Assembly (NCBI GenBank): GCA_003599635.1
Contig: QZIX01000009.1
Location: forward strand, 407-64,406
From: Candidatus Parcubacteria bacterium
Lineage (GTDB): Bacteria > Patescibacteriota > Patescibacteriia > Buchananbacterales > SURF-54
DNA: 64,000 nucleotides
Direction of reading: 5' to 3'
In this document: positions 1 to 64,000 of the stretch, piece by piece
Numbering within the stretch: the first letter of the stretch is position 1
How the letters are laid out: each line of letters begins with the position of its first letter
Position numbers and translations under genes: made by a program
The notes under the pieces: model-generated
The model's database searches: none
Told to the model about the DNA's origin: nothing
What the model saw: the letters and a program-made list of their open reading frames with translations, nothing else

Positions 1-1
1 T

Positions 2-1306
2 GTTTTATCAGTTCCTGACGAAGAGCAAAATTTCATTCTTTATCTGCCCCTGAAGGGTAGGATATTGAAAGTCAATTCCGGTGTCATTAACTTGCTTAAG
101 GATTTTGAAGAAACGGGTCAATTTCCTGAAAGTGAAATCAAACAAAAATTATTGGAGAAAGGAGTGCTAGTAGTTGAGCCAGAATCTGACCCGTGTGCTG
201 ATCATGAAATAACAACCGAGCATAAACCAACCTCTGTAACGTTATTCCCTACCAGCGACTGCAATTTGCGCTGTATTTACTGCTATGGATGTGGTGGTGA
301 GACCAGCTTTTACCTTGGTTGGCAAGTGGCTAAGGCAGCGATTGATTTAATTATCGCCAATGCCTTAGAAATCGGACTTGATAAAGTTTCAGTCAATTTC
401 CATGGTGGCGGTGAACCGTTCTACGGTAAGGCCTGGCTTTTGATGCAGCAGACAGTGGATTACACTAGACGAATGGCAGAAAAAAACCATTTGAAATGGT
501 CTGCCGCAGCCGCCACTAACGGTATATTATCGCAGGAGAAAAGGGAATGGATTATAAATAATCTTAAGCGCGTGAACCTTTCTCTCGATGGTCCAAAAGA
601 AATTCAGAACAAACAGCGTCCTTTGCGAAACGGCGGACCGACTTTTGAACAAGTAACAGAAACCATAAGGTTTTTTGAGGCGAATAAATATGAGTATGGT
701 TTAAGAGCTACGGTCACGCGTGAAAGTTGTGAGAGGATGGCCGAGATATACCAATTTATTAGCTCAATTACTAGTCTTAAAAGATTTCACTTAGAGCCTT
801 TGTGGGAAATTGGCCGTAGTCTTACCAACAATCTTAAGGCGCCTGATCCTGATTTGTTTCTTCGTCAAATTTTAAGGGTGATTGAAATGGCGGAAAGAGA
901 AGGAGTAGAGATATATTTTTCTGGCAAAAGATGTAAGGAGCTGGGAGATGTTTTCTGTGGTGCTGCGGGCAAGAATTTTTTTATCACGCCGCAAGGGGAT
1001 GTTACTTCCTGTATTGAGGTGAACCAGATAGCCGATCATAGATCAGCCGTGTTTTTCTATGGCAGGTTTAACCTAGAGACTAATTGTTTTGAGTTTGACT
1101 CAAATAGGTTGCTTAACTTACGTCGCAGGAGGACACAAAATTTGCCACACTGCCAGGACTGCTTTATCAAATATGGTTGCGCTGGTGATTGTCTAGCAAA
1201 GGGTAAAGGGGAGAGCATCTTTGACACTAGTATGAATCCTCGTTGTTTGATAAATCAAGGGGTAAGTTTTCATCAATTGCGAAAAGAAGTGGAGGTGGTA
1301 CAATGA
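2..1306 (+). CDS. radical SAM / SPASM-domain peptide-modifying enzyme (5' end probably cut by window edge)
   Basis: CNLRCIYC is the CX3CX2C radical SAM cluster motif, and GGGEPF is the SAM-binding motif. C-terminal Cys clusters are SPASM-like (CGAAGKNFFITPQGDVTSC; CQDCFIKYGCAGDC). The ORF track starts at TTG 65, but this frame has no stop back to nt 2. Stop TGA 1304-1306 overlaps the next ATG. Confidence 0.85.
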   Translation, partial: VLSVPDEEQNFILYLPLKGRILKVNSGVINLLKDFEETGQFPESEIKQKLLEKGVLVVEPESDPCADHEITTEHKPTSVTLFPTSDCNLRCIYCYGCGGETSFYLGWQVAKAAIDLIIANALEIGLDKVSVNFHGGGEPFYGKAWLLMQQTVDYTRRMAEKNHLKWSAAAATNGILSQEKREWIINNLKRVNLSLDGPKEIQNKQRPLRNGGPTFEQVTETIRFFEANKYEYGLRATVTRESCERMAEIYQFISSITSLKRFHLEPLWEIGRSLTNNLKAPDPDLFLRQILRVIEMAEREGVEIYFSGKRCKELGDVFCGAAGKNFFITPQGDVTSCIEVNQIADHRSAVFFYGRFNLETNCFEFDSNRLLNLRRRRTQNLPHCQDCFIKYGCAGDCLAKGKGESIFDTSMNPRCLINQGVSFHQLRKEVEVVQ

Positions 1307-1701
1307 ATAATTTTAGGCTCAAAAACATCAAAAGGCCAACAATGCCTGAACAGCCAGCCATACTGGTAGATAAGAGTTTTAAGGCAGAAGATAAACCACC
1401 GCAGGATGCAACTTTCAAATTTCTTTTTTGCAAATGTGATGACCATCGTTACTGTGCTTGTGAAAGTCATAGACACACGCCGTTTACTGGTTGTTCGAGC
1501 GATTGTAGTCATCACGGTTGGTCGTGTGATTGTGATAAGGAATGCCATTGCGACGGTCAGTGCCAGTGTGAGAACTATTGCTCTTGTGATTCTCAATGCA
1601 AACATTGTCGATGTGTATCTGATTGTCGATGTGAAAGTTATGGTGGATGTGGTGGGTATGAGCCGGGATGTAATTGCAATGTGATTAATGTAGATTACTA
1701 A
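1303..1701 (+). CDS. Cys-rich putative RiPP precursor peptide (132 aa)
   Basis: ATG 1303 overlaps the maturase stop (ATGA), with GGAGGTGG at 1291-1298. It is in the same frame as track ORF 1243..1701. The N-terminal 42 aa lack Cys. There are then 22 Cys between aa 43 and 125, including nine CxC doublets. Confidence 0.6.
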   Translation: MNNFRLKNIKRPTMPEQPAILVDKSFKAEDKPPQDATFKFLFCKCDDHRYCACESHRHTPFTGCSSDCSHHGWSCDCDKECHCDGQCQCENYCSCDSQCKHCRCVSDCRCESYGGCGGYEPGCNCNVINVDY

Positions 1702-1820
1702 AGCATTACGAACACCCCTTATACTTTACTCATCATGAATATTTACGCTGGTTCATCGTTTCGGTGACCCAGCTTTTTTCTATGGTATAAATATTACGCT
1801 ACAAAAATTTGATAAAGTCA

Positions 1821-1859
1821 AAATGAGACACTAAAGCACCCTTTTATAGTGTCTCATTT
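1821..1859 (+). terminator. hairpin with 13-bp perfect stem downstream of precursor gene (possible terminator)
   Basis: aaatgagacacta (1821-1833) pairs with tagtgtctcattt (1847-1859) around a 13-nt loop. The right arm gtctcattt is repeated directly at 1860-1868. The large loop and weak T tail lower confidence. Confidence 0.35.
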
Positions 1860-2132
1860 GTCTCATTTACATTCTCAAATAGGTGATCCGCCTACGGTCG
1901 CCTTAGGCAACCTTTGGCGAGATTAGACCCACCCCCTTCAAAATCCATTTTTTTAAACCCTCACTTTTTTTATTTTATCTATAAAAATTTTAGCCTTTGC
2001 ATTAATCTTATGGGCATCATTTTGGCGGTCATTTTTTTAAATCCATTTCTCAGGTGTATTTGGACGAAGAATAGAAAGGTTAAGGATTATTAAGCGCGAT
2101 TTTTTGTGAATTAAGCTAAGAATTACAAAAAC

Positions 2133-2161
2133 TTGACAAAGCTTTATTTTGGGTATATATT
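2133..2161 (+). promoter_or_regulatory. sigma70-like promoter candidate
   Basis: TTGACA at 2133-2138, a 17-nt spacer, then TATATT at 2156-2161. It lies about 44 nt upstream of ATG 2205. Confidence 0.4.
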
Positions 2162-2204
2162 CATAATATCAAAGGTCGTTTATTTATTATTAACATAAAA
2201 CTAT

Positions 2205-2450
2205 ATGCCAAGATATAATGGAACCGGCCCGATGGGCCAAGGCCCTGGCACAGGTTGGGGTATGGGTCCTTGTTATATAAGACAAGGCGTTAGAAATCGG
2301 ACGGGTTTTGGGTTTAAAAGGGTAATTGGGAATTTAAGGCAGCCGAGTCAAGCGGAAGAAAAAGAAAACGCCAAGGCTTATATAGAAGATTTAAAAGCAG
2401 AAATTGAAGAAACACAAAAATACTTAAAAGGTTTAGGCAGTGAAAACTAG
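2205..2450 (+). CDS. DUF5320-like small protein
   Basis: The N-terminus MPRYNGTGPMGQGPGTGWGMGPC is rich in Gly, Pro and Met. The C-terminus is a coiled coil (EDLKAEIEETQKYLKGL). Both features fit my recollection of DUF5320. Confidence 0.7.
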   Translation: MPRYNGTGPMGQGPGTGWGMGPCYIRQGVRNRTGFGFKRVIGNLRQPSQAEEKENAKAYIEDLKAEIEETQKYLKGLGSEN

Positions 2451-2455
2451 CGCAA

Positions 2456-2479
2456 AAGGCCCGGCAAAAACCGGGCCTT
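2456..2479 (+). terminator. GC-rich hairpin between DUF5320 and DUF134 genes (terminator or attenuator)
   Basis: aaggcccgg (2456-2464) pairs with ccgggcctt (2471-2479) around a 6-nt loop, directly after the stop at 2448-2450. The tail is only moderately T-rich. Confidence 0.5.
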
Positions 2480-2516
2480 ATGTTTAATTTAAAATTAAGG
2501 TTAAATCAACAGAATT

Positions 2517-2804
2517 ATGCCAAGACCAAGACTTTGCAGAAAAATAAGGTTTAATCCGAATGTGACTTATTTTAAACCGCAGGGAGTGCCGATGCGCTTT
2601 TTGGAAGTGGTTAATCTGACTGCGGAAGAAGTGGAAGCTTTAAGGTTAAAAAATATCAAAAATTTCGAACAAACGGAAGCCGCAGAAAAGATGAACACAT
2701 CCCAGAGCACTTTCCAAAGGATATTGTCTTCAGCTTACAGAAAAATAGCCGATGCATTAATTAACGGCAAGGCAATTGAAATAATTCGAACAACTGAAGA
2801 ATAA
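2517..2804 (+). CDS. DUF134 (UPF0251) family predicted DNA-binding protein
   Basis: The N-terminus MPRPRLCRKIRFNPNVTYFKPQG, followed by a sigma-70 region-4-like HTH (EQTEAAEKMNTSQSTFQRILSSAYRKIADAL), is typical of DUF134. Confidence 0.8.
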   Translation: MPRPRLCRKIRFNPNVTYFKPQGVPMRFLEVVNLTAEEVEALRLKNIKNFEQTEAAEKMNTSQSTFQRILSSAYRKIADALINGKAIEIIRTTEE

Positions 2805-2869
2805 ATAGCATAATTATAATTCTCAATTAAGATAACAAAGCAGCGGCGTCAGATGAAATACCGGTAACA

Positions 2870-3955
2870 TTAAGATTTTTTAAATAATGATTTCGCATTG
2901 ACTTTTTTTATTGCTATCAGATTTTTTCTGTTTCCGTTGATTATTTTTTGGTAGATTTTTTCGTATTCATCGGCCATTTTTTTGGCCGAAAAATTTTTCA
3001 GGACGTATTGGCGGCATTTCAATCTGTCGATTTTATCCACTTTTAAAACGGCATCGACCATTTCCACAATATCGGAAACCACAAAGCCTGTTTTTCCGTT
3101 TTTTACAATTTCGGGAATTGACCCCTTGTTGAAGGCAATAACCGGGCAGCCGCAAGCCATGGCTTCAATCATTACCAAACCAAACGGTTCCTGCCAGTTA
3201 GCGGGATGCAAAAAACACATTGCCCGCGACATCAGCTGGTTTCTTTTTTGTTCGTCGACTTCGCCTATCCATTTTATTTTGTTTGACAGATACGGTTTTA
3301 CATATTTTAAAAAATAGGGCATATCGCACTCTTCCAATTTCGCGCCTATGATAAGTTTTAGATTCAGATGCATGGCTGTTTCAATGGCGAAATGTATGCC
3401 TTTATCCATGCAGATTCTTCCGATAAAAAGCAGATAACCTTCATGTTTTTTGGAAAAGGGAAAATCTTCAAGGTTCAATCCATTGTATACGGTTCCGATA
3501 TGGTTTAAGCCGTAAGCGTATTTGCCCTGGGATTTTGAAATCGTAACCAGGTGGGGTTTTTTCAGATTAAAAAATATTCTTTTTATCTCAGGAGTGAAAG
3601 GACCGTGAGCCGTTACGACGACGGGAGTTTTCGAAAGGTTTGCCGTCGGTAATGCGATATAACTGTTATGTTCGTGGATAATGTCGAACTCATTTTGCAT
3701 TTTGTAGGCAGAGCCGATATTTAAAAGACATAAAGAATTCATTCCGTATATATCCTTAAAGTGCGCTTCCCTTAAGCTTATCGGATAAACGGACAATAAT
3801 CTGGCCTTGGTTATTGAATCGCCGCTGGCAAATAATGTTAAGCGGTGCCCTTTTTTTATAAGTTCTTCTGTCAATGCAAAAACCACCCGTTCAATGCCGC
3901 CGTATTTTTTAGGCGGAACCCTTTCTATTATGGGCGAAACTTGTGCAATTCGCAT
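2870..3955 (-). CDS. glycosyltransferase family 4 (GT-B fold)
   Basis: The N-terminus has GGIERVV. The C-terminus has the E-x7-E type motif EPFGLVMIEAMACGCPVIA...GKTGF, characteristic of GT4 enzymes. Confidence 0.85.
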   Translation of the reverse strand: MRIAQVSPIIERVPPKKYGGIERVVFALTEELIKKGHRLTLFASGDSITKARLLSVYPISLREAHFKDIYGMNSLCLLNIGSAYKMQNEFDIIHEHNSYIALPTANLSKTPVVVTAHGPFTPEIKRIFFNLKKPHLVTISKSQGKYAYGLNHIGTVYNGLNLEDFPFSKKHEGYLLFIGRICMDKGIHFAIETAMHLNLKLIIGAKLEECDMPYFLKYVKPYLSNKIKWIGEVDEQKRNQLMSRAMCFLHPANWQEPFGLVMIEAMACGCPVIAFNKGSIPEIVKNGKTGFVVSDIVEMVDAVLKVDKIDRLKCRQYVLKNFSAKKMADEYEKIYQKIINGNRKNLIAIKKVNAKSLFKKS

Positions 3956-4051
3956 GATATTTATGACGTCAATTTAATAAAAGAAGATTAGGCGAAAATT
4001 AAGTCGGTTTTGGCTAAAAATTAATCCTGCGTTAATTTATACTGCGCATAC

Positions 4052-4825
4052 TTGAAATATATGTATGACAAAGAAATCAAACAATTGGAAAAAAATAAGT
4101 TAAAAAAAGAAACTTTCTGGTATAGCGAAACTTTGGCCGCCTCGCTGATATTGTTTGCCAAAAAAAATAAAAAATTCTGCCGTCATTTTCGCCAGCAGAT
4201 AAAACAAATAAATCCCAGAATATTATTTGAAGTACCTATAAAAATGGAAGAAAACATCTGTCTTTTGGTGCCGGAATTTGAAAAATTCGCTTATGCCAGG
4301 GCCGACTGGCTTTTAAATTCACTGGTCAAAAATAATTTGCCAGGGTCTTTTTATGCTTTAAACATGCTTTATTCCTGGGGGAAGCATGAAAATTTTGAAG
4401 TACCAAAGCAGATAGTTGTCGGCGTGCTGGCGCTGGCTATTCCCGGCATTACCCTGGGCCGTTTTACCAAAAGAAGAAAAATGGCAATTATAGTTTCAAA
4501 AAATTATGATGAAATTTCAAATGTTGAAATGTCAAAATACGCGGCACAAGCAAGCCTGGGTATATTGTCAAAAGCATTTGATCTTGCCGGCGGATTTTTA
4601 TCGGAAATCGAACCGGAGGTGGCAGATTGGTTTTTTATGGGACGAGAACTCTCTTTTTATTCCGCCAGTAATGTTGTGGTAAGGGACATTGCCTATGAAG
4701 TTTCCAGATTGGGTGCGGCCAATTATCTGGTGGAAGCGGAAGATTTCCGTTTTTTGGCTGTTACACCGGTTTTGAATAATTTTGTTCTTGAGTCCAAATG
4801 GAAATTAAGGAATTTAAACATATAA
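4052..4825 (+). CDS. hypothetical protein
   Basis: Long ORF with no motif I recognise. The TTG start at 4052 is uncertain, and ATG 4061 is an alternative. Confidence 0.45.
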   Translation: MKYMYDKEIKQLEKNKLKKETFWYSETLAASLILFAKKNKKFCRHFRQQIKQINPRILFEVPIKMEENICLLVPEFEKFAYARADWLLNSLVKNNLPGSFYALNMLYSWGKHENFEVPKQIVVGVLALAIPGITLGRFTKRRKMAIIVSKNYDEISNVEMSKYAAQASLGILSKAFDLAGGFLSEIEPEVADWFFMGRELSFYSASNVVVRDIAYEVSRLGAANYLVEAEDFRFLAVTPVLNNFVLESKWKLRNLNI

Positions 4826-5045
4826 CATAACTGCAAAAACAAAAGTAGCTGGCAACGTTAGGGAAATAAGACGCTGGGCTGAAGAAAGAAACGGCCATCC
4901 GGCTGTAATTAAAAGTCAGGAAAGAATAACCTGGACATAATTTATGAAAATTTTTCAGAGAAATAATCTGGAATTTTTGTATCAGGAAAAAACTGCGGAA
5001 GGGGAAACAAGCCGTTTTTTTAAATTCGTTTCTAAGAAAAAATAA
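4818..5045 (+). pseudogene. decayed small conserved-hypothetical gene (no start codon, in-frame TAA)
   Basis: The frame reads TKVAGNVREIRRWAEERNGHPAVIKSQERITWT, then TAA at 4938-4940, then FMKIFQRNNLEFLYQEKTAEGETSRFFKFVSKKK. There is no ATG/GTG/TTG after the upstream stop at 4815-4817. It resembles, from memory, a widespread small family with WAEERGG.PA and LAFLYQ..T..GE.SRF motifs. Confidence 0.4.
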
Positions 5046-5072
5046 TATGCGGCAAAATCAAAAAAGCAGCAG

Positions 5073-5231
5073 ATGGCAGCCGGCGCCGCCTTGTCCGTCA
5101 AAAGAGGCAAAAAAGGGAAATCTTTTTTGCGAGGAGCGTCAAAAAGCATGTATGAATCAATGAGTGAAAATCAATTAAGGGAAATGGCGAAAACAAAAAG
5201 ACGCGGCAAACCTAAAAGAATTAAAAGATAA
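5073..5231 (+). CDS. small basic protein, DUF3008-like (52 aa, below ORF-track cutoff)
   Basis: Translates to MAAGAALSVKRGKKGKSFLRGASKSMYESMSENQLREMAKTKRRGKPKRIKR. The AAGAAL..KRG and GASKSM.ESMSE..L.E.A motifs match my memory of DUF3008. Confidence 0.5.
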   Translation: MAAGAALSVKRGKKGKSFLRGASKSMYESMSENQLREMAKTKRRGKPKRIKR

Positions 5232-5234
5232 ACA

Positions 5235-5264
5235 TTGACTCGAAGCGACCTTTCATTTTATAAT
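5235..5264 (+). promoter_or_regulatory. sigma70-like promoter candidate
   Basis: TTGACT at 5235-5240, an 18-nt spacer, then TATAAT at 5259-5264. It lies 23 nt upstream of ATG 5287. Confidence 0.45.
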
Positions 5265-5286
5265 TACGGGCGTTTAATGTTATAAA

Positions 5287-6369
5287 ATGGGTGAAAGAGT
5301 CAAAAATTTTATTTCCAGATACGATAGTTATCTGACCCCGATTGCGCTTTTGGCGGGTTTTGTCTGGGACAATCTGACTTTGCGGCGCATTGATTTGTTG
5401 TTTGAAAACATGTCAATTTTAATTTATCTGGCAATTGCTTTTTTTGGCATATTCATAACCAATGCCAGCCAGGCGGGAAAATTCAAAAACAGATTTTTTT
5501 TAAAAATTAATACCTGGGTGCCTTTTCTTTTGCAATTTGCTTTCGGCGGCTTGTTTTCCGCGTTCATTATTTTTTATTCGCGCAGCGGATCCATTTACAC
5601 CAGTTGGCCGTTTATTTTGACGCTGGCTTTTTTGTTTATCGGCAATGAATTGTTTAAAAAAAAATATCAGCGCCTGACTTTTCAGTTAAGCGTTTTTTTT
5701 ATGGCGCTTTTTTCTTATTCAGTTTTTGCCGTTCCGATTTTGCTTAACAAAATAGGGCAGGAGATTTTTTTACTCAGCGGAGCTGTCAGCATAGTGATGT
5801 TTGTCTTTCTGATTTTTATTTTATACAAATTGATTCCGCAAAAAATAAACGAAAGCAAAAAGTCCATTATCATAAGCGTTGCCGTTATATATATAATGTT
5901 TAACGTTTTGTATTTTTTAAGGATAATTCCTCCGATACCGTTGTCAATAAAAGAAAGCGGCGTTTACCATAGCGTTGTCCGCAAAGATTCGGTTTACGAA
6001 ATAAAATATGAAAAACCCGAATGGTATCTGTTTTTTAAAAACTATGACGAAAAATATCACTGGCAGAAAGGCAGCCCGGTTTATAATTTTACCGCTGTTT
6101 TTTCACCGGGGGGAATCAACACGAAAATTTTTCATCGCTGGTATTTTTTTGACGAAAAAAATAAAAATTGGATTCTTAAAGACACTTTAGGATTTCCTAT
6201 TGTCGGCGGCAGGGACGGCGGTTATCGCGGCTATTCCGTCAAATACCAGCTGCAGCCGGGGAAATGGAGAGTTGATACTATGTTGGAGAACGGCCAGGTT
6301 TTAGGCCGGAACAGTTTTATTCTTATAGAATCAGAAAAAACGCCCCGGCTGTATACAGAAATAAAGTAA
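5287..6369 (+). CDS. multi-pass membrane protein with C-terminal DUF2914-like domain
   Basis: About six hydrophobic segments are followed by IFHRWYFFDEKNKNWILKDTLGFPIVGGRDGGYRGYSVKYQLQPGKWRVDTMLENGQVLG. This fits my recollection of DUF2914. Confidence 0.65.
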   Translation: MGERVKNFISRYDSYLTPIALLAGFVWDNLTLRRIDLLFENMSILIYLAIAFFGIFITNASQAGKFKNRFFLKINTWVPFLLQFAFGGLFSAFIIFYSRSGSIYTSWPFILTLAFLFIGNELFKKKYQRLTFQLSVFFMALFSYSVFAVPILLNKIGQEIFLLSGAVSIVMFVFLIFILYKLIPQKINESKKSIIISVAVIYIMFNVLYFLRIIPPIPLSIKESGVYHSVVRKDSVYEIKYEKPEWYLFFKNYDEKYHWQKGSPVYNFTAVFSPGGINTKIFHRWYFFDEKNKNWILKDTLGFPIVGGRDGGYRGYSVKYQLQPGKWRVDTMLENGQVLGRNSFILIESEKTPRLYTEIK

Positions 6370-6546
6370 AATGATTGACTTTTACGCATATTAATGACAA
6401 AATTTGGTTATGGATGTCAAAATAAATAAGATAATTGAGGCGGCGCATGCCGGAGGAGAAGTATTAAACATCAGACAAGAATAGCGTTTTTTTAATCAGC
6501 AACTGGACTAAAATACATAATAAAATTCTAACCAGAATAAAAAAAC

Positions 6547-6840
6547 ATGCCAGAGGAAAATGTAAAATCTCTGCCGATTAATGTTAATCCGGCAATGCTC
6601 GGCCTTACGGGAGTGAATATCGGTTTTACCGAAGAAGAGTTTAGAATGCTTCTGATAGTGGGAAACCAGGCGGCGCAGTATTTATGTTCGCCAAAACACG
6701 CCAAAAGGATAATGCTGCTCTTCCAAAAAGTTGTCGCTGATTACGAAAAAAAATTCGGTGAATTGAAAACCAAATTACCTGAAGGAGCGCAGACTGTCAA
6801 ACAGGATGTGGGTTTTGATGTTAATCGCAGCAAAGAGTAA
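6547..6840 (+). CDS. DUF3467-like small protein
   Basis: EEFRMLLIVGNQ....SPKHAKRIMLLFQKVVADYEKKFGEL resembles the DUF3467 pattern (sp.hak.l...L...i..YE..fG). Confidence 0.5.
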   Translation: MPEENVKSLPINVNPAMLGLTGVNIGFTEEEFRMLLIVGNQAAQYLCSPKHAKRIMLLFQKVVADYEKKFGELKTKLPEGAQTVKQDVGFDVNRSKE

Positions 6841-6847
6841 AGCAGAT

Positions 6848-6876
6848 TTGACTTTTTTTAAAATTCGTATTATTAT
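6848..6876 (+). promoter_or_regulatory. sigma70-like promoter candidate upstream of typA leader
   Basis: TTGACT at 6848-6853, a 17-nt spacer, then TATTAT at 6871-6876. It would give a leader of roughly 180 nt before typA. Confidence 0.35.
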
Positions 6877-6985
6877 GTAAGAAACACTTACTGCTTTTTG
6901 GCAGGAGTATTTTTTTAGAGTTGTGTACAGTTGGCGTCAGTTTTTAGTTTGAAAGAAAGCCTGATTGTTTTAAAAGCAGAAAAAT

Positions 6986-7041
6986 GTCAAATTTCAAATC
7001 TCAAGTACAAAATCCAAACTCCAAATGCCAAATTTTAAATT
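6986..7041 (+). repeat. eight tandem heptamers of NNCAAAT type
   Basis: The units read gtcaaat ttcaaat ctcaagt acaaaat ccaaact ccaaatg ccaaatt ttaaatt. The strict 7-nt register ends 20 nt before the typA ATG. Confidence 0.7.
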
Positions 7042-7061
7042 TTTTTAATTCTTAAATCAAA

Positions 7062-8864
7062 ATGATTAATAAAATCCGAAACATTGCCATCATAGCCCAT
7101 GTCGATCACGGCAAAACCAGCCTGACCGATGGTTTGATGCGCCAGACCGGTGCCGTGGAAGAAGGTTTTACCATGGATACAAACGCTTTGGAACTTGAAC
7201 GCGGCATAACCATTTATTCAAAAAATGCTTCCATATTTTATAAAGACACAAAGATAAATATCGTAGACACTCCGGGCCATGCTGATTTCGGGTCGGAAGT
7301 GGAACGCGTGCTGCGCGCAATTGACAGCGTAATTCTGGTCGTTGATGCCCAGGAAGGCCCGATGCCTCAGACCAAGTTCGTCTTGAAAAAATCTCTGGAA
7401 TTAGGTTTACGGCCGATTGTCGTTATCAATAAAATCGACAAGCCTGCGGCACGTCCGGAATGGGTGCATGAAAAAATACTGGAGCTCTTTTTTGATCTGG
7501 GAGCCAATGAAGAACAGTTAAACTTTACCACGCTTTATGCCGTTGCCAAACAAGGGATTGCCAAATACAAACCCAGTGACAATAATTCGGATTTGACGCC
7601 GCTTTTGGATACGATTTTGGAAAAAGTCAAAGAAGCCGCTTCGGGCGAACTTATGATTAAAAAAGCCAGATTTCAGCCGTTTAATTTGGGCTATGATAAT
7701 TATATGGGCCGGCTGGCCGTTGGCAGAATTTATGAAGGCAATTTAAAGGCAGGCCAAAACGTATTTGTAAAAAATGAAGCCGGACAAATCCGCCAGGGCA
7801 AAATTTTAAAAATTTTCACCTTTAGCGGTTTAAAAAGGCAGGAGACAGAAGAAGCTTTTGCGGGCGACATTGTGATACTTGCCGGGCTTTCTGGCATTAA
7901 TATCGGCGAAACCGTCTGCGAGGATAAGGAACAAATGCCTTTGCCGGCGATAAAAATCGACGAGCCGACGATATCGTTGAATTTTTTGGTCAATAATTCT
8001 CCTTTTGCGGGAAAAGAAGGCCGTTTCGTTACCAGCCGGCAGATTAAGGAACGGCTGGAGAAAGAACTGGAAATTAACGTCGGTTTAAAAATTGATTTTT
8101 CTTCAACTGAGTATTATAAAGTTTTCGGTCGTGGCGAACTGCACATCGCGATTTTGCTGGAAAACATGCGCCGCGAAGGTTACGAGCTTCAGGTTTCCCA
8201 GCCGCAGGTGATTATTAAGGAAGAAAACGGAGCCAAGCTGGAACCGTTTGAAGAATTGACAATTGATGTTCCCAAGGAAATGTCGGGTTTGGTAATCGAA
8301 AAAATTTCGCAGCGAAAAGGAATTTTAAAAAATATGGAAAACGAAAAAAATCTGTGCCGTCTGATTTTTGAAGCGCCGACACGCGGTATTTTGGGCTACC
8401 GCAGCCAGTTTATAATTGACACGCGGGGCGAAGGCATATTGTGTTCGCAGGTCGTCGGGTTTAAACCTTACGCCGGTGAAATCAGCCGGCAGAGATTCGG
8501 TTCCATGATATCCATGGCAACCGGAAAAGCGCTCGGGTTTTCATTATACAATTTGCAGGAAAGGGGAATACTTTATATCGGTCCCGCCGTCGATGTTTAC
8601 GAAGGACAAGTGATAGGCAACACAGCCAAGGGTGACGACATGTCCGTGAACCCGACCAGAGGAAAACATCTGACCAATATGCGCTCCAAATCCAGCGACG
8701 AAGCAATAATTTTGACTCCGCCACTTGAACTGACCTTGGAAAACGGGCTGGAAATAATGGCCGACGATGAATTTCTTGAAATTACGCCGCAAAACATCCG
8801 TTTAAGAAAACAGTTGTTAAAGGAAATTGACAGGGTCAGGGCGTACAGAACAGCAGTTGAATAA
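7062..8864 (+). CDS. typA: translational GTPase TypA/BipA
   Basis: AHVDHGKT (G1), DTPGH (G3), NKID (G4), and a length and domain order typical of BipA. Confidence 0.95.
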
Positions 8865-8882
8865 ATTATTTTCAAAATAGTC

Positions 8883-8905
8883 AAAGCCCCTTTCGGGGCT
8901 TTTTG
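8883..8905 (+). terminator. rho-independent terminator
   Basis: aaagcccc, loop tttc, ggggcttt, followed by a T run, 19 nt after the typA stop. Confidence 0.85.
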
Positions 8906-8964
8906 TAATGTAAATTAGCTAATTTTAACGTCAATATATTTTGGATAATAATTAAATTAAAAAT

Positions 8965-9171
8965 ATGGAAAAAATTAATGTAATTGACTGGGTTGCCATA
9001 GTCCTGGTTATAATAGGCGGGATTAACTGGGGATTAATCGGCCTTTTCGAATTTAATTTAGTCGACGCCGTTTTCGGCGATTTAACCTGGCTTAGCCGGA
9101 TCATTTACATTCTGGTCGGCATTTCGGCTTTGTACCTTATTTACACATCCACTAAATTAAGCAGAAGGTAA
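8965..9171 (+). CDS. DUF378 family small membrane protein
   Basis: IGGINWGLIGLFEFNLVDAVFG plus two TM helices in 68 aa is typical of DUF378. Confidence 0.8.
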   Translation: MEKINVIDWVAIVLVIIGGINWGLIGLFEFNLVDAVFGDLTWLSRIIYILVGISALYLIYTSTKLSRR

Positions 9172-9220
9172 TTAATTTTTAATGAAAAATTTCGTCAGGG
9201 TTATCTGGGAGGTGATAATT

Positions 9221-9598
9221 ATGGAAAAGAACAGACGGTTTAAATTAATTGCCCTGATTTTGGCATTCTCTATCGGATTGCTTGCCAACAGCGCGGTTTT
9301 GGCGCAAAATGACGACGTTACAAATAAAGAACAATATCTGATAATCTCCGGAAGGATGTATGATATTTGGGAGGAAAACGATATCAACCCAGGCACGGCC
9401 TTGGGCGGTGAAGAGTTGTCAAAAAGCGAATTTTTGGAAATGCAGGGAGAAATATACGATGTTTTGAAAAAATACGGGATAGAACCGCTGGAGTTAATTA
9501 TGAATAAGTGCCTGGGGCGGGGGTGGCATATGGGTGGTATGATGGGTGGCGGCTGGAATTGGAAGATGATGGGTAATAATTCAACCAGTACTGATTGA
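9221..9598 (+). CDS. secreted hypothetical protein with Gly/Met/Trp-rich tail
   Basis: ATG 9221 is preceded by GGAGGTG. The signal peptide is FKLIALILAFSIGLLANSAVLAQ, and the C-terminus is GRGWHMGGMMGGGWNWKMMG. The track start at 9182 is judged less likely. Confidence 0.5.
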   Translation: MEKNRRFKLIALILAFSIGLLANSAVLAQNDDVTNKEQYLIISGRMYDIWEENDINPGTALGGEELSKSEFLEMQGEIYDVLKKYGIEPLELIMNKCLGRGWHMGGMMGGGWNWKMMGNNSTSTD

Positions 9599-9615
9599 TA
9601 GCTTTATCAATAAAA

Positions 9616-9648
9616 TAAGACACTCCTTGGCGGCAGTGTCTTATTTAA
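9616..9648 (+). terminator. rho-independent terminator candidate
   Basis: taagacact (9616-9624) pairs with agtgtctta (9635-9643), followed by an AT/T-rich tail. Confidence 0.55.
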
Positions 9649-9737
9649 TAATCAAGTAAAATTACTTTTTTTATCCATTAAGCTTTTATAGTATAAAGAC
9701 GTCATATATAAGTATAAAGAAAGGGGGTGGATTAAAT

Positions 9738-10319
9738 ATGAGACTGGCAAGATATAGTGTTAAAGTTTTAAGTTTGGACAATAAAATTTTGGTTTTAGCG
9801 GCGGCGCTTCTGGGAATGTTAGGTATTTTATCAATGCCATTGATTGCTTATGGCGAAACTTGCCCCAGGGACATTACCGTGCCGCCGACTGAAAATCAGG
9901 TAAGCGGAACTGAGATTGTTCTTGAAAGCAGCGGTGATTCCCGGTTGACAGGGTCCGCCACAGCCAATGTTACGATTGACCAGAATGGGCTCTATGATGT
10001 TGCCCTGACAGTCAATGTAAAAAATCTTCCTGATTCGGTGATGCAGGGTAATGATATCGCCGAAGCCTGGCTTATCGACGACAGCACGGGTTATGCCCAT
10101 AACCTGGGGGCTTTTGAAGTCAGCGAGGACAATAACGGAACCATGACAATAAAGCACAAGATGTCAAATTTTGCCCTGTTTGACAAAATAATCGTTTCAA
10201 TCGGCGCCAAACCAGCAACGGAAGACACCACACCGTCGCCTTCAAAAATCATATTGACCGGCGACCTTTCGCCGTTGAAGGAAGGAATGATAAACAGAAA
10301 TCAGGCAACAACTGCTTAA
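9738..10319 (+). CDS. secreted/membrane-anchored hypothetical protein
   Basis: AAGGGGGTGG Shine-Dalgarno and an N-terminal hydrophobic signal/anchor (ILVLAAALLGMLGILSMPLIAYG). I recognise no catalytic motif. Confidence 0.5.
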   Translation: MRLARYSVKVLSLDNKILVLAAALLGMLGILSMPLIAYGETCPRDITVPPTENQVSGTEIVLESSGDSRLTGSATANVTIDQNGLYDVALTVNVKNLPDSVMQGNDIAEAWLIDDSTGYAHNLGAFEVSEDNNGTMTIKHKMSNFALFDKIIVSIGAKPATEDTTPSPSKIILTGDLSPLKEGMINRNQATTA

Positions 10320-10336
10320 AATGCAAATAATATTCT

Positions 10337-10374
10337 AAAAACAGGCCCTGATATTATAAGGCCTGTTTTTATTT
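10337..10374 (+). terminator. rho-independent terminator
   Basis: aaaaacaggcc (10337-10347) pairs with ggcctgttttt (10360-10370), followed by a T-rich tail. Confidence 0.8.
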
Positions 10375-10399
10375 GGCTGAATTTGTTAAAATTAACAGT

Positions 10400-11662
10400 A
10401 TGACCCAGACTGAAAAATTTATGGATTCCGATGACGATTTAATTTCAAGCGCAGGTCTTGACAAGAAAAATGTCAAATGGACTTTATTTACGCGTGCGCT
10501 GATGCCATGGCTTGCAGTATCGTCTATTTTTATTTTGAATTATTTTTATTTGGTGCCGATTTACAAAGAAATTTATCTGGTACTTTTTTTATACCTGGCA
10601 TTGGTTTACACGGCAAATTTTTTTATTTATCGGGCCAAAGATCAGAGAACCGTAAATGACATTTATTTTTTTTCAACCGCAATCGTCTTTTTTCTGTTTA
10701 TAATCATCATCCATTATTTGGGCGGTGTGGAATGGATCGGCTTTGTTTTTTATTTTTCCGCCATTGTCGCCACTGGTTTGATTTTTACCCCCAAAAGAGG
10801 AATTTTCCTGACAGCCACGGCCTGCGTTTTGTATTTGGGTTTGGTAATCGCCGAATATGGCGGCATAATCCCTCATAAAAAGCCGCTTTTTTTTGAGCTT
10901 AAGCCGGGGCTTTACGGAGATTTTTGGTATGTATTGGTAACGGGTATTATAATGCCCTTAATAACTTTTGTTTCCGTTGGTTACATCACATCTAAATTTT
11001 CCTTGCTGTTAAAAAAAGAAAAGGAAAAAAGTCAGCACTTGTACCGGTTAACTAAAGCCAGCGGCGATATTATAATAAACAACATGGCTGACGGTTTATT
11101 AGTCCTGGACCATAATAACCAGGTAATCAGGGCAAATTCTTCGGCTAAGACTTACCTTAATCTTCTTGATGATTATGAGGGCAAATCACTCAGCCAGATA
11201 AGCAAAATGCCGATCAACTGGAATATGGAGGAAAATATTAAAACCGTCACTGCCGGAAATATTTCCCGGTATCGGATTGCTGTAGGAGATCCTCCTCAAA
11301 GAATACTGGAATCCCAGATAACCTATGTAAAAAAGGACGACAATTCCGTGAATACCATTATGATTTTAAGGGATGTTTCACCGCCGTGGGGAGTTGTTTA
11401 TGATTCAAAAACCAAACTTCCCGTTCCTTTGGCAGTCGTAAGGATGTTCAATGCCTCAACTGACAAACTTTTAGAATCAAAGGTAACTGACCAGGCCGGA
11501 AGATTTAATTTCCTTCCCGGTCCGGGTAACTATTATTTAACGGTGACTAAAGACAATTACGCTTTTCCGTCCGCCGACAGAAATTTTTATCAGGGAGAAG
11601 ATTTTCAGATTATGGAAAAAGGAATCATGGTTAATTTTAAAATTTTAATTGATCCTAAATAA
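10400..11662 (+). CDS. membrane sensor-like protein: multi-TM region + PAS-like + carboxypeptidase-regulatory-like domain, no kinase domain
   Basis: It has about six TM segments. A PAS-like stretch follows (MADGLLVLDHNNQVIRANSSAKTYL). The C-terminus GVVYDSKTKLPVPLAVVRMF...TDQAGRFNFLPGPGNYYLTVTKDNYAF is CarboxypepD_reg-like. No H-box or ATPase motifs are present. I prefer ATG 10400 over TTG 10373, which overlaps the upstream terminator. Confidence 0.6.
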   Translation: MTQTEKFMDSDDDLISSAGLDKKNVKWTLFTRALMPWLAVSSIFILNYFYLVPIYKEIYLVLFLYLALVYTANFFIYRAKDQRTVNDIYFFSTAIVFFLFIIIIHYLGGVEWIGFVFYFSAIVATGLIFTPKRGIFLTATACVLYLGLVIAEYGGIIPHKKPLFFELKPGLYGDFWYVLVTGIIMPLITFVSVGYITSKFSLLLKKEKEKSQHLYRLTKASGDIIINNMADGLLVLDHNNQVIRANSSAKTYLNLLDDYEGKSLSQISKMPINWNMEENIKTVTAGNISRYRIAVGDPPQRILESQITYVKKDDNSVNTIMILRDVSPPWGVVYDSKTKLPVPLAVVRMFNASTDKLLESKVTDQAGRFNFLPGPGNYYLTVTKDNYAFPSADRNFYQGEDFQIMEKGIMVNFKILIDPK

Positions 11663-12031
11663 ATGACCAAAAAAATCTTATTGATTGAAGACAATAACGA
11701 TTGGCGCAACATTTTTAAAAGTAAACTGGCTGAAAACGGGCATTCGGTTCTAACCGCGGAAGACGGCCAATCGGGGCTCAAACTGGCCGAAAAGGAAAAA
11801 CCCGACCTTTTAATCCTCGATTTGATGATGCCAATTTTAGACGGCAAGAGTTTTTTGAACGCAATAAAAAAAATAAAAACTTTAAGAAATATTCCGGTTA
11901 TAATCGTTTCAAATATTGCCGATCCGGAAATAAAAATCGGATCAGAAGGTGTGAACGATTATCTTATAAAAACCAATACATCACCGGAGCAGCTTTTAAA
12001 AAGCGTCAACAGGGCGCTAGAAAAAACATGA
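11663..12031 (+). CDS. single-domain response regulator (CheY-like receiver)
   Basis: ILLIEDN, the DLLILDLMMPILDG acceptor-Asp region, and a conserved Lys (YLIK). The ATG directly abuts the previous stop (taaatg). Confidence 0.85.
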   Translation: MTKKILLIEDNNDWRNIFKSKLAENGHSVLTAEDGQSGLKLAEKEKPDLLILDLMMPILDGKSFLNAIKKIKTLRNIPVIIVSNIADPEIKIGSEGVNDYLIKTNTSPEQLLKSVNRALEKT

Positions 12032-12399
12032 AACTTATTTTTTCCGGCCGGCCGGTTTCCGGTTCCCAAAGAGGCGGCAGGTTAATCGGATTTCCCACGA
12101 TTAATCTTGAACTGAAAGAAATCCCGGAACAGAAATGGGGCGTATATTTTTCCTATATCTATTTTGAATCCAAAAAATTGCCGGCTATAAGCCACCTGGG
12201 CCCGATCCTGACTTTTGACGAAAAAAAAATTAAATGTGAGACTCATATTATAAGCTGGCGCAGCGATATCAGCCCGGAAATGGTAAAAGTCAAACTTTTT
12301 AAAAAAATAAGGGATATAAAAAAATTCAGCTCATCTGCGGAACTGGCTGATCAGATCAAAGAAGATATTGACCGGGCGAGAAAATATTTTAAAATTTAG
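12028..12399 (+). CDS. monofunctional riboflavin kinase (RibF C-terminal-domain type)
   Basis: GSQRGGRLIGFPTINL and the downstream ...HLGP....F......E.HI motifs match the riboflavin kinase fold. There is no FAD synthetase domain. It overlaps the RR gene through ATGA. Confidence 0.75.
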   Translation: MKLIFSGRPVSGSQRGGRLIGFPTINLELKEIPEQKWGVYFSYIYFESKKLPAISHLGPILTFDEKKIKCETHIISWRSDISPEMVKVKLFKKIRDIKKFSSSAELADQIKEDIDRARKYFKI

Positions 12400-12408
12400 T
12401 TTAAGATC

Positions 12409-12436
12409 TGGACAAATTTTCCGGAACTGGTATACT
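12409..12436 (+). promoter_or_regulatory. promoter candidate with extended -10
   Basis: TGGACA at 12409-12414, a 16-nt spacer, then TGgTATACT ending at 12436. Confidence 0.35.
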
Positions 12437-12467
12437 GAATTTAAACAATTAAAATTGTCGCATTAAG

Positions 12468-12499
12468 CGATTCGCCTTTACGGGAATCGTTTTATTTTT
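12468..12499 (+). terminator. rho-independent terminator ending 16 nt before the permease ATG
   Basis: The stem is cgattc(g)cc / gg gaatcg around loop tttac, followed by ttttattttt (12490-12499). Confidence 0.65.
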
Positions 12500-12514
12500 A
12501 AACAAAATACTCTT

Positions 12515-13417
12515 ATGGCAAAAAAATTGGGACCCCTTTTTATAATTTTCGCCGCCTTTTTGTGGGCGCTTGACGGCATTGTTTTGACGCCGAAGTTATA
12601 CGGTTTGCCCGTGCCGCTGGTGGTTTTTATTGAACATTTACTGGCTTTTTTATTAATGCTGCCGTTTTTTATTTCTGAATGGCGTGAATTGAAAAAGATG
12701 AGGCGCGGCGACTGGCAGGCGATTTTATGGGTGGCGGTTTTCGGCGGCGCCTTGGGTACTATGTTTATTACCAAGGCATTGTTTTATGTCAATTTTGTAA
12801 ATTTGTCAATCGTTATTCTTATCCAGAAATTGCAGCCTCTTTTTGCCCTGGCGCTGGCTGTAATAATTTTAAAGGAACGGCCGCCGAAGAAATTTTTTGT
12901 CTGGGCGGCGGCGGCCATTATAGGTGTTTATTTGGCGACTTTCGGCTTGCAGCTTCCGAATCTCGACACGGGGGACAAGACAGCTGCAGCCGCTTTATTC
13001 GCTTTGGGAGCGGCCTTTGCTTTCGGTTCTTCAACTGTTTTTTCCAAAAAAGCTTTGGCCAATATCAGCTTTAGAACCGGCACTTACCTTCGTTTTGGTT
13101 TAACCGCGCTGTTAATGCTGTTTATCGCCGGGGCGGAAAAAAATTTTTCCGTCATTAATCAGATTACCGGTTCGCAGTTCATTGTTTTTTTGATAATTGC
13201 CCTTACCACAGGCGGCACCGCTATTTTTTTATACTACTATGGTTTAAAATGGGTGTCAGCTTCTGTTTCCACAATTTGCGAACTGGCGTTTCCGCTTTCG
13301 GCAATTGTTCTTGAATATCTTATCCGCGGCAATGCTTTAAATTACATTCAATGGGCAGGTGCCGTGATTTTGCTTTATGCGATCTATAAAGTTTCGCTGA
13401 TAAAAAATTACAACTGA
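12515..13417 (+). CDS. DMT superfamily (EamA-type) permease
   Basis: Ten predicted TM helices arranged as two EamA-like halves in 300 aa. Confidence 0.85.
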   Translation: MAKKLGPLFIIFAAFLWALDGIVLTPKLYGLPVPLVVFIEHLLAFLLMLPFFISEWRELKKMRRGDWQAILWVAVFGGALGTMFITKALFYVNFVNLSIVILIQKLQPLFALALAVIILKERPPKKFFVWAAAAIIGVYLATFGLQLPNLDTGDKTAAAALFALGAAFAFGSSTVFSKKALANISFRTGTYLRFGLTALLMLFIAGAEKNFSVINQITGSQFIVFLIIALTTGGTAIFLYYYGLKWVSASVSTICELAFPLSAIVLEYLIRGNALNYIQWAGAVILLYAIYKVSLIKNYN

Positions 13418-13467
13418 TTTTGATATAAATATAAATATTCTTGCCTAAGCAAGATTGTTTTTTAAAA

Positions 13468-15849
13468 TTAGGTTCCGGAAAAATCATTTCTTGGATCAAT
13501 AATCTTTAAAAAAAATTCATCTTTATCTTCTTTGCTCTTAAATTTCGGCCATTCCTTTAAAGTTTTAGATTTTACCGCTTCTATTAATTCATTTTCTGGA
13601 TTCCAATCATGACTTAATTTGAAACACAAATTTTTGTAATTGTAACATTTTTGATAAAGGTAACGTATTTTTTGTTTTTCAAACCCTGATTGCCGATGTT
13701 TATTCCAGACAAGCCTGGCAAAATTTTCTGTTATCGTGGTTGCCAAATCAATATCTTCATTTTTTAATTTTTTTCCGTCGATTTCCAAACTGTAAAATTT
13801 TAACCCATTAATATTATCTCCTCGATAATTGGTGTGTGTAATGGCGTCAATTGTGAATTTTACATTCTTATAGATGCTGATTATTTTTATAAATTCAAAC
13901 GGGAAATTTTTAATTTCGTCTATGAATTCAACCGGCCTTAAGTTTTTAAATTCTTTGATGACCATTATTGCTTTATCAAATTTTTCATCTTCAATATAAT
14001 AAGGGCCGTAGTTCTCGTAAAGGATCTGGGGATTCATATCCCCATAAAGCGTATAGCTTAAATGATAACAGGCATTAATTAAACGACCGATTTTTTTAGC
14101 AATATTATTATCGGCAGCAAGAGTTTTAACAGTATATTTTTTTATTTCTTCCGGGCTGTGTATTTTGTTTTTAAAATCAAGTGCAAAAGGGTGTGAATGA
14201 CACCATGATTTTAAAGCGTCAAAATAAAATAGGGCAATTTTTTTCTTTTCTTGTAATGTGGCACGGGCAAAACTTGCCATAAAAAGATCAAAGATAACTA
14301 AGTTTCTTAGGGCGCTTGGATTGGGAAAAAGTCTGGCTGTTTCAATCGGCGGTAATTTTAGTTTTTTGGTATCTTCAATCATCCTTAGCAGGCGCTTAAT
14401 CCATAAAGAGGCAATATATGGATCAATAGCAGTATAATCAATGGAAGTTTCAAAAGTGTTTGTATCCATTGTTTTATAAGCACGGCGAAAAGCCTCGAGC
14501 ATTTCATCGCAATCCTTGTTAAATCCATCATCATCCTTTTCAAATAATATTGTTACTGTTCCTTCAGTGCCATTTACAGCAATTTTCATTCCATCTTTAA
14601 GTACAGAGGAAGCGTTTTTTGTTCCCACAACACAAGGAATCCCGAGTTCCCGAGATATTATTGCCGGATGGGAAGTAATGCCGCCGATATCAGTTACTAT
14701 GGCAGCTGCTTTAGACATAATTGAGACCATCGAGGGATCAGTTATTCTGGTTACCAAAACATTATTGGCGTCAAAAGAATCTTTATCCTCGCTGTTTTTA
14801 ATGACTTTAACCAATCCTCTTGCTACACCCTGACTTGCACCGATACCCTTGATTACCGTATCTTCTGCCGGTTTTTCATTTCTAATTATTTCAATTATTT
14901 CATCTAATTTTTTTTGCTGAAGTTCTTCCATACTTAATTTCAGTTTTTGGGAAACTAAAGCCATTAGTTTGCAAAGATGTGAAGATAACAGGTGGCTTTC
15001 GATATATTGGGATTCTTCATTAATCTGAAAACCGAGAGGAATAATAGCCCTGTATGCCAAAAATTTATTTAAATCTTTGCTTGCAATTATTTTTTCCATA
15101 ATCTCATTGTCTTTGTCAAAACAATGGTAAAATTTCGGCGTACAATAAAAAGTTGATGGTTCGATCCCTTGAGCAAACATTATACCCCTTGAATTTTGAC
15201 AGGTTTTTTTAAAATTGTGATTTGATTCAAGCAATTTTTTTATAATTTCAGCCCGCATAAAATTTGCAAGGTATGAATTAGTAGTGTTCTTATCTAAAAA
15301 AGTCAGTAAAAATTGTTTAAAATCATATACCATTTTGTCGAAAACAAAATATATCGTTGATGGGCAAGAATAATGGAGCTGATACGCGTAATAAAGTTTT
15401 TGAAGATTTGAAATCAGTTTATTTTTATTTTCTAAGTCTGTATTAACTTCTTTTATTATGTTGACCATTTTTTTCACGTCAATAAAATGTTGCGCCATTA
15501 CCCGTATATACTCTGAATAATTTTTTAAGTAAAAAGAAATTAGGTATTGGCCGCTTAATTCTTCACGCGTCCATAGCCTGCCTTTATGGTCAAAAACAAC
15601 CAAAATTTCTTCGTGTAATGCTTTGTTTTGCGGCCAGATAATTTCTGCTTCTTGCGCATAACGGGGCATTAAAAAACTTTGATCTAATTTTGACCAGATA
15701 TAAGTTCTTTCCAGATACCATTTTTTATTATCAATAGTGGTAAAATAAATAAAATTGCCGCATGCCGAAGGCTGCCAAAAAGCATTTATCTTTTGGCAAT
15801 CGCACAAATTTATACTATTTAGTTGTTTTTTTAGGGACTCTAAAGTCAT
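13468..15849 (-). CDS. large protein with central PEP-utilising-enzyme mobile (swivel phosphohistidine) domain and unrecognised N- and C-terminal regions
   Basis: GIGASQGVARGLVKVI...VLVTRITDPSMVSIMSKAAAIVTDIGGITSHPAIISRELGIPCVVG matches the swivel domain (TSH phospho-His). The flanking regions of about 330 and 350 aa lack ATP-grasp or PEP-utilizer TIM-barrel motifs that I can see. The gene is very AT-rich. Confidence 0.7.
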   Translation of the reverse strand: MTLESLKKQLNSINLCDCQKINAFWQPSACGNFIYFTTIDNKKWYLERTYIWSKLDQSFLMPRYAQEAEIIWPQNKALHEEILVVFDHKGRLWTREELSGQYLISFYLKNYSEYIRVMAQHFIDVKKMVNIIKEVNTDLENKNKLISNLQKLYYAYQLHYSCPSTIYFVFDKMVYDFKQFLLTFLDKNTTNSYLANFMRAEIIKKLLESNHNFKKTCQNSRGIMFAQGIEPSTFYCTPKFYHCFDKDNEIMEKIIASKDLNKFLAYRAIIPLGFQINEESQYIESHLLSSHLCKLMALVSQKLKLSMEELQQKKLDEIIEIIRNEKPAEDTVIKGIGASQGVARGLVKVIKNSEDKDSFDANNVLVTRITDPSMVSIMSKAAAIVTDIGGITSHPAIISRELGIPCVVGTKNASSVLKDGMKIAVNGTEGTVTILFEKDDDGFNKDCDEMLEAFRRAYKTMDTNTFETSIDYTAIDPYIASLWIKRLLRMIEDTKKLKLPPIETARLFPNPSALRNLVIFDLFMASFARATLQEKKKIALFYFDALKSWCHSHPFALDFKNKIHSPEEIKKYTVKTLAADNNIAKKIGRLINACYHLSYTLYGDMNPQILYENYGPYYIEDEKFDKAIMVIKEFKNLRPVEFIDEIKNFPFEFIKIISIYKNVKFTIDAITHTNYRGDNINGLKFYSLEIDGKKLKNEDIDLATTITENFARLVWNKHRQSGFEKQKIRYLYQKCYNYKNLCFKLSHDWNPENELIEAVKSKTLKEWPKFKSKEDKDEFFLKIIDPRNDFSGT

Positions 15850-16154
15850 ATAATTTGTATTGTTTCTTCAAGGGCATCAACTGTAACCACGTCCCCGTCT
15901 TTTAACAAATTTAGATTTTGTACTTTAACTAAAGAGGGGATATTCAATTCTCTGGCAACAATTGAAGCATGGGAAGTTATACTGCCATGAGAACAAATTA
16001 AAGCGCCTGCACTTTTAGCCGTGAAAATTATCTGCGGTAACCAATTTTCAATTATTACTATGTCTGTATTATTGAAAATTAGTTTTGCTTTATAATTTAT
16101 GATCTTGCCGCGGGCTTTCCCGGGACAGACACATTCTCCTGTAATTTTTTCCAT
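15846..16154 (-). CDS. stand-alone PEP-utilising-enzyme mobile (swivel) domain protein, 102 aa
   Basis: GKARGKII...DIVIIENWLPQIIFTAKSAGALICSHGSITSHASIVARELNIPSLV. The stop overlaps the start of the downstream gene (ATGA on the - strand). Confidence 0.7.
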   Translation of the reverse strand: MEKITGECVCPGKARGKIINYKAKLIFNNTDIVIIENWLPQIIFTAKSAGALICSHGSITSHASIVARELNIPSLVKVQNLNLLKDGDVVTVDALEETIQII

Positions 16155-16180
16155 ATAATAAAATATTTAAGAGTAAGAAT

Positions 16181-16214
16181 GGGCGGATAATATGTTATAT
16201 CCGCCCGTTTTTTT
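16181..16214. terminator. strong hairpin between two minus-strand genes; T-run lies on the + strand side
   Basis: gggcggata (16181-16189) pairs with tatccgccc (16198-16206) around an 8-nt loop. ttttttt follows at 16208-16214 on the + strand. The - strand tail is only moderately U-rich. Confidence 0.5.
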
Positions 16215-16228
16215 GTTATTTCATCGGC

Positions 16229-17032
16229 CTAGAGGGGCATGAATTCAAGGTTGTCGCCGCTGACGATGCATTTTATCGGTCTTTTGACTGCGCCACTCTG
16301 GGACGACGACATCATCCGGACAATTCGGTAGTTGCCGCGTTCATATATCTGATAACCTTGTTCACCAACAATGCCGCGCTTATCGTGACCGATAAAAAGA
16401 TTTTTTCTTGATGTGCCTTTGAAAACGAAGTCGATGACGCTTTGCCAGCAAATTTCGAAACTTGGAGGCCCAAATTTTTCGAAGATTCTGTCTTCAGAAA
16501 TTTCCGGATTAAATACCGACCAGGTAAAGGCATCTGCTGAAGGCATATTTTTGCCAGCGCATCCGTGAACGAGAGCTGAACCGGCCGTATTTGCACCTAT
16601 CGGCAGCAATTCCATTAAAGAACATATAACTTCGGACAGCTGTTTTTGTTCTGCCCATTTGGTCGTTATCTCCGGATAAACCTCGGCGATGTAAAGCCCT
16701 TGCATCATTTCACGGCAGTCGCAGTTGCCGCGGACGATCAAAGCATTGTATTTGACCATCGCTTCGATTAATAGCATAGTGGTTTGAAACATCCCCAAGG
16801 GGATATTATTTCCCGAAACGTTACGCCAGGCCAAGTCGCCTAGGCAGATTACCTGATTTCCGGCCTTGGCATCAGCGAGCGCCTGTCTGGCTATTTCCGG
16901 TTCACCGTGAATATCACCATAAACAATAAAATTTTTCGCCGCAATTGTGGCAAACTTTTTGCCGCTTTGGGCGAACTCGGTTACGATTTGCAGCGCTTCA
17001 GTAAGAATTCTGATAATCTCTTCGTACTTCAT
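16229..17032 (-). CDS. calcineurin-like metallophosphoesterase
   Basis: GDIHG, GDLAWR and GNCDC motifs. I prefer ATG at 17032-17030, preceded by AAAAGGAGAG, over the track start at 17146. Confidence 0.8.
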   Translation of the reverse strand: MKYEEIIRILTEALQIVTEFAQSGKKFATIAAKNFIVYGDIHGEPEIARQALADAKAGNQVICLGDLAWRNVSGNNIPLGMFQTTMLLIEAMVKYNALIVRGNCDCREMMQGLYIAEVYPEITTKWAEQKQLSEVICSLMELLPIGANTAGSALVHGCAGKNMPSADAFTWSVFNPEISEDRIFEKFGPPSFEICWQSVIDFVFKGTSRKNLFIGHDKRGIVGEQGYQIYERGNYRIVRMMSSSQSGAVKRPIKCIVSGDNLEFMPL

Positions 17033-17203
17033 CTTGTCTCTCCTTTTTGTTAAACCAATGGGAATTGTAGGGAACAGTGTCAAGAAAATGTTATCTTGAC
17101 CTCTAATATTAGCAATAAATAGGAAAATTGTCAATAAAAATAACAAAATTTAAGAAAATAATAACGTAAATTTAGCTATATATTTATATAATATTTATAA
17201 TTG

Positions 17204-17222
17204 TTGTCAATAATATTGACAA
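17204..17222. promoter_or_regulatory. 19-bp perfect palindrome TTGTCAATA-A-TATTGACAA (operator candidate / back-to-back -35 boxes)
   Basis: Perfect 9-1-9 inverted repeat. The half-site TTGTCAATA recurs at 17128-17136. The right half contains the TTGACA used in the trmB-like promoter. Confidence 0.5.
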
Positions 17223-17244
17223 AAGATAGGGCTAGGTGTATACT
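17216..17244 (+). promoter_or_regulatory. promoter candidate positioned for a leaderless transcript
   Basis: TTGACA at 17216-17221, a 17-nt spacer, then TATACT at 17239-17244. ATG 17251 lies 7 nt after the -10, and no Shine-Dalgarno is present. Confidence 0.45.
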
Positions 17245-17250
17245 TAATTT

Positions 17251-17988
17251 ATGGATACGGAAAAAACACTCCAAAAATTCGGACTTGATTCAAAAGCGGT
17301 TAAAGTTTATCTGGCATTGTTGGAACTGGGAAAAGCGCCAGTTTTAAGTATTGCCAAAAAAGCCGAAATTAAAAGACCCACAGCCTATTTAATTTTAGAT
17401 GAACTTGTGGAAAAGGGGCTGGCTTTTAAAATTCCCAAAAAAAATAAAACTACTTATGTAGCGGAAAATCCGAAGAATCTGCTAAAGATTTTGGAAAAAA
17501 GAAAATCAGAAATTGAAAAAATCATTCCTGATTTATTGTCAATTTATAAAACCGAAAAAGAAAAACCCACAGTATCGATGTATGAAGGCGAAGAAGGGGT
17601 GTTGCAGCTGTATAATCATATCGCCGAAGCGGCGGAACAAAATAAAAGTATCTGGTGGTACGGTGATGTTAAAACATTAAATGAAAGACTGCCCGATGTC
17701 CTGCCGATGTTTTATCAATTAGTTAAAGGTAGGAAAATTCAGATGAGGGATTTTAACGGCGGATCTGAATTTGAAAAAAAATACGCTAAAAGCCATAAAC
17801 GGGCAAATTATGAAATTAGATATTGTCCTTTGCCGATTCAAAATATTGATATGGCGGTATTTGGCGATAAAATAGCCGTCATATCATTTCATGAAAATAT
17901 TTATTCTGTAATAATTGAAGACAAAAATATTGCCGCAAGCATCAAAAGCCTGTATGAACTCGCCTGGCAACAAGGCGAAAAATATTAA
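17251..17988 (+). CDS. TrmB-family transcriptional regulator
   Basis: The N-terminal winged HTH LQKFGLDSKAVKVYLALLELGKAPVLSIAKKAEIKRPTAYLILDELVEKGL is typical of TrmB. Confidence 0.8.
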   Translation: MDTEKTLQKFGLDSKAVKVYLALLELGKAPVLSIAKKAEIKRPTAYLILDELVEKGLAFKIPKKNKTTYVAENPKNLLKILEKRKSEIEKIIPDLLSIYKTEKEKPTVSMYEGEEGVLQLYNHIAEAAEQNKSIWWYGDVKTLNERLPDVLPMFYQLVKGRKIQMRDFNGGSEFEKKYAKSHKRANYEIRYCPLPIQNIDMAVFGDKIAVISFHENIYSVIIEDKNIAASIKSLYELAWQQGEKY

Positions 17989-18041
17989 ATTAAAAATGAG
18001 AATAGTATGATAGTATGTACTATCATACTATATAGATTTTT

Positions 18042-18476
18042 ATGAAAAGTAAATATAAAATTTTGGAACACACGGCGGATTTGAAGATTCAGGCAAATGG
18101 CATGGACTTGGCTGAACTTTTTTGTAATATGGCAACAGGTATGTATGAGTATATCTATAAATTTCAAATTTCAAAGCTTAAATGTCAAACAAAATCAAAA
18201 TTACAAATTACAAATGTCAAAAATATCAAATTAAAAGCAGACAACATCGAATCGCTTTTAGTGGACTGGCTGTCAGAATTGCTTTATTTTTCAGATGCCG
18301 AAAATTTAATGGCAGTTAAATATGATTTTGTTAAACTCAGTTTTAAAGAATTGACGGCAAAAGTAAATTTCATAAAAGCACAAGCAAAAGACGATATTAA
18401 AGCCGTGACTTATCACGATTTATCTGTGAAAAAGATATCAGCTGGCTGGGAAGCCATTGTCGTCTTTGATATTTAG
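18042..18476 (+). CDS. archease (RtcB activator)
   Basis: YKILEHTADLKIQA at the N-terminus and IKAVTYHDLSV...W...VVFDI at the C-terminus. It lies directly upstream of rtcB. Confidence 0.85.
   Translation: MKSKYKILEHTADLKIQANGMDLAELFCNMATGMYEYIYKFQISKLKCQTKSKLQITNVKNIKLKADNIESLLVDWLSELLYFSDAENLMAVKYDFVKLSFKELTAKVNFIKAQAKDDIKAVTYHDLSVKKISAGWEAIVVFDI
18162..18230 (+). repeat. heptamer-periodic NNCAAAT-type repeat inside archease CDS
   Basis: The units read ttcaaat ttcaaag cttaaat gtcaaac, then tcaaaat tacaaat tacaaat gtcaaaa. They encode KFQISKLKCQTKSKLQITNVKNIKL. Confidence 0.6.
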
Positions 18477-18485
18477 AAAATTTTT

Positions 18486-19925
18486 ATGATCGATTTGTCA
18501 AAGTTAAAAAAATTATCAAATTACCTTTGGGAAGTTCCCGGATCTTTCAGAGGCGATATGAGAGTGCCGGCAAGAATTTATGCCACGGAAAAAATGTTAA
18601 AAAAAATCGGACAAGACAGGTCGCTTGACCAGCTGATTAACGTCACAACCTTGCCCGGAGTTTATAAATATTGTTTGGCTATGCCGGACATGCATGAAGG
18701 TTACGGTTTCCCCATCGGCGGTGTGGCAGCCGTAGATGCTGAAAATGGAATAATTTCGCCTGGCGGCGTCGGCTACGATATTAACTGCGGTGTACGGCTT
18801 TTAACAGGCGGATTTAATTTTGATGAATCGAAAGATTTGATTTTGGACCTGGCCAACCAGATACAACGCGACGTCCCATCGGGCGTAGGCAGAGGAGGCA
18901 AAATCAAATTGGACAAAAAGGAAATTGATGAGGTATTGAAAAATGGCGCGCTATGGGCTGTTTATAGAGGCTATGGCGAAAAACGAGATTTGGAGTTTAC
19001 AGAAGAAGAGGGGCGGCTGAAAAATGCTGACCCGGAATTTGTTTTCGAGCGGGCAAAAAAAAGGGGGCAGGATCAGGTGGGAACATTGGGCGCGGGAAAT
19101 CATTTTCTGGAAATTCAGAAAGTTGAAGCGGTTTATGACAATACCGCGGCACAACATTTTGAACTGAAAAAAAATCAGATTGTTTTTATGATTCATACAG
19201 GATCACGAGGCCTGGGACATCAGGTTTGTACGGATTACGTAAGAATTTTAAATAAAGAAATGCCCTCAGACATAAGACTTCCGGACAGGGAACTGGTTTG
19301 CGCTTATTTTAATTCCGAACAGGGCCAATCGTATTTTAAAGCCATGTCGGCTGCCGCCAATTTTGCCTGGGCTAATCGCCAGATGATTTCTCATTGGGTG
19401 AGAAATTCGGTTAAACAGATTTTGCAAAAAAAATCTGATCTGGATTACAATTTAAAAATTTTATATGATGTCGCTCATAATATTGCCAAGCAGGAAATTT
19501 ATGACGGCAAAGAATATATAGTTCATCGCAAAGGCGCGACCAGATGTTTTGGCCCTGGCAGAATTGAAGTTCCGGAAAAATACCGGTCCATAGGCCAGCC
19601 GGTGATTATCCCGGGCAGCATGGGTACGGCTTCTTATGTTTTGTCGGGGACAAACCTGGCAATGTCGGAAACTTTCGGTTCCGCCTGCCATGGCGCAGGC
19701 AGGCAAATGTCAAGAAAAAAAGCCGTTGAGTCTATCAATTATAATGCCTTAAAAACTGAAATGTCGGCCAAAAAAATTATTACCCGCGCCGGGTCTGCCC
19801 GGGGGTTGGTTGAAGAAGCGCCGCAGGCATATAAGGACATAGATGAGGTTGTGGATGTGGTGCATAATAGCGGCATTGCCAAAAAAGTTGCCCGTTTAGT
19901 GCCCTTAGCAGTAATAAAAGGATGA
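18486..19925 (+). CDS. rtcB: RNA ligase RtcB
   Basis: DMHEGYGFPIGGV, GGVGYDINCG, GAGNHF, the HTGSRGLGHQ region and SACHGAGR are all present across the full 479-aa length. Confidence 0.95.
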   Translation: MIDLSKLKKLSNYLWEVPGSFRGDMRVPARIYATEKMLKKIGQDRSLDQLINVTTLPGVYKYCLAMPDMHEGYGFPIGGVAAVDAENGIISPGGVGYDINCGVRLLTGGFNFDESKDLILDLANQIQRDVPSGVGRGGKIKLDKKEIDEVLKNGALWAVYRGYGEKRDLEFTEEEGRLKNADPEFVFERAKKRGQDQVGTLGAGNHFLEIQKVEAVYDNTAAQHFELKKNQIVFMIHTGSRGLGHQVCTDYVRILNKEMPSDIRLPDRELVCAYFNSEQGQSYFKAMSAAANFAWANRQMISHWVRNSVKQILQKKSDLDYNLKILYDVAHNIAKQEIYDGKEYIVHRKGATRCFGPGRIEVPEKYRSIGQPVIIPGSMGTASYVLSGTNLAMSETFGSACHGAGRQMSRKKAVESINYNALKTEMSAKKIITRAGSARGLVEEAPQAYKDIDEVVDVVHNSGIAKKVARLVPLAVIKG

Positions 19926-19966
19926 TAATATATTGTAAATAGCCAGAAGCTTTATAACAAATAGTT

Positions 19967-19995
19967 AAGTCTTTGTGAAAAAGGCTTTTTTGTGT
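19967..19995 (+). terminator. weak terminator candidate after rtcB
   Basis: aagtcttt pairs with aaaggctt (one G-U pair) around a short loop, followed by tttttgtgtt. Confidence 0.4.
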
Positions 19996-20296
19996 TATAA
20001 TTTATCTATACACAAGCATTAAATGCGCTCAATTTTTGTGACTTGGAAACATTTTTTGGAATTGCTCTTCCGTTACTTCAAAGATCTGAAATCCTTTTTT
20101 AATTTTTAATCCAAAAAAATTAAAATTATTTAAAAACGTGAACTAATTAATTTTCCGGCGCTCTTTGGGAACAAAACCGCGTCCATTTATAAAAAACAAA
20201 TATAAATAATAATGATTTTCACCTCCAGTACACGATTTTAAAGTTAGCCCTGACTTTAGGCGAGAGTCGGCATTAAATCCCGTAGATATTAGTTTT

Positions 20297-20677
20297 ATGC
20301 CAGATTCAAACAAGATATTAATTGTAGAAGATGACCAATTTTTGGCGAAAATGTTGTCTAAAACCTTGGAATCGCACGGATATGATATAGTCCTGGCAAA
20401 TAACGGCCGGGAGGGATTGCTCAAAGTTTCAACTGAAAAGCCTAAGTTGGTTTTGTTGGACATAATTCTGCCCGATATTGACGGTTTTGATATTTTGGAA
20501 ACGATAAGAAAGGATGCGCAGACAAAAAAAATTCCGGTTATAATTATGTCGAATTTGGGTCAGCAGGAGGACATCCGCCAGGGAAAAACTTTAGGTGCCC
20601 AGGATTATTTAGTTAAAAGTGAAATAAAACTTGACCAGGTCGTCGACAAAATAAGAAAATATATCCCGGTGACTTAA
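20297..20677 (+). CDS. single-domain response regulator (CheY/PilH-like) heading the pilus cluster
   Basis: ILIVEDD, KLVLLDIILPDIDG and DYLVK receiver motifs. No output domain. Confidence 0.85.
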   Translation: MPDSNKILIVEDDQFLAKMLSKTLESHGYDIVLANNGREGLLKVSTEKPKLVLLDIILPDIDGFDILETIRKDAQTKKIPVIIMSNLGQQEDIRQGKTLGAQDYLVKSEIKLDQVVDKIRKYIPVT

Positions 20678-20738
20678 GATGTTTAACCTGATTTAAATTA
20701 CAATTTATAATCCGTCATTTTAACTTTAAATTCAAACT

Positions 20739-22421
20739 ATGCTTATTTCAAATCAAAAGCTTAAAGCCTTAGTCGGTGACCTTGATTTGATTTCCAAAGC
20801 GCAGCTGGAAAGCGCCTGCAAACAGGCGGATGATGAAAAAAAACCGCTGGCTAAGCTTTTGCTGTCGAAAAATTTGATTGCTGACGAACAATTAGGTCAG
20901 CTTATTGCCGGCAGCCTGGGCTATGATTTTATCGATCTGACCAAGGTTGTTATAAATGATGATGATTTAAAAATCATACCGGAAGTTGTTGCACGGAAAC
21001 AGAAAGTGATTTCCTTCGCGCGAGGCAAAGAGGGTATAAAATTAGCCATGGCCAATCCGAAAAATCTTGAAATTATCAGTTTGTTGGAAAAAAAGACCGG
21101 CCAGAAAATTATTCCGTTTTATACTACTGAAAAAATAATAAAGTCAGTTTTAGTAAAATACAAAAAAGAAATTCAGCAGGAATTTTCAAAACAGCTTAAG
21201 GAAAATATTGTAAAATTAAAAGGCGGCGCCAGGGCTGAGGACATTCCGGTCGTAAAAATCGTTGACAGCATCATTAATTACGGCTACGAAAACAAGGCCT
21301 CGGATATTCATATTGAACCCATGGAGGAAAAAACTTTAGTCCGATTCAGAATCGACGGTATTTTGCACGATATTGTAAAAATTCCGAATGAATATCATGA
21401 TCTGATAACCACCAGAATTAAAATAATGTCAAAATTGAGGACTGACGAGCATCAGTCGGCGCAGGACGGAAAAATAACGACCAAAATAGAAGCCGGAGAA
21501 AAAGTTGATATCAGGGTATCTATTGTGCCTTTGACTGACGGAGAAAAAATTGTCCTGCGTTTGCTGTCGGAAAAAAGCCGTCAGTTTGGTCTGGAAACGC
21601 TGGGACTTAGCGATGTTAACCTGGCCAAGGTTAAAAAAGAAATGGTTAAACCGTACGGAATGATATTGTCCACCGGTCCGACTGGTTCGGGCAAAACAAC
21701 TTCGCTTTATTCGATTATCAAGGCGATAAACAGAAGAGAAATCAACATTTCAACAATTGAGGACCCAGTCGAATACGACATGGAAGGAGTGAATCAAATC
21801 CAGGTAAATAATAAAACCAATCTGACTTTTGCCAAGGGTTTGCGCAGTATTTTGCGGCAAGATCCCGATATCATTATGGTCGGTGAAATAAGGGACGAGG
21901 AAACGGCGAGCATCGCCATAAATGCGGCAATGACCGGACATCTTGTTTTGTCAACGCTTCATACCAATGACGCGCCAACAACTCTGCCTCGTCTGATAGA
22001 TATGAAGATAGAACCGTTTTTAATCGCTTCGACGGTAAATTTAATTATCGCCCAGCGGTTAGTAAGGAAAATCTGCACCGAATGTGTCATTTCGGAAAAA
22101 GTCGATATGGACGAAATCAGGAGAAAGCTTTCCGAAACCGATTTGGAAAAATTTTTTAAAGGGCGCGAAACCGTGAGAATTTATCGCGGCAAAGGCTGCG
22201 GTGTTTGCAGTAATACCGGTTATAAAGGGAGAGTGGGTATTTTTGAAATATTGACGATGTCGGAAAAAATAAGAAGTTTGATTATGAACCGCGCGGATGC
22301 CGATGTGATAAGGAAACAGGCGAAAGAAGAAGGTATGCAGACCATGATTGAAGACGGCATGGCAAAAGTCATTTCCGGCGTTACCAGCATAGAAGAATTG
22401 CTCCGAGCGACTAAAGAATAA
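20739..22421 (+). CDS. pilB: type IV pilus / T2SS assembly ATPase (GspE/PilB family)
   Basis: Walker A GPTGSGKTT, Asp box, Walker B DPDIIMVGEIRD, His box, and the tetracysteine CTEC...CGVC. Confidence 0.9.
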   Translation: MLISNQKLKALVGDLDLISKAQLESACKQADDEKKPLAKLLLSKNLIADEQLGQLIAGSLGYDFIDLTKVVINDDDLKIIPEVVARKQKVISFARGKEGIKLAMANPKNLEIISLLEKKTGQKIIPFYTTEKIIKSVLVKYKKEIQQEFSKQLKENIVKLKGGARAEDIPVVKIVDSIINYGYENKASDIHIEPMEEKTLVRFRIDGILHDIVKIPNEYHDLITTRIKIMSKLRTDEHQSAQDGKITTKIEAGEKVDIRVSIVPLTDGEKIVLRLLSEKSRQFGLETLGLSDVNLAKVKKEMVKPYGMILSTGPTGSGKTTSLYSIIKAINRREINISTIEDPVEYDMEGVNQIQVNNKTNLTFAKGLRSILRQDPDIIMVGEIRDEETASIAINAAMTGHLVLSTLHTNDAPTTLPRLIDMKIEPFLIASTVNLIIAQRLVRKICTECVISEKVDMDEIRRKLSETDLEKFFKGRETVRIYRGKGCGVCSNTGYKGRVGIFEILTMSEKIRSLIMNRADADVIRKQAKEEGMQTMIEDGMAKVISGVTSIEELLRATKE

Positions 22422-22454
22422 CCTGCTGCCGCAAAAACAGGCAGCGTAAAAAAA

Positions 22455-23678
22455 ATGAAATTTTTTTATACGGCTACTTCAAGCAAAGGCGAAAAAACAT
22501 CCGGAACAGTGGATGCTTTAAATGTGAATGAAGCAACAAGACTTCTTTTGCGCCAGGGGCTTTACGTCAAAAAAATACACTCGAAAAAAATTACGGCCGT
22601 AAACCATTTATTTTCCATCGGCACGGTGTCGCTGGTCGATAAAATTTTATTTGCCAAACATTTGGCCACCATGATCAAATCGGGTATAACCATTTCCGAA
22701 GCGCTGCAGATAATCGAGGATCAGGCCACTTCGCAGCGATTTAAAAAAATAGTTTCGTCGATAAACAGCAAAGTTAAAGAGGGTCAGCAGCTTTCCAGCG
22801 CTTTGGCGGTTTACGGCGGGGTCTTTGACCCCTTGTTCAAAAATGTCGTCAGTGCCGGCGAAGAAAGCGGTTCTTTGGAGGAAAATTTAGAATATGTCGC
22901 CCGCGATCTGGAGGAAAAATACAATCTGCGAAAAGCGATAGTGGCCGCGGCTTTATATCCTTCAATCGTACTTATTGCCGTTGTCTTTTTACTTCTTCTT
23001 TTAGGTTATTTCGTACTGCCGAAAATAACGCATCTTTTCAGAACGTTGAAATTTGACCTGCCTTTAAGCACGGTGGTTTTATTGAAAATTTCCGAAATTT
23101 TTGAAAATTACGGCCGGTTGATTATAGGGCTGGCAATTTTTCTGCCGCTGGCCTTCTATTTTTCCACCCGACTCCGGCAGGTCAGGCCTTTCTGGCATGC
23201 CTTGCTGATAAAAATTCCGATTATCGGAAAAATAATAATAAATTATAACCTGGCCGTCATTTGCCGGACATTTGCGATTTTGTTAAAAAGCGGCATTACG
23301 ATTGACCGGTCAATATTGATAGTTTCGGAGACCGTAAAGAACGAAGTTTATAAAAATCGTCTTTCCAGCAGCGTAAAATATGTCCAGGGGGGCGGCACTT
23401 TTTCCTCTGCCCTGATGAAATTCAAGGGATCAAAACGAAAACCGATCTTCCCTCTTTTAGCCATAAAAATGATCGGTGTCGGGGAGCAAAGCGGACAGCT
23501 GGAGCAGTCTTTTTCCTATCTGGCAAAATATTATGACGAGGAAGTGAATGATGCCACCAAAAACCTGACGGTCACTTTAGAACCGCTGCTGTTGTTATTT
23601 GTCGGATTGATTGTGGGTTTTGTAGCCATATCGGTTATCACCCCGATATATCAGCTGACCGGAAAATTGGGGCGTTAA
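22455..23678 (+). CDS. pilC: type IV pilus platform protein (GspF/PilC family)
   Basis: Two T2SSF repeats, 407 aa, three TM segments. It lies directly after pilB. Confidence 0.9.
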   Translation: MKFFYTATSSKGEKTSGTVDALNVNEATRLLLRQGLYVKKIHSKKITAVNHLFSIGTVSLVDKILFAKHLATMIKSGITISEALQIIEDQATSQRFKKIVSSINSKVKEGQQLSSALAVYGGVFDPLFKNVVSAGEESGSLEENLEYVARDLEEKYNLRKAIVAAALYPSIVLIAVVFLLLLLGYFVLPKITHLFRTLKFDLPLSTVVLLKISEIFENYGRLIIGLAIFLPLAFYFSTRLRQVRPFWHALLIKIPIIGKIIINYNLAVICRTFAILLKSGITIDRSILIVSETVKNEVYKNRLSSSVKYVQGGGTFSSALMKFKGSKRKPIFPLLAIKMIGVGEQSGQLEQSFSYLAKYYDEEVNDATKNLTVTLEPLLLLFVGLIVGFVAISVITPIYQLTGKLGR

Positions 23679-23719
23679 CCATAATTTTAAAAAAACAAAT
23701 TGAAATCGCCGAATATATT

Positions 23720-24166
23720 ATGAAAGGATTCACTTTAATTGAATTAATAATAGTAATTGTCATAATAATGATTCTGGGCGCACTGAGTGTGCCTTTTTTT
23801 CAATTTTTCCAGGCGTCATCGGAACTTTATACTTTGACTGACGAGGTGACAAGAACCTTGAGAAATGCGCAGATTTCAGCTGTGACGGGGCAAAATGATT
23901 CAAACTGGGGAGTTTATTTTAATGACACGGAAAAAAAATTCGTGCTTTTTAGAGGCGACAGCTACCTCAATCGTGATTCTGGCTATGACCTGGTTTTCGA
24001 TTTTCAGGAAATTTTTACCGTTGAAAATGATTTCGGAAATGAAGTTGTTTTTTCGAAATACCAGGGACTGCCTTCAGTCACGGGCACACTGACTTTAAGA
24101 AGCCGTAATAGCCAAATGCATCAGGTAATAATTAACGGTCTCGGCCTTATCAATGCTTCATATTAA
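23720..24166 (+). CDS. prepilin-type minor pilin / pseudopilin
   Basis: MKGFTLIELIIVIVII is a class III signal with cleavage at G|FTLIE (Glu5 present). Confidence 0.8.
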   Translation: MKGFTLIELIIVIVIIMILGALSVPFFQFFQASSELYTLTDEVTRTLRNAQISAVTGQNDSNWGVYFNDTEKKFVLFRGDSYLNRDSGYDLVFDFQEIFTVENDFGNEVVFSKYQGLPSVTGTLTLRSRNSQMHQVIINGLGLINASY

Positions 24167-27100
24167 TTGCCAAAAAGCTAGGGGAGTTTCTTTGGTTGAA
24201 GCGATAGTTGCTATTGCTGTTTTTTGTCTGTTAATAACGGCAATTGTCGGCTTAATAAGCAATGTTTATCTATCGCAGACGCAGTCAAGTAAAGAGCAGC
24301 AGGCTATAACCTTTGCCCAGGAAGGTCTGGAAGCGGCAAGATCCATCCGTCGAAGGGCGTGGAATTTATTAGGTCAGGGAACATACGGTCTGACAAACGC
24401 TGCCGGTTACTGGGACTGGAACGGCAGTCAGGATTTACAGGACGGTTTTATCAGAGAAATAACCGTTGAAGATGTTTATCGCAATCCGGCAGGCGATATA
24501 GTGTCGTCTCCGGGGGCTGATGACATTCCAGATCTGCAGACCAAAAAGATAATGTCGAAAGTTAGCTGGCCGGTTTTTCCCGGTTTTAACACTGATGTTT
24601 ATTTGTCCGAATATTTTACTAACTGGCAGTCAAAGGACTGGGCGCAGACAGACTGGTCAGGCGGACCGGGACAACAGAGTTTTTCCGATGCTTCAAAGTA
24701 TTTTACTGATGACGGCAATATCGACTATACTACCAGCGGAGAAATAAAACTTAAAAGCCTGTCAGGCGGCGGCTGCGGAAATAAGATTTGGGATTTTACC
24801 GATTTAAACTATACGCTAAGCGATCCGGCAAAAATTGAAATTTCAACTTCAGCACCCGGCTATGCCCAGCTGGTTTCAGTCGGGGGCGGCGATTATAACG
24901 GTCAAACTGTTAACCCCGGTTTTGACACCGGAATCGACCCCTGGGTTTTCAAATATGCCGGAGGCGTGACCCCAAGTTATTTTTGGCAAAATACCGGCGG
25001 CAATCCCGGAGGGTTCGGGCAAATTTCTTTTCCCAGCGCCAAAAATAAAACAGCCATCGGCTATTTCGAACAACCTTTTTTAGTCGATGCCCAAACAATC
25101 ACTCAGGCGCTTTTAAGTTTTGACGGAACCATAACTGAATATTCCCGACAGGCGGATATTTTTAAAATTTATGCTTTTGTCGATAATTTTTCCGGCACTC
25201 CCACTTTAGGACAGGAAGTCTGGTCTTCAGCCCATCAGACAGGCACCATCAGCTGGACGACTATTAGCAACATTGACGTTTCTTCCAAAATAAACGGACC
25301 CGGAATTTACTATTTAAAAATAGGCGTTTATGTCGATTACCCCGGATTAAACGCCAATTACATCGTCGGCTTGGACAACGCTTCTTTGTTTTGGTCAGGA
25401 GTTGCCGCCGGAAGTTATGCCACAGACAGGCCGACCGTCGTTCCTGCCGCGGATTTTTCGGTACCGGAAATTGAAATTTGGTCGTATTTTAATGAAACCG
25501 CCGAAAAAAACGGCGGAGAGATCTATTATCAGATTTCTGACGGCAGCCAATGGTATTGGTGGAACGGCAGCTGGATTACCGCTAACACGGGTGATTACAA
25601 TACCGCCGATATAGTTAATGCCAATATTTCTTCTTTTGCCACCAGCACGGCAAAAATAAACTTCCGGGCATTTCTTCAGTCAGATGGCAGCCAGTTTGTG
25701 CGGCTGGATAAAGTGGAAATCTCCTGTGCTAAAGTCGCTGTCTGGGATTTTACCGATTTAAACTATACGCTAAGCGATCCGGCAAAAATTGAAATTTCAA
25801 CTTCAGCGCCCGGCTATGCCCAGCTGGTCGGTTCAGGCGGCATGACAGGCGCTGCTGTATGGGATTTTACCGATTTAAACTATACGCTAAGCGATCCGAC
25901 AAAAATTGAAATTTCAACTTCAGCGCCCGGCTATGCCCAGCTGGTCGGTTCTACCGGCTCTTGTATCGGAACGTCAACCAGCTGTGATTTATTGGCAGAA
26001 GCAGATTGTAACAGCCAAAGCGGTTGCAGCTGGCAGCTGGGGCAGGGTTTTTGTCAGGATAACGGTACGTGTAATGGGCTGGATTCGGGAACCTGCAACA
26101 GTTGTGCCGGCGCCGGCTGCTCCAAAGCCGGAAAAAACTGCACCGGAACTTTGAATTGTTCCATCTACAGCCAAACGGAATGCGGCATTTGCAGCCAGTG
26201 TCTGTGGTCGGGAGGTGTTGGTACCTGTAGCGGTTATCCCACTTCCTGCGATTATTTTACCGACAATTTGTCCTGTGTGTCGCAGTTAGGATGCAGCTGG
26301 AATAATGGCAGTTATACCACTGACTATGTTTGGGTTTTGCCTAATTCTTCCTATACGGACGTTAATATGGAATACTGGACGTCGTTTACCGAAACAGCAG
26401 AAAAAAACGGCGGCGAAATTTATTATCAGCTGTCAAATGACAACGGCGCCAGCTGGTATTATTATAACGTGGGCTGGCAGCTTACAGTCGATCAATACAG
26501 CCCGGCAGCCGATATTTCAGCCAATATCGCTTCCTTTCCGGCATCGACCAAACAGATTAAATTTAGAGCATTTCTGCATTCGCCGACCGGAACGGAATTT
26601 GTCAGATTGGATAAAGTGGAAGTCGGCTGGGGAGCGGGGGGAGCGGGACTTGGTTCCTGTACGGGTACGCCAAATCCTTGCACATCATTTAGTCAAGATG
26701 AACAGGCATGTCTTGCCCAGACAGGTTGTATCTGGATGCAGGGTCAAGGTTCCTGCGAGAATGTCGGTTCTTGCAGCGGTTTAGATTCTGGGATCTGCAA
26801 TAGTTGTGCCGGCGCCGGCTGCTCCAAAGCCGGAAAAAACTGCGCCGGAACTTTGAACTGCTCAGTTTATAATCAGTCGGAATGCGTTCTTTGCAGCCAG
26901 TGTAACTGGACAGGAACTGTCAGCAGCTGCAGCGGCATTCCGAATCCCTGCGAACAATTTAATACTGAAAGCTCGTGCTTAAGCCAGATCGGATGCGCCT
27001 GGACATCGGGAGGCGCAGTGACTTTTCCGACAGATAATCCCTGGGTAAGACCAGATAATTCTTTTGCTGCTTCAAATATTCATGGCTGGAATTATTTTTA

Positions 27101-27713
27101 CGAAACAGCAGAAAAAAACGGCGGCGAAATTTATTATCAGCTGTCCGATGATGACGGTATAACCTGGCAATGGTTTGACGGTAATAACTGGTCGGTAATA
27201 AACACACCGTCCGATATGAATACCGCCGTGGCAATAAATCAAAAAATTTATCTTTTCCCCGCCGCCAGCCAGAAAATTTTATTCAAGGCGTTTTTACATT
27301 CCCCGACAGGATCTGAATTCGTAAAATTGGACGAGGTGAAAGTTGGCTACAGCGATGCCGGGGAGGGGGGCGGCGGATTTGTTTTGACCGGCATACTTGA
27401 ATCGTCGGCTTTTAATACCAATTCGCAGTCTTCCTTTAATATAGTTTCCTGGTCGGAAATACTGCCGTCAGTAAATGAAAATATAAAAATTCAGCTATCA
27501 ACCGCGCCTGATTCCGGAGGAATGCCTGGTGTCTGGACCGAATGGACAGGGATTTCTGGGGCGGGAACTTATTATGATGATTCCGCTGAAACAATAATAC
27601 CTTTTGAAAATAATCATAATTACCATCAGTGGATAAAATATCGGGCGGAACTTACGGGAGACGGTACTGATTCGCCTGTTTTGCATGAGATAAAATTAAA
27701 TTACACGCCATGA
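24153..27713 (+). CDS. giant pilin-like protein (1186 aa) with prepilin N-terminus, repeat modules, Cys-rich segments and Asp-box domains; putative pilus-associated adhesin
   Basis: The N-terminus KARG|VSLVEAIVAIAVFCLLI is a prepilin-like signal with Glu5. WDFTDLNYTLSDP.KIEISTSAPGYAQLV occurs three times. ETAEKNGGEIYYQ.S also occurs three times, with SxDxGxxW-like Asp-boxes. There are two Cys-rich modules. Confidence 0.7.
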   Translation: MLHINCQKARGVSLVEAIVAIAVFCLLITAIVGLISNVYLSQTQSSKEQQAITFAQEGLEAARSIRRRAWNLLGQGTYGLTNAAGYWDWNGSQDLQDGFIREITVEDVYRNPAGDIVSSPGADDIPDLQTKKIMSKVSWPVFPGFNTDVYLSEYFTNWQSKDWAQTDWSGGPGQQSFSDASKYFTDDGNIDYTTSGEIKLKSLSGGGCGNKIWDFTDLNYTLSDPAKIEISTSAPGYAQLVSVGGGDYNGQTVNPGFDTGIDPWVFKYAGGVTPSYFWQNTGGNPGGFGQISFPSAKNKTAIGYFEQPFLVDAQTITQALLSFDGTITEYSRQADIFKIYAFVDNFSGTPTLGQEVWSSAHQTGTISWTTISNIDVSSKINGPGIYYLKIGVYVDYPGLNANYIVGLDNASLFWSGVAAGSYATDRPTVVPAADFSVPEIEIWSYFNETAEKNGGEIYYQISDGSQWYWWNGSWITANTGDYNTADIVNANISSFATSTAKINFRAFLQSDGSQFVRLDKVEISCAKVAVWDFTDLNYTLSDPAKIEISTSAPGYAQLVGSGGMTGAAVWDFTDLNYTLSDPTKIEISTSAPGYAQLVGSTGSCIGTSTSCDLLAEADCNSQSGCSWQLGQGFCQDNGTCNGLDSGTCNSCAGAGCSKAGKNCTGTLNCSIYSQTECGICSQCLWSGGVGTCSGYPTSCDYFTDNLSCVSQLGCSWNNGSYTTDYVWVLPNSSYTDVNMEYWTSFTETAEKNGGEIYYQLSNDNGASWYYYNVGWQLTVDQYSPAADISANIASFPASTKQIKFRAFLHSPTGTEFVRLDKVEVGWGAGGAGLGSCTGTPNPCTSFSQDEQACLAQTGCIWMQGQGSCENVGSCSGLDSGICNSCAGAGCSKAGKNCAGTLNCSVYNQSECVLCSQCNWTGTVSSCSGIPNPCEQFNTESSCLSQIGCAWTSGGAVTFPTDNPWVRPDNSFAASNIHGWNYFYETAEKNGGEIYYQLSDDDGITWQWFDGNNWSVINTPSDMNTAVAINQKIYLFPAASQKILFKAFLHSPTGSEFVKLDEVKVGYSDAGEGGGGFVLTGILESSAFNTNSQSSFNIVSWSEILPSVNENIKIQLSTAPDSGGMPGVWTEWTGISGAGTYYDDSAETIIPFENNHNYHQWIKYRAELTGDGTDSPVLHEIKLNYTP
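24789..24874 (+). repeat. copy 1 of near-identical intragenic DNA repeat
   Basis: These 86 bp differ at one position from 25743-25828. Confidence 0.85.
25743..25950 (+). repeat. copies 2 and 3 of the same repeat, tandem with 117-bp period
   Basis: 25743-25833 and 25860-25950 (91 bp each) differ at one position (ggc/gac). Confidence 0.85.
25951..27360 (+). repeat. two tandem ~700-bp modules (Cys-rich segment + Asp-box domain)
   Basis: 26101-26158 versus 26803-26860 shows 2 mismatches in 58 bp. 26391-26434 versus 27102-27145 is 44 bp identical. The offsets are 702 and 711 bp. Confidence 0.75.
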
Positions 27714-28231
27714 AAAAACAGTTGACAATTAACACTTGCCAGCCGACAAACAGTAGGGGATTTACCTTAATTGAACTGATAATTTATATCGGCATTGTTT
27801 CAATAATTTTGGTTTCAGTCAGCTATCTGGTGCTGGAAGTTCTGTCCAGTCAGAGCAAGTCATATGCTTATCTGGAAACCGAACAGAATTTCAGGTTTGT
27901 GCAGGAGTTAATCACAACCGATATAAAAAAAGCGGATGACTTTTTCGTTCCCGATGATCAGACGCTTACGCTTTATTCCGGCACTGACGTTATAAACTAC
28001 CATTTTGATCCGTTGAAAAAAATAACCAGACAAAAAAATTCAGAACCGATTTTTGATATCAATACCGATGAAGTCGAAGTCCAGGGAAGTTTTTCTGATT
28101 ACAGTTTCCTTGGAAGAAGCAGGCAGGTCAGAGTCAATTTAACTATAAATAACAAAAATACAAGCGGTCTGTCGGATTTTTCCGCTCTTAAAACAGCCGC
28201 TTTTGCGGTCGAAATCCGCAGGCGGCGTTAG
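27710..28231 (+). CDS. prepilin-type minor pilin / pseudopilin
   Basis: SRG|FTLIELIIYIGIVSIIL. ATGA overlap with the upstream gene. Confidence 0.8.
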   Translation: MKKQLTINTCQPTNSRGFTLIELIIYIGIVSIILVSVSYLVLEVLSSQSKSYAYLETEQNFRFVQELITTDIKKADDFFVPDDQTLTLYSGTDVINYHFDPLKKITRQKNSEPIFDINTDEVEVQGSFSDYSFLGRSRQVRVNLTINNKNTSGLSDFSALKTAAFAVEIRRRR

Positions 28232-28240
28232 TAAAATCAA

Positions 28241-28630
28241 ATGATAAATTTCAAATTGCCTAAAATAAAGGATGACGGGTATATCGCTTTGATATCCTTG
28301 CTGATAATATCAGCCGTTTCTTTAAGCATAGCCATTGCCGTCAGCTTAAGAGGCATAGAAGACCTGCAGATGAGTTTTGCAAAAAGCAGCGGCTTAAGGG
28401 CCGAGGGCGCGGCTGAAAGCTGCATTGAAGAAGGGGTATTCCGGCTGAAGAAAAACTGGGCAAATTACAGCGCTACTTTATCAATTAACTCTGATTCCTG
28501 TATAATAAATGCAACAGTTAACGGCAATTCTGCCGATCTTGAAGCTTACGGCACAGCCGGAATTTTTACCCAAAAAATTTTGATGCAAATAGACAACAAT
28601 TTTGAAGTAACAAACTGGCAAAAAAATTAA
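28241..28630 (+). CDS. pilin-like protein lacking Glu5 (PilX/GspK-like minor pilin candidate)
   Basis: DDG|YIALISLLIISAVSLSIAIAV is a hydrophobic N-terminal helix without Glu at +5, as in GspK/PilX-type minor pilins. Confidence 0.45.
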   Translation: MINFKLPKIKDDGYIALISLLIISAVSLSIAIAVSLRGIEDLQMSFAKSSGLRAEGAAESCIEEGVFRLKKNWANYSATLSINSDSCIINATVNGNSADLEAYGTAGIFTQKILMQIDNNFEVTNWQKN

Positions 28631-28634
28631 ATTT

Positions 28635-30113
28635 ATGTTTAAAAAAGAAATTTTTGGTCTCGACGTATCGGATAATTCTCTTGAAGTTTTTCTGTTAAAA
28701 AGAATTTTCAGCCGTTTGAACGTGAAGTCATACGGGCGATCGCTGCTGGAAGGCGAAATTGTAAAGGATGGCATCATTAAAAAACCGGATTTGCTTTCGG
28801 CCGCCATTAAAAAACTTCTTTTAGAGTGCCGTCCCAGGCCTGTCAAAACCCGGTACTGCATCGTTTCATTGCCTGAATCGAAAGTGTATACCCATGTTTT
28901 CCGTCTGCCTCCGGATTTGGACAATGAACAGATAAAAAACGCCCTGCCCTTTGAGGCAGAAAAAATTATTCCATTTTCAACGGATCAGGTTTTTTTCGAC
29001 TTTAAAATAATCAGCCGGGAAAAAGATTATCAGGAAGTGTTTTATGCGGCAACCGAACATCAGATTATAGAATCATATAACAAAATGCTGCGACAAACGG
29101 GACTTGTTGCCGAAGCTTTTGAACTTGAGTCCATAAGCACGGCCCGAGCTTTGATTTCCTTAAAGGAAAGACAGGAGCCGGTTCTGATAATCGATATTGG
29201 TGCCAGAAGCACTAACTTGAATGTTTTTTACCGGGGAGCTCCGCATTTAAGCCGGGTCATTAATGCGGCGGGCAATCATTTCACCTCAGTAATTGCCAGA
29301 GAGCTTAAAATGTCGGAACAAAAAGCCGAAGAATTAAAACGCCATTCCGGTTTTGATCCGCAAAAATACGAAGCGAGGGTGATGTTTATTTTACAGAAAG
29401 AATTCACCCGGATAATAACCGAAGCGAAAGAGCTGATTAAATATTACGAAGACGAAAAAAACAAAAAAATTGCAAAAGTCATATTAACCGGCGGTTCGTC
29501 CCTGACACCCAAAATAAACGAATATTTTGCTGAAAATTTAAATCTTAAAGTTGAACCCGGAAACCCCAGGATAAAAATGGCAGACGGAGCATTGTATGCC
29601 AATGCCTTGGGATTGTCTATGAGAGGAGTTGAAAAAAAACCTTTTGTTTCTGACATTAACCTGAATTCCATCAGCGTGAAAAAAATGGAAATAATGCCGC
29701 CGTTGCAGGAAAAAAAGGAATGGAAAAAAATATATTTAGGTATCGGTTTATTGATTTTTTTCGGACTTATTCTTGCCTTTTTAATTTATGCCAGCCAGAA
29801 GCAGTTTTTTATTTTTAAATCACAAAATGCCATTTATGTTTATGATGAAACTGAAAATAAGCAAAATACCGAACAGGAAAAAACTTTAGTCGGTGAAATG
29901 GAAGCCGAAGGCGATAAGAATTTTGTGACTGTCAAAAATACGGGATCTTACTTAAATGTCCGGAAAGGACCCGGATACAACTACGAGATTATAAAAAAAA
30001 TTTACAGCGGCGAAAGATTCCAACTGCTTGATGAAAGTTCGGGATGGTATTTAATAAGTATTGACGAAAATCTTAAGGGCTGGGTTGTAGGGGAATATGT
30101 GCAAAAAGAATGA
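28635..30113 (+). CDS. pilM: PilM-like actin-fold pilus assembly protein fused to a TM segment and C-terminal SH3b domain
   Basis: GLDVSDNSLEV, IIDIGARSTNL and ILTGGSS are PilM/FtsA-like phosphate motifs. The TM segment is IYLGIGLLIFFGLILAFLIYA. The SH3_3-like tail is YLNVRKGPGYNYEIIKKIYSGERFQLLDESSGWYLI...GWVVGEYV. Confidence 0.75.
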   Translation: MFKKEIFGLDVSDNSLEVFLLKRIFSRLNVKSYGRSLLEGEIVKDGIIKKPDLLSAAIKKLLLECRPRPVKTRYCIVSLPESKVYTHVFRLPPDLDNEQIKNALPFEAEKIIPFSTDQVFFDFKIISREKDYQEVFYAATEHQIIESYNKMLRQTGLVAEAFELESISTARALISLKERQEPVLIIDIGARSTNLNVFYRGAPHLSRVINAAGNHFTSVIARELKMSEQKAEELKRHSGFDPQKYEARVMFILQKEFTRIITEAKELIKYYEDEKNKKIAKVILTGGSSLTPKINEYFAENLNLKVEPGNPRIKMADGALYANALGLSMRGVEKKPFVSDINLNSISVKKMEIMPPLQEKKEWKKIYLGIGLLIFFGLILAFLIYASQKQFFIFKSQNAIYVYDETENKQNTEQEKTLVGEMEAEGDKNFVTVKNTGSYLNVRKGPGYNYEIIKKIYSGERFQLLDESSGWYLISIDENLKGWVVGEYVQKE

Positions 30114-30164
30114 GATGTGGTATAATTTTACTGTATGTGGATAATAAATAAATTATTATAGTAT

Positions 30165-30656
30165 ATGGAAAACAAAAAAAGAAAAGGTTTTACCCTAATT
30201 GAATTATTAATAGTTATCGGCATTATTGCTATTCTGGCGGCCATAGTTTACGTGGCGGTCGATCCGGCCCGACGGCTGGCAGAAGCCAGAGATGCGACAA
30301 GATGGAGCGAAGTCAATTCTGTTTTAAATGCGGTATTAAAATATACCGTTGACAATCGCGGCACTCTACCGACAAATCTCGCTGGTGCAACAGATGATTT
30401 ATATTATGTTTTGGGAACAGCAGCGTCAGGTTGTAATACTGGCTGTACAGCCAGGACGACTCAAGGGGTTTGCCTTGACCTGACGGCAGATTTAGTGGAT
30501 GAATATTTGTCGGAAATTCCCCAGGATCCCTCATTGGCCGATGCAACACCGCCTTATGCCAACACGGATTATTACATAATGAAATCAGCTAACGGCAGGA
30601 TAACAGTCGGGGCGTGTGATCCGGAAAGAGCTGCGGCAATAAGCGTTACCAGATAA
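30165..30656 (+). CDS. type IV pilin (likely major pilin)
   Basis: KRKG|FTLIELLIVIGIIAILAAIV is a canonical prepilin signal. The C-terminal Cys residues could form a disulfide loop. A strong terminator follows. Confidence 0.85.
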   Translation: MENKKRKGFTLIELLIVIGIIAILAAIVYVAVDPARRLAEARDATRWSEVNSVLNAVLKYTVDNRGTLPTNLAGATDDLYYVLGTAASGCNTGCTARTTQGVCLDLTADLVDEYLSEIPQDPSLADATPPYANTDYYIMKSANGRITVGACDPERAAAISVTR

Positions 30657-30672
30657 AAAAATAAAATTTTTT

Positions 30673-30706
30673 AAAAAAACCCCTCCTTTTTAGGAGGGGT
30701 TTTAAT
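30673..30706. terminator. rho-independent terminator (A-run / stem / T-run, potentially bidirectional)
   Basis: aaaaaaa, cccctcc (30680-30686), loop ttttta, ggagggg (30693-30699), then tttt. Confidence 0.85.
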
Positions 30707-30719
30707 TGCTTTTTAATTT

Positions 30720-30728
30720 TGTTATAAT
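30720..30728 (+). promoter_or_regulatory. extended -10 element TGTTATAAT
   Basis: tgttataat ends at 30728, 31 nt before ATG 30759. I see no clear -35. Confidence 0.35.
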
Positions 30729-30758
30729 AAAATTACCGAAAAAGCTCAAAGTAAACAT

Positions 30759-31268
30759 ATGGCAAAAGCGGTGTTTATAATAGCCCAAAATGAATTCAGA
30801 GATGAAGAGTTTTTAAAACCGAAAGAATTTTTAAATGATCGTCAAATTGAAACTCTTATCGCCGCTCCAAAAAAAGAAACGGCTTGGGGAAAATTGGGCA
30901 CGAAAGTGGAACCGGACCTGGCCTGGCAAGATGTAAGCGAGGAAGATTTTGACGTTATCTTTTTTGTCGGCGGTCCTGGCATTAAAGAATATGCCGACGA
31001 TCCCGTCGTTTTAAATCTGGCACGCAACTTTGACAAAGCCGGCAAAATTGTGGCGGCAATCTGTTCAGCGCCGACTTTGCTTGCCAATGCCGGAATTCTT
31101 ATAGGAAAGAAAGTTACCGCCTTTCCCTCCGAGGAGGAAAATATAGTTAATAAGGGAGCCGAATATACCGGCATGCCGGTAGAAGTTGACGGTAATATAA
31201 TTACCGGCAAGGATCACAACAGCGCTTTGGATCTGGCATCAAAAATTGCCTGGCAGCTGGGGGAATAG
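30759..31268 (+). CDS. DJ-1/PfpI family protein
   Basis: The nucleophile elbow AAICSAPTLLANAGIL, a length of 169 aa, and the FVGGPG motif. Confidence 0.85.
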   Translation: MAKAVFIIAQNEFRDEEFLKPKEFLNDRQIETLIAAPKKETAWGKLGTKVEPDLAWQDVSEEDFDVIFFVGGPGIKEYADDPVVLNLARNFDKAGKIVAAICSAPTLLANAGILIGKKVTAFPSEEENIVNKGAEYTGMPVEVDGNIITGKDHNSALDLASKIAWQLGE

Positions 31269-31393
31269 TGTGGATGAAGATAATTTGATTTGATCCAAGT
31301 TATTTTTAAACTCCGCTATAAGCAGATAAAAGATATCAATTTGACATATAATTAAGAGAATTTATCTACGTTATATCTGAGCAAATTGCCGGG

Positions 31394-31510
31394 ATGAGGG
31401 AAGGAATGGATATGGAAGAAAAACGGCAGCAAGTATATAAAAAATTCGCTAATTGTTACGGCAAAAAAGATGCGACTGACCGCGGCAGCACTGACAAAAT
31501 CAAAATTTAA
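31394..31510 (+). CDS. possible small ORF (38 aa)
   Basis: Translates to MREGMDMEEKRQQVYKKFANCYGKKDATDRGSTDKIKI and ends 4 nt before a strong terminator. No homology is recognised. Confidence 0.25.
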   Translation: MREGMDMEEKRQQVYKKFANCYGKKDATDRGSTDKIKI

Positions 31511-31513
31511 AAT

Positions 31514-31547
31514 AAAATCCGCTGCCAAAAATACGGCAGCGGATTTT
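31514..31547. terminator. bidirectional rho-independent terminator
   Basis: aaaatccgctgcc (31514-31526) pairs with ggcagcggatttt (31535-31547) around an 8-nt loop. T-rich sequence lies downstream on both strands. Confidence 0.8.
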
Positions 31548-31566
31548 ATTTTTGTTTGATTTATTT

Positions 31567-31773
31567 TTATTTTTTTATTGCGATTTTTTCAGAATTTTCA
31601 CGAGTATATGGATTTTTTTCGCTGACATTGATCAGATAGGAAGCAAGCAGATAGAAGACAAGGCAGGAGAAAAAAACCAGCACAATAAAATTTTTTCTGA
31701 ATTTTTTGGGCTTAAAATACCAGCCAAAAGAACTCGGTCGGTCGATTTTATGTTTTATGGTCTGGTAAATCAT
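31567..31773 (-). CDS. small membrane protein, hypothetical
   Basis: One TM segment (FIVLVFFSCLVFYLLASYLI). It starts 1 nt after the stop of the upstream HTH gene. Confidence 0.45.
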   Translation of the reverse strand: MIYQTIKHKIDRPSSFGWYFKPKKFRKNFIVLVFFSCLVFYLLASYLINVSEKNPYTRENSEKIAIKK

Positions 31774-31774
31774 A

Positions 31775-31954
31775 TTATGTCCTGTTTTTGTTCATAAATT
31801 CCAGAATGTCTTTTTCAAAAACCCGGTACGTTTTGTGCCCAAGTCGGGAGGATTTGAGCTGACCCGATTCAACCCAACGATAAACCGTACGCAGGCTAAC
31901 CTTAAACACCTGCGCTACTTCTTCGAGCGTGTAAATGGGGATTAAATTTTTCAT
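31775..31954 (-). CDS. excisionase-family (MerR-like) helix-turn-helix DNA-binding protein, 59 aa (below ORF-track cutoff)
   Basis: My translation is MKNLIPIYTLEEVAQVFKVSLRTVYRWVESGQLKSSRLGHKTYRVFEKDILEFMNKNRT. It matches the excisionase-type HTH_17 pattern (t..EaA..l.vs..tvyrw...G.l...r.G...r....dl..f). Confidence 0.7.
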   Translation of the reverse strand: MKNLIPIYTLEEVAQVFKVSLRTVYRWVESGQLKSSRLGHKTYRVFEKDILEFMNKNRT

Positions 31955-32261
31955 CAGGTTGCAATAGGGGAATCAATAAGATATGATGCTTATATTTTAC
32001 TGAAAAAAGTCATCCATTGTCAATTAAATGATATCCACAGTCAGCTATAATAATTTAAATAACATTATAGTCTATATAAATTGATTAAATAGTAATATAA
32101 ATCAATAAAATACTTAAAATAGTATCAAATATCATAAAAAATAATCAAAATTAACAAAAAGTATACATTGTCATTCATTGACAACAAGGATATTGGCTAT
32201 TTCCTGCACGCAAAAATTGTTAAAATTAATAAAGGAGTATTCCCTCTAAGTATTTGATTTA

Positions 32262-32297
32262 ACGGCACGCATTAAAGGAGAATGCTGCCGTTTTTTA
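32262..32297 (+). terminator. orphan terminator in a 500-bp intergenic region (possible sRNA 3' end)
   Basis: acggca(c)gcatt pairs with aatgctgccgt around the 7-nt loop aaaggag, followed by tttttt. No ORF precedes it. Confidence 0.5.
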
Positions 32298-32325
32298 TAA
32301 AAATTTTGGAAAAGTGATATTTATA

Positions 32326-32354
32326 TTGATTAATCGACTTGTTTGTCATATAAT
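32326..32354 (+). promoter_or_regulatory. sigma70-like promoter for uvrB
   Basis: TTGATT at 32326-32331, a 17-nt spacer, then TATAAT at 32349-32354. Confidence 0.55.
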
Positions 32355-32457
32355 ATACGCGTCAATTAAAACCGAGCGAAAAGCTCAAAAATAAGGGAAA
32401 TTAAGGTTCCCTAAATTGGAGTTGACTAAATTTAGAAAATAAAAGCCATATATACAA

Positions 32458-34404
32458 ATGCAATTTAATTTAAAATCACCTTTTAATCCCGAAGGCGACC
32501 AGCCAAAAGCCATCGCGGAACTGGCCAGCGGATTTTCCAAACATCGGATGCAGACGCTTTTAGGCGTTACCGGTTCCGGCAAAACTTTTACTATGGCGAA
32601 TTTAATCCAGAAAATAAATCTGCCGACTTTGGTTTTGTCGCACAATAAAACCCTGGCCGCCCAGCTTTATAACGAGTTCACATCTTTTTTCCCTGAGAAT
32701 AAAGTTTGTTATTTTATTTCCTATTACGACTATTATCAGCCGGAAAGCTACATTCCGCAAAGCGACACTTATATAGAAAAGGACACCAAAATAAACGAGA
32801 AGATAGAAAGGCTGCGCATGGAAGCGGCCAGCTCTTTGCTTTACAGAAATGACGTAATTATCGTCGCTTCCGTATCCTGTATTTACGGGCTGGGTAATCC
32901 GGCTGATTTTGAAGCCGAATCGTTACATTTGGAAACATTTCACGGAAATAACCTGACACCTGAAGAATTGTCGCGCCGGCTTATTGCCATGCAGTATGAA
33001 AGAAACGACCTGGAGCTAAAGCCGGGCAGATTCCGCCGGCGCGGCGGCACGGTTGACGTTGTCCAGGGCAGCGGCACAACGGTTATACGACTGGAATTTA
33101 GCGACGGCCTTGAAAAAATAAAAGAGCTGCATCCGATAACCGGCGCTGTTTTGGCAGAACTTTCCAGATTGCAGATTTTTCCGGCACGGCCGTTTGTGAT
33201 CCCGGCCGAAAGGCAGGCGCGGGCCTTAAATTCCATCAGAAAAGAATTAAAAGAACGCTTGCCGCAGCTGGATACGGTCGCTTCTTACCGTTTAAGCCAG
33301 CGCACCAATTATGATCTGGAAATGATAGAGCAGCTCGGGTATTGCAAAGGCATTGAAAATTATTCCCGGCATTTTGACGGCAGAAAACCGGGTGAGCCGC
33401 CATACACTCTGCTCGATTTTTTCCGAGCCAAACACGGCTCAGACTGGCTGTTTATAATTGATGAAAGCCACGTGACTTTGCCGCAGGTCCGGGGAATGTA
33501 TCACGGCGACTATTCGCGCAAGAAGAATTTAATCGATTACGGCTGGCGCCTGCCTTCCGCCTTCGATAACCGGCCGCTTAAATTTCCGGAATTTGAAAAA
33601 TATTTAAACCACGTCGTTTTCACTTCGGCAACCCCGTCGGATTACGAATTTCAGAATTCAGGAAAAGTCGCGGAGCAGATAATCCGTCCAACCGGCCTGG
33701 TTGATCCGATTATTGAAGTCAGGCCGACAGAAGGCCAAATTGATGATTTGATAAAAGAAATCCAAAAGGTGGTAAATCAGGGCTTTAGGGTACTGGTAAC
33801 TACTTTAACAAAACGGCTGGCTGAAGATTTGACCCTTTTTTTGCAGGAAGCCGGCTTAAGAACCGAATACCTGCATTCTGAAATCGCCACATTGGACAGA
33901 AACGAGATTATAAAGAATCTCCGTCTGGGAAAGTTTGACGTTCTTGTCGGCATCAATTTATTAAGGGAGGGCCTGGATATTCCTGAAGTGGCCATGGTGG
34001 CGATTTTAGACGCGGATAAAGAAGGGTTTTTACGCAATACCAGAAGTTTGATCCAGACCATCGGCCGCGCCGCCAGAAATACCGAATCCAAAGTAATAAT
34101 GTATGCCGATACAACAACCGAATCCATGAGGCAGGCGATTAAAGAAACCGACAGAAGACGAAAAATCCAGATGGAGTTTAATGTCCGGCACGGCATTACG
34201 CCTCAGACAATCAAAAAAGCCATTGCCGCCGAAGAAGTGGTAATCGAGCCCGGAGAAAAAGGCAAAGACCTGGATCTGGATAAAATTTTAATTGATCTGG
34301 AACTGCAGATGCGGGCAGCGGCTGAAAATTTGGATTTTGAACAGGCGATAGAATTGAGAGAAAAATTAAATAGATTGAGGTTACAATTACATAAAAATAA
34401 ATAA
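32458..34404 (+). CDS. uvrB: excinuclease ABC subunit B
   Basis: GDQPKAI, GVTGSGKT, helicase motifs including the DESH box (IIDESH), and the C-terminal UVR domain (FEQAIELREKL). Confidence 0.95.
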   Translation: MQFNLKSPFNPEGDQPKAIAELASGFSKHRMQTLLGVTGSGKTFTMANLIQKINLPTLVLSHNKTLAAQLYNEFTSFFPENKVCYFISYYDYYQPESYIPQSDTYIEKDTKINEKIERLRMEAASSLLYRNDVIIVASVSCIYGLGNPADFEAESLHLETFHGNNLTPEELSRRLIAMQYERNDLELKPGRFRRRGGTVDVVQGSGTTVIRLEFSDGLEKIKELHPITGAVLAELSRLQIFPARPFVIPAERQARALNSIRKELKERLPQLDTVASYRLSQRTNYDLEMIEQLGYCKGIENYSRHFDGRKPGEPPYTLLDFFRAKHGSDWLFIIDESHVTLPQVRGMYHGDYSRKKNLIDYGWRLPSAFDNRPLKFPEFEKYLNHVVFTSATPSDYEFQNSGKVAEQIIRPTGLVDPIIEVRPTEGQIDDLIKEIQKVVNQGFRVLVTTLTKRLAEDLTLFLQEAGLRTEYLHSEIATLDRNEIIKNLRLGKFDVLVGINLLREGLDIPEVAMVAILDADKEGFLRNTRSLIQTIGRAARNTESKVIMYADTTTESMRQAIKETDRRRKIQMEFNVRHGITPQTIKKAIAAEEVVIEPGEKGKDLDLDKILIDLELQMRAAAENLDFEQAIELREKLNRLRLQLHKNK

Positions 34405-34418
34405 TTAGGTAAAACCAT

Positions 34419-35021
34419 ATGAACGAACTTGATAATTTCGTTGACCAGTTAAAAGTCAATCCTTATAAATTTTTTCAGAGCGATGAGATGCAGATCCGTT
34501 CATTAAAAAGAGAAACATGGTTTATGTTTGTTGATTATTTTAAAGATGTCTGTGAACCGCAAGAGTGTCTTAAAATATGGAACTCATTCCCAAATTCCAC
34601 ACGATTACAGAGTTTTTTATCGAATATTAAGTTTGTTAAATATTTTGAAAATGAAAAAATTATTAATGCTAGAGAAACTTCAATACGAACTTTATTATAC
34701 ATCTGCTATATTGAAGGTTTATCCGGTGGGGATTATCTTGATTTTTTTCAATTTTTCATGAGGTCAATAAAAAGAGATAAGATTGTCGAATCTGTTGGAT
34801 TAAATTATATAAAAAGTAAATATGAGGAGTATCTGTCAAGTTATGGTTCATATCGGAATATCAAAAAATTTATAGACTGTTTAAATATCGGGGACAAGTA
34901 TTATCTTTTGAATAGCTATCAATTTAAGGTGGATGATGGTCTCAATTTTATTTGGGGAAATAATAAAAAAATTTTTCAAAGTCCGAAAAACGATGTTAAA
35001 ATTGATTCCAATGAGGAGTGA
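34419..35021 (+). CDS. hypothetical protein (AT-rich island gene 1)
   Basis: 200-aa ORF with no recognisable motif. It is markedly more AT-rich than the flanking uvr genes. Confidence 0.5.
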   Translation: MNELDNFVDQLKVNPYKFFQSDEMQIRSLKRETWFMFVDYFKDVCEPQECLKIWNSFPNSTRLQSFLSNIKFVKYFENEKIINARETSIRTLLYICYIEGLSGGDYLDFFQFFMRSIKRDKIVESVGLNYIKSKYEEYLSSYGSYRNIKKFIDCLNIGDKYYLLNSYQFKVDDGLNFIWGNNKKIFQSPKNDVKIDSNEE

Positions 35022-35022
35022 T

Positions 35023-35202
35023 ATGGTCCATAAAGCTGTCAGAGTAATGTTTATAAATCCTCAAGAACAATGTCATGTATCATTGATTGATTGCTATTCG
35101 GAAGGAACATATTGTTGTACTGCTACCATTGACAAGCTAAAGGTGATTATAAGGCGTGGCACAAAGGAATATATTTTAAATGTAATTAAAAATCAGCAAT
35201 AA
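35023..35202 (+). CDS. hypothetical small protein (AT-rich island gene 2, 59 aa)
   Basis: ATG 35023 is preceded by GAGGAG and lies 2 nt after the stop of gene 1. It is in the same frame as track ORF 34933..35202. It has five Cys. Confidence 0.4.
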   Translation: MVHKAVRVMFINPQEQCHVSLIDCYSEGTYCCTATIDKLKVIIRRGTKEYILNVIKNQQ

Positions 35203-35227
35203 CTAAATGAATTGTTAGACTTTATTT

Positions 35228-35269
35228 ATGTCCGAAGAATTTATCACAATAAGCAGTGCCTGGGAGCAC
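35228..35269 (+). repeat. decayed duplicate of the uvrA 5' end (pseudo-start)
   Basis: atgtccgaagaatttatcacaataagcagtgcctgggagcac compared with the true uvrA start 35339-35380 (atgccggaagattttattacaataagcggtgcgcgagagcac) matches at 33 of 42 positions in register. The copy runs into a stop after 24 codons. Confidence 0.65.
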
Positions 35270-35338
35270 CCCGAGCCAGAACTCCCTAAGGTCGTTCGGT
35301 AAGGGTTAATTGCCAAATAGTAAGTAAGATTTAATTTT

Positions 35339-38161
35339 ATGCCGGAAGATTTTATTACAATAAGCGGTGCGCGAGAGCACAATTTAAAAAACATCAGTGT
35401 CAAGCTGCCCATTGATAAATTTATTGTAATTACCGGGCTTTCGGGTTCAGGAAAATCAAGCTTGGCTTTTGACACTTTATATGCCGAAGGCCAGCGGCGT
35501 TATGTGGAATCGCTGTCAGCTTATGCGCGGCAATTTTTGGGTTTGATGAACAAGCCCGACGTTGATTCAATTAAAGGGTTGTCCCCGGCGATTTCCATTG
35601 AGCAAAAAACAGTTTCAAAAAATCCCCGGTCAATTGTGGGGACGGTAACGGAAATCTATGATTATCTAAGGCTGCTTTATGCGCGTATCGGCATTCCCCA
35701 TTGTCCTCAATGCGGAAAATTGATTTTGCCTCAAAGCGCGGAAAGTATCGCGGAAAACATAGTCAATTTGCCTGCGGGAACCAAAGTCATGGTTATGGCT
35801 TCCGTTATCCGCGGCCAAAAAGGAACTTACGAAAAAATGTTTAAGGACTTTCACAAGCAGGGTTATTCAAAAATCAGAGTTGACGGCGAAATTTCTGACC
35901 TGGCGGACTGGCAGAAAATTATTTTAAAAAAACAAGTAAAACATAATATTGAGTTAATCATCGACACTCTGACAATTGCCAAATCTTCCCGTAACCGTCT
36001 TGTAGAAAGCGTGGAAACAGCCATGGAAGCCGGTGACGGCATAATGATTGCCAGAATAAACGATAAAGAGGAAAAAATTTTTTCACGCGCCAATGCCTGC
36101 ACCGAATGCGGCGTTTCTTTTGAAGAAATCCAGCCACGGATGTTTTCTTTCAATTCGCCCTTTGGGGCATGTCCTGAATGCCACGGCCTTGGGATTTCTC
36201 AGAAATTCGACCCGGACTTGATAATCCCCAATAAAAATTTGTCACTAGGCGAAGGCGCCATCAAACCGTGGAAAACAGTCGGCGAAGGCTGGCGGATGCA
36301 ATATATCGAAGGGCTGGCCGAGCATTACGGTTTTGATATGTACGCGGCCTGGAAGGATTTGCCGGCAAATGTCAAAAACATAATTTTGTACGGCACCAAA
36401 GACAATATCAAATTCAAGGTCCACTCATGGGAAAGGGAATCCACATACAGCTGGAAAGGCGGTTTCGAAGGAATTATTCCGCAAATGGAACGGCTTTACA
36501 GGCAGACAGAATCCGAATATCGGCGCGAAGATATGGAAAAATTCATGCGCCAGGCGCCATGCCCGGCCTGCGCGGGCAAAAGATTAAAACCAGAGAGTCT
36601 AGCTGTTACCGTCGATAATAAAAATATCTGGGAGCTGGGCGAAATGTCCATTGGCAGTTTGCAGAAATTTTTTGCAGAGCTGAAATTAACGAAAATGCAG
36701 CAGGAAATATCGCATCTGCTGCTTAAAGAAGTATCCAGTCGTTTGAATTTTTTGATCAATGTCGGTTTGGATTATCTGACATTGAACCGGGAAGCAGGAA
36801 CTTTGTCCGGAGGTGAAGCTCAAAGGATACGGCTGGCAACGCAAATCGGGTCCGAGTTACGCGGCGTTATGTATATTTTAGACGAGCCATCAATCGGCTT
36901 GCACCAGCGCGATAATATTAAACTGATTGATACCTTGAAACGGCTGCGCGACTTGGGAAATACGGTTTTAGTCGTTGAACATGACGCGGAAACAATTTTA
37001 TCCTCCGATTATGTTGTGGATTTGGGGCCGGGAGCGGGAATCCATGGCGGGAAAATTGTCTGTGAGGGCACGCCGAAGAAAATCCTGACGTGCAAGAATT
37101 CCCTGACAGCCGATTATTTATCCGGCAGGAAAGAAATTTTTGTCCCCAAGGAAAGGCGGAAAGCTTTTGACTATTTGGAAGTTCTCGGGGCCAGGGAGCA
37201 TAATTTAAAAAATATAGACGTTAAGATTCCGTTAAAGGTTTTTACCTGCATTACCGGCGTGTCAGGATCCGGGAAATCAACTTTGGTTAACGACATATTA
37301 TATAAGGCGCTTTATAAGATTTTTTGGGCGACAACTGAAACATCGGGCAGTCACAGGGGACTTAAAGGCTACGGCAAACTGGATAAAGTGGTAATAGTTG
37401 ACCAGTCGCCAATCGGCAGGACGCCGCGGTCAAACCCGGCAACTTACATAGGCGTTTTTACTTATATCCGCGAGCTGTTCTCACAGGTGCCGGAAGCGCG
37501 GGCCCGCGGTTACAAACCCGGCAGATTCAGTTTTAACGTTGCCGGCGGGAGATGCGAGGAATGCGAAGGCGACGGTACTATAAAAATTGAAATGCATTTT
37601 TTGCCTGATGTTTATGTTCAATGCGAAAAATGCAAAGGTACGCGCTACAACCGCGAGACTTTGGATGTTAGATACAAAGGAAAAGATATATCACAAATTT
37701 TGGAAATGACAGTCGAGGAAGCTTTGAAGTTTTTCAAAAATATTTATAAAATTCAAAACAAGCTGCAGACGCTTTTTGATGTCGGTTTAGGCTATATCAA
37801 ACTGGGCCAGGCGGCAACTACTTTGTCGGGCGGCGAAGCGCAAAGAATAAAACTGACAGCAGAACTTTCCAAAAAAGGAGAGGGCAATGCCTTGTATATT
37901 TTGGATGAACCGACAACTGGCCTGCATTTTCACGACGTTAAGAAATTATTGGAAGTTTTAAACCGTCTGGTGGAAAAAGGCAATACGGTTCTGGTAATCG
38001 AGCATAATCTGGATGTGATAAAATCGGCGGACTGGGTAATTGATCTGGGTCCGGAAGGCGGCGAGCGCGGCGGCAGGATTGTTGCCGAAGGGACGCCAGA
38101 GCGCATTGCCAAAAGCTGGAAGTGGAGTTATACGGGCAAGTATTTGAAAGAGGTATTGTAG
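35339..38161 (+). CDS. uvrA: excinuclease ABC subunit A
   Basis: Two ABC ATPase modules (GLSGSGKSS and GVSGSGKST), zinc-finger Cys pairs, LSGGE signatures, 940 aa. Confidence 0.95.
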
Positions 38162-38291
38162 ACCACATTTGTCATTTCGAGCGATGAGCTAAGAATTTTT
38201 CTGCTGGTCGAGAAATCTTGATTAATAAAGAAATAAATAAAAAATTTAGCGATGGCGATAGAGTCATAAGGTAAAAGCGGTAGATGTGAAA

Positions 38292-38329
38292 TAAAAAAGG
38301 CCGAAAAATCATTTAAGAATTTTCCGGCC
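38292..38329 (-). terminator. terminator candidate for the minus-strand small gene
   Basis: ggccg.aaaat pairs with atttt.cggcc (one mismatch). The T run lies on the - strand (A run 38293-38298 on the + strand). Confidence 0.5.
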
Positions 38330-38346
38330 AAAATATCAAAAAACTG

Positions 38347-38550
38347 TCATCTCTCATCAATTTCGAGTGCTATCAGTGTCGGTATGTGCGTTATACAAAT
38401 TAACGTCCAGAGCAGTTTGTCAAGTGTTGGATGTTTCACTTCCAGTGAATGGAGCCATTCGGCGCAGAAATCATAGCCATTTTTGTACTTTAGCTGATGA
38501 TATGCAGCCAAATTGAACCACAAGTAGGCCAGCAAAAGAGCAATAAGCAT
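38347..38550 (-). CDS. small membrane protein, hypothetical
   Basis: GAGGAGGAAAC Shine-Dalgarno upstream of the ATG. Two hydrophobic segments. Confidence 0.5.
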   Translation of the reverse strand: MLIALLLAYLWFNLAAYHQLKYKNGYDFCAEWLHSLEVKHPTLDKLLWTLICITHIPTLIALEIDER

Positions 38551-38631
38551 AGTTTCCTCCTCGTTAAGGTTAACGTTTTCCTAGCCTTTAAATAAAAATC
38601 TAACTAAATAGTATATAGTTATTTTGAATAA

Positions 38632-40215
38632 ATGTCAAATAATACCTTACAAGAAAAAATAAAAAAGCTTCCTAATAAACCCGGTTGTTACCTTTTTAAA
38701 AGCCAAGCCGGAGAAATTATCTATATCGGCAAGGCTAAGAATTTAAAAAAACGCGTTTCTTTCTATTTTGTAAAAACCCACCCGGATTTAAAGACTCCGC
38801 GGCTTGTCGGCGAAATTGCGGATGTGGATTATTTCATCAGCCAGGATGAATACCAGGCATTGCTTACCGAAGCCGAACTTATAAAAAAACACCAGCCGAA
38901 ATACAACCTGGAATTAAAGGCCGGAGAAAAATATGCTTATATTATGATTACAGATGAAAAGTTTCCGAGGATTTTAACGGCAAGGGACCAAACAAAAAAA
39001 GGGAGATACTTAGGCCCCTTCGCTTCCGGACAAACAAGGCGGGAGCTGATTTATTTATGCAACACGATTTTTAAATTACGGGTCTGCAAGAAACTGCCTA
39101 AAACCGCCTGCCTTTTATACCATATAAATTTGTGCACCGCACCCTGCATCAACAAAATTTCAGAAGACGACTACAACGAAAACATAAAAAAAGCCGAGCT
39201 GCTGATCCGCGGCAAAGACGAAGAGCTTATTGGTCAGCTGGAAAAAGAAATGAAATCTTATTCGGAAAAATTTCAGTATGAAATCGCAAAAACCAAGCGC
39301 GACCAGATAAATGCCTTAAGATTCATTTCCGAAAAGCAAAAAATCACCCTGCGCAAAAAATATGACCAGGATGTAATTAATTTTGTCGAAACACCGGATG
39401 AATTTATCTTTCAGCTGTTTAATGTCAATAAGGGAATAATTTCAGGCAGAAAGGAATTTCGCTTTGACAAAAGAAGTTCCGCTGAAGATAACCGATTGAA
39501 TGAATTTATTAAGCGTTACTATATATCAGAAGATATCCCTGAAGAAATTATCATCTCCAAAAAAATAGAAGACCAGGAACTTTTGGAAAGATTTTTTTCC
39601 GAAATAAAAAAATCAGCAGTGAGTTTTTCCGTTCCGCAAAAAGGCGGAAAATTACAGCTTTTGGAGCTGGTTAAGGAAAATATTTGCGCCGGCTTGAAAC
39701 AAGTAGACAGCGCTTTGTTTGACCTGCAAAACAAATTAAATTTACCGTCATTGCCCAGGGTAATTGAGGCCTTTGATATTTCCAATCTAGGCCCTAAATA
39801 TGTTGTCGGTTCAATGGTAAATTTTAGCGACGGCATTCCCGACAAAAACAATTACCGCCGTTTTAAGATAAAAACTTTTGCGGGACAAAGCGATTTTGCC
39901 GGCATTAAAGAAATAGTTTTCAGGCGCTATTACAAGTTGAAAATCGAAAATTCAAAATTACCCGATCTGCTCGTTATTGACGGCGGCAAACCGCAGCTGA
40001 CAGCTGCTTTAGAGGCGTTAAAAGAACTGGGTTTGCAGATACCCACAATTGCCATTGCCAAAAAACTGGAAGAAATCTATACTACCAACAGTATGTATCC
40101 GCTGCAATTGGACAAGAAATCCGACGCCTTAAAACTGATTTTAAAAATTCGTGACGAAGCCCACCGCTTTGCCCTAAAATACCATCGTCTGTTGCGTTCA
40201 AAAAAATTTAGATAA
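38632..40215 (+). CDS. uvrC: excinuclease ABC subunit C (short form, apparently lacking C-terminal HhH2 domain)
   Basis: GIY-YIG domain (PGCYLF....GEIIYIGKAKNLKKRV), a UVR domain, and the endonuclease domain ending at RDEAHRFALKYHR. At 527 aa it stops soon after that motif. Confidence 0.9.
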   Translation: MSNNTLQEKIKKLPNKPGCYLFKSQAGEIIYIGKAKNLKKRVSFYFVKTHPDLKTPRLVGEIADVDYFISQDEYQALLTEAELIKKHQPKYNLELKAGEKYAYIMITDEKFPRILTARDQTKKGRYLGPFASGQTRRELIYLCNTIFKLRVCKKLPKTACLLYHINLCTAPCINKISEDDYNENIKKAELLIRGKDEELIGQLEKEMKSYSEKFQYEIAKTKRDQINALRFISEKQKITLRKKYDQDVINFVETPDEFIFQLFNVNKGIISGRKEFRFDKRSSAEDNRLNEFIKRYYISEDIPEEIIISKKIEDQELLERFFSEIKKSAVSFSVPQKGGKLQLLELVKENICAGLKQVDSALFDLQNKLNLPSLPRVIEAFDISNLGPKYVVGSMVNFSDGIPDKNNYRRFKIKTFAGQSDFAGIKEIVFRRYYKLKIENSKLPDLLVIDGGKPQLTAALEALKELGLQIPTIAIAKKLEEIYTTNSMYPLQLDKKSDALKLILKIRDEAHRFALKYHRLLRSKKFR

Positions 40216-40227
40216 GGAGGAATCCCT

Positions 40228-40443
40228 ATGGAACTTTCAAATATATTTAACTTTTTGCTTATTCTTGCATCATTAGGTGTCTACTTGGCGATTATCTTTA
40301 TGGTGAGTTTCCATGCGGGTCAAAAGCTTGGATGGCATCCATTAACAACGGCAGTTTTTATGACTGTAATCGCAGTAGTACTGATCTTTTGTCTGTTGTT
40401 TCCCCACGTCATATACTATTATAGAAAGAAAAGCCGTGAATAA
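40228..40443 (+). CDS. small membrane protein, hypothetical
   Basis: AAGGAGG Shine-Dalgarno. Two TM segments in 71 aa. Confidence 0.5.
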   Translation: MELSNIFNFLLILASLGVYLAIIFMVSFHAGQKLGWHPLTTAVFMTVIAVVLIFCLLFPHVIYYYRKKSRE

Positions 40444-40458
40444 CGCGGCTTTTATTTT
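40431..40458 (+). terminator. terminator candidate abutting rsmI start
   Basis: aagccgtg pairs with cgcggctt (one G-U pair) around the 5-nt loop that contains the stop codon, followed by tttatttt. Confidence 0.5.
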
Positions 40459-41133
40459 ATGCTAAAATATATGAGTAAACTATATATCGTCGCCACGCCG
40501 ATCGGCAATTTGGAAGATATCACTTTAAGGGCGTTGAGGATTTTAAAGGAAGTTGATTTGATTGCCTGCGAAGATACGCGCGTGACCAAAAAATTACTAG
40601 ACCATTATCAAATAGGCAAGCCGTTGTCCAGCTTCCATCAGCACAGCCGGATTTTTAAAATTGATTTTTTAATTAATGAAATTAAAAAGGGAAAAAATAT
40701 CGCTTTGGTGACAGACGCGGGAACACCGGGAATTTCCGATCCTGGAGGAGTTTTGGTGGCCGAAGCCGTTAAAAATAATATCCCACTTGAGCCCATACCA
40801 GGACCTTCCGCTTTGGCAACCTTGATTTCTGTTTCGGGTATTCCCATGGAAAAATTTTATTTTTACGGTTTTTTACCCCACAAAAAAGGCAAACAGACAA
40901 TAATAAAAGAATTGATTGGATCAAGGTATCCGGTCGTTTTTTTTGAATCAAGACATAGGATGATAAAAACGCTTGAAATGTTAAAGACCGAAAGCGATAA
41001 AGTTAATCTTATAGTCGGGCGTGAACTTACTAAGAAATTCGAGACAATTTATCGCGGTAACATATCCGATACTATAGAACAGATAAAAAAAGACTGTGAG
41101 AAAGGAGAGTTTGTGGTTATAGTTTATAAATAA
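40459..41133 (+). CDS. rsmI: 16S rRNA (cytidine1402-2'-O)-methyltransferase
   Basis: LYIVATPIGNLEDITLRALRILKEVDLIACEDTR and TDAGTPGISDPG. ATG 40471 is an alternative start. Confidence 0.9.
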   Translation: MLKYMSKLYIVATPIGNLEDITLRALRILKEVDLIACEDTRVTKKLLDHYQIGKPLSSFHQHSRIFKIDFLINEIKKGKNIALVTDAGTPGISDPGGVLVAEAVKNNIPLEPIPGPSALATLISVSGIPMEKFYFYGFLPHKKGKQTIIKELIGSRYPVVFFESRHRMIKTLEMLKTESDKVNLIVGRELTKKFETIYRGNISDTIEQIKKDCEKGEFVVIVYK

Positions 41134-41232
41134 AAAGGGACTTTGCGGTAGGCAAAATCCCTTTTAGAAAAAGTTCAGCGGGCCATAGCCAACTGTAAGT
41201 GTTGATCTATCAAAAATTCATTTTCCTGCGGT

Positions 41233-41856
41233 TTATTCCTGGCGCATGCAGTTAACTATTTCGTTAAAAATTGCATCGGCCTTTTCTTGCGATAGTACTT
41301 TTTCTTTTACCATCCTGTCCACAACCTCCCGTAACATTTTTTTGTCGTAATCTGGCAACCATTCAATCAGATAAAATGTTCCCAAAATATTTCTGCGCCT
41401 GAGCTTGTATATTTTTTCCTTAGAAGGATCCAAAATATAATCGAAACCATTCCAATTTAATTCAATCCAAGCATGGCGCATTTTACTTTGAGGACTGTAC
41501 CTGCCAACAGTATATTTAGCAGGTATTTGCATTTTCCACAGGTCGTACCATAAATTAAAGGCGAGCCCGTCGCAATCTTCGTTTTTTTTATTTTCCAGTT
41601 CATTTCTTGTGGCAATATAATCGCTGACGCCAAAAGTCAATTGATCAAAATCGTTTATTTTGCTGGTGTCTTTAATCCTGAATTGCGATACGGTAACAAA
41701 ACCACTAACAATAGGTTCAGGAAGATTCCAATCATTATAAAAATCAAGATTTGTAACCAGCAAAACATTTGGTTGTTTGGCTTCAAGTATTTGAGGACGG
41801 GTATTGCTACAGGCCGTGATCAAGAATATACACAATAAAAGGACAAAGCGTTTCAT
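41233..41856 (-). CDS. lipoprotein with transglutaminase-like Cys-His-Asp core (putative cysteine peptidase fold)
   Basis: ATG at 41856-41854 is preceded by AAGGAGGTG. The lipobox is LITAC. Candidate catalytic residues are CDGLAF, HAWIE and ILDP. The track start at 41907 is rejected. Confidence 0.5.
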   Translation of the reverse strand: MKRFVLLLCIFLITACSNTRPQILEAKQPNVLLVTNLDFYNDWNLPEPIVSGFVTVSQFRIKDTSKINDFDQLTFGVSDYIATRNELENKKNEDCDGLAFNLWYDLWKMQIPAKYTVGRYSPQSKMRHAWIELNWNGFDYILDPSKEKIYKLRRRNILGTFYLIEWLPDYDKKMLREVVDRMVKEKVLSQEKADAIFNEIVNCMRQE

Positions 41857-41915
41857 TTCTTTCACCTCCTTGTACATATTTGTTGTATATTTTTTAGATT
41901 TTGTCAATTTTTGAC

Positions 41916-41944
41916 TTGAAATTAGTGAATAATTGTGGAATAAT
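41916..41944 (+). promoter_or_regulatory. promoter candidate positioned for a leaderless metG transcript
   Basis: TTGAAA at 41916-41921, a 17-nt spacer, then TGgAATAAT ending at 41944. ATG 41951 lies 7 nt after the -10. Confidence 0.35.
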
Positions 41945-41950
41945 ACAGGT

Positions 41951-43381
41951 ATGGAAAAAAGATTCTATTTGACCACAGCCATACCATATGTCAACGCAGA
42001 GCCGCATATCGGCTTTGCTTTAGAATTGGTGCAATCCGATGCTGTTGCCAGATTTCAAAGACTGTCAGGAAAAGAAACCTATTTTTTAACCGGCGCTGAC
42101 GAAAATTCATTAAAGAATGTTCAGGCAGCGGAAAAGCAGGGAACATCTGTCAGGGAATTAGTCGATAAGAATACAAAAAAATTTATTGATCTGACGTCGG
42201 CGTTAAATATTTCCAACAACCAATTTATAAGAACAACTTCTGCTAAACATTTTGCCGCTTGCCGCAAGTTATGGTCTTTGTGCAAGAAAGAGGACATATA
42301 TAAAAAGGAATACAGGGGTCTTTACTGCGTCGGATGCGAAACTTTTTACACGGAAAAAGAATTAATTGACGGCAAATGCCCCGAACATTTAAAAGAACCC
42401 GAGGTCGTGGAAGAAGAAAATTATTTTTTTAAACTTTCAAATTATCAAAAAAAACTGGAGAAGTTAATTTCCGGCGGCGAGTACGAAATAATACCCGGAA
42501 CCAGAAAGAATGAAATTTTAAGCTTCATTAAAATGGGTCTGGAGGATTTCTCCATTTCAAGATCCATGGCCAGGGCAAAAAACTGGGGAGTGCCGGTTCC
42601 TGATGATCCTGAACAGGTAATTTACGTCTGGTTTGACGCTTTAACCAATTATATTTCCGCGCTCGATTTTTCCGAAGACCAAAAACTTTACAAAAAATTC
42701 TGGCCTGCTGACCTGCATGTGATAGGCAAAGGAATAATCCGATTTCACGCCGTTTATTGGCCGGCGATGCTTTTGTCCGCCGGTTTGCCGCTGCCAAAAA
42801 AACTTTTTGTGCATGGTTATATTAATATTGAAGGCCAGAAAATTTCCAAATCATTGGGCAATGTTATTAACCCTTTTGATTTAATTTCAAAATACGGGGT
42901 TGAGCCGGTCAGATATTTTCTGTTTAGGTATATTCATCCTTTTCAGGACAGCGATTTTACAATCAAACATTTTGAAGAAAGCTATAATGCCGATTTGGCC
43001 AACGGCCTCGGCAATTTAGTAAATCGCGTCTCCAATCTGATAGAGACAAATGATTTGAAAATAAAAATAAAGCCAAAGCTGAAATTTTACAAAGAAGTGA
43101 AAGAGGCAATGGAAAATTTTTACTTTGACTCGGCTTTAAAATTCATCTGGCAGAAAATAACTGAAACGGACAAACTGATAAATGACACCAAACCATGGAT
43201 TCTGGCCAAAGAAAACAGGACCGAGGAGCTGGAAAATGTTTTGGCGCAAGCCGCTGACAATATATTAAGCATCGCCTTTAATCTGCAGCCATTTATGCCT
43301 GAAAGCGCTGAAAAAATAATCAGGCAGTTCGTTAGCAAGAAAATTAAAAAAGAGCGGGCTTTGTTTCCCCGACTTGTATAA
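41951..43381 (+). CDS. metG: methionine--tRNA ligase (short form)
   Basis: The PYVNAEPHIGF region (HIGH-type) and the KISKSLGN region (KMSKS-type). There is no C-terminal tRNA-binding appendix. Confidence 0.95.
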   Translation: MEKRFYLTTAIPYVNAEPHIGFALELVQSDAVARFQRLSGKETYFLTGADENSLKNVQAAEKQGTSVRELVDKNTKKFIDLTSALNISNNQFIRTTSAKHFAACRKLWSLCKKEDIYKKEYRGLYCVGCETFYTEKELIDGKCPEHLKEPEVVEEENYFFKLSNYQKKLEKLISGGEYEIIPGTRKNEILSFIKMGLEDFSISRSMARAKNWGVPVPDDPEQVIYVWFDALTNYISALDFSEDQKLYKKFWPADLHVIGKGIIRFHAVYWPAMLLSAGLPLPKKLFVHGYINIEGQKISKSLGNVINPFDLISKYGVEPVRYFLFRYIHPFQDSDFTIKHFEESYNADLANGLGNLVNRVSNLIETNDLKIKIKPKLKFYKEVKEAMENFYFDSALKFIWQKITETDKLINDTKPWILAKENRTEELENVLAQAADNILSIAFNLQPFMPESAEKIIRQFVSKKIKKERALFPRLV

Positions 43382-43403
43382 AATTTATTCATAATTAAAA
43401 TAT

Positions 43404-43934
43404 ATGTACTTTACGATTCTTGATTTAGTCCTGCTGCTGATTTTGTTTTGCTTTATTTCGTTTAGTTTTTGGCTGGGCTTAATCCAAACCCTGGGAGGAA
43501 TAATCGGTTTGTTTTTAGGTATTTGGGTTTCAGGAATGTATTACGATCCTTTCGCTGCCTGGCTGGCGCCGTATCTGATGGATCATCAAAACATCGCCAA
43601 AGTCATCGCTTTTGTTCTGATTTTTACGCTTGTAAATCGTCTTGTCGGTTTTATTTTTTATATTCTAAATAAAATGTTCAACATCATTTCCATACTTCCA
43701 TTTTTAAAAAGCATTAACCGACTGGCCGGCGCAATTTTGGGATTCGCAGAAGGCGTCTTAATTATAGGCGCCGTAATTTTAATAATTAACAGATATCCGA
43801 TTTCCAGCTATATAAAACAAATCGTGGACCAGTCAAAAGTTGCCTCCTGGATTCTTTTTGTGGCTGACATGGTGCTTTCTCCTCTTCTGCCGAAAATAAT
43901 GTTTCAGATCGATTACTTAACAAGACTGTTTTAA
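43404..43934 (+). CDS. cvpA: CvpA family membrane protein
   Basis: ILDLVLLLILFCFISFSFWLGLI and four TM segments are typical of the colicin V production protein family. Confidence 0.8.
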   Translation: MYFTILDLVLLLILFCFISFSFWLGLIQTLGGIIGLFLGIWVSGMYYDPFAAWLAPYLMDHQNIAKVIAFVLIFTLVNRLVGFIFYILNKMFNIISILPFLKSINRLAGAILGFAEGVLIIGAVILIINRYPISSYIKQIVDQSKVASWILFVADMVLSPLLPKIMFQIDYLTRLF

Positions 43935-43936
43935 AT

Positions 43937-44767
43937 ATGCTGATTGACACCCATGCCCATCTTAATTTTAACGCTTTCAAACAAGATTCGGAAAAAATAA
44001 TCGATGGTTGTCTTAAGGAAAATACCTGGATGATAAATGTAGGTTCGCAGTTTAGCACCAGTAAAAGAGCTGTTCATATCGCCGAAAATTATAAGCAAGG
44101 GGTCTATGCGTCAGTCGGTTTGCATCCAATACATTTATCAGTCCTTGAAATTGACGAAGCCGAAACAGGAAAGTTAATTACTGCAGCTGAAAAATTCGAT
44201 TATCAAAAATATAAAGAATTAGCCGGGTCTTCAAAAGTTGTTGCTATCGGGGAAATCGGGCTGGATTATTTCCACATTAATCCTGACGACGAGGAAAATA
44301 AAAATAGGCAAAAGCAAACTTTTAAAAAACAACTGGCTTTGGCAGAAGAATTAAAACTTCCGGTTATTTTACACTGCCGAAATGCTTACGATGAAATGCT
44401 GAAAATATTGCAGTCGACAGCCAACAGGCAATCAACAGACAACGGAGTGATACATTGTTTCGGTGGTACTTTAAAACAGGCACAAGAATTTATACGATTA
44501 GGTTTTTGCATAGGTTTTACCGGCATAATAACTTTCGGTAAAAAAGCCGAAGATCTGGTTAAGGTAGTTTCCCTCATACCTATGGAAAAAATACTTGTGG
44601 AAACTGATTGTCCTTATTTGGCTCCGGAACCTTTTCGCGGTCAAAGAAATATGCCTCTGTATGTAAAGTATGTTGCTGAAAAAGTTGCTAAAATTAAGGG
44701 AATAGAATACAATAAAGTTGTGGAAAAGACTTCGGAAAATGCCATTAATTTATTTAATTTGCATTAG
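43937..44767 (+). CDS. tatD: TatD family metal-dependent hydrolase
   Basis: IDTHAHL, GEIGLDY, ILHCR, HCF.G and ETDCPYL motifs. Confidence 0.9.
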   Translation: MLIDTHAHLNFNAFKQDSEKIIDGCLKENTWMINVGSQFSTSKRAVHIAENYKQGVYASVGLHPIHLSVLEIDEAETGKLITAAEKFDYQKYKELAGSSKVVAIGEIGLDYFHINPDDEENKNRQKQTFKKQLALAEELKLPVILHCRNAYDEMLKILQSTANRQSTDNGVIHCFGGTLKQAQEFIRLGFCIGFTGIITFGKKAEDLVKVVSLIPMEKILVETDCPYLAPEPFRGQRNMPLYVKYVAEKVAKIKGIEYNKVVEKTSENAINLFNLH

Positions 44768-44772
44768 GCATT

Positions 44773-44892
44773 ATGCCTAGACCAAAAGATCCTTGCCCCT
44801 GCGGTTCAGAAAAGCCCTATGGCTCCTGCTGCGGCGCTGCCGAACCTTGCGATTGCGGTTCAGGACAACCGGCGGGCGAATGTTGCTACTAA
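44773..44892 (+). CDS. SEC-C motif small metal-binding protein (39 aa, below ORF-track cutoff)
   Basis: Translates to MPRPKDPCPCGSEKPYGSCCGAAEPCDCGSGQPAGECCY. PCPCGS.K.Y..CC is the SecA C-terminal zinc motif, followed by a second degenerate copy. Confidence 0.55.
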   Translation: MPRPKDPCPCGSEKPYGSCCGAAEPCDCGSGQPAGECCY

Positions 44893-44946
44893 AAATACAG
44901 ACAATTTAAAATAAGTATACCTAACAGATAGGCCAAATTTAAGGTT

Positions 44947-44970
44947 GCGCTTTCAAAAAGCGCTTTTTTG
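44947..44970 (+). terminator. rho-independent terminator
   Basis: gcgcttt pairs with aaagcgc around a short loop, followed by tttttt. Confidence 0.7.
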
Positions 44971-45049
44971 ATACTTTTTTTTATTGTTCTTTTATGTTAA
45001 CATTTATGTATAGGGAGTGGTAAAAAGGGTTCTTTAAAGGAGTAACATT

Positions 45050-45619
45050 ATGGGAGTTTCTTTTAGGATCCGAAGTTTTAAAGGAGTCAGCAGGGAGAAA
45101 AAAACAAGATCGCTGTCTCAAAAAAAAGCCTTCAGAAATGGTCGCCGGTTGCAAAAACAAGGCGGTGAAAAATCCGAAGATGTCATACGGCTGAAACATT
45201 CTAAATTTTTTTACTACGACGGCGTTAGATATGACACCTTAGGGGAGGTGAAGGTTGCCGAAAAATTGAAGAAGCTTGGCATAAAGTTTTGCCATCACGG
45301 ATACACCATAGCGAAAGGAAGGAAAAAGACAGAGCCAGACTTCAGGCTTAAAACTGAAGTATTAGTTCCTTGCTGGCTGTTGAATGAAATCCTTGCGTTC
45401 GCCCAGGCGAAGAACAGTTTTATGTCATCTGAAGATTTTCTAAAAGTACATTTTATAGAGGTAAAATCCCGACGCACTCACTTCCGGCGTTACAAAAGAA
45501 TTATCCAGGCAGCTTATGAAGAAGGCATTGCCATACTTTTGCTTGATGACGCAATGATTGATGAGTTCTGCAGTAACGGTTGGTTTCCAATTTTTCCTGT
45601 TAAACAAGCCGGCGTCTAG
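45050..45619 (+). CDS. hypothetical protein with possible PD-(D/E)xK nuclease-like core and basic N-terminus
   Basis: AAAGGAG Shine-Dalgarno. The ...EPDF...(x56)...FIEVKS spacing resembles restriction-endonuclease-like folds. This assignment is weak. Confidence 0.4.
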   Translation: MGVSFRIRSFKGVSREKKTRSLSQKKAFRNGRRLQKQGGEKSEDVIRLKHSKFFYYDGVRYDTLGEVKVAEKLKKLGIKFCHHGYTIAKGRKKTEPDFRLKTEVLVPCWLLNEILAFAQAKNSFMSSEDFLKVHFIEVKSRRTHFRRYKRIIQAAYEEGIAILLLDDAMIDEFCSNGWFPIFPVKQAGV

Positions 45620-45636
45620 CTACGCCGGTTTTTTTA
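45609..45636 (+). terminator. rho-independent terminator
   Basis: ccggcgt pairs with acgccgg around a 6-nt loop that contains the TAG stop, followed by ttttttt. Confidence 0.7.
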
Positions 45637-45660
45637 TTGCATACTTTATGATAAAATTAA

Positions 45661-48600
45661 ATGGCGATGAATGATGATTTATCTAAAAATTTAAATGCGG
45701 AACAAAAGCAGGCCGTCTCTTTCGGCGAGGGCCCTCTTTTGATTGTGGCCGGCGCCGGTACGGGAAAAACAACCGTTATAACGCAGCGTCTGAAATGGCT
45801 TATTGATCAGAAAAAGGCTTCTGGCGAAGAAATTTTGGCCCTGACTTTTACGGAAAAGGCGGCAGCGGAAATGGAAGAAAGAATCGACAAAATTTTGCCG
45901 TACGGCTATCTGGATTTATGGATAATGACTTTTCATTCCTTTGCGGAAAAGATTTTAAAGGATAACGCTTTGGAAATAGGTCTGTCGAATGATTTTAAAT
46001 TACTGGATTTGACACAGCAGTGGTCGATCGTCAGGCAAAATCTTGAAAAATTCAATCTTGATTACTACCGGCCGTTGGGAAATCCTGCGAAGTTCATCCA
46101 TGCCCTGCTGAAATTATTTTCCCGCGCCAAAGACGAATCTATCTGGCCGGAAGATTATTTGAAATATGTTGAAGATCTTAAGCTCAATTCCGACTCGCCT
46201 GATTTTGTTCAGACTGTAATCGACCGGGATTTAGCGCAAACGCTGTCCAAAAAAGAAAAAAAAGAACTGATTGGCTCGGAAATCAAAAAACAAGAGGAAG
46301 TTGCCGATGCCTACCATGTTTATCAGCAGCTTTTGCTTGACAATAACTCTTTGGACTTTGGTGATCTTATAAATTATTGTCTTAAACTGTTTAAAGACCG
46401 GCCGTTGGTCTTAAACAAATACCGCAAAAAGTTCAAGTATATTCTGGTGGATGAATTTCAGGACACCAATCATGCGCAGTATGAACTTATAAAAGCTTTA
46501 GCTGCCCCGAAAAACAATCTTACGGTTGTGGGGGATGACGACCAGGCGATTTTTAAATTCCGCGGCGCTTCGGTTTCCAATATTTTAGAATTCAAAAAAG
46601 ATTTTCCTGAAACCAGGAGTATTTTACTTACCAAAAATTACCGTTCCTGTCAAAACATCCTTAATTTGTCGTATGAATTCATTAAACAAAATAACCCGGA
46701 CCGCCTGGAAGTAAAATTAAAATCTGGTGAGAAAAAAATTTCTAAACAACTGGTCTCGCAAAATAACAAGAAAGGACTAATTAACCATTTTCAGGCGGCA
46801 ACGGCCGAAGATGAGGTCAAAGCGGTCTTAAAGCAAATTTTGGATTTAAAAGACAGCGATAAAGAATCAACTTGGAATGATTTTGGCGTTTTAGTCAGAG
46901 CCAATGCCCATGCCAATCTTTTTATTTACGGGCTGGAAAAAGCGCAAATCCCGTATCAATTTATGGCGTCAACCGGCCTTTATACCAAACCCGTTGTTTT
47001 AGATGTCATTTCTTACTTAAAGCTGCTGGATAATTATCATGAAAGTTCAGCCCTGTATCGCATTATAAGTTTGCCGATATTTGATTTGGAATCCGGGGAG
47101 ATTGTCAATTTAAATTATTGGTCGTACAGAAAAGCTATCTCTTTGTATCAAACCTTACTTTATACCTCCAAACAGACGTCGACAGAGACGGAAAGCAAAG
47201 AAAAGTTTAGCAGAATAATAAATTTAATTGACAAGCATAGTGCTTTGACCAGAAAATCCAAGGTCGGTGAAGTGATCCGCGCCTTTCTTGAAGATTCCGG
47301 CTATTTGCGCAGGCTTACGGCCGCAGAGACTGTCGCAGCTCAAAATTCTTTAGGTTATTTAAATCAATTTTATAAAAAAGTAATTGAATTTGAAAATTCG
47401 TCTTCAGATCCATCTGTTAAAAATTTTTTGCAATTTATTGATATGCAAATTGAAGCCGGTGATGAAGGAAAATTGCAAAATGATTTTAACGCCGGGCCTG
47501 AAATTTTAAGGATAATGACGGTGCACGCGGCCAAGGGGCTTGAATTCAAATATGTTTTTATTGTCAACCTTGTTGACAGAAGGTTTCCGGTCAGTCAGAG
47601 AGGTGAGCCCATCGAATTGCCAGAAAAATTGATTAAGGAAATTTTGCCGGAAGGCGATGCTCATCTGCAGGAAGAGCGCCGGCTTTTTTACGTCGCCATG
47701 ACCCGCGCCAAGGAGGGATTGTTTTTCACTTCCGCCAAAGATTACGGCGGGGCGGCGCAAAAAAAATTATCCCGCTTTTTAACCGAATTAAATCAGTTCG
47801 GCCTGGCTTTGAACGGAAACAAATCAACTGATAAAAAATCGCTTTTGGAAATTGCTCCGGAAAACGAAAAAGAGCCAAGACTGCAGTATATTGTACCGGT
47901 AAAATTTTCTTTTACTCAGATTCGCGCCTTTGAAAGCTGTCCTTATCAATACCGTTTTGCCCATATATTGAAGGTGCCGGTTCGGGGCAAGGGCATATTT
48001 TCTTTTGGCAAAACCATTCACAGCACTTTGCAGAAATTTTTTGATTTAGCTAAACAGCGCGCAGGTTCTGAACAAAAAGACCTTTTTGGAAACAGCGTTA
48101 AAAATTCAGAAGCTTCGGTTTCCGTCGGCCAACTTCTGGAAATTTATAAAAACAGCTGGATTGACGACTGGTATGCTTCCAGGGAAGACAAGGAAAAATA
48201 CCGCACCAAAGGTGAAAAGATTTTAAAGGAGTTTTACAAATCATTAAACGGAAATATTCCTTTGCCTTTGTATTTGGAGCTGCCGTTTAATTTAAAAATT
48301 GAAACTGGTGGTGATATAATTACTTTAAAGGGAGTTATCGACAGGGTGGATGAAATTAAAGACGGTTTTGAAATAATTGATTATAAAACGGGAGAGGCGA
48401 GAGGTGACAGATTATCGGCTAACGACAAGGAACAGCTTTTGATTTACCAGATGGCAGCCGCAAGACTTTTTGACAAACCCGTAGCCAAACTTTCTTATTA
48501 TTATGTCGATAGTAACAAGAAAGTTTCCTTTTTGGGAACGGAAAAAGAGCTGGAAAAACTGCAGAAGAAAATAGTTTTCGTAGTCAACGAAATAAAGAAA

Positions 48601-48678
48601 GGCGAATTTCCGTCAAAGCCGAGCATACTTTGCAAATACTGCGATTTTAAAAATATTTGTGAGTATAGAAATTTATAA
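45661..48678 (+). CDS. UvrD/PcrA-type superfamily 1 helicase fused to C-terminal PD-(D/E)xK (Cas4/AddB-like, Cys-cluster) nuclease
   Basis: AGAGTGKTT Walker A, VDEFQDTN, TVHAAKGLEF. The C-terminus has CPYQYRF ... DRVDE...IIDYKTG ... CKYCDFKNIC, a nuclease with four Cys. Confidence 0.85.
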   Translation: MAMNDDLSKNLNAEQKQAVSFGEGPLLIVAGAGTGKTTVITQRLKWLIDQKKASGEEILALTFTEKAAAEMEERIDKILPYGYLDLWIMTFHSFAEKILKDNALEIGLSNDFKLLDLTQQWSIVRQNLEKFNLDYYRPLGNPAKFIHALLKLFSRAKDESIWPEDYLKYVEDLKLNSDSPDFVQTVIDRDLAQTLSKKEKKELIGSEIKKQEEVADAYHVYQQLLLDNNSLDFGDLINYCLKLFKDRPLVLNKYRKKFKYILVDEFQDTNHAQYELIKALAAPKNNLTVVGDDDQAIFKFRGASVSNILEFKKDFPETRSILLTKNYRSCQNILNLSYEFIKQNNPDRLEVKLKSGEKKISKQLVSQNNKKGLINHFQAATAEDEVKAVLKQILDLKDSDKESTWNDFGVLVRANAHANLFIYGLEKAQIPYQFMASTGLYTKPVVLDVISYLKLLDNYHESSALYRIISLPIFDLESGEIVNLNYWSYRKAISLYQTLLYTSKQTSTETESKEKFSRIINLIDKHSALTRKSKVGEVIRAFLEDSGYLRRLTAAETVAAQNSLGYLNQFYKKVIEFENSSSDPSVKNFLQFIDMQIEAGDEGKLQNDFNAGPEILRIMTVHAAKGLEFKYVFIVNLVDRRFPVSQRGEPIELPEKLIKEILPEGDAHLQEERRLFYVAMTRAKEGLFFTSAKDYGGAAQKKLSRFLTELNQFGLALNGNKSTDKKSLLEIAPENEKEPRLQYIVPVKFSFTQIRAFESCPYQYRFAHILKVPVRGKGIFSFGKTIHSTLQKFFDLAKQRAGSEQKDLFGNSVKNSEASVSVGQLLEIYKNSWIDDWYASREDKEKYRTKGEKILKEFYKSLNGNIPLPLYLELPFNLKIETGGDIITLKGVIDRVDEIKDGFEIIDYKTGEARGDRLSANDKEQLLIYQMAAARLFDKPVAKLSYYYVDSNKKVSFLGTEKELEKLQKKIVFVVNEIKKGEFPSKPSILCKYCDFKNICEYRNL

Positions 48679-48687
48679 TACAGTAAG

Positions 48688-48712
48688 AAAAAAACCGTCT
48701 TCTAGCAGACGG
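48688..48712 (-). terminator. terminator for the minus-strand gene (hairpin shared with helicase 3' end)
   Basis: ccgtct pairs with agacgg around a 6-nt loop. The T run lies on the - strand (A run 48688-48694 on the + strand). Confidence 0.55.
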
Positions 48713-48734
48713 CATACAATTTAACCATTGGAAT

Positions 48735-49091
48735 TTACCAGCCTTCATGAGGTCTCAACATTATTAATATCTGCCCTCTTAAATTGTAACAGGGATTGGT
48801 AAAATCCATGTTTGGATCGAATTTAAACAAAACAGCGGCTATACTATCAATATCAATGTTACGGCTTTTGACAACTCCGGCAACGGTTATACTTCTCTGA
48901 CTTCCTTTTTCAGGCAGAATGAAATATTTTATGGTTTTTCCATAGTCTCCTATAACTACGAGTTCATTAAAAGGCCATAAAGGTACTGTTAACGGACCAT
49001 TATCAACAGCATAACTGCAGCGTCTGATTTTTTGCCAACCTAACCGGTACATAATGTGGGAAATTGTGGCAAAATGATTTAATGATAGCAT
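48735..49091 (-). CDS. hypothetical protein
   Basis: GGGGGTGG Shine-Dalgarno upstream of the ATG. 118 aa with no recognised motif. Confidence 0.5.
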   Translation of the reverse strand: MLSLNHFATISHIMYRLGWQKIRRCSYAVDNGPLTVPLWPFNELVVIGDYGKTIKYFILPEKGSQRSITVAGVVKSRNIDIDSIAAVLFKFDPNMDFTNPCYNLRGQILIMLRPHEGW

Positions 49092-49170
49092 GCTACCACC
49101 CCCTATATTTGATAAATTAAATGAACAGGTTAATATTAGACTATCTTATCATCACAAAAATTAAAAGTCA

Positions 49171-49464
49171 ATGACTTTTCAAAAACTGGAAAATCTGTTA
49201 CCCAAAGCCATACGCAAGGCAAATATTGAGAAGCAGGTAACGGCGGCCATAGTTTGCAACGACTTTACTATGGTTGTGGAAGCCGTAATTGGTAAAAATG
49301 TTGCCGCTAAAGCCAGACCTTTGCATATAAAAAACGGTATTTTAACTGTGGCAGTTTTAAGTTCGGTTTTGGCGCAGGAGATAAAACTTCATGAGCCGTT
49401 GATTTTGGAAAAGTTAAATGAAGGCAGGAAGGATAAAATCGAAAGAATCAGATTTATACTGTGA
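49171..49464 (+). CDS. DUF721 (DciA-like) protein
   Basis: The size and the pattern ...A.....W..vvG..va..t.p..i+.g.L.v.v.ss.wa.EL......i...l are matched by VIGKNVAAKARPLHIKNGILTVAVLSSVLAQEIKLHEPLILEKLN. Confidence 0.55.
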   Translation: MTFQKLENLLPKAIRKANIEKQVTAAIVCNDFTMVVEAVIGKNVAAKARPLHIKNGILTVAVLSSVLAQEIKLHEPLILEKLNEGRKDKIERIRFIL

Positions 49465-49578
49465 TTTTCCTGATTTTAAAGACGGGAGGGTAAATTTAAA
49501 TATTCTTTAGTTTGTTCCGCTTCGCTTTGCCAAAGTTTAATTTTAGCGAAGCGTGATAATTGGTAAGTTAATAAAAAT

Positions 49579-49713
49579 ATGAAAAATTATTCAAAAAAAA
49601 CCAATAAACGGCTGACGCGTTACCGCAGCCCCAGCCCATTTAGGATTAAAAAAAATTTTGTAGTTGGCAAGTACAAGGATTTAAGCCGGAAAAATAAATA
49701 CAAAGGTAAATAG
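49579..49713 (+). CDS. possible 44-aa highly basic small ORF
   Basis: Translates to MKNYSKKTNKRLTRYRSPSPFRIKKNFVVGKYKDLSRKNKYKGK. Its stop lies 2 nt before the AMMECR1 ATG. No homology is recognised. Confidence 0.3.
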   Translation: MKNYSKKTNKRLTRYRSPSPFRIKKNFVVGKYKDLSRKNKYKGK

Positions 49714-49715
49714 TT

Positions 49716-50252
49716 ATGGCTTTATCTGACAATGAAAAAAAAGAATTACTCAATATTGCCAGAAAAACCGTTGAACTGTATTTAAAAGGAAAAAAAGTTC
49801 TGGACTTAAAAACAGATAATCCGAAATTTCTTGAAAAGAAAGGCGTTTTCGTCACTTTGCATCAGGGAAATGATTTGCGCGGCTGTATCGGCAACATTTT
49901 GCCAATATACTCCTTGATTGAGGGTGTCAGAAATAACGCTTTGGCCGCTGCTTTCGACGATCCGCGTTTTTTGCCGCTTGCTGAAAAAGAACTGCCCCGA
50001 ATCAAAATTGAAATTTCCGTTTTATCGGTTCCCCGACAGACAACAATAAATGAAATAACGCCTTTTCGGGACGGGATAGCGCTGGAAAAGGGGAATTTAG
50101 CCGCAACCTTTCTGCCTCAGGTGTGGCAGGATCTGCCCGATAAAAGCGTTTTTCTGTCAAACCTGTGCCTAAAAGCAGGCCTGCCCCAAGACAGCTGGCA
50201 AAGAGCAGGAACAAATTTCCAAAGTTATCGGGCAGAGGTATTTTCGGAATAA
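49716..50252 (+). CDS. AMMECR1 domain protein (AmmeMemoRadiSam system protein A-like)
   Basis: GVFVTLHQGNDLRGCIGN and DPRF motifs. Confidence 0.85.
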   Translation: MALSDNEKKELLNIARKTVELYLKGKKVLDLKTDNPKFLEKKGVFVTLHQGNDLRGCIGNILPIYSLIEGVRNNALAAAFDDPRFLPLAEKELPRIKIEISVLSVPRQTTINEITPFRDGIALEKGNLAATFLPQVWQDLPDKSVFLSNLCLKAGLPQDSWQRAGTNFQSYRAEVFSE

Positions 50253-50300
50253 GCAGGTAGTTTTAATTGTTTATATAGGTTTGCGAAAAACAGATTTTTT

Positions 50301-50309
50301 TGTTATAAT
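50301..50309 (+). promoter_or_regulatory. extended -10 element TGTTATAAT
   Basis: tgttataat ends at 50309, 22 nt before ATG 50331. Confidence 0.35.
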
Positions 50310-50330
50310 TTATTGTGAAAGTCGGGATAT

Positions 50331-50711
50331 ATGAATACTAAATTATTTAATTTTCTGATTTTTTTAAGTACAGCAGTAAACGCCATAAATTTTCTGCTGG
50401 TTGTTAATTTTATAAACCCCGATATCGCCGGCCCGGTGGAGTTTGCCTTTTTTTATCTGTCTTTAACTTTGGTTTTAATCGGGCTATTGTACCTGTCAGG
50501 AAGCCTTATGCGGCGGTTGTTTAAAAGGTATCAGCCGTCATTTTTGCGCCTACAGACTTCGTGGCGTCAGTCGATCTGGTTTACGATTTTAATTTTAAGC
50601 CTGTTTATGCTTTACCAGAAAGAATTGCTGAATTTTTTAAATGTGATACTGCTTCTGGTTATACTGACAATTTTAGAATTCCTTTTTATATCTTTTAAAA
50701 AAGAAATATAA
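50331..50711 (+). CDS. membrane protein, hypothetical
   Basis: Four hydrophobic segments with no recognised motif. Confidence 0.5.
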   Translation: MNTKLFNFLIFLSTAVNAINFLLVVNFINPDIAGPVEFAFFYLSLTLVLIGLLYLSGSLMRRLFKRYQPSFLRLQTSWRQSIWFTILILSLFMLYQKELLNFLNVILLLVILTILEFLFISFKKEI

Positions 50712-50716
50712 TAAAT

Positions 50717-51019
50717 ATGAGGACAGAAATTGCTTTTTGGGTTTCAACAATCGTTGCCGTAGTATCTTTGTTTATGAACATACTGCAAGTCTTCGGCAAA
50801 AGACGCATCCAAAACAAAATATCAATTTGGTCAAGGGATGCCAAAGGGATGGTAACGTCCATAGTTGGAATGCTTAAAAACATCAAACGAAAAAGGATAG
50901 TCACTATGGCTGACGCCGCCACCAATCTGGAAACGCTTAAAAATTTTGCTAACAGCATGTTTGTCAGTCTTGAAGAAGAATTGGGCAGGAATAAAAGGGA
51001 AATATCAGAGAAAAAATAA
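50717..51019 (+). CDS. hypothetical protein with N-terminal TM segment
   Basis: The 100-aa ORF follows the previous gene by 5 nt. Confidence 0.4.
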   Translation: MRTEIAFWVSTIVAVVSLFMNILQVFGKRRIQNKISIWSRDAKGMVTSIVGMLKNIKRKRIVTMADAATNLETLKNFANSMFVSLEEELGRNKREISEKK

Positions 51020-51050
51020 ACCGCAGGTTCGGTTATTGCTAATAAATAAT

Positions 51051-52061
51051 ATGAGTTTAGAGGAGCAGCTAAAACAATTAAGAAATAAATTTTTGCATGA
51101 AATCGGCAGGGCAAAGAATATACAAGCCCTGTCTGATTTGGAAATCAAATTTTTGGGCAGAAAAGGAGAAATGAGCAGAATTTTAAAGGGTTTAAAAAAT
51201 TTATCAGGTGAAGAAAAGCCAAAAATCGGCGCTTTGGCCAATGAGCTCAAAAATCAAATTGTAAATGATTTAAATAAGGCGTCGCAGGTAATAAAAGGCG
51301 AAGCAAAAGAAGAATTAATCGACCTGACTTTGCCCGGGAAAAAAGTAATGTACGGGCGCTTACACCCGATTACTCTGGTTAAAAATGAACTGGCGGATAT
51401 TTTTACCTCGATGAGCTTCATGGTTTTGGACGGGCCGGAGGCGGAATCAGATTTCTATAATTTTGAGAGCTTGAACATTCCGCCATATCATCCGGCACGC
51501 GACATGCAGGATACTTTTTACCTTAAAGACGGTAATGTCTTGCGGACCCAGACTTCCAATATGCAGGTTCGGGCGATGCAAAAATACGGCCCTCCCCTGC
51601 GGGCTGTTTTTCCCGGACGCGTTTTTAGAAATGAAGCGACCGATGCATCTCATGAAACCAATTTTTTTCAGTTTGAGGGGCTGATGATAGATAAAGACAT
51701 TAATATAGGAAATCTCGTCGCCACGATGCAGGAACTAATTTCGGGAGTTTTGAAAAAACAGGTAGAAGTGCGCTTGCGCCCCGGCTATTTTCCTTTTGTT
51801 GAACCCGGCTTTGAAATGGATGTCGAGTGCTTAAACTGCGGCGGCAAAGGCTGTCCGGTCTGCAAACATTCGGGCTGGGTGGAAATTTTCGGCTGCGGTT
51901 TGGTGCATCCCAATGTTTTAAAATACGGCGGTATTGACCCGAAAAAATGGTCGGGTTTTGCTTTTGGCCTTGGCCTGAACCGCCTGGTTATGGTCAAATA
52001 CGGCATTAACGACATCAGATTGTTTATGTCCGGGGATTTAAGGTTTTTGAAGCAGTTTTGA
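51051..52061 (+). CDS. pheS: phenylalanine--tRNA ligase alpha subunit
   Basis: Class II motifs (HPARDMQDTF, FRNE, GFAFGLGLNRL). I prefer ATG 51051 (MSLEEQLKQL...) over the track start at 50946, which overlaps the upstream gene. Confidence 0.95.
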   Translation: MSLEEQLKQLRNKFLHEIGRAKNIQALSDLEIKFLGRKGEMSRILKGLKNLSGEEKPKIGALANELKNQIVNDLNKASQVIKGEAKEELIDLTLPGKKVMYGRLHPITLVKNELADIFTSMSFMVLDGPEAESDFYNFESLNIPPYHPARDMQDTFYLKDGNVLRTQTSNMQVRAMQKYGPPLRAVFPGRVFRNEATDASHETNFFQFEGLMIDKDINIGNLVATMQELISGVLKKQVEVRLRPGYFPFVEPGFEMDVECLNCGGKGCPVCKHSGWVEIFGCGLVHPNVLKYGGIDPKKWSGFAFGLGLNRLVMVKYGINDIRLFMSGDLRFLKQF

Positions 52062-52062
52062 T

Positions 52063-52332
52063 ATGTGGCTTTGGATTCTGTCGTCAATGGGGTTAATAGG
52101 CGGATTGATAATTATTTCAGGATATCTGCCGCAGATTATCAAACTTTTAAAGGTAAAAGATTCCACAGGAATTAGCATAGGCGCATGGTTGTTTTTTTTG
52201 ATAGGAAATCTATTACTACTGGTTTATGCCGTTAGCACAAAAGATTTAGTTTATATAACTCTTGAATCATTATCATGTACCGCGATATTACTTATAGTTT
52301 TGTTAAGTATTAAGTATAAGCACAAGGTTTAG
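52063..52332 (+). CDS. PQ-loop / SemiSWEET-like 3-TM membrane protein
   Basis: 89 aa with three TM helices. The PQ motif lies in the first helix (GYLPQIIKLLK). It sits between pheS and pheT. Confidence 0.65.
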   Translation: MWLWILSSMGLIGGLIIISGYLPQIIKLLKVKDSTGISIGAWLFFLIGNLLLLVYAVSTKDLVYITLESLSCTAILLIVLLSIKYKHKV

Positions 52333-52400
52333 CTTAAAGAAGGTTTGATGCAAATGTTATCTTGAGCCGTAGGCCACCTTAAAACCGGATAACTATAATT

Positions 52401-54794
52401 ATGAAAGTATCCATAAACTGGTTAAAAAAATACGTCGATATTCCAAATAATTCATTGAAACCTAATGAGCTGGCTTTAAAATTGACCTTGTCAACAATGG
52501 AGGTGGAAGATGTAATCGATATGTCCTCAGCACTAAAGGGCGTAGTTATAGGCAAAATGGTTGAAATAAAAAAGCACCCGAATGCTGATAAGCTTCATGT
52601 GGCAAAGGTTGACGTAGGCAATAAAATGATTCAGGTAATTTTTGGGCAGGTGGTTAAATTGAAAGTCGGGGATATGCTGCCCATAGCTGTTGCGCCGGTT
52701 ACCTTGCCCACGGGAACAAATATCAAGAAAGCAAAAATCAGGGGTATTGAATCAGAGGGCATGTGCTGTTTAGACAGCGAGCTTGGAATTTCGGAAGAAG
52801 ATAAAGTTACGTTTTTTACAGACAAAGTAAAACCAGGTACACCAGTGGCCGATGCAATGAATTTACCAAGGGACGTGATTTTGGATATTGAAAATAAGTC
52901 CATAACTCACCGTCCTGATTTATGGGGGCATATCGGCATGGCCAGGGAAGTGGCGGCAATATTAGGCAAAAAGTTAAAGGAACCTAAGCTTTTGCCGGTT
53001 AAAACCAAAAAAGAGCTTGATTTGAAAGTCGAAATAAAAGATAAAAATGCCTGCCCGAGATACATCGGAATTGCAATATCGGGAATAAAAATTGCGCCGT
53101 CGCCTGTATGGATGCAGAAATTATTGTCTTCAGCCGGAATAAGGCCTATTAACAATATCGTCGATATTACCAATTTTGTTATGCTTGAGTTTGGCCAGCC
53201 GATGCATGCTTTCGATATCCGCCAGATTGAAGGTGGCAAAATAATAGTAAAGAAAGCCCAATCGGGGCAAGAATTTATTACGTTAGATGGGCAAAAAAGG
53301 CAGCTGACTTCGGAAGACCTGCTGATCAATGATACCAAAAGAGCAGTTGCTTTGGCGGGAGTTATGGGAGGTTTAAATTCGGAAGTCAAAGACGATACTA
53401 AAACCATTATTTTGGAGTCGGCAAACTTCAGCCCGGTTGTTATACGCAAAACATCTGCCCGTCTTAATTTAAGGACTGAAGCATCGGCAAGATTTGAAAA
53501 AAGCTTGGACCCAAATATGGCCGAAAAAGCCGCTGTCCGCGCCGTTAATTTGATTTTGGAAATTATTCCCGGAGCATACGTCAGCAGCAAAATAGCAGAC
53601 ATAAATTATTCAAAATCAAAAAAAATTAAGATAAAATTAGATCTGGATTTTTTGCAGAAAAAAATAGGTGAAAAAATTCCTGATAAAAAGGTAATTGAAA
53701 TCTTAAAAAATCTTGAGTTTAAAGTGAATAAAAGCAAAAATTTTTTATCAGTCGAGGTGCCCGGCTTTAGGGCGATGCGCGATGTTTCAATCCCCGAGGA
53801 TTTGGTTGAAGAAGTGTCAAGAATATACGGCTTTCAGAATATTAAGTCATCTTTACCGCAGATTCAAATAAAGAAACCAGAATTAGATAAAGAACTGGCA
53901 TTGGAAAGGACAGTAAAAAACTTTCTGGTTGGCGCGAACTTCGCGGAAACCTACAATTATTCTTTTATGACCGAAAAGGACGCCAAAATTTTCGGTTACA
54001 ATGAAAAAAATCTGGTTGAATTAAAAAATTACGCTGCTGCCGATCAAAGATTTTTAAGGCCCTGTCTGGTGCCGGGACTGATTAAAAACGCGGAACATAA
54101 TCTGCCGTACTTTGATGAAATCAAACTATTTGAACTGGGGCGTGTTTTTAAAAACGAGCCGGGCGAATATAAAACCGGCAAGGGCGACGGTTTTTTACCA
54201 AACCAGCCAAAACGGCTTTCCGGAATTATCGTAAGCAAAAATTCTAAAGATTTATTTTTTTCGGCCAAAGGGATAGTTGAATCTCTGGCCCAATATCTGA
54301 ATTTAAATATTTCTTTTAAGGATAACGATTATCTTTGGGTTAAAAACAGGCAGGGGCTGGAGGTCGTGTTTAACGGCAAACCATTGAAGCACAATTACGT
54401 TTATCTTTTTAACAGACAGGTTTACGATATTAAGGCGGAAGCGGCAATTTTTGACCTGAATTTTACCCAGCTGGCAAAATTGCCTGTTGAACAAAAAAAG
54501 TATTCGCCGATTCCTCAATTTCCTGAAATAAAAAGAGACCTGGCGGTTGTGACCGGCGAAAACATTTTATGGGCGGATGTTAAAAATGAAGTTGCGGCAG
54601 CGGACCCCTTGATTAAAGGAATAGAATATTTGAGTGTTTTTTCCAATGCTGGTCTGGGTATGAATAAAAAAAGTTTGGCATTTTCCATAATCTTCCGCTC
54701 TGATAAAAGAACGCTGCTGTCGGAAGAGGTGGATCAAATAATAAAAAAAATATTAAAGAGGCTGGAAGAAAAATTCGGTGCCAAACTTAGATAG
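52401..54794 (+). CDS. pheT: phenylalanine--tRNA ligase beta subunit
   Basis: N-terminal tRNA-binding domain (HPNADKL), then B3/4, B5 and FDX-ACB domains, 797 aa. Confidence 0.95.
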   Translation: MKVSINWLKKYVDIPNNSLKPNELALKLTLSTMEVEDVIDMSSALKGVVIGKMVEIKKHPNADKLHVAKVDVGNKMIQVIFGQVVKLKVGDMLPIAVAPVTLPTGTNIKKAKIRGIESEGMCCLDSELGISEEDKVTFFTDKVKPGTPVADAMNLPRDVILDIENKSITHRPDLWGHIGMAREVAAILGKKLKEPKLLPVKTKKELDLKVEIKDKNACPRYIGIAISGIKIAPSPVWMQKLLSSAGIRPINNIVDITNFVMLEFGQPMHAFDIRQIEGGKIIVKKAQSGQEFITLDGQKRQLTSEDLLINDTKRAVALAGVMGGLNSEVKDDTKTIILESANFSPVVIRKTSARLNLRTEASARFEKSLDPNMAEKAAVRAVNLILEIIPGAYVSSKIADINYSKSKKIKIKLDLDFLQKKIGEKIPDKKVIEILKNLEFKVNKSKNFLSVEVPGFRAMRDVSIPEDLVEEVSRIYGFQNIKSSLPQIQIKKPELDKELALERTVKNFLVGANFAETYNYSFMTEKDAKIFGYNEKNLVELKNYAAADQRFLRPCLVPGLIKNAEHNLPYFDEIKLFELGRVFKNEPGEYKTGKGDGFLPNQPKRLSGIIVSKNSKDLFFSAKGIVESLAQYLNLNISFKDNDYLWVKNRQGLEVVFNGKPLKHNYVYLFNRQVYDIKAEAAIFDLNFTQLAKLPVEQKKYSPIPQFPEIKRDLAVVTGENILWADVKNEVAAADPLIKGIEYLSVFSNAGLGMNKKSLAFSIIFRSDKRTLLSEEVDQIIKKILKRLEEKFGAKLR

Positions 54795-54852
54795 ATGATT
54801 TCTAAATTTTAAGCACTAAATCCTAAACAAATTCAATTCTAAAATTAAATTT

Positions 54853-54895
54853 GAAATTAGCGATTTGGAAATTAGAATTTGGGGCTTAGAATTTA
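54853..54895 (+). repeat. three tandem 14-15 bp units (GAAATTAG.GATTTG type)
   Basis: The units read gaaattagcgatttg / gaaattagaatttg / gggcttagaatttat. ATTTG recurs at 54849, 54863 and 54877, 14 nt apart, with a degenerate ATTTA at 54891. ATTTG is the reverse complement of the CAAAT motif seen at 6986-7041. Confidence 0.55.
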
Positions 54896-54904
54896 TAAAA
54901 ACTT

Positions 54905-55198
54905 ATGTTAGAGACTTCAAAAGATCTTCTTTACGTTGTTATCGCCTTTTCTCTGCTGTGGGTGGTGATTTTTATTTCCTGGGCGCTGTATTATGTTATT
55001 CAGATTTTGAAAAACAGCAGCAAAATGATGAAAAGCTTGCGGCAAAAGATGGAACTCGTTGACGACATTTTAAAATTGGTCAAAGACAAATTGGAAAAAA
55101 CATCCAGCCATATCGGTGTTCTGGCTGATTCGGCTATCAAAATTGTCGGTTATATTTTGGAACAAAAAAGGGGAAGCCGGGGCAAAAAGAAACGGTAA
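54905..55198 (+). CDS. small membrane-anchored coiled-coil protein, hypothetical
   Basis: TM segment LLYVVIAFSLLWVVIFISWALYYVI, followed by a coiled coil and a basic tail. Confidence 0.5.
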   Translation: MLETSKDLLYVVIAFSLLWVVIFISWALYYVIQILKNSSKMMKSLRQKMELVDDILKLVKDKLEKTSSHIGVLADSAIKIVGYILEQKRGSRGKKKR

Positions 55199-55516
55199 GA
55201 TGAGTGACAAATGTTACACCTCTTTTTCTTTTAAAAAATCGCCGGCGTAACCGGCGGGTACGTTTACGGCAATCGCTCGGTAAGTAAAATGAAATCACTT
55301 CCGACTCAGAAAGAAAGGAGGTGATTTTAAGAATGTCTAAATATTTCCCAAGAATCATTTAACCAATCGTTACAATCTTATTTAGGCATGTTAAAGCACT
55401 GTCAGAGCTATCAAATTCAAAAGGAAATAAAAGACATTTGTTATATATCAGATGATAAGTTATAATTATTTTAAGACAGATAGTTAACAGTCAACAGTTA
55501 ATTGTTAACGGTTATT

Positions 55517-55536
55517 AAGGCAAGCATGCTTGCCTT
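55517..55536. promoter_or_regulatory. 20-bp perfect palindrome upstream of dnaE
   Basis: aaggcaagca|tgcttgcctt lies 39 nt before the dnaE ATG. It is preceded by a cluster of GTTAA/AACAG short repeats at 55483-55516. Confidence 0.4.
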
Positions 55537-55574
55537 GGGAACCACGATTTCAAATCGGTTTCCTAAACAAAAAT

Positions 55575-58500
55575 ATGACCTATATTCATTTACACACGCA
55601 TTCGCATTATTCGCTTCTGGACGGTTTGGCAAAAATCAATGAACTTGTCGCCAAAGCCAAAGAATACAAAATGCCGGCTTTGGCTTTAACCGACCACGGC
55701 AACATGTACGGCGCTGTTGAATTCTATCAAAAAGCGAAAAAAGCCGGTATTAAGTCGATAATCGGCATGGAGGCGTATGTCGCTCGTAACGGCCATCAAA
55801 ATAAGCGGCCGAAAATCGATGATTCGCCTTACCATCTGATCTTGCTTGCCAAAAACAAAATCGGCTATCAAAATCTAATGAAACTGACAACCATCGCGCA
55901 CCTGGATGGTTTTTATTATAAGCCGAGAATTGACCATGATCTTTTGGAAAAATATCATGAGGGGCTAATCGGGCTTACCGCTTGTCTGCAGGGAGAAGTC
56001 GCCAGAACAATTTTAACGGGGGATATGGAAGCGGCTGAGCGCGTTATATTGAAATACCAGAAAATTTTTGGCGCCGGCAATTTCTTTTTGGAAGCCCAGT
56101 ATTTAAAAAACATACCAAAACAGATGGCGGTTAATGAAAGTCTTTTCAAACTGGGAAAAAAATTAGGGGTGGCCGTTGTCTGTACCAACGACGTTCATTA
56201 CCTGAACCCTGAAGATAATTTCGCGCAGGATGTGTTAGTCTGTATCCAGACCAAAAAGCAGGTAACCGATGATGACAGGCTGTCAATGATGACGGAAGAT
56301 TTTTCTTTCCGGTCACCAGGTCAGGTAAAAGAACAGTGGCGAGATTATCCGGAGATTATAAAAAATACGGAAATTGTCGCTAACCTGTGCGATTTGAACC
56401 TTGAATTCGGCAAAATTCTGCTGCCGAAATTCGATTTGCCAAAAGACCATGACCCCAATGAATATCTGAAGGATTTGTGCGATAAGGGGATGGAAGAGCG
56501 TTTTGGAAAAAAGCCGGATGAAAAAATAAAACAACGCCTGTCCTATGAACTGGATGTTATCCGAAAAACCGGCTATGCCTCATATTTTTTAATTGTCCAG
56601 GATTTTATCAACTGGGCAAAAAACAACGGCATTGTTGTCGGTCCGGGAAGGGGATCGGCTGCCGGAAGCCTGGTTTCATATCTGGTGAATATTACCGACA
56701 TTGATCCGATTAAATACGAACTGTTATTTGAAAGGTTTTTAAATCCCGAAAGAATTTCCATGCCCGACATTGACACGGATTTTGCCGACACCCGAAGAGA
56801 CGAGGTCATTCGTTATGTTGAAGTAAAATACGGCAAGGGCCATGTGGCGCAGATAATCACTTTCGGTACCATGGCTGCACGCGCGGCAATCCGCGACGTC
56901 GGCCGCGTTTTAGGGCTGCCTTACAGTTACTGCGACAAGGTGGCAAAAATGATCCCGATGTTTACAGGCCTGCAGGAAGCCATTGATACTGTCCCTGAAT
57001 TGCAGGAAGTGACGCGCGAGGCGGAAGGTAAAAAATTAATTGACACGGCAAAAAAACTGGAAGGCTGCGCCCGCCACGCCTCAACCCACGCCTGCGGCAT
57101 AGTTATTACACCCGAACCTTTGGTTAACTTTTGTCCGGAGCAATATTCAACCAAAGGCGACAATGAAATTATTTCTCAATATGAAATGCATGCCATAGAA
57201 GATTTAGGGCTGTTGAAAATGGATTTTCTGGGCTTAAAAAACTTAACTATTATTGAAAATACCCTGGAAATTTTAAAGAAAGCCCTGGATTTGCAACTGG
57301 CAATTGACAAAATTCCTTTAGACGATAAAAAAACTTTTCAGCTGTTAAAGAAAGGTGAAACTACCGGTGTTTTTCAGCTGGAATCATCAGGTATGAAGAG
57401 ATATTTAAAAATGTTAAAACCCACGGAATTTGAAGATATTATCGCTATGGTGGCGCTTTACCGGCCAGGGCCGATGGAGTTCATTGACGACTATATTAAA
57501 GGCAAAAACGGCAAAATAATTCCTTATTACCATGACAAAAGATTGGAGCCGATTTTGTCCAAAACCTACGGTATTGCGGTTTACCAGGAACAGATTATGG
57601 AAATCGCCAGAAGTCTGGCCGGTTTTTCCTATTCGGAAGCCGATGTGTTAAGAAAAGCTGTCGGTAAAAAAATCAAGGAACTTTTAGACGAACAGGAAGA
57701 AAAAATGATCGCCGGTATGATTAATAACGGCATCAAACCGCAGATCGCCAAACAAATCTGGGATTTTGTAATTCCTTTCGCCCGCTACGGTTTTAACCGG
57801 TCGCATGCCGCATGTTACGCCTTGATAGCTTACCGGACCGCCTATCTGAAAGCGCATTATCCGGCTGAATTTATGGCTTCGTTGCTGACAGCCGACCAGG
57901 GCAATATGGACAGGATAGCTATTGAAGTCGAGGAATGCCGTCAGATGGGGTTACAGGTTCTGCCGCCGGATATCAATGAAAGTTTTTCAACCTTCACTGT
58001 AGTTTATGAAAACCGTAAGGCAACCTGGCGGCTGCGTTTCGGACTTTCGGCTATAAAAAATCTGGGAGAAAACATTGTTTCAGAAATTATCAAGGAAAGG
58101 AAATTCTCGGGTCCGTTCAAGAATCTTGAAGACCTGCTCAGCCGCGTCAAGACCAAAGATTTGAATAAAAAATCTCTTGAAGCGCTGATTAAATCAGGCG
58201 CGCTGGACAGTTTCGGTGAAAGAAATCAGATGGTGTTTAACATTGAAAAACTGCTGTTATTTATAAAAAATATCAATGCTGAAATTGAAAGCAAGCAGGC
58301 CAATCTATTCGGTCTTATGGCGGCCAGCCAGAGTCTGCCCAAGCTTGTTTTGGAATCTATTGAAGCGGCAACCGACAAACAAAAGCTGGCCTGGGAAAAG
58401 GAATTTTTAGGTTTGTACGTTTCGTCGCATCCGATGCGCGAATATGCCCCGTATCTGCAGGATAAAGTAGTGCCTTTGGCGGCAATTCTATCAGACAGGA

Positions 58501-59102
58501 ACTCGCAGAAAAAAATTCTTAAGGTCGCGGGAATAATCAGCACGGTCAAAAAAATAACAACCAAAAACGGAGAGCCGATGATTTTTGCGCGTATTGAAGA
58601 TGCCACGTCCGGAATCGAAGTTCTGGTTTTCCCGTCAATTTTAAAAGCCGGACCGGATATTTGGGCAGAAGATAAAATCGTTATGATTTCGTGCAAGATT
58701 TCAGACAAGGACGGGGAACCGAAATTAATCTGCAATCATGCCAGGGAGATAAACAAGGAAAGGATTTCGGAAGTTTTTAAAGAAATCGAAGCGCTGGAAA
58801 AAACTTCTGGTGAAAGGTACTTCCGGTCAAATGGCTTTGCCGGTGAAAAAGTGCAGATTATTTCCGGCACGGCTTACGTAAAAGTTCCGGCAGTCATCAG
58901 CCGGCTTTTGGCTGAACAGTTGAAAGCTGAATTTAGAAAAACCCCCGGACATTATAAGGTTATTCTTTTAACCAGAGACGGCGGCCAGACCAAAAAAATA
59001 GCCACTTATTATACGATAAACAACAGTAAAGACGCGGTTTCGGGAATTGAAAATATATTGGGAAAAAATACGGTTATGTTTGAAAATATCGATAATTCTT
59101 AG
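55575..59102 (+). CDS. dnaE: DNA polymerase III alpha subunit
   Basis: PHP domain (IHLHTHSHYSLLDG), the palm motif region including PDIDTDF, an HhH region and an OB fold. I prefer ATG 55575 over the track start at 55530. Confidence 0.95.
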   Translation: MTYIHLHTHSHYSLLDGLAKINELVAKAKEYKMPALALTDHGNMYGAVEFYQKAKKAGIKSIIGMEAYVARNGHQNKRPKIDDSPYHLILLAKNKIGYQNLMKLTTIAHLDGFYYKPRIDHDLLEKYHEGLIGLTACLQGEVARTILTGDMEAAERVILKYQKIFGAGNFFLEAQYLKNIPKQMAVNESLFKLGKKLGVAVVCTNDVHYLNPEDNFAQDVLVCIQTKKQVTDDDRLSMMTEDFSFRSPGQVKEQWRDYPEIIKNTEIVANLCDLNLEFGKILLPKFDLPKDHDPNEYLKDLCDKGMEERFGKKPDEKIKQRLSYELDVIRKTGYASYFLIVQDFINWAKNNGIVVGPGRGSAAGSLVSYLVNITDIDPIKYELLFERFLNPERISMPDIDTDFADTRRDEVIRYVEVKYGKGHVAQIITFGTMAARAAIRDVGRVLGLPYSYCDKVAKMIPMFTGLQEAIDTVPELQEVTREAEGKKLIDTAKKLEGCARHASTHACGIVITPEPLVNFCPEQYSTKGDNEIISQYEMHAIEDLGLLKMDFLGLKNLTIIENTLEILKKALDLQLAIDKIPLDDKKTFQLLKKGETTGVFQLESSGMKRYLKMLKPTEFEDIIAMVALYRPGPMEFIDDYIKGKNGKIIPYYHDKRLEPILSKTYGIAVYQEQIMEIARSLAGFSYSEADVLRKAVGKKIKELLDEQEEKMIAGMINNGIKPQIAKQIWDFVIPFARYGFNRSHAACYALIAYRTAYLKAHYPAEFMASLLTADQGNMDRIAIEVEECRQMGLQVLPPDINESFSTFTVVYENRKATWRLRFGLSAIKNLGENIVSEIIKERKFSGPFKNLEDLLSRVKTKDLNKKSLEALIKSGALDSFGERNQMVFNIEKLLLFIKNINAEIESKQANLFGLMAASQSLPKLVLESIEAATDKQKLAWEKEFLGLYVSSHPMREYAPYLQDKVVPLAAILSDRNSQKKILKVAGIISTVKKITTKNGEPMIFARIEDATSGIEVLVFPSILKAGPDIWAEDKIVMISCKISDKDGEPKLICNHAREINKERISEVFKEIEALEKTSGERYFRSNGFAGEKVQIISGTAYVKVPAVISRLLAEQLKAEFRKTPGHYKVILLTRDGGQTKKIATYYTINNSKDAVSGIENILGKNTVMFENIDNS

Positions 59103-59172
59103 TATAATTCAGATGTTAATTGGCAATACGCAAAGTGACTGAAAATTGTTCATAATCTAATAAATTTACTTT

Positions 59173-60312
59173 ATGCCATCCGAGGTAACAAAATTTTACA
59201 AATACACAGCCATTTTTTTTGTTTCTTTGGCTCTTTTCTTGATGATCGGTATCTATAACATGGGCATGGGTTCGGTAAAAATAATTATTTTTCCTTCGCA
59301 ATCCACGATAGATGCTGAATTTATAATTGATGTCCGTGAAATGCCTTTTAATCCCATTGAACTTTCAGAAAATGAAATTTCTGGCAGAATATTTGAAGTG
59401 ACCAGGGAAGGTAAGAAAAAATACCTGCCCACTGGGTCGAGGTTTGTTTCAGGAAGCTCAGCCGGCAAAGTTACCATTGTCAATAACTATTCCAAAGACC
59501 AGACCCTGGTGAAAACCACCCGGCTTCTTTCATCCGAAGGTATACTTTTTAGAACAAGCAAGGATATAGTTGTTCCGGCCGGCGGAAAAGTGTCAGTTGA
59601 AATCTATCCGGACAATCCCGATAAATTCACGGAAGTTTTACCGGGAAGGTTTACAATTCCCGGTTTGTGGGCGGGGTTGCAGAATAAAATTTACGGAGAA
59701 AGCGATACGAAATTGTCCAAAACCGGCTATGAAATAAAAATTGTCACCGCTGAAGATATGGCCAAAGCCGAGGAGGATTTGAAAAACGTTCTTTATCAGG
59801 AGGCATTAAATGAAGTTAATGCTCAGCTGACGCCGGCTGAAAAAATATTAACCAAAGTGGTTGAAAGCGATATTGAACAAAACCTGTCATCAGCCGAAGC
59901 GGGTGCGGAAATTGATGAATTTGAAGAAAATCTGAAAGTAAAAACTGTTTTTGTCGTTTTTGACGAAAAAAATTTATTGAAAAAAGCGGAGGAAAAATCC
60001 CAAGAGTTGCTGCCTTCGGGAAAACGGCTGTCGGGGCTCGGGCTGGAAAACCTAAGTTATGAAATTGAAAAGTACGATATAGCAGATAAGGCCGCTAATT
60101 TAAAAGTACTGATAAGCGGGCAGGCCATGCTTACCGGAGAAAGTTCAATTTTTGACAAGGAAAAACTGACGGGAAAAACAGCCGAAGAAATAAAAAATTA
60201 TTTACTGGAATTTGAAGAAATTAAAGATGTGGAAGTAAAATTGACGCCGTCATGGGCCAAAAAAAGCCCTTCGGCAGCTGACAGAATTGAAATCGAAATT
60301 AATTCCGGATAA
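59173..60312 (+). CDS. membrane-anchored hypothetical protein
   Basis: N-terminal TM segment (AIFFVSLALFLMIGIY). The central ..GKVTIVNNYSKDQTLVKTTRLLSSEGILFRT..VVPAGG..SVEI is faintly reminiscent of baseplate-J-like annotations, but this is unverified. Confidence 0.5.
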   Translation: MPSEVTKFYKYTAIFFVSLALFLMIGIYNMGMGSVKIIIFPSQSTIDAEFIIDVREMPFNPIELSENEISGRIFEVTREGKKKYLPTGSRFVSGSSAGKVTIVNNYSKDQTLVKTTRLLSSEGILFRTSKDIVVPAGGKVSVEIYPDNPDKFTEVLPGRFTIPGLWAGLQNKIYGESDTKLSKTGYEIKIVTAEDMAKAEEDLKNVLYQEALNEVNAQLTPAEKILTKVVESDIEQNLSSAEAGAEIDEFEENLKVKTVFVVFDEKNLLKKAEEKSQELLPSGKRLSGLGLENLSYEIEKYDIADKAANLKVLISGQAMLTGESSIFDKEKLTGKTAEEIKNYLLEFEEIKDVEVKLTPSWAKKSPSAADRIEIEINSG

Positions 60313-60424
60313 AAAAGCGCCGGAATTATCAGTGGCGGGATTGCTCTTGTTTTGAGTGATTTTTTTTGCGGTATCGGCTGTTTACCGTTGTTTTGCGGCT
60401 TTTTCATCACAGCTAAAAGTAAAT

Positions 60425-60453
60425 TTGACATTATTTTTTTATGGTTGTATGCT
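60425..60453 (+). promoter_or_regulatory. sigma70-like promoter for the T-box leader
   Basis: TTGACA at 60425-60430, a 17-nt spacer, then TATGCT at 60448-60453. Confidence 0.55.
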
Positions 60454-60459
60454 TAAAAT

Positions 60460-60639
60460 CAAAGCGATTGAGGCGGCTACCAACCGCCTATTGACCAAAC
60501 CAATTTTCGTCAAGGCGAAACTAAGCTTTAAAAAAACAAGCGGTCCGGCTGTTGTAGCGCCGGATAATGTGGGTGGAACCGCGGGGTAAATGCCTCGTCC
60601 CAGAAATTGATTTTTCAATTTTTGAGACGAGGTTTTTTT
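60460..60639 (+). promoter_or_regulatory. T-box riboswitch leader (threonine specifier candidates) with intrinsic terminator
   Basis: The conserved T-box sequence aatgtGGGTGGAACCGCGG lies at 60566-60584. A Stem III-like hairpin tccggc/gccgga lies just upstream. The terminator is cctcgtc (60593-60599) paired with gacgagg (60626-60632), followed by ttttttt. The strand cctcgtccc is shared with the antiterminator. Thr codons sit in loop contexts: GAA-ACU-A at 60517-60523 and ACC at 60479-60481. Confidence 0.75.
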
Positions 60640-60798
60640 GAACCCGTGTTATTGTCGAATGTTATGTTGCCGTTTATGCGAGTGGATGAACCATACCGTA
60701 CAATATTTATAGATGGGATTTGTTAACTCCATTCTCTGAATATACAAAAATATCATTTCGTAGAGAATGACAAATAGAAATAATATTTATAAAATACT

Positions 60799-61347
60799 GT
60801 GATCTGCCAAAAAATTTTAAAGGGGAAAAAAGCAAATCTGCGGCCATTAAAAATTTCCGATGCTCACAGATGGGTTAATTGGCTTAATGACAGGGAGGTC
60901 AACCAATTTTTAGAAATTACGCGAATTGATCTTAAAGGCGAGAAGAAGGCTATTTTAGGAATGCTAAAAGACAAGAATAATTATCAATTTGCCATTGAAA
61001 CCAAAGATGGAATTCATATCGGCGGCTGCGGTTTAAAAGATATTATAAGAAACGGCAGATGTGAATTGGGTATAGTTATAGGGGATAAAAATTACTGGTC
61101 AGCCGGCTATGGCACAGATGTCATCGGACTATTGCTGAAATTTGGTTTTGAGAGGTTAAATTTAAAACGTATATATCTAAGATGTAATAAATATAATAAA
61201 CGCGGCATCAGGTGCTATAAAAAGTGCGGCTTTAAACATGAGGGGAGGTTAAGAAAACATATATATAGAAAAGGAAAATTTTGGGATGAAATAAGGATGT
61301 CTATATTAATTAACGAATATAATAAAAAATATGGAAAAAGAAAATAA
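60799..61347 (+). CDS. GNAT family N-acetyltransferase (RimJ/RimL-like)
   Basis: LRPLKISDA, ...GYGTDVIGLLLKFGFERLNLKRIYLRCNKYNKRGIRCYKKCGFKHEG. GTG start. The 3' end overlaps thrS by 17 nt. Confidence 0.8.
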   Translation: MICQKILKGKKANLRPLKISDAHRWVNWLNDREVNQFLEITRIDLKGEKKAILGMLKDKNNYQFAIETKDGIHIGGCGLKDIIRNGRCELGIVIGDKNYWSAGYGTDVIGLLLKFGFERLNLKRIYLRCNKYNKRGIRCYKKCGFKHEGRLRKHIYRKGKFWDEIRMSILINEYNKKYGKRK

Positions 61348-63094
61348 TAAATTGAACACAATTCGCCACTCAACCTCTCACATTATGGCTTATGCCGTAA
61401 AAAATTTACTGGCTAAAGACGGTAAGGTTTTGTTCGGCATCGGTCCCACGATCAAAGACGGTTTTTATTATGATTTTGATTTGCATCGACCGTTAGTGCC
61501 TCTTGATTTGCTAAAAATAGAAAAGGAAATGAAAAAGTTGATAAGCAAGAATTTGGAATTTAAAAGAGAGGAAATTACGGTTACAGAAGCCAGGAAGAAA
61601 TTTTCAGAACAGCCTTATAAATTGGAATTGATTGGCGATTTGGAAAAAGAAGGGGAGAAGAAAGTCAGTATCTATACGTGCGGCGATTTTACGGATTTAT
61701 GCGCTGGCCTTCATATCAAGTCAACCAAAGAAATAAAAGCTTTCAAATTGCTAAAAATTGCCGGTGCTTACTGGAAAGGATATGAAAAAAATCTTCAATT
61801 GCAGAGGATCTACGGAACTGCTTTTGAGACTCAAGAAGAGCTTGATGCATATTCGGAAAGGTTAAAAATGGCAGAAGAAAGGGACCATCGCAAGCTGGGG
61901 AAAGAACTTGATTTATTCGTATTTTCTGATTTAGTCGGACCCGGTATGCCACTTTATACTTTCAGAGGATCAATAGTGAGGGATGAAATAATTCAATATT
62001 CAAACCAGTTGCAGAAAAAAATCGGATACGAGACTGTTCATACGCCTAATGTAAACAAAGCAGAACTGTTTAAAATATCCGGACACTACGACAAGTATAA
62101 AGACGATATGCTGGAGGTAAGGTCGCATTACACAAATGAGAAATACTATTTAAAGCCGATGAATTGCCCCCAGCATACTCAAATTTATGCGTCACATACA
62201 AGAAGTTACCGAGAATTACCAATACGTATTGCCGATTTTGCCAATCTTTACCGCGATGAAAAGCCGGGCGAGTTAAGCGGATTGTCACGCTTACGCTGTT
62301 TTTCACAAGACGACGGACATTGTTTCTGCCGAGAAGACCAAATTGAACGGGAATTTGCGGCGGTATTAGGGATAATAAAAGAGGCACTGGTTACTTACGG
62401 CATGGACTATTGGGTAAGGCTGTCGCTGCGAGATAAGAAAAAGAAACAAAGCTATATTGGTGATGATAAAGTTTGGGAAAAATCGGAAAAAATATTGGAA
62501 AGCATTTTAAAAAATAACAAGCTTGAATATAAAAAAGCCGAAGGCGAAGCCGCTTTTTACGGACCTAAAATGGATATTATGGTCAAAGATGCTCTCGGTC
62601 GCGAGTGGCAGATTTCAACCATTCAGCTTGATTTTAGCATGCCTGCGCGTTTTGGTTTAAAATATGTTGACGACAAAGGCAAAGAAAAAACTCCGGTTAT
62701 GATTCACCGCGCCATTGTCGGTTCGCCCGAACGCTTTATGTCGATTTTAATTGAGCATTATGCAGGCGCTTTCCCCGTCTGGCTGGCCCCGGTCCAGGTG
62801 CAGATAATTCCTGTCGGATCGACTTTTGTGGAACATTCCAACAAATTGGCAAATGAATTCAAGGAAGCTAAAATAAGGGTTTATGTCGACGACCTTAATG
62901 AAACCGTGGGCTATAAAATTCGCAAAGCCGAAAAACAAAAAGTGCCGTATATGCTGGTAATAGGCGAAAAGGAGGCGAAAAGCGATGACTTAAACGTCAG
63001 AATCAGGGGAGAAAAGGATGTCAAGACAATCAGCCGTTTGAAATTCATCAAAGAAATAGAAAAACAAATAAAAAACAGAAGCGATAGAATTTAA
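61331..63094 (+). CDS. thrS: threonine--tRNA ligase (lacks N-terminal TGS domain)
   Basis: HSTSH in the second additional domain, class II motifs (RDE..G..RL, FYGPK), and an anticodon-binding domain. At 587 aa it starts at the editing/SAD region. Confidence 0.95.
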   Translation: MEKENNKLNTIRHSTSHIMAYAVKNLLAKDGKVLFGIGPTIKDGFYYDFDLHRPLVPLDLLKIEKEMKKLISKNLEFKREEITVTEARKKFSEQPYKLELIGDLEKEGEKKVSIYTCGDFTDLCAGLHIKSTKEIKAFKLLKIAGAYWKGYEKNLQLQRIYGTAFETQEELDAYSERLKMAEERDHRKLGKELDLFVFSDLVGPGMPLYTFRGSIVRDEIIQYSNQLQKKIGYETVHTPNVNKAELFKISGHYDKYKDDMLEVRSHYTNEKYYLKPMNCPQHTQIYASHTRSYRELPIRIADFANLYRDEKPGELSGLSRLRCFSQDDGHCFCREDQIEREFAAVLGIIKEALVTYGMDYWVRLSLRDKKKKQSYIGDDKVWEKSEKILESILKNNKLEYKKAEGEAAFYGPKMDIMVKDALGREWQISTIQLDFSMPARFGLKYVDDKGKEKTPVMIHRAIVGSPERFMSILIEHYAGAFPVWLAPVQVQIIPVGSTFVEHSNKLANEFKEAKIRVYVDDLNETVGYKIRKAEKQKVPYMLVIGEKEAKSDDLNVRIRGEKDVKTISRLKFIKEIEKQIKNRSDRI

Positions 63095-63105
63095 ATACGC
63101 AATTG

Positions 63106-63131
63106 CCCGCCTTGAAAAAAGGCGGGTTTTT
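63106..63131 (+). terminator. rho-independent terminator
   Basis: cccgcc pairs with ggcggg around a 9-nt loop, followed by ttttt. Confidence 0.8.
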
Positions 63132-63139
63132 GTTATAAT
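63131..63139 (+). promoter_or_regulatory. extended -10 element TGTTATAAT
   Basis: tgttataat ends at 63139. ATG 63148 lies 9 nt later with no Shine-Dalgarno. Confidence 0.4.
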
Positions 63140-63147
63140 TCAGCAGT

Positions 63148-64000
63148 ATGAAATACCATTTGGTTTCTTTTGGTTGCCAGTTTAACAGTTCTGATGCGGA
63201 AAAGGCGGCGAAATTGCTGGATGATTGCAGGTATCGACAAACAGATGATTTAAATGAAGCGGATTTGGTTTTAGTTTTGGCCTGCTCCGTCAGACAATCG
63301 GCAATAGACCGAATTTACGGCCTGAACAAGAAGTTTATTCAGATAAGGCGCCGGCGGCCTTTAATTACTGCTTTAACTGGCTGCGTTTTAAAATCGGATA
63401 TGCCGAAAATGAAAAAAATTTTTGATATAGTTTTTGATATTACAGATTTATCGAAATTAGTTAAATTATTAAATGCAAAAAGGCCAAAGCAAAAAGGCCA
63501 AAGTTATTTTGACCTGCATCCTCAATACCGGTCAAAGTTCCAGTCGTATGTGCCAATAATGACGGGATGCAATAACTTTTGCACCTATTGTGTGGTGCCT
63601 TATACTCGCGGCCGGGAAGCCTGCCGCAAAGCGGCTGATGTTGTTAATGAATGTAAAGATTTAATCGCTAAAGGTTACAATGAAATTACTTTGATAGGGC
63701 AAAATGTCAACAGCTATCAAGGAAAAATTAACAATGTACAAGGTACAATTGGTTTTGCAAAGCTTTTACTAAATATTGATAAGATTCCCGGGAATTATCG
63801 GCTGCGGTTTATGACCTCGCATCCGAAAGACTTGTCTGACGAATTAATTGACGTGTTAAAAAAAACCATTCATGTAATGCCATACCTTCATCTGCCGGTG
63901 CAGTCCGGAAATAATACAATTTTAAAAAAGATGAACCGCAACTATACGGCAAGCCGTTACAAAAAATTAATTAACAAGATCAGAAAGGCTGTCCCTGGTA
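63148..64000 (+). CDS. miaB: MiaB-like radical SAM tRNA methylthiotransferase (3' end cut by window edge)
   Basis: My translation gives MKYHLVSFGCQFNSSDAE...ADLVLVLACSVRQ (UPF0004 domain), then IMTGCNNFCTYCVVPYTRGRE (radical SAM). The frame is open to nt 64000. It is absent from the ORF track because no stop lies within the window. Confidence 0.8.
   Translation, partial: MKYHLVSFGCQFNSSDAEKAAKLLDDCRYRQTDDLNEADLVLVLACSVRQSAIDRIYGLNKKFIQIRRRRPLITALTGCVLKSDMPKMKKIFDIVFDITDLSKLVKLLNAKRPKQKGQSYFDLHPQYRSKFQSYVPIMTGCNNFCTYCVVPYTRGREACRKAADVVNECKDLIAKGYNEITLIGQNVNSYQGKINNVQGTIGFAKLLLNIDKIPGNYRLRFMTSHPKDLSDELIDVLKKTIHVMPYLHLPVQSGNNTILKKMNRNYTASRYKKLINKIRKAVPG

Follow-up and report, generated by a model that had tools for sequence, protein, structure and literature searches.

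At the edge of the window, that is the whole stretch of 64,000 nucleotides analysed in this work, lies a gene for a CteB/PapB-like radical SAM/SPASM peptide maturase which is directly followed by a reading frame for a small, Cys-rich protein belonging to a conserved family that adjoins this enzyme clade. The two products very probably constitute a maturase-substrate pair, and the locus is probably best explained as a two-gene RiPP cassette, in which the maturase acts on a leader-bearing substrate with proposed thioethers. That these would connect Cys with Asp, Glu or Asn is put forward more tentatively, as a possibility slightly short of an even chance. Since the pairing of enzyme and peptide is encountered again in many bacteria and archaea that have not been cultured, the sequences suggest that we are most likely dealing with an uncharacterised family of enzyme-modified peptides.

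A radical SAM/SPASM peptide maturase related to CteB and PapB

The enzyme gene (1..1306, plus strand as all other features described here) occupies frame 2, in which no stop codon occurs between the window edge and the TGA at 1304-1306. It was assigned on the basis of Pfam, NCBIfam and the AF2 model and covers codons 9-442 of a 442-aa protein that is deposited under NCBI RJR31569.1 as 'radical SAM protein' and stems from the MAG of a Candidatus Parcubacteria bacterium. On the source contig (L001, gene at 7462-8790), the start codon is located just 24 nt upstream of the window, so that only eight residues lie outside and the N-terminal domain is contained within it. The sequence-only reading had assumed that the N-terminus and a possible RRE were to be sought beyond the window, which proved incorrect. 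In the AF2 model (pLDDT 92.6), the protein starts with the secondary structure elements E2-5, E11-15, E20-24, H26-38 and H45-53, and the Foldseek alignment with CteB extends over the full length, spanning the N-terminal domain of the latter. Together, AF2 and Foldseek delineate a presumed RRE-like domain (2..181), predicted to serve as the leader-binding module. This assignment is purely structural because the PqqD/RRE models of Pfam do not match the enzyme.

The radical SAM [4Fe-4S] cluster site CX3CX2C (CNLRCIYC, 260..283) and the SAM-binding 'GGE' motif (GGGEPF, 404..421) are evident both from the sequence and from the family alignment, where all 49 homologues retain the three Cys residues of the former and FHGGGEP is invariant throughout. 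Motif reading and the same 49 homologues define a SPASM domain (932..1246) with the Cys pattern C327-X12-G-X4-C345, C392-X2-C395-X5-C401-X3-C405 and C423 (full-length numbering). All seven of these Cys residues are invariant in the 49 homologues, and the set would be enough for two auxiliary [4Fe-4S] clusters. An extra Cys, C319, eight residues before the SPASM motif, aligns with the equivalent Cys in CteB. The enzyme accordingly fits the features of the rSAM/SPASM superfamily (CX3CX2C, GGE, and the 7-Cys motif CX9-15GX4C...CX2CX5CX3C...C), while an E-C-G-R-C motif present in 44-47 of the 49 homologues is lacking. The CX3CX2C site, GGGEPF and C-terminal Cys clusters of SPASM type that had been recognized by the sequence-only reading are therefore genuine, and the SPASM motif is complete even though the corresponding Pfam model stays below its cut-off (14 bits versus 21.5). 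Pfam matches were obtained for Radical_SAM (39 bits, cut-off 29.5) and Fer4_12.

Among the NCBIfam models, PapB (NF047865) gives the top match (113.5 bits, cut-off 340), followed by nif11-rSAM (110), the SCIFF maturase TIGR03974 (96 bits, not reaching the cut-off of 425), CcpM (83, cut-off 500), CefB (82, cut-off 600) and CXXX-repeat (80, cut-off 350); TIGR04463 scores 60 bits (cut-off 525). For sactipeptide maturases, which install S-to-C-alpha thioethers and are of the AlbA, SkfB, ThnB or RumMC type, the scores are lower (RumMC, 55 bits versus 720; StsB, 49 versus 625). Judged by these profile scores, the best matches are all maturases of thioether or Cys-rich peptides. The same ranking was found for seven diverse relatives, with 108-135 bits for PapB. 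The enzyme and these seven relatives remain far below all NCBIfam equivalog cut-offs, and the enzyme is therefore placed outside every characterised family. A grouping with anaerobic sulfatase maturases, which the sequence-only reading had considered as a competing assignment, does not apply, as the enzyme reaches 70.5 bits with TIGR03942 (cut-off 349). In a search of the PDB with the family profile, CteB (5WGG, E = 5e-44) ranked ahead of anSME (6e-24), and SkfB was a weak match (E = 2.6e-13). CteB is also the top PDB match for the fold of the AF2 model, with a TM-score of 0.73-0.76 over the full length, and the next neighbours in structure and sequence are anSME, ChlB, TigE and SuiB. With a threshold of E <= 1e-97, the clade comprises 120 or more cluster representatives. 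A role in anti-phage defence as a prokaryotic viperin was rejected because the PADLOC match (pVip, 32 bits, E = 2e-8) covers the rSAM core alone and reflects generic viperin/rSAM-core similarity.

The Cys-rich ORF and its possible modification

The stop codon of the enzyme gene overlaps the start codon of the following ORF (ATG at 1303) in an ATGA sequence (1303..1306), which indicates translational coupling, and a Shine-Dalgarno-like GGAGGTGG (1291..1298) is found 4 nt before this ATG. The frame open to the window edge, the ATGA junction and the upstream GGAGGTGG had all been described correctly in the sequence-only reading. Enzyme and precursor genes of relatives are joined equally tightly, by overlaps of 8 nt (L167) and 17 nt (L170) or gaps of 1-8 nt (L164, L165, L163). 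About 120 nt 3' of the precursor stop codon, a strong hairpin is followed by a U-rich tract (1823..1860; -16.9 kcal/mol, z = -6.1, with none of 200 shuffled sequences folding equally well). This candidate intrinsic terminator would end a two-gene unit of enzyme and precursor; it was missed by the consensus terminator scan because its loop is too long. The promoter/terminator scan of the window yielded a signal no better than that of shuffled sequence, and Rfam gave no matches over the whole window. Genes for a partner protease or transporter, expected by the sequence-only reading to lie outside the window, are absent from the 7.4 kb upstream of the enzyme gene on L001, nor is either conserved beside the pair in the related loci examined. 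DUF5320 and DUF134 were likewise dismissed as members of the system because other loci with the pair do not retain them as neighbours.

Translation of the ORF (1303-1701) gives a product of 132 aa that contains 22 Cys, beginning with residue 43. The product starts with a Cys-free leader of 42 aa (MNNFRLKNIKRPTMPEQPAILVDKSFKAEDKPPQDATFKFLF, 1303..1428), whose motifs FRL, P-x-I-(I/L) and D-x-T-F recur in homologous precursors. The core (1429..1701 including the stop codon) consists of 90 aa, 24% of which are Cys, and contains nine CxC doublets arranged in CxC(D/E/N)xx hexads, with D, E or N as the next residue in eight of the nine. The doublets at residues 75, 81, 87 and 93 and those at 102 and 108 are spaced by six residues, resulting in Cys gaps of 2, 4, 2, 4, and the C-terminal segment ...CRCESYGGCGG... 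is related to the CxCYHYGGPG end of the family. The length, the Cys-free leader, the number of Cys residues and the hexad-spaced doublets agree with what the sequence-only reading had reported. The Cys density exceeds what chance would produce. When the 1108 stop-to-stop ORFs of the window with a length of 30 aa or more are compared, the precursor ranks first with nine CxC and, in its densest 40-aa stretch, 13 Cys, ahead of a runner-up with two CxC and 8 Cys. A second Cys-rich frame of 44 aa (44758-44889) has neither a start codon yielding at least 40 aa nor an rSAM neighbour and was taken as a chance occurrence.

The AF2 model of the precursor shows no autonomous fold (pLDDT 47), and this predicted disorder lends no support to the idea of the hexads forming a self-standing, beta-helix-like structure. 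Pfam and NCBIfam gave no matches for the precursor, 16 relatives and eight more distant precursors, and a sequence search of the PDB returned a chance match only (E = 0.25). A full-text literature search revealed no description of the precursor family, which bioinformatic surveys may have mentioned earlier. Within the reach of these model and literature searches, the data support the earlier statement that the core resembles no known precursor family.

Of 106 hexads from the close precursor family, 78% have D, E, N or Q directly after the CxC doublet, at position 4 of the hexad, as do 72% of 76 hexads from a distant family; in 64% of the close-family hexads, D, E or N at this position is followed by x-x-C. 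PapB, QhpD and NxxcB use these acceptor residues (PMC11002830; PMC9413430). We propose a reaction in which the leader would be bound by the RRE-like domain of the enzyme and the 5'-deoxyadenosyl radical would take a hydrogen atom from the Asp, Glu or Asn side chain at position 4. The resulting carbon radical could then be caught by the sulfur of a neighbouring Cys, which is likely to be bound to auxiliary cluster I in the manner of CteB, and each hexad would acquire one S-C-beta or S-C-gamma thioether of the ranthipeptide type. The linkage geometry would be D/E/N-x-x-C, the one found in NxxC peptides, or alternatively C-x-x-D/E/N. Repetition along the core would generate a ladder of small rings with approximately one free thiol per hexad, and these leftover thiols may be available for disulfides or metal binding. 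The presence of two Cys per acceptor residue is left unexplained by a model with one thioether per hexad.

A genuine maturase-substrate pair might also employ another chemistry, such as formation of sactionines (S to C-alpha), C-C or ether crosslinks, epimerisation, SbtM-like Cys heterocycles or anSME-like formylglycine. We consider this unlikely, though deserving of serious weight. rSAM superfamily enzymes sharing 20-25% identity catalyse quite different reactions; the enzyme lies far under all equivalog cut-offs, the neighbours ranking after CteB (anSME, ChlB, TigE and SuiB) perform different reactions, and two Cys per hexad hint at more than one thioether. On the other side, the top sequence matches are consistently to enzymes that form thioethers with D, E, N or T as the acceptor (PapB, SCIFF maturase, QhpD), and D, E or N at hexad position 4 has been kept in both precursor families. 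Furthermore, the ORF contains no C/S-x-P/A-x-R motif (CxPxR/CxAxR) of the anSME type, and no sulfatase gene is present in the 20-kb locus around the enzyme gene. Thioether formation with Asp, Glu or Asn can be extended to a bolder and rather doubtful proposal, namely a new RiPP class in which the maturase would staple each CxC(D/E/N)xx hexad, producing up to about nine small rings in the window precursor and leaving one free thiol per hexad. The product would be a metallothionein-like poly-thiol scaffold made rigid by the enzyme or a ladder of an undescribed linkage, and the same enzyme clade would modify full-size WD40 beta-propeller proteins at their C-terminal C[ST]C[ND]xV tails.

Recurrence of the pair and the reality of the Cys frame

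Homologous precursors are encoded directly 3' of the enzyme gene in eight of nine close relative loci, often as tandem copies. These loci show 39-48% identity, and their hosts are CPR bacteria and DPANN archaea. Precursors from L162/L163, L164, L165/L166, L167, L168, L170, L002 and L082 are homologous in leader and CxC core, and the close family has in common a leader of the form FRL…PxII…DxTFC besides the CxC(D/E/N)xx hexads. In a wider set of 34 loci, defined by enzyme relatives that score 250 bits or more, 24 contain, within 1.5 kb of the enzyme gene and on its strand, an ORF in which three or more CxC occur per 40 aa. Such ORFs number 32 in 90.7 kb near the enzyme on the same strand and one in 117 kb of far flank; on the opposite strand, a single one was detected in the 34-locus comparison. 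An exhaustive profile search of 1.84 billion representatives resulted in 18 precursor matches, 17 of them 69-144 aa long, and all 14 that were read out exhibit the leader-plus-core layout. More distant enzyme relatives adjoin peptides with C[ST]C[ND]xV repeats or WD40 proteins with such tails. The leader-bearing ORFs in the close loci and the same-strand enrichment of CxC in the 34 loci support the maturase-precursor pair suggested by the sequence-only reading.

The ORF could in principle encode an unmodified, metallothionein-like binder of metals or Fe-S clusters, with the rSAM gene lying next to it and the enzyme not acting on its product. A core with 24% Cys, CxC motifs and a richness in D, S, G and H that is predicted to be disordered without metal would agree with such a function, as would the absence of both a protease and an exporter. 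A metallothionein would, however, hardly be expected to carry a conserved, Cys-free leader of some 40 aa, and the strict, often overlapping same-strand linkage to an enzyme with a presumed RRE-like domain is maintained across bacterial and archaeal phyla. In addition, no metallothionein model of Pfam matches the precursor. The close family also features precursors in tandem, an arrangement characteristic of RiPP loci that likewise speaks against a metallothionein. We therefore regard this reading as improbable.

Gene callers often skip or misframe precursors of this kind, and mining of protein databases consequently misses them. Precursor products of 132 aa and 152 aa were absent by exact look-up from a collection of 15 billion proteins. 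A word-indexed homology search with the window precursor alone returned nothing, and one with an alignment of ten sequences returned three proteins, two of which were members of the query while the third was a longer, miscalled version of another member. In place of the precursor, the JGI gene call lists a Val/Ile-rich ORF of 92 aa in an alternative frame (1406..1684; 8890-9168 on L001), which we judge to be an artefact: a one-base shift turns the TGY-rich codons into GTN/ATN without creating stops and so keeps the frame open. An equivalent miscall exists in L162 (6417-6647), a locus in which it is clearly the Cys frame that has been conserved. In two paralogous precursors from L165, third positions of codons carry most of the differences (18/13/27), with 16 synonymous codon changes, in support of the Cys frame as the coding one. 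That the Val/Ile-rich ORF is the real gene, or the region non-coding, is an extremely remote prospect despite the choice of the JGI gene caller and the missing 132-aa entry, since protein-level homology across loci, leader included, is restricted to the Cys frame, the Shine-Dalgarno sequence and the ATGA junction serve this frame, and the alternative frame is a by-product of its codons.

Significance and comparison with known systems

Cassettes of rSAM/SPASM enzymes and precursors have proved to be a source of novel peptide chemistry. The probable maturase-substrate pair described here combines a sizeable enzyme clade with a precursor family that is covered by no curated Pfam or NCBIfam model. 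It is found mainly in CPR bacteria and DPANN archaea, ultra-small organisms that have not been cultured and whose secondary metabolism is, to our knowledge, almost unknown, and the occurrence in both domains suggests exchange between them. From the dense repeat with two Cys per acceptor, a product that is crosslinked to an unusually high degree or binds metals is predicted. The similarly tailed WD40 proteins next to enzyme relatives are a hint of whole-protein modification; if true, the enzyme clade would modify proteins as well as peptides in CPR bacteria and DPANN archaea.

The SCIFF system with CteB (ScfB; thermocellin; PDB 5WGG, 5WHY) provides the closest solved structure by sequence profile and fold. 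CteB shares with the window enzyme the rSAM core, a full SPASM domain and the Cys eight residues before CX..GX4C, its N-terminal RRE-like domain has a presumed counterpart there, and both systems are minimal cassettes of a maturase and a small, Cys-rich precursor with protease and transporter unlinked. In fact, SCIFF systems are typically found without a linked protease or exporter. However, the window enzyme is only about 17-20% identical to CteB, and its precursor is longer, with 132 aa as opposed to about 45 aa in SCIFF, and contains 22 Cys arranged in CxC hexads instead of six Cys. The precursor gene usually resides 5' of the maturase gene in SCIFF loci, whereas it follows the enzyme gene in the window. 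Furthermore, SCIFF systems belong to Clostridia and pairs of the window type to CPR and DPANN.

PapB, the freyrasin maturase, is the top NCBIfam match for the window enzyme and seven relatives, which nevertheless reach only 113-135 bits with a cut-off of 340. PapA carries six C-X3-D units, each of which is converted to an S-C-beta thioether (PMC9413430; PMC11002830). A repeated motif of Cys plus acidic acceptor is likewise present in the window precursor, but its CxC(D/E/N)xx repeat offers two Cys per acceptor at a different spacing and is preceded by an unrelated leader. NxxcB from streptococci joins Cys to the beta-carbon of Asn in an N-x-x-C geometry (PMC11002830). Compared by its description, this system shares the N-x-x-C geometry with 64% of the hexads in the close precursor family; it acts on short, quorum-sensing-linked peptides with a single motif, in contrast to the nine-unit array of the window precursor.

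CcpM/CcpA, CefB/CefA (Cys-every-fifth), the CXXX-repeat systems and TIGR04463 (Haft-type families) likewise pair an rSAM/SPASM maturase with a repetitive, Cys-rich peptide. The window enzyme scores 60-83 bits with these families, whose cut-offs are 350-600, the NCBIfam models of their precursors match neither the window precursor nor its relatives, and the Cys spacing of 2, 4, 2, 4 corresponds neither to Cys at every fifth position nor to CXXX. The anSME proteins, which are the second structural neighbour, have the SPASM architecture in common with the enzyme but do not possess the N-terminal RRE-like domain predicted for it. Metallothioneins, finally, resemble the precursor in their high Cys content, their CxC motifs and the lack of an intrinsic fold, the core being rich in D, S, G and H as well; the window ORF differs from them in its conserved, Cys-free leader and its obligate linkage to a peptide-modifying enzyme.

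The radical SAM enzyme and its cysteine-rich partner

The 132-aa ORF directly 3' of the rSAM/SPASM enzyme is a real and conserved partner of this enzyme. It occupies nucleotides 1303-1701 of the forward strand, and its ATG at 1303 overlaps the enzyme's stop codon (ATGA), with GGAGGTGG ending 4 nt upstream. The sequence-only reading, which had proposed a maturase-precursor pair, had described this overlap, the upstream GGAGGTGG, a Cys-free leader and a core with 22 Cys, and all of them are borne out by the sequence. Cysteines begin at residue 43 and make up 24% of the 90-aa core. Of the nine CxC doublets, which are hexad-spaced in the central stretch, eight have D, E or N as the next residue. 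Among the 1108 stop-to-stop ORFs of the window the precursor is a clear Cys/CxC outlier (its best 40 aa contain 13 Cys and the ORF nine CxC, as compared with 8 Cys and two CxC in the runner-up). With an AF2 pLDDT of 47, it is predicted to lack an autonomous fold.

The enzyme frame (forward strand, frame 2) has no stop between the window edge and the TGA at 1304-1306 and contains CNLRCIYC (nt 260-283), GGGEPF (nt 404-421) and a complete SPASM signature (C327-X12-G-X4-C345, C392-X2-C395-X5-C401-X3-C405 and C423, preceded by C319; full-length numbering), in agreement with the motifs and the two C-terminal Cys clusters described in the earlier reading. That reading erred in placing the N-terminal domain outside the window, since in the gene model of the source contig (JGI 3300007352 Ga0104756_1000020, 162 kb, a Candidatus Parcubacteria (CPR) MAG) the gene of 442 codons starts only 24 nt before the window edge. 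The sole annotation of the protein (NCBI RJR31569.1) is 'radical SAM protein'. Pfam matches are Radical_SAM and Fer4_12, and all NCBIfam scores fall far below the respective cut-offs where these are given: PapB (113 bits, cut-off 340), nif11-type rSAM (110), SCIFF maturase (96/425), CcpM (83/500), CefB (82/600), CXXX-repeat maturase (80/350) and anSME (70/349). The enzyme is a peptide-maturase-like SPASM protein outside every curated equivalog, and seven diverse relatives behave in the same way. A profile of 49 homologues retrieved the SCIFF maturase CteB (5WGG) from the PDB at 5e-44 and anSME at 6e-24. The AF2 model (pLDDT 92.6) superimposes over its full length on CteB (TM 0.73-0.76), followed by anSME, ChlB, TigE and SuiB. 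The CteB match takes in the N-terminal domain, which comprises three strands and two helices and is predicted to be RRE-like. An E-C-G-R-C motif around residues 277-281 is present in 44-47 of the 49 homologues, whereas the window's enzyme, with I278 and S281, lacks it (residues 278-281, nt 833-844, forward strand). It has C319 (nt 932-934) instead, common to only three of the 49 and aligned with the upstream auxiliary-cluster Cys of CteB, eight residues before the SPASM CX..GX4C motif; auxiliary cluster I may be ligated differently here.

Conservation of the pair and the precursor's absence from databases

In close relatives, i.e. loci with enzymes 39-48% identical, a homologous precursor ORF lies directly 3' of the enzyme (L162/L163, L164, L165/L166, L167, L168, L170, L002 and L082). 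Precursor genes often come in several copies, with three to four in tandem in L162/L163, three in L168, two in L015, and one on either side of the enzyme in L165/L166. Leaders are shared (NFRLKNI…EQPAILVDKSFKAEDKPPQDATFKF in the window, RTFRLGT…GAPSIIRAVRIGAGDKPATDATFCF in L165; overall identity 39-43%) and C-termini are alike (CRCESYGGCGG in the window, CxCYHYGGPG in the family). Between the two L165 paralogues, third codon positions are changed most often (18/13/27) and 16 codon changes are synonymous, which speaks for a coding sequence. When 1.84 billion representatives were searched exhaustively with a profile, 18 family members emerged at E ≤ 1e-3, 17 of them 69-144 aa long and one a 1002-aa protein; the leader-plus-core layout is common to the 14 sequences read.

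Among the close loci only the Helarchaeota contig L169 is devoid of a downstream precursor ORF. Its enzyme (435-1874, P0013) carries a C-terminal extension (…GKHRFRLGDVQLPHKCPPPRILGIF…) resembling the leader motifs FRL and PxIL, possibly a fused or decayed precursor. One precursor copy in L162 seems to contain a frameshift (6904-7098, continuing in 7079-7513). Of the three tandem precursors in the Pacearchaeota locus L168, two (4567-4860 and 4875-5183) have fewer Cys and a hydrophobic, TM-like end (…GCLLLLGGIVGAGYEIYKLIRY), by which they may be membrane-anchored.

A same-strand ORF with ≥3 CxC per 40 aa lies within 1.5 kb of the enzyme in 24 of 34 loci with enzyme relatives of ≥250 bits, and most of the other ten have weaker Cys-rich ORFs. 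Near the enzyme, 90.7 kb yielded 32 such CxC-rich ORFs in total, as against one across 117 kb of remote flank and one on the opposite strand.

In place of the precursor, the JGI gene call is a 92-aa Val/Ile-rich ORF in an alternative frame (1406-1684, forward strand), a frame kept open simply by the TGY-rich codons, which on a shift of one base become GTN/ATN codons without stops. The identical miscall occurs in L162 (6417-6647). Because gene callers pick this frame, protein databases systematically lack members of the precursor family or contain them in mistranslated form; under neither possible start is the Cys-rich product on record in a collection of 15 billion proteins.

Genomic surroundings and wider family

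No conserved neighbours were found beyond the pair; neither the window nor the 7.4 kb before it nor the related loci contain a protease or ABC transporter gene. The precursor is followed by an unusually long, AT-rich non-coding gap of about 500 nt (1702-2204). The two-gene unit may be terminated by a strong hairpin in this gap (1823-1860; -16.9 kcal/mol, z = -6.1); Rfam gave no match across the whole window. Adjacent genes for DUF5320 (2205-2450, forward strand; 81 aa, Gly/Pro-rich N-terminus) and DUF134 (2517-2804, forward strand; 95 aa, sigma-70 region 4-like HTH), 500 nt downstream of the precursor, were considered as members of the system and rejected, as they do not accompany the rSAM cassette in other loci or genomes. 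About 4.4 kb before the start of the window (source contig L001, 2042-3097, reverse strand) there is another rSAM/SPASM gene, of smaller size (351 aa). It lies among genes for DegT-type aminotransferase, NUDIX, methyltransferase and epimerase proteins, in what looks to be a cluster for sugar modification, and has nothing to do with the peptide cassette.

The enzyme clade comprises 812 proteins at E ≤ 1e-10, and the best 120 of these all have E ≤ 1e-97 and 38-49% identity. Named members stem from Pacearchaeota, Woesearchaeota, Nanoarchaeota, Helarchaeota and Paceibacterota. The nearest relatives come from CPR bacteria (Parcubacteria, Paceibacterota) as well as DPANN/Asgard archaea (Pace-, Woese- and Nanoarchaeota, Helarchaeota), a distribution suggesting that ultra-small organisms have exchanged the cassette across domains. 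More distant relatives (28-37% identity) are present in Coriobacteriaceae, Clostridiales, Acidobacteria, Rhodothermales and Desulfobulbaceae, among other lineages. Some adjoin peptides with C[ST]C[ND]xV hexads ending in CxCVPVH or HYWYPN/YWYPC. Others (28-33% identical) adjoin WD40 beta-propeller proteins of about 420-560 aa with C-terminal tails of such hexads, often ending YWYPN/YWYPC (L132 1561-2964, L094 31-1701, L126, L131, L100, L120, L142, L144 and L136), an arrangement suggesting that full-size proteins can be modified. Neither the distant peptides nor the WD40 tails have a match in Pfam or NCBIfam. In the close as in the distant precursor group, 72-78% of hexads have D, E, N or Q at position 4 after CxC, and 53-64% have Cys at position 7.

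Proposed modification and known systems

An rSAM/SPASM maturase with a Cys-rich precursor is a well-known kind of system. The present enzyme clade and precursor family are covered by no curated model and unannotated in the source genome, and neither was found in the literature searched, a search whose scope did not extend to key surveys. In its architecture the enzyme is CteB-like, and all cluster ligands are present. Its RRE-like domain would bind the leader, the conserved D/E/N side chain would lose a hydrogen atom and the radical would be captured by a Cys close by, yielding ranthipeptide-type S-C-beta or S-C-gamma thioethers, one per hexad. As for the second Cys of a doublet, it may serve as a ligand to auxiliary cluster I in the course of catalysis, engage in disulfides or bind metal.

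A different rSAM chemistry on the same substrate is a lesser but serious possibility. It is improbable that the small ORF, for all its Cys, is an unmodified metallothionein-like protein, given its conserved leader-plus-core layout and tight coupling to the enzyme. That the Cys-rich ORF is not a gene can practically be dismissed in the face of its homologues beside related enzymes. We favor thioether formation because of the known acceptor preferences of PapB, QhpD, CteB and NxxcB (PMC11002830; PMC9413430) and because the D/E/N-x-x-C geometry of the hexads resembles that of NxxC peptides.

Follow-up and report, generated by a model that had tools for sequence, protein, structure and literature searches.

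The window analysed here is a 64,000-nucleotide stretch of DNA; it belongs to the metagenome-assembled genome of a Candidatus Parcubacteria bacterium (CPR), in which it is part of a contig of 162 kb. It opens with the gene for a radical-SAM/SPASM maturase, followed directly by a small gene whose product carries an ordered array of cysteine residues. We conclude that this 132-residue ORF encodes a real peptide, is conserved and is coupled both physically and translationally to the maturase gene, and that its product is very probably the precursor of a radical-SAM-modified RiPP (ribosomally synthesised and post-translationally modified peptide). Multiple thioether cross-links in the peptide are likely, and by analogy with the relatives of the enzyme the modification may well be non-alpha thioether formation, for which we put the chances at slightly better than even. 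The evidence comes from the layout of the locus, the statistics of the cysteine array, the kinship of the maturase, the recurrence of the gene pair in other genomes and the pattern of selection on the peptide reading frame.

The two-gene locus

The features of the locus are collected in Table 1. The ATG of the peptide gene (1303–1305) overlaps the TGA stop codon of the maturase gene (1304–1306) in the arrangement ATGA, with a Shine-Dalgarno-like element shortly before it. The full maturase gene occupies positions 7462–8790 in the numbering of L086, and its 442-residue product is GenBank RJR31569.1. Hypothetical genes lie upstream of it. Downstream, the gene pair is followed by a hairpin, a DUF5320/DUF134 pair and then a glycosyltransferase gene on the opposite strand. 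The inverted repeat listed in Table 1 may be the terminator of a two-gene operon; a simple terminator scan did not include it in its list, and an Rfam scan of the window gave no match. None of the surrounding genes seems to be dedicated to the gene pair, and the DUF5320/DUF134 pair is treated here as a pair of unrelated neighbours. In the close clade, no protease, transporter or regulator is conserved near the gene pair.

Table 1. Positions of features at the locus, numbered from the first nucleotide of the window
Feature	Position	Strand	Basis
Radical-SAM/SPASM maturase gene	1–1306	+	Frame 2 open from nucleotide 2; first 8 codons just upstream of the window
Shine-Dalgarno-like GGAGGTGG; GGAGG ends 7 nt before the peptide ATG	1291–1298	+	Read from the sequence
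Precursor peptide gene, 132 aa plus stop	1303–1701	+	Translation, homologous small ORFs, dN/dS
Cys-free leader, aa 1–42, with FRL (aa 4–6), P-A-I-L (aa 18–21) and D-A-T-F (aa 35–38)	1303–1428	+	Family alignment, consensus xxxPxxRL...PxII...DRTFC
Core, aa 43–132, 90 residues; 22-Cys array within 1429–1677	1429–1698	+	Translation
Hexad register CDCDKE CHCDGQ CQCENY CSCDSQ (aa 75–98)	1525–1596	+	Translation
Shadow ORF, 92 aa, Val/Ile-rich, not a gene	1406–1684	+ (+1 frame)	Stop-free across the core; dN/dS in relatives mostly about 1 or higher (0.70–2.2)
Antisense shadow ORF, 110 aa, not a gene	1273–1605	-	Frame stop-free across the Cys array
Further antisense shadow ORF	1227–1433	-	ORF list
Perfect 13-nt inverted repeat, then TTTGTCTCATTT; 120 nt past the peptide stop	1821–1859	+	dG -16.9 kcal/mol, z -4.5 against shuffles

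The cysteine array of the peptide

Direct translation of the peptide gene gives MNNFRLKNIKRPTMPEQPAILVDKSFKAEDKPPQDATFKFLF-CKCDDHRYCACESHRHTPFTGCSSDCSHHGWSCDCDKECHCDGQCQCENYCSCDSQCKHCRCVSDCRCESYGGCGGYEPGCNC-NVINVDY. Nucleotides 1429–1677 correspond exactly to residues 43–125, and the account of this segment in an earlier, sequence-only reading is reproduced by translation in its counts and its phasing. The 83 residues hold 22 Cys; there are nine CxC doublets (CKC, CAC, CDC, CHC, CQC, CSC, CRC, CRC and CNC); and in the six-residue register of residues 75–98 the Cys pairs 75/77, 81/83, 87/89 and 93/95 are exactly in phase. The segment is thus 27% Cys, with 7 His and 13 Asp/Glu. The spacers had been described as dominated by Asp, Glu, Gln, Ser and His; the non-Cys residues of the segment include nine Ser, eight Asp, seven His and five Glu, and Gly, with eight residues, equals Asp in number.

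The number of CxC doublets taken alone is a mild excess over a composition-matched shuffle (9 versus 5.5, P 0.045). CC pairs are absent from residues 43–125, where 5.6 are expected, and just 0.055% of shuffles are without any. The autocorrelation of Cys positions peaks at lag 6, where it reaches 11 and 4.8 would be expected (z 3.6); at lag 1 the expectation is 5.1 and the observed value 0. The motif C-x-C-[DE] occurs seven times in the peptide, 0.8 occurrences being expected, and none of 20,000 shuffles reaches seven. The PapB-type C-x3-D motifs that had been proposed for the array do not stand up to the same comparison, C-x3-[DE] being observed twice against 3.3 expected in shuffles, with no enrichment. 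The conserved repeat unit is C-x-C-[D/E/N]-x-x rather than C-x3-D. Tandem Repeats Finder located no DNA tandem repeat under the array, and the periodicity is therefore a property of the protein and not the trace of a recent DNA repeat expansion.

The sequence-only reading could not assign this periodicity to a known family, and the profile searches agree: neither the window peptide nor nine diverse relatives matched any Pfam or NCBIfam family, those of metallothioneins among them, at E values up to 1–10, and the window peptide matched no NCBIfam peptide model even at E ≤ 1.

The maturase and its nearest relatives

Pfam domains Radical_SAM and Fer4_12 are found in the maturase. Its CX3CX2C motif (C87/C91/C94) and exactly seven SPASM cysteines, in the pattern C-x12-G-x4-C ... 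C-x2-C-x5-C-x3-C ... C, are invariant across 63 homologues. In the AF2 model, which has a pLDDT of 94, the N-terminus is formed of three strands and two helices; this predicted domain is RRE-like, the arrangement being typical of a RiPP recognition element (RRE). Comparison of the model with the PDB identifies CteB as the closest fold, with a TM of 0.75 over the full length including the N-terminal domain. CteB is also the closest PDB sequence (E 2e-18), the identity in the structural alignment being about 18–19%. The next structural neighbours are anSME, ChlB, TigE and SuiB.

Among NCBIfam profiles, the maturase scores 114 bits with PapB, 109 with the nif11-peptide radical-SAM family and 96 with the SCIFF maturase, and further matches follow to DynA, CXXX-repeat, CcpM and CefB. 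All of these scores are far below the curated family cut-offs, and there is no curated model for the enzyme clade or for the peptide. Seven archaeal and bacterial relatives of the maturase behave in the same way, with PapB scores of 107–157. Judged by profile and structure, the nearest characterised relatives of the maturase are the Cys-thioether synthases PapB, CteB/SCIFF and QhpD.

Distribution and conservation of the gene pair

At E ≤ 1e-10 the protein collection contains 227 relatives of the maturase, all at or below 48% identity. When one genome per species is taken, 197 stretches encode a maturase relative, and the enzyme clade is present in about 200 of 185,579 species-representative genomes. 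The best matches are from DPANN archaea (Pacearchaeota, Woesearchaeota and Nanoarchaeota) and one member of the Paceibacterota; these are followed by Bacteroidota, Desulfobacterota, Planctomycetota, Acidobacteriota, Chloroflexota, Nitrospirota, Firmicutes and others. Two isolate genome records are among the carriers, those of Desulfobacter curvatus DSM 3379 and a Nocardia sp.; at the locus of the latter a CxC-rich peptide was not found.

A CxC-rich ORF on the same strand, ending no more than 1 kb downstream of the enzyme gene, is present at 51 of 80 GTDB species loci; the background for such ORFs is 0.033 per kb over six frames. At several of the remaining loci the CxC ORF comes after extra SPASM paralogues or upstream of the enzyme, or the end of the contig cuts the locus. 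These data show that the pairing of enzyme and peptide is conserved across many phyla. Homologous small ORFs adjoin homologous maturases. In a metagenome scan with the enzyme alignment, the matches listed were mostly distant enzymes (<35% identity) without CxC peptides, which suggests that the association with CxC peptides is specific to the closer clade.

Close relatives carry one to four copies of the peptide gene. An alignment of 29 close-clade precursors yields the leader consensus (K)P-x-[FY]-R-L ... P-x-I-I ... [DE]-[RAQ]-T-F, which the window leader fits through its FRL, PAIL and DATF segments. Among these precursors the number of core Cys ranges from 6 to 22, with the leader conserved. 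Asp, Glu or Asn directly follows the CxC doublet in 83 of 118 cases, and the commonest distances from one Cys to the next are 2, with 118 cases, and 4, with 99. In the family alignment C83 and C93 are invariant, C87, C89 and C95 are found in at least 90% of sequences, and the hexad block appears as a near-invariant CxC..CxC..CxC. The string CDSQCKHC[R/I]CV is common to the window peptide and a Woesearchaeota paralogue.

The distant bacterial clades keep a leader that starts with KP[ND]DR and the CxC-x3 hexad. Their peptides have Ser or Thr between the Cys residues, N/V/D/H/Q after the doublet and Val at +3, and they end in CRCAPVH or YWYPN/C. Also encoded in their gene clusters are a TPR protein, a B12-type radical-SAM enzyme, SPASM paralogues and a PqqD-like protein that bears a twin-arginine signal. 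Since the distant members have N, V, H or Q at the position following the doublet, an Asp/Glu acceptor is not a requirement across the superfamily; the feature that all substrates have in common is the pair of Cys and not an acceptor residue.

Proposed modification of the peptide

A thioether-scaffold RiPP is the leading reading because the nearest characterised relatives of the maturase are Cys-thioether synthases. In PapB, CteB/Tte1186 and QhpD, a Cys sulfur is joined to a beta or gamma carbon (PMC10352776, PMC11002830), and seven SPASM cysteines are also found in QhpD, CteB and Tte1186 (PMC10352776). In PapB and Tte1186 the substrate Cys or Sec ligates an auxiliary cluster before the S–C bond is formed (PMC10177961). 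PapB, moreover, forms Cys-Xn-Asp/Glu thioethers for n = 0–6 (PMC9413430). Given the chemistry of these three systems and the range of rings accepted by PapB, iterative thioether formation is the most likely course of the reaction. The relatedness on which this assignment is based is distant, the 114 bits to PapB comparing with a cut-off of 340, and the chemistry is to be read as inferred by analogy. Of the earlier suggestion that many Cys-to-acceptor cross-links are formed, the enzyme's kinship to Cys-thioether synthases speaks for the cross-links, but the C-x3-D spacing attached to them is not above chance.

In the mechanism that we envisage, the RRE-like N-terminal domain of the maturase would bind the conserved leader, and Cys thiolates of the core would ligate the open iron site of an auxiliary [4Fe-4S] cluster. 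Abstraction of a hydrogen from a nearby residue by the 5'-deoxyadenosyl radical would lead to an S–C thioether, and this event may be repeated many times along the Cys array. The best candidate for the acceptor is the Asp, Glu or Asn that comes after each CxC doublet, and the product would then contain small rings of the Cys-Xn-Asp/Glu type, n being 0 where the second Cys of the doublet reacts and 2 where the first one does. The predicted product is a compact, polycyclic, protease-resistant acidic peptide. As there are about two Cys for each acidic acceptor, a single thioether at every acidic residue would not consume all the thiols, and some of them, together with His and carboxylates, are probably free for disulfide formation or metal binding.

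A more far-reaching reading, which we think unlikely, is that the CxC-hexad peptides and their SPASM enzymes constitute a new RiPP class with undescribed chemistry, common to DPANN archaea, CPR bacteria and a dozen or more bacterial phyla. Each hexad might in that case receive two sulfur links, which would build a ladder-like, hyper-cross-linked rod or, as another option, the modified thiolate array might assemble a metal or iron–sulfur cluster.

Alternatives to a thioether scaffold

CxC is a classic metallothionein motif, and with its 27% Cys, 7 His and 13 Asp/Glu the core might serve to bind Zn, Cu, Cd or Fe, either as an unmodified metallothionein-like peptide or, compatibly with cross-linking, as a RiPP with metal–thiolate sites that acts as a metallophore or metal buffer; on both versions the peptide would work by binding metal and not as a rigid scaffold. 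CC pairs, however, are common in metallothioneins and are entirely missing from this core, and no metallothionein or other Pfam/NCBIfam model matches the peptide at E ≤ 10. Cys outnumber the candidate acceptors by about two to one, so that a cross-linked product would probably still have free thiols, and on composition alone the product may bind metal; yet a conserved, Cys-free leader of 42 residues and the pairing with a radical-SAM maturase are traits of RiPPs and not of metallothioneins, and at the loci inspected no linked metal transporter or metal regulator was found. The metallothionein-like peptide of the sequence-only reading thus gains no positive support, given the lack of a model match, the conserved leader and the linkage to the enzyme. 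We would give metal binding as the main function a small, though real, chance of being correct.

The radical-SAM chemistry might also be of another kind, such as formation of an alpha-carbon sactionine, oxidation of Cys or its conversion to a heterocycle, epimerisation, or the making of C–C or C–O links at Tyr, His or Trp; the periodic Cys would then be mainly cluster ligands or disulfide partners. SPASM enzymes of similar relatedness also make C–C and C–O links, epimerise residues and oxidise Cys. PapB, the CteB/SCIFF maturase and QhpD are all thioether makers with the seven-Cys SPASM pattern, which argues against this possibility, as does the fact that Cys is the one feature conserved in every substrate. 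Nevertheless, the maturase is below every curated family cut-off, so that transfer of function is unsafe; its structural neighbours after CteB differ in chemistry; and bacterial clades conserve Val at +3 and possess B12-type radical-SAM enzymes together with SPASM paralogues. On balance we hold a chemistry of this kind to be quite improbable, and we retain the thioether scaffold as the preferred reading.

Reading frame, shadow ORFs and annotation

Selection on the reading frame was followed in homologous peptide genes of other genomes, compared as five paralogue or orthologue pairs. Four of the five pairs have a dN/dS of 0.18–0.41 in the Cys frame, and the fifth is saturated at its synonymous sites. 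For the other two sense frames the values are about 0.7–2.2, and the sole other low dN/dS is that of the antisense frame sharing its codon phase with the Cys frame. One antisense frame and the +1 frame contain zero stop codons across the core, and the shadow frames translate to low-complexity strings of Val, Ile and Thr. The three shadow ORFs all exist (Table 1) and are by-products of the array, as had been proposed earlier.

Existing annotation has tended to pass over the Cys frame. The JGI annotation of the same contig calls the +1-frame ORF (L086 8890–9168, equivalent to window 1406–1684), and for one copy of the peptide in a relative the GenBank annotation likewise calls a shadow frame. 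The exact 132-residue product has no match in a collection of 15 billion proteins. The accession numbering implies that a GenBank CDS, RJR31570, lies between the maturase and the DUF5320 gene; six candidate translations for it were looked for in the protein collection and none of the six was found.

Similarity searches with the peptide recovered little. A word-index search with the single peptide sequence gave zero matches, and phmmer, run exhaustively over 1.84 billion representatives, gave one, a 1566-residue repeat protein that we rejected as a homologue because it is matched through its Cys/Asp/Glu composition. A profile built from 24 peptide sequences retrieved 8 proteins only from 5.8 billion protein clusters, and the majority of these had been met before in the analysis of the loci. 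In a full-text literature search no description of a CxC-hexad peptide family was found; a paper on metallothioneins and RiPPs that it brought up concerns DUF692 peptides, a different system.

That the Cys ORF is a chance or non-functional frame and an overlapping ORF the real gene, as the JGI call at 1406–1684 and the absence of the 132-residue product from the 15-billion-protein collection might suggest, is scarcely credible against purifying selection that is seen only in the Cys frame and the antisense frame of the same codon phase, leader and core motifs that are conserved across archaea and bacteria, an ATGA overlap with a ribosome-binding site, and shadow frames that encode low-complexity Val/Ile/Thr strings.

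Significance

If the thioether-scaffold reading holds, the gene pair represents a widespread enzyme–peptide family that is largely absent from protein databases, gene callers tending towards the Val/Ile-rich shadow frame over the Cys frame. The closest relatives of the cassette span the boundary between bacteria and archaea, and CPR bacteria and DPANN archaea, with their reduced genomes, have few other candidates for a natural-product cassette. The gene pair also offers a compact two-gene system for testing the processing by a SPASM radical-SAM enzyme of up to about 22 Cys per substrate. The C-x-C-[D/E] geometry would, if true, add to the ring sizes that natural enzymatic thioether macrocyclisation is known to produce. 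Were the reading of undescribed chemistry the true one, the product could mediate host interaction or metal/redox handling in ultra-small symbionts.

Comparison with known systems

The locus has the general form of a SPASM RiPP system. A small co-oriented precursor gene adjoins the maturase gene, an arrangement seen at 51 of 80 loci, one per species, and in every close relative that was inspected; the peptide is bipartite, with a conserved leader and a variable core of 6–22 Cys; and the maturase has the CX3CX2C motif, the SPASM cysteines and, in the predicted model, an RRE-like domain.

With the PapA/PapB (freyrasin) ranthipeptides it shares a repetitive Cys/Asp-rich core encoded beside a SPASM enzyme with an RRE. 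PapB is the top NCBIfam match of the maturase, and its ring range of n = 0–6 covers the C-x-C-[D/E] geometry (PMC9413430). The score against the PapB model (NF047865), however, is 113.7 bits where the cut-off is 340; the core here has two Cys per six residues and not C-x3-D; the leader is unrelated; and the hosts are CPR bacteria and DPANN archaea.

The SCIFF systems (CteA/CteB and Tte1186a/Tte1186) are likewise minimal cassettes of an enzyme and a Cys-rich peptide without a linked protease or exporter. Seven SPASM cysteines are present in both enzymes (PMC10352776), and CteB is the closest solved structure. The maturase scores 96 bits (96.2) against the SCIFF model (TIGR03974), whose cut-off is 425, and the window peptide carries 22 Cys within 83 residues, compared with six in about 45.

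The CXXX-repeat (TIGR04115), CefB (NF038107) and CcpM (TIGR04068) families also combine a SPASM maturase with a peptide of fixed Cys period, and they give partial, significant matches, the scores being 80.2 against a cut-off of 350, 77.5 against 600 and 78.3 against 500, respectively. The periods of the first two, as given by their NCBIfam names only, are 4 and 5, whereas the period here is 6 with a CxC doublet. A full-text literature search found no experimental paper on any of the three families.

QhpD is a SPASM enzyme that makes Cys–Asp and Cys–Glu thioethers (PMC11002830). Its model matches relatives of the maturase at 1e-22 to 1e-31, but the window maturase itself scores 60 bits and the relatives up to 109, compared with a cut-off of 453. 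The substrate of QhpD, QhpC, is the gamma subunit of quinohemoprotein amine dehydrogenase, in contrast to the free-standing repeat peptide of the present system, and no amine dehydrogenase genes are near the window gene pair.

Metallothioneins resemble the peptide in being small and very rich in Cys, in their CxC motifs and in having His and Asp/Glu in the spacers. They differ in that the peptide has no CC pair and is provided with a conserved leader and a radical-SAM linkage, and zero Pfam families match the whole peptide or the core at E ≤ 10, a comparison in which HMMER filters may hide very weak matches.

Overall, we file the system as one that works like the ranthipeptide/SCIFF pairing of a SPASM radical-SAM enzyme with a periodic-Cys peptide. 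It is distinguished by its CxC-hexad architecture, a leader of its own, the minimal two-gene form that it takes in CPR bacteria and DPANN archaea, and its near-absence from annotation.

Annotation of the precursor genes

In the JGI annotation of the window's contig, the gene called over the Cys array is the Val/Ile-rich +1 shadow frame at 1406–1684 (+) and not the Cys frame that encodes the putative precursor. The same choice was made in the GenBank annotation of a relative (L001, 5417–5647), where the shadow frame is called for one of four tandem precursor copies. We conclude that the precursor family is systematically under-annotated, because gene callers choose the +1 shadow frame over the Cys frame. 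GenBank accession numbers pass from RJR31569 for the enzyme to RJR31571 for the DUF5320 protein, which implies one annotated CDS between window positions 1306 and 2205. None of six candidate translations for it, comprising three Cys-frame starts and three shadow ORFs, is present in the protein collection.

Surroundings of the cassette

The features mapped on the contig are collected in the table. The inverted repeat that follows the peptide gene, with a ΔG of −16.9 kcal/mol and a z-score of −4.5, may be the operon terminator; its 3′-arm sequence, TGTCTCATTT, recurs immediately downstream. Of the two genes beyond it, DUF134 encodes a product with a sigma-70 region-4-like helix-turn-helix, and no association of this DUF5320/DUF134 pair with the peptide system was seen at other loci.

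The second, shorter radical-SAM/SPASM gene is accompanied by methyltransferase, NUDIX, DegT aminotransferase and epimerase genes, and no CxC-type Cys-rich ORF was seen beside it. The motifs of the frame following the 276-aa gene resemble SEC-C-type metal-binding motifs. Counted from its Met (MPRPKD...), this ORF has fewer than 40 residues; it has no relationship to the CxC peptides.

Features mapped on the contig (window coordinates unless L086, a stretch of the same contig that includes sequence upstream of the window, is named)
Feature	Position	Strand	Location
Second radical-SAM/SPASM gene (351 aa)	L086 2042–3097	minus	~4.4 kb upstream of window start
Perfect 13-nt inverted repeat, AAATGAGACACTA / TAGTGTCTCATTT	1821–1859		120 nt past peptide stop
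Two near-consensus promoter-like sites	2133–2219		
DUF5320 gene (81 aa), then DUF134 gene (95 aa)	2205–2804		3′ of cassette
Strong terminator-like hairpin	2456–2479		between DUF5320 and DUF134 genes
Reading frame with PCPCGSEKPYGSCCG and CDCGSGQPAGECC	44758–44889	+	directly after 276-aa gene

Relatives of the cassette

For this bacterial cassette, the nearest relatives of both enzyme (1–1306, compared with L006–L014) and peptide are found in DPANN archaea, which hints at transfer between two ultra-small lineages, Parcubacteria and DPANN. The enzyme is 47% identical to a Pacearchaeota homologue, and the core string CDSQCKHC[R/I]CV is common to the window peptide and a Woesearchaeota peptide. 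The GC content of the cassette, 41–42%, is near the 39.6% of the window.

Two precursors are atypical (L020, 4244–4936; L007, 4728–5063): in one, the CxC core is preceded by a long Thr/Pro-rich repeat (TPTDTPT...), and the other has a hydrophobic, membrane-anchor-like C-terminal tail, GCLSLLIGIVGAGYEIYKLIEYL.

In bacterial relatives (L016–L047 and L049–L071; for example, L016 2456–7245 and L050 2421–7222), the cassette lies in larger conserved clusters containing the SPASM enzyme, a TPR protein, a B12-binding radical-SAM enzyme and a small PqqD-like protein bearing a twin-arginine signal; Bacteroidota clusters instead encode a large secreted protein. The peptide of the larger clusters has CxC-x-x-V repeats and a C-terminus of CRCAPVH or YWYPN/C. 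At four loci (L065, L072, L077 and L085), three tandem SPASM paralogues precede a single Cys-rich peptide gene, an arrangement that suggests a division of labour among the maturases.

Follow-up and report, generated by a model that had tools for sequence, protein, structure and literature searches.

A probable tRNA-Thr-responsive T-box attenuator with an ultrashort Stem I upstream of a GNAT-thrS operon in Candidatus Parcubacteria

Positions 60425-60639 on the forward strand of the analyzed DNA (a single stretch of 64 kb, here called the window) very probably comprise the promoter and leader of a T-box transcription attenuator that responds to tRNA-Thr and governs a GNAT-thrS operon in Candidatus Parcubacteria. 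The GNAT acetyltransferase and the threonine--tRNA ligase (ThrS) encoded downstream are both named Candidatus Parcubacteria by NCBI. T-boxes are the textbook example of a tRNA-sensing riboswitch. As judged from the comparison of related leaders, the architecture described here is that of a distinct T-box subclass, widespread upstream of thrS in the CPR/Patescibacteria. The subclass appears to combine an ultrashort Stem I, which bears the specifier in its apical loop, with a terminator, and to do so without the distal double-T-loop platform, the S-turn of Stem II and the IIA/B pseudoknot.

A permissive scan with Rfam matched the leader to the T-box model RF00230 at 60458-60605 with a score of 41.3 bits and E-values of 8e-8 locally and 1e-5 over the entire 64-kb window. 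This was the single T-box match in the window at E=1e-5, and no other Rfam family matched the leader below E=0.04 in the same permissive scan. The score lies far under the RF00230 gathering score of 93 because some 90 Stem I positions of the model are replaced by 17 nt in the leader; at gathering thresholds, no Rfam family was found in the 64-kb window. Sub-threshold T-box matches were likewise obtained upstream of the GNAT-thrS pairs of three related loci, L005 (52.6 bits), L004 (45.5 bits) and L002 (22.2 bits). The initial annotation of this DNA, made from the letters alone, had proposed a Thr T-box with reduced Stem I in a CPR-like genome and had recommended a scan with a covariance model. 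The proposal was borne out, with GNAT and thrS directly downstream; the Rfam match is significant though below gathering, and the match to a class-specific model (see below) is strong.

Architecture of the leader

The promoter is located at 60425-60453 (+) and consists of a -35 element TTGACA (60425-60430), a spacer of 17 nt and a -10 element TATGCT (60448-60453), with 10/12 matches; transcription would start near 60459-60461. Seven promoter-like sites were found where 5.6 are expected, and the promoter by itself is not above chance, yet its position is conserved: among the matches listed, 25 of the 36 related leaders carry TTGAC[AT] and a spaced -10 element 40-70 nt (mostly 40-52 nt) upstream of the leader.

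The whole decoding domain is closed by the helix P1, formed by the strands AAAGC (60461-60465) and GCUUU (60525-60529). The inner pairs of P1 occur as up to five pair types across 36 leaders, and the helix is also recovered by an unconstrained MFE fold; members of the Buchananbacteria subgroup have only a weak P1 of 3 bp. Next to the 5' strand of P1 lies the junction strand GAUUG (60466-60470), whose A, U and G show little or no variation across the class (alignments A1 and A3). Its position is that of the canonical GA/K-turn motif, with UG where that motif has GA.

The specifier hairpin (60471-60489; AGGCGG / CUACCAA / CCGCCU) represents the ultrashort Stem I arm, with 6 bp and a 7-nt loop that resembles an anticodon loop. 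In this hairpin 97.7% of the cells are paired, and compensatory changes occur at all six pairs. The loop presents the Thr codon ACC (60479-60481), which is complementary to the anticodon GGU, matches the thrS gene downstream and is followed by the conserved purine A60482. Among the matches listed, and with this triplet left free in the search patterns, 36 of 37 leaders read ACC and one reads ACG, which also encodes Thr.

The variable insert (60490-60519) folds into one or two small hairpins, P3 and P4, with alternative folds and no conserved sequence motif; across the class it measures 11-38 nt and contains 0-2 hairpins. In a motif-level test of the 37 leaders among the matches listed, the Stem II S-turn (GAA...AGUA) was seen in none and an F-box-like match in two. 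The domain ends with the 3' junction strand ACUAA (60520-60524), for which the class consensus is N-C-U-A-A: C and both A are invariant, U is kept in at least 90%, and the first base may be A, C, G or U.

A linker (60530-60542) leads from P1 to Stem III and ends in the purine string AAGCG, which corresponds to the RRRNG motif described in PMC7778990; AAG-N-G is conserved in alignment A3. The Stem III hairpin (60543-60565) has covarying pairs (94.4% paired) and is followed by AA (60566-60567), with which the T-box sequence AAUGUGGGUGGAACCGCGG (60566-60584) begins. The bulge UGGA (60574-60577) is found in 36 of 37 class members among the matches listed; the canonical thrS T-boxes in loci L010, L020 and L029 read UGGA as well, and eight matches assigned to other genes read UGGU. 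The antiterminator (60570-60602; GGGUGGAACCGCGGG...CCUCGUCCC; -8.4 kcal/mol) is composed of helix A1 (60570-60573/60599-60602), the 7-nt bulge UGGAACC and helix A2 (60581-60585/60594-60598). Across 30 relatives A1 is 100% and A2 95.9% paired, and the outer pair of A1 covaries between G-C, A-U and C-G.

The intrinsic terminator (60593-60639) consists of a GC-clamped hairpin of 40 nt (60593-60632, -22.4 kcal/mol) and a U7 tract (60633-60639). Terminator and antiterminator share nucleotides 60593-60602, the 3' strand of the latter, and are mutually exclusive, the terminator being the stronger structure (-22.4 to -23.5 versus -8.4 kcal/mol). At least 32 of 37 class members among the matches listed possess a hairpin with the CGUCC strand and a U-tract. 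A simple terminator scan overlooked 60593-60632, its sole call being the specifier hairpin read on the reverse strand; the terminator was found by folding. The features listed in the initial annotation are all present where it had placed them, namely the promoter, a leader of about 180 nt, the near-consensus T-box sequence, the Stem III-like hairpin and the terminator with U7; the alternative pairing of the 5' strand of the terminator with the T-box is supported by the energies and the Rfam alignment.

Related leaders and proposed mechanism

A scan of genomes and another of metagenomes, the latter with a pattern that demanded ATTG and AAGC, yielded at least 37 leaders of the same architecture. 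Among the matches listed, thrS lies downstream in 33 of 33 leaders with enough downstream sequence, and every named leader belongs to the CPR/Patescibacteria. In the GC-rich members of the class two ThrS clusters carry names, both from the CPR. The parts found throughout the class are the covarying closing helix, the 6-bp hairpin with the 7-nt loop NNACCRA (one ACG), the variable insert of 0-2 hairpins, the NCUAA junction, Stem III, a canonical antiterminator with UGGA, and an intrinsic terminator. No member with a specifier for an amino acid other than Thr was found among the matches listed for the pattern requiring ATTG and AAGC. Candidates with the same architecture and other triplets at the loop position, seven with AUC and others with GGA, CGU or GUA, proved on inspection to be chance matches in coding sequence or in canonical T-boxes.

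A covariance model (R1) was built from distant relatives only, leaving out the window leader and its close relatives. R1 matched the window leader at 60456-60601 with 93.8 bits (E~8e-20), a score as high as that of any class member, and found no other match in about 95 kb of the contig (the window plus 31 kb adjoining); canonical T-boxes scored 25-41 bits under this model. The paired cells amount to 85.9% versus 25-42% in slid controls, and none of 500 shuffles scored as high as the real alignment, but the percentage is biased because the 3' strand of P1 was placed partly by best pairing. When 30 distant relatives are aligned plainly with MAFFT, five helices together reach 92.8% paired cells (79% for P1), and RNAalifold recovers four of the five helices unaided, including the specifier hairpin. 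MFE folds of the whole leader gave misleading long-range pairings, which is why the analysis relied on comparison. The alignments indicate strong selection on the leader, both purifying and compensatory.

The proposed mechanism takes the steps that involve tRNA from the established T-box mechanism. In the default state the strong terminator would form and transcription would end. During transcription the predicted anticodon GGU of tRNA-Thr would base-pair to the loop ACC. An uncharged tRNA would also pair through its 3' end, predicted to be UCCA with U73, with the bulge UGGA and stabilize the antiterminator, and RNA polymerase would read on into the GNAT gene and then into thrS. Charged Thr-tRNA would be unable to pair, and the terminator would form. 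A search with ARAGORN of the window, the 31 kb of adjoining contig and about 40 related loci found no tRNA-Thr gene; the tRNAs detected were those for Ser, Gln and Lys.

Three other readings of the leader were weighed. Two Thr triplets had originally been put forward as specifier candidates, and both exist; the alignments assign the role to the loop ACC and withdraw it from the ACU at 60520-60522. A specifier ACU of canonical style, flanked as GAA-ACU-A on Stem I's 3' side and leaving the ACC hairpin as a distal structural element, would occupy the topological site of canonical specifier loops, immediately 5' of the closing helix, and ACUAA is indeed read in 20 of 36 aligned leaders. The triplet varies, however, between ACU, CCU, GCU and UCU and also reads ACC or CCC, while thrS and the loop ACC remain constant; the GAA ahead of it lacks conservation, and in the MFE fold of the window leader the last P4 pair can involve the A of ACUAA. 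Because the first scan demanded ACT, the constancy of ACU in that set is circular. Specifiers that end in U rarely match a host tRNA, and Thr T-boxes favor those ending in C or A (PMC7778990). An ACU specifier is therefore very improbable and largely refuted, and the comparative evidence points firmly to the loop ACC. A translational switch like the actinobacterial ileS class, in which the alternative 3' helix hides the ribosome-binding site and no termination takes place, is brought to mind by the ultrashort Stem I with apical specifier, so far described for translational T-boxes (PMC7583486, PMC7778990). Here, however, the alternative helix is the 40-nt GC-clamped hairpin with U7, the first start codon follows only 159 nt further downstream, and most relatives keep hairpin and U-tract terminators, as counted above. 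This reading is disfavored and appears extremely improbable.

The third reading concerns the spacer (60640-60798, +), which is 159 nt long and AT-rich and includes an 11-codon ORF (60767-60802), the stop of which overlaps the start of the GNAT gene. The GNAT and thrS genes might be driven mainly by a promoter of their own in this spacer, with the T-box terminator ending an upstream transcript or persisting as a decaying relic. A site ATGACA-17-TAAAAT at 60767-60795 (10/12 matches) would suit this, as would the unusual length of the spacer, since thrS of the relatives starts about 30-110 nt past the terminator. The site coincides, however, with the ATG-led short ORF or ancestral start region, is not kept as a promoter in L004 and is wrongly spaced in L002; no conserved internal promoter was seen in 60640-60798, and promoter-like sites occur at the chance density given above. 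The apparent selection on the leader and its R1 score likewise speak against this reading. Such a promoter as the main source of transcription is rather improbable, but given the site in the spacer some T-box-independent transcription of GNAT-thrS may occur. Attenuation by the T-box, with ACC as specifier, thus is the preferred reading.

The GNAT gene and thrS

The first gene downstream (60799-61347, +) encodes a GNAT N-acetyltransferase of 182 aa (Acetyltransf_3 / RimJ-RimL-SpeG-like) with a GTG start that aligns with the ATG of L004 and is situated 159 nt past the U-tract. It belongs to Pfam family PF13302 (88.8 bits, gathering 25.4) and reaches no NCBIfam equivalog cutoff, the best score being that for SpeG (59.9 vs 218), followed by RimI (22.3 vs 86.4) and RimJ (18.9 vs 190). 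The best solved relatives in a comparison with PDB sequences are SpeG proteins (E~1e-13); RimJ- and RimL-like matches range from 1e-5 to 5e-7. In domain family and size the protein agrees with the Rim-family and SpeG-like GNATs (RimJ, RimL, the C-terminal domain of MccE, SpeG). Its gene overlaps by 17 nt at the 3' end with thrS (61331-63094, +), which encodes a threonine--tRNA ligase of 587 aa (accession RJR31630.1; TIGR00418, 672.6 bits, cutoff 383.65). A RimJ/RimL-like GNAT overlapping thrS is what had been noted from the letters, and the profile matches agree.

The GNAT-thrS synteny together with the T-box also occurs in L002, L004, L156, L005 and L119. Among the matches listed, a GNAT is present in 7 of 38 related loci and belongs to two unrelated subfamilies, the second of which was found in L015. 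The conserved target of the T-box accordingly appears to be thrS, and control of a GNAT is lineage-specific, as it is seen in so few loci. The comparison of the loci indicates that the GNAT is a lineage-specific gene that was inserted between leader and thrS and is translationally coupled to thrS; through this position and coupling it would be co-induced when charging of tRNA-Thr falls. The acetyltransferase, placed under tRNA-Thr control in the earlier statement, does lie directly downstream of the T-box. Profile, PDB-sequence and gene-context comparisons pointed to no substrate. The suggestion that the enzyme acetylates aminoacyl-tRNA, which the initial annotation itself had called unproven, met with nothing in its favor: the protein is of the Acetyltransf_3/SpeG-like type, no TacT/AtaT/ItaT-type toxin is among its 39 PDB sequence matches at E<=1e-3 or its NCBIfam matches, and its neighbors are a gene for a 379-aa hypothetical protein and thrS, with no antitoxin gene. 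A literature search found no known context in which a Rim- or SpeG-type enzyme is placed under a T-box and overlaps thrS.

On balance the GNAT is probably a functionally unrelated passenger, a housekeeping Rim- or SpeG-like enzyme (acting, e.g., on a ribosomal protein or polyamine), and the T-box would then serve thrS alone. This is consistent with the 31 of 38 T-box-thrS loci without a GNAT among the matches listed, including L120 and L124, the nearest by ThrS (70% and 65% identity), and with the surroundings of homologs of 44-48% identity, which adjoin rarA/mgsA or an amidase or sit in the order tsaE-GNAT-GNAT-tsaB, the classical rimI position. The best profile and structure matches (SpeG, PseH, AAC(6'), Rim) are generic as well, all of them under the cutoffs. 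Against a mere passenger it can be held that the GNAT-thrS pair, with frames that overlap or nearly abut, persists down to about 50% ThrS identity in the window and the five loci named above, and that the unrelated GNAT in the same slot of L015 hints at selection for linkage. The latter recruitment of two unrelated subfamilies to one position, together with the translational coupling and a regulatory logic that fits a T-box, would also suit a GNAT tied to ThrRS: co-induced on inhibition of ThrRS, it would N-acetylate and detoxify a threonyl-adenylate mimic or a threonine antimetabolite, as MccE and RimL do with processed microcin C. These two Rim-family GNATs show little side-chain specificity in acetylating aminoacyl-adenylate analogues and thereby confer resistance (PMC3817062). 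The nearest solved relatives of the GNAT are, however, of the SpeG type and not RimL or MccE, and most class members do without a GNAT, which leaves this function unlikely.

Comparison with known T-box systems

Canonical transcriptional T-boxes (RF00230; e.g. Bacillus subtilis thrS and tyrS) resemble the leader in a specifier that matches the aminoacyl-tRNA synthetase gene, in the order RRRNG-Stem III-AA, in the UGGN bulge and in an A1/A2 antiterminator that competes with a stronger terminator; the Thr specifier ACC and the UGGA of thrS T-boxes are shared, too. They differ in the decoding domain. As had been pointed out in the initial annotation, Stem I is short, and the usual distal motifs were not found: where canonical T-boxes have a long Stem I equipped with a K-turn (GA motif), an S-turn in the specifier loop, a distal AG bulge and a distal loop, the leader has a 6-bp hairpin with an apical specifier, and GAUUG/CUAA take the place of the GA/K-turn. 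Stem II and the IIA/B pseudoknot appear to be missing, and the long-range helix P1 closes the domain around 0-2 variable hairpins.

Ultrashort-Stem-I translational ileS T-boxes of the Actinobacteria were reportedly described by Sherwood et al. in 2015. Structures of ileS T-boxes exist for Mycobacterium tuberculosis and Nocardia farcinica. These T-boxes (TBDB class II) are similar to the leader in that the specifier and a following purine are placed in the apical loop, no elbow platform is present and the discriminator is canonical (PMC7583486). The ileS T-boxes use a Shine-Dalgarno sequestrator and rely for tRNA binding on a K-turn, an S-turn in Stem II and the IIA/B pseudoknot (F-box), whereas the leader possesses a terminator with U-tract in place of Shine-Dalgarno sequestration, precedes thrS instead of ileS, and occurs in the CPR and not in Actinobacteria; S-turn and F-box pseudoknot were not detected in it at the motif level. 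The glyQS-type T-boxes show the same order after Stem I, with a short purine linker leading to Stem III and the terminator platform and without a Stem II domain. Their Stem I is still long and carries a K-turn, an S-turn in the specifier loop and the distal platform, in contrast to the ultrashort arm with codon ACC seen here, and their lack of a Stem II domain has been explained by the extensive pairing of the GGC codon with the GCC anticodon (PMC7583486).

[quoted passage not shown] A CPR class without distal platform and without Stem II, as deduced here from sequence comparison, would run counter to this requirement (PMC7583486). We tentatively consider, as a possibility that we rate somewhat below even, that the leader is a self-sufficient minimal transcriptional T-box, in which the 6-bp ACC-loop hairpin, the GAUUG/CUAA/P1 junction and the discriminator suffice for co-transcriptional sensing of tRNA-Thr charge, without elbow contact and without the clamp of Stem II and pseudoknot. 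If true, this would contradict the distal-platform rule for transcriptional T-boxes and define a CPR-wide T-box class invisible to standard Rfam annotation.

No report of a T-box in CPR, Patescibacteria or Parcubacteria was found in the literature searched, a search that was not exhaustive. Four members of the class scanned against Rfam scored 22-53 bits, compared with the gathering score of 93, so that annotation at Rfam thresholds would miss the class; databases derived from Rfam, such as TBDB, are expected to miss it as well. The recurrent placement of GNATs from two unrelated subfamilies between leader and thrS is a lead toward an acetylation function that may be linked to ThrRS, and a tRNA-specific switch of about 150 nt may be attractive for engineering. 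The leaders described here would extend T-box regulation to the CPR/Patescibacteria, and a conserved, covarying, terminator-ending class without either module would offer a natural minimal system for probing how tRNA is captured and its charge is sensed.

The leader upstream of thrS

The promoter scan places TTGACA-17-TATGCT at 60425-60453, followed by a leader of about 180 nt in which the T-box sequence AAUGUGGGUGGAACCGCGG (60566-60584) is directly preceded by a Stem III hairpin (60543-60565) and followed by a terminator, consisting of a long hairpin (60593-60632) and U7. The first downstream gene encodes a GNAT acetyltransferase of the Acetyltransf_3 type (60799-61347; PF13302, 88.8 bits), the ORF of which overlaps that of thrS (61331-63094; TIGR00418, 672.6 bits versus a cutoff of 383.65) by 17 nt. 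All these elements, as described in the initial annotation, are present in the window sequence. The GTG start of the GNAT gene (60799) corresponds in the alignment to an ATG in the related locus L004, and coding conservation starts at the same point. The window is part of a 162-kb JGI contig, and NCBI assigns the GNAT as well as the ThrS protein to Candidatus Parcubacteria bacterium. Upstream, dnaE and the leader are separated by a 379-aa ORF (59173-60312) for which neither Pfam nor NCBIfam gave a match; a counterpart of similar size occupies the same position in the related loci L002 and L156.

Rfam at gathering thresholds delivered no match in the window. With E-value reporting, the T-box model RF00230 matches 60458-60605 with 41.3 bits versus a gathering score of 93, which is significant (E = 8e-8 in a local search, 1e-5 over the whole window) and the sole T-box match in the window, in agreement with the proposed T-box. 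In the 3' half of the alignment, Stem III, the T-box and the antiterminator are near-consensus, and the low score is explained by the replacement of about 90 Stem I model positions by 17 nt, which also confirms the reduced Stem I. A class covariance model, built from 30 distant relatives among related short-Stem-I leaders before thrS with the three nearest relatives of the window and the window itself left out, matches 60456-60601 with 93.8 bits (E~8e-20), its sole match in about 95 kb of the contig. The same model gives 52-85 bits to class members held out from it and 25-41 bits to canonical T-boxes.

Neither Rfam nor the class model indicated a T-box at metG (41933-43381) or at pheS and pheT (50946-54794) on the same contig. 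Among the aminoacyl-tRNA synthetase genes in the sequence available from the contig, T-box control is limited to thrS. A sub-threshold Rfam match to Phe_leader (RF01859) at 30672-30784 (-), with 35.1 bits versus a gathering score of 55 (E=0.043), is probably spurious. Elsewhere in the window, an 1186-aa ORF (24153-27713) without Pfam match at E<=1e-5 sits among type IV pilus / T2SS-like genes (PilB-like, 20739-22421; PilM-like, 28635-30113).

Related leaders, specifier and tRNA

Two scans together with earlier loci gave, among the matches listed, 37 distinct leaders of one architecture; the pattern for the genome scan lacked the specifier hairpin, and that for the metagenome scan left both candidate triplets free. 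L156, reached later via its GNAT, is a 38th locus. The named sources are the Patescibacteria group, Parcubacteria, Buchananbacteria, Falkowbacteria and Kuenenbacteria; two MAGs bear generic or doubtful labels, and the set includes four GC-rich metagenome members. Downstream of the leader, thrS is present in all 33 loci with enough sequence. The other listed matches to the patterns arose by chance, in coding sequence or in canonical T-boxes. No paper tying T-boxes to CPR was found in the literature searched.

In the anchored comparison, the 5' strand of P1, the helix closing the decoding domain, is followed by G-AUUG, a specifier hairpin of 6 bp and a 7-nt NNACCRA loop, an insert that varies in length (11-38 nt) and folds into 0-2 hairpins, N-C-U-A-A and the 3' strand of P1. 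A linker ending in AAG-N-G then leads to Stem III, AA, NGGUGGAACCGCG..., which forms the antiterminator helices A1 and A2, and the terminator. The covariation is strong. Aligned with MAFFT alone, 30 distant relatives show 92.8% pairing over five helices, the fixed-length module has 85.9% of cells paired versus 25-42% with the partner slid (0 of 500 shuffles reach the observed score), and each of the six pairs of the specifier hairpin (97.7% paired) shows compensatory changes; the number of pair types tells more than such percentages, because the position of the P1 3' strand was partly set by pairing and the specifier hairpin was a selection criterion. RNAalifold, unaided, recovers the specifier hairpin, Stem III, A1 and A2. 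Five leaders (L030, L120, L043, L068 and L108) have an extra hairpin in the A2 loop, and L156 has the core ACCGUC, not ACCGCG. In many members (e.g. L013, L014, L019, L024, L113 and L119) the first variable hairpin, directly after the specifier hairpin, begins with UCC and ends with GGA(U); this semi-conserved element is absent from the window leader.

Two threonine specifiers had been put forward, of which the loop ACC (60479-60481) stands. It occurs in 36 of 37 leaders, with ACG, also a threonine codon, in the remaining one (L132), and neither search pattern specified it; the following base is A, or G in two leaders. ACU in GAA-ACU-A (60520-60522) was rejected, as GAA is not conserved and the first base of the triplet is A, C, G or U across leaders. 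Since this base varies and C-U-A-A is fixed, abutting the covarying P1 strand, ACU belongs to the structural junction. The choice of ACC is consistent with published usage, in which threonine T-boxes favour C or A as the last specifier base and specifiers with a final U seldom match a tRNA (PMC7778990).

The antiterminator bulge is UGGA in 36 of 37 leaders (UGGG in L139), which predicts the tRNA discriminator U73. Indirect support comes from canonical T-boxes among the genome-scan matches, with UGGA in 3/3 thrS leaders versus UGGU in 8/8 assigned to other genes. ARAGORN found no tRNA genes in about 95 kb of the contig (the window and 31 kb of the adjoining stretches L001 and L155), and about 40 related loci contain no tRNA-Thr gene.

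Expression platform and the GNAT gene

Folding upholds the suggested alternative between terminator and antiterminator: the predicted energies are -8.4 kcal/mol for the antiterminator and -22.4 for the terminator hairpin (-23.5 in context), a canonical order, and the two structures are mutually exclusive with nt 60593-60602 in common. Hairpins with an energy of -10 kcal/mol or stronger, which hold the antiterminator's CGUCC strand and end at a U-tract, are present in at least 32 of the 37 leaders; most of the others have weaker U-tracts or truncated contigs. The first start codon in the window lies 159 nt past the U-tract. The platform of the class is thus predicted to be transcriptional, not a Shine-Dalgarno sequestrator.

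The spacer between terminator and GNAT gene may contain an internal promoter, as one consensus match, ATGACA-17-TAAAAT, is found there, but this unconserved match overlies a short ORF or ancestral start region. The same stretch holds an 11-codon ORF (ATGACAAATAGAAATAATATTTATAAAATACTGTGA, 60767-60802), the TGA of which overlaps the GNAT GTG start as GTGA. At the L002 locus the GNAT reading frame includes the same ATGACAAATAGAA, which forms an N-terminal extension.

As to transcription from the leader, the initial annotation had placed the GNAT gene under T-box control. The gene does lie between leader and thrS in the window, and its closest homologs (65%, 61%, 48% and, in a Buchananbacteria protein, 44% identity) share the order dnaE - hypothetical - GNAT - thrS, each with a sub-threshold T-box or class-model match upstream. 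This subfamily occupies the slot in six loci (the window, L002/L030, L004, L156, L005/L013 and L119). In L005, on the Buchananbacteria contig of L013, the T-box is followed first by a 250-260-aa ORF without Pfam match (5241-5993) and then by GNAT and thrS. L015 has an unrelated and shorter GNAT in the slot (4524-4979, - strand of the locus; Acetyltransf_1, 30.5 bits; BLASTP versus the window's GNAT E=0.043), apparently a second, independent GNAT-thrS association. In 31 other loci, including the closest ThrS relatives L120 and L124, thrS directly follows the leader, and 44-48% identical homologs in other organisms adjoin rarA/mgsA or an amidase, or sit in a tsaE - GNAT - GNAT - tsaB cluster (L158, 1905-4040; 48% identity). 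The position between tsaE and tsaB in t6A gene clusters is classically held by rimI. Because of these contexts, thrS is taken as the conserved T-box target and the GNAT gene as an accessory, lineage-specific cargo, co-regulated here by position.

No NCBIfam equivalog cutoff was reached by the GNAT (best SpeG, 59.9 bits versus 218). The nearest solved structures are of the SpeG type (E~1e-13), followed by RimJ-/RimL-like chains (1e-5 to 5e-7), and aminoacyl-tRNA-acetylating toxins are absent among these matches. By analogy with MccE and RimL, which detoxify aminoacyl-adenylate analogues (PMC3817062), one possibility is that it may detoxify threonyl-adenylate mimics. The sole hint of functional linkage to thrS is that GNATs of two subfamilies recur between leader and thrS.

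Relation to known T-box classes

Transcriptional T-boxes generally need a long Stem I with an elbow-binding double T-loop platform, and an apical specifier on an ultrashort Stem I characterises T-boxes of the translational kind, mostly those of actinobacterial ileS (PMC7583486); in TBDB the short class is modelled as translational and was searched in Actinobacteria (PMC7778990). The leaders described here share the apical specifier with ileS-type T-boxes but differ from these translational forms in ending in a terminator, and the domain order after the decoding domain is similar to that of glyQS T-boxes. In motif-level tests the S-turn signature was found in 0/37 class leaders and an F-box-like match in 2/37, which is chance level. 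A long-range helix closes the decoding domain and encloses the variable hairpins. Based on the apical specifier, the missing S-turn, the chance-level F-box, the terminator and the long-range closing helix, the class is placed in the T-box family as a structurally new variant, neither canonical nor ileS-type. Its main interest is that the RNA would bind tRNA without the known auxiliary contacts.
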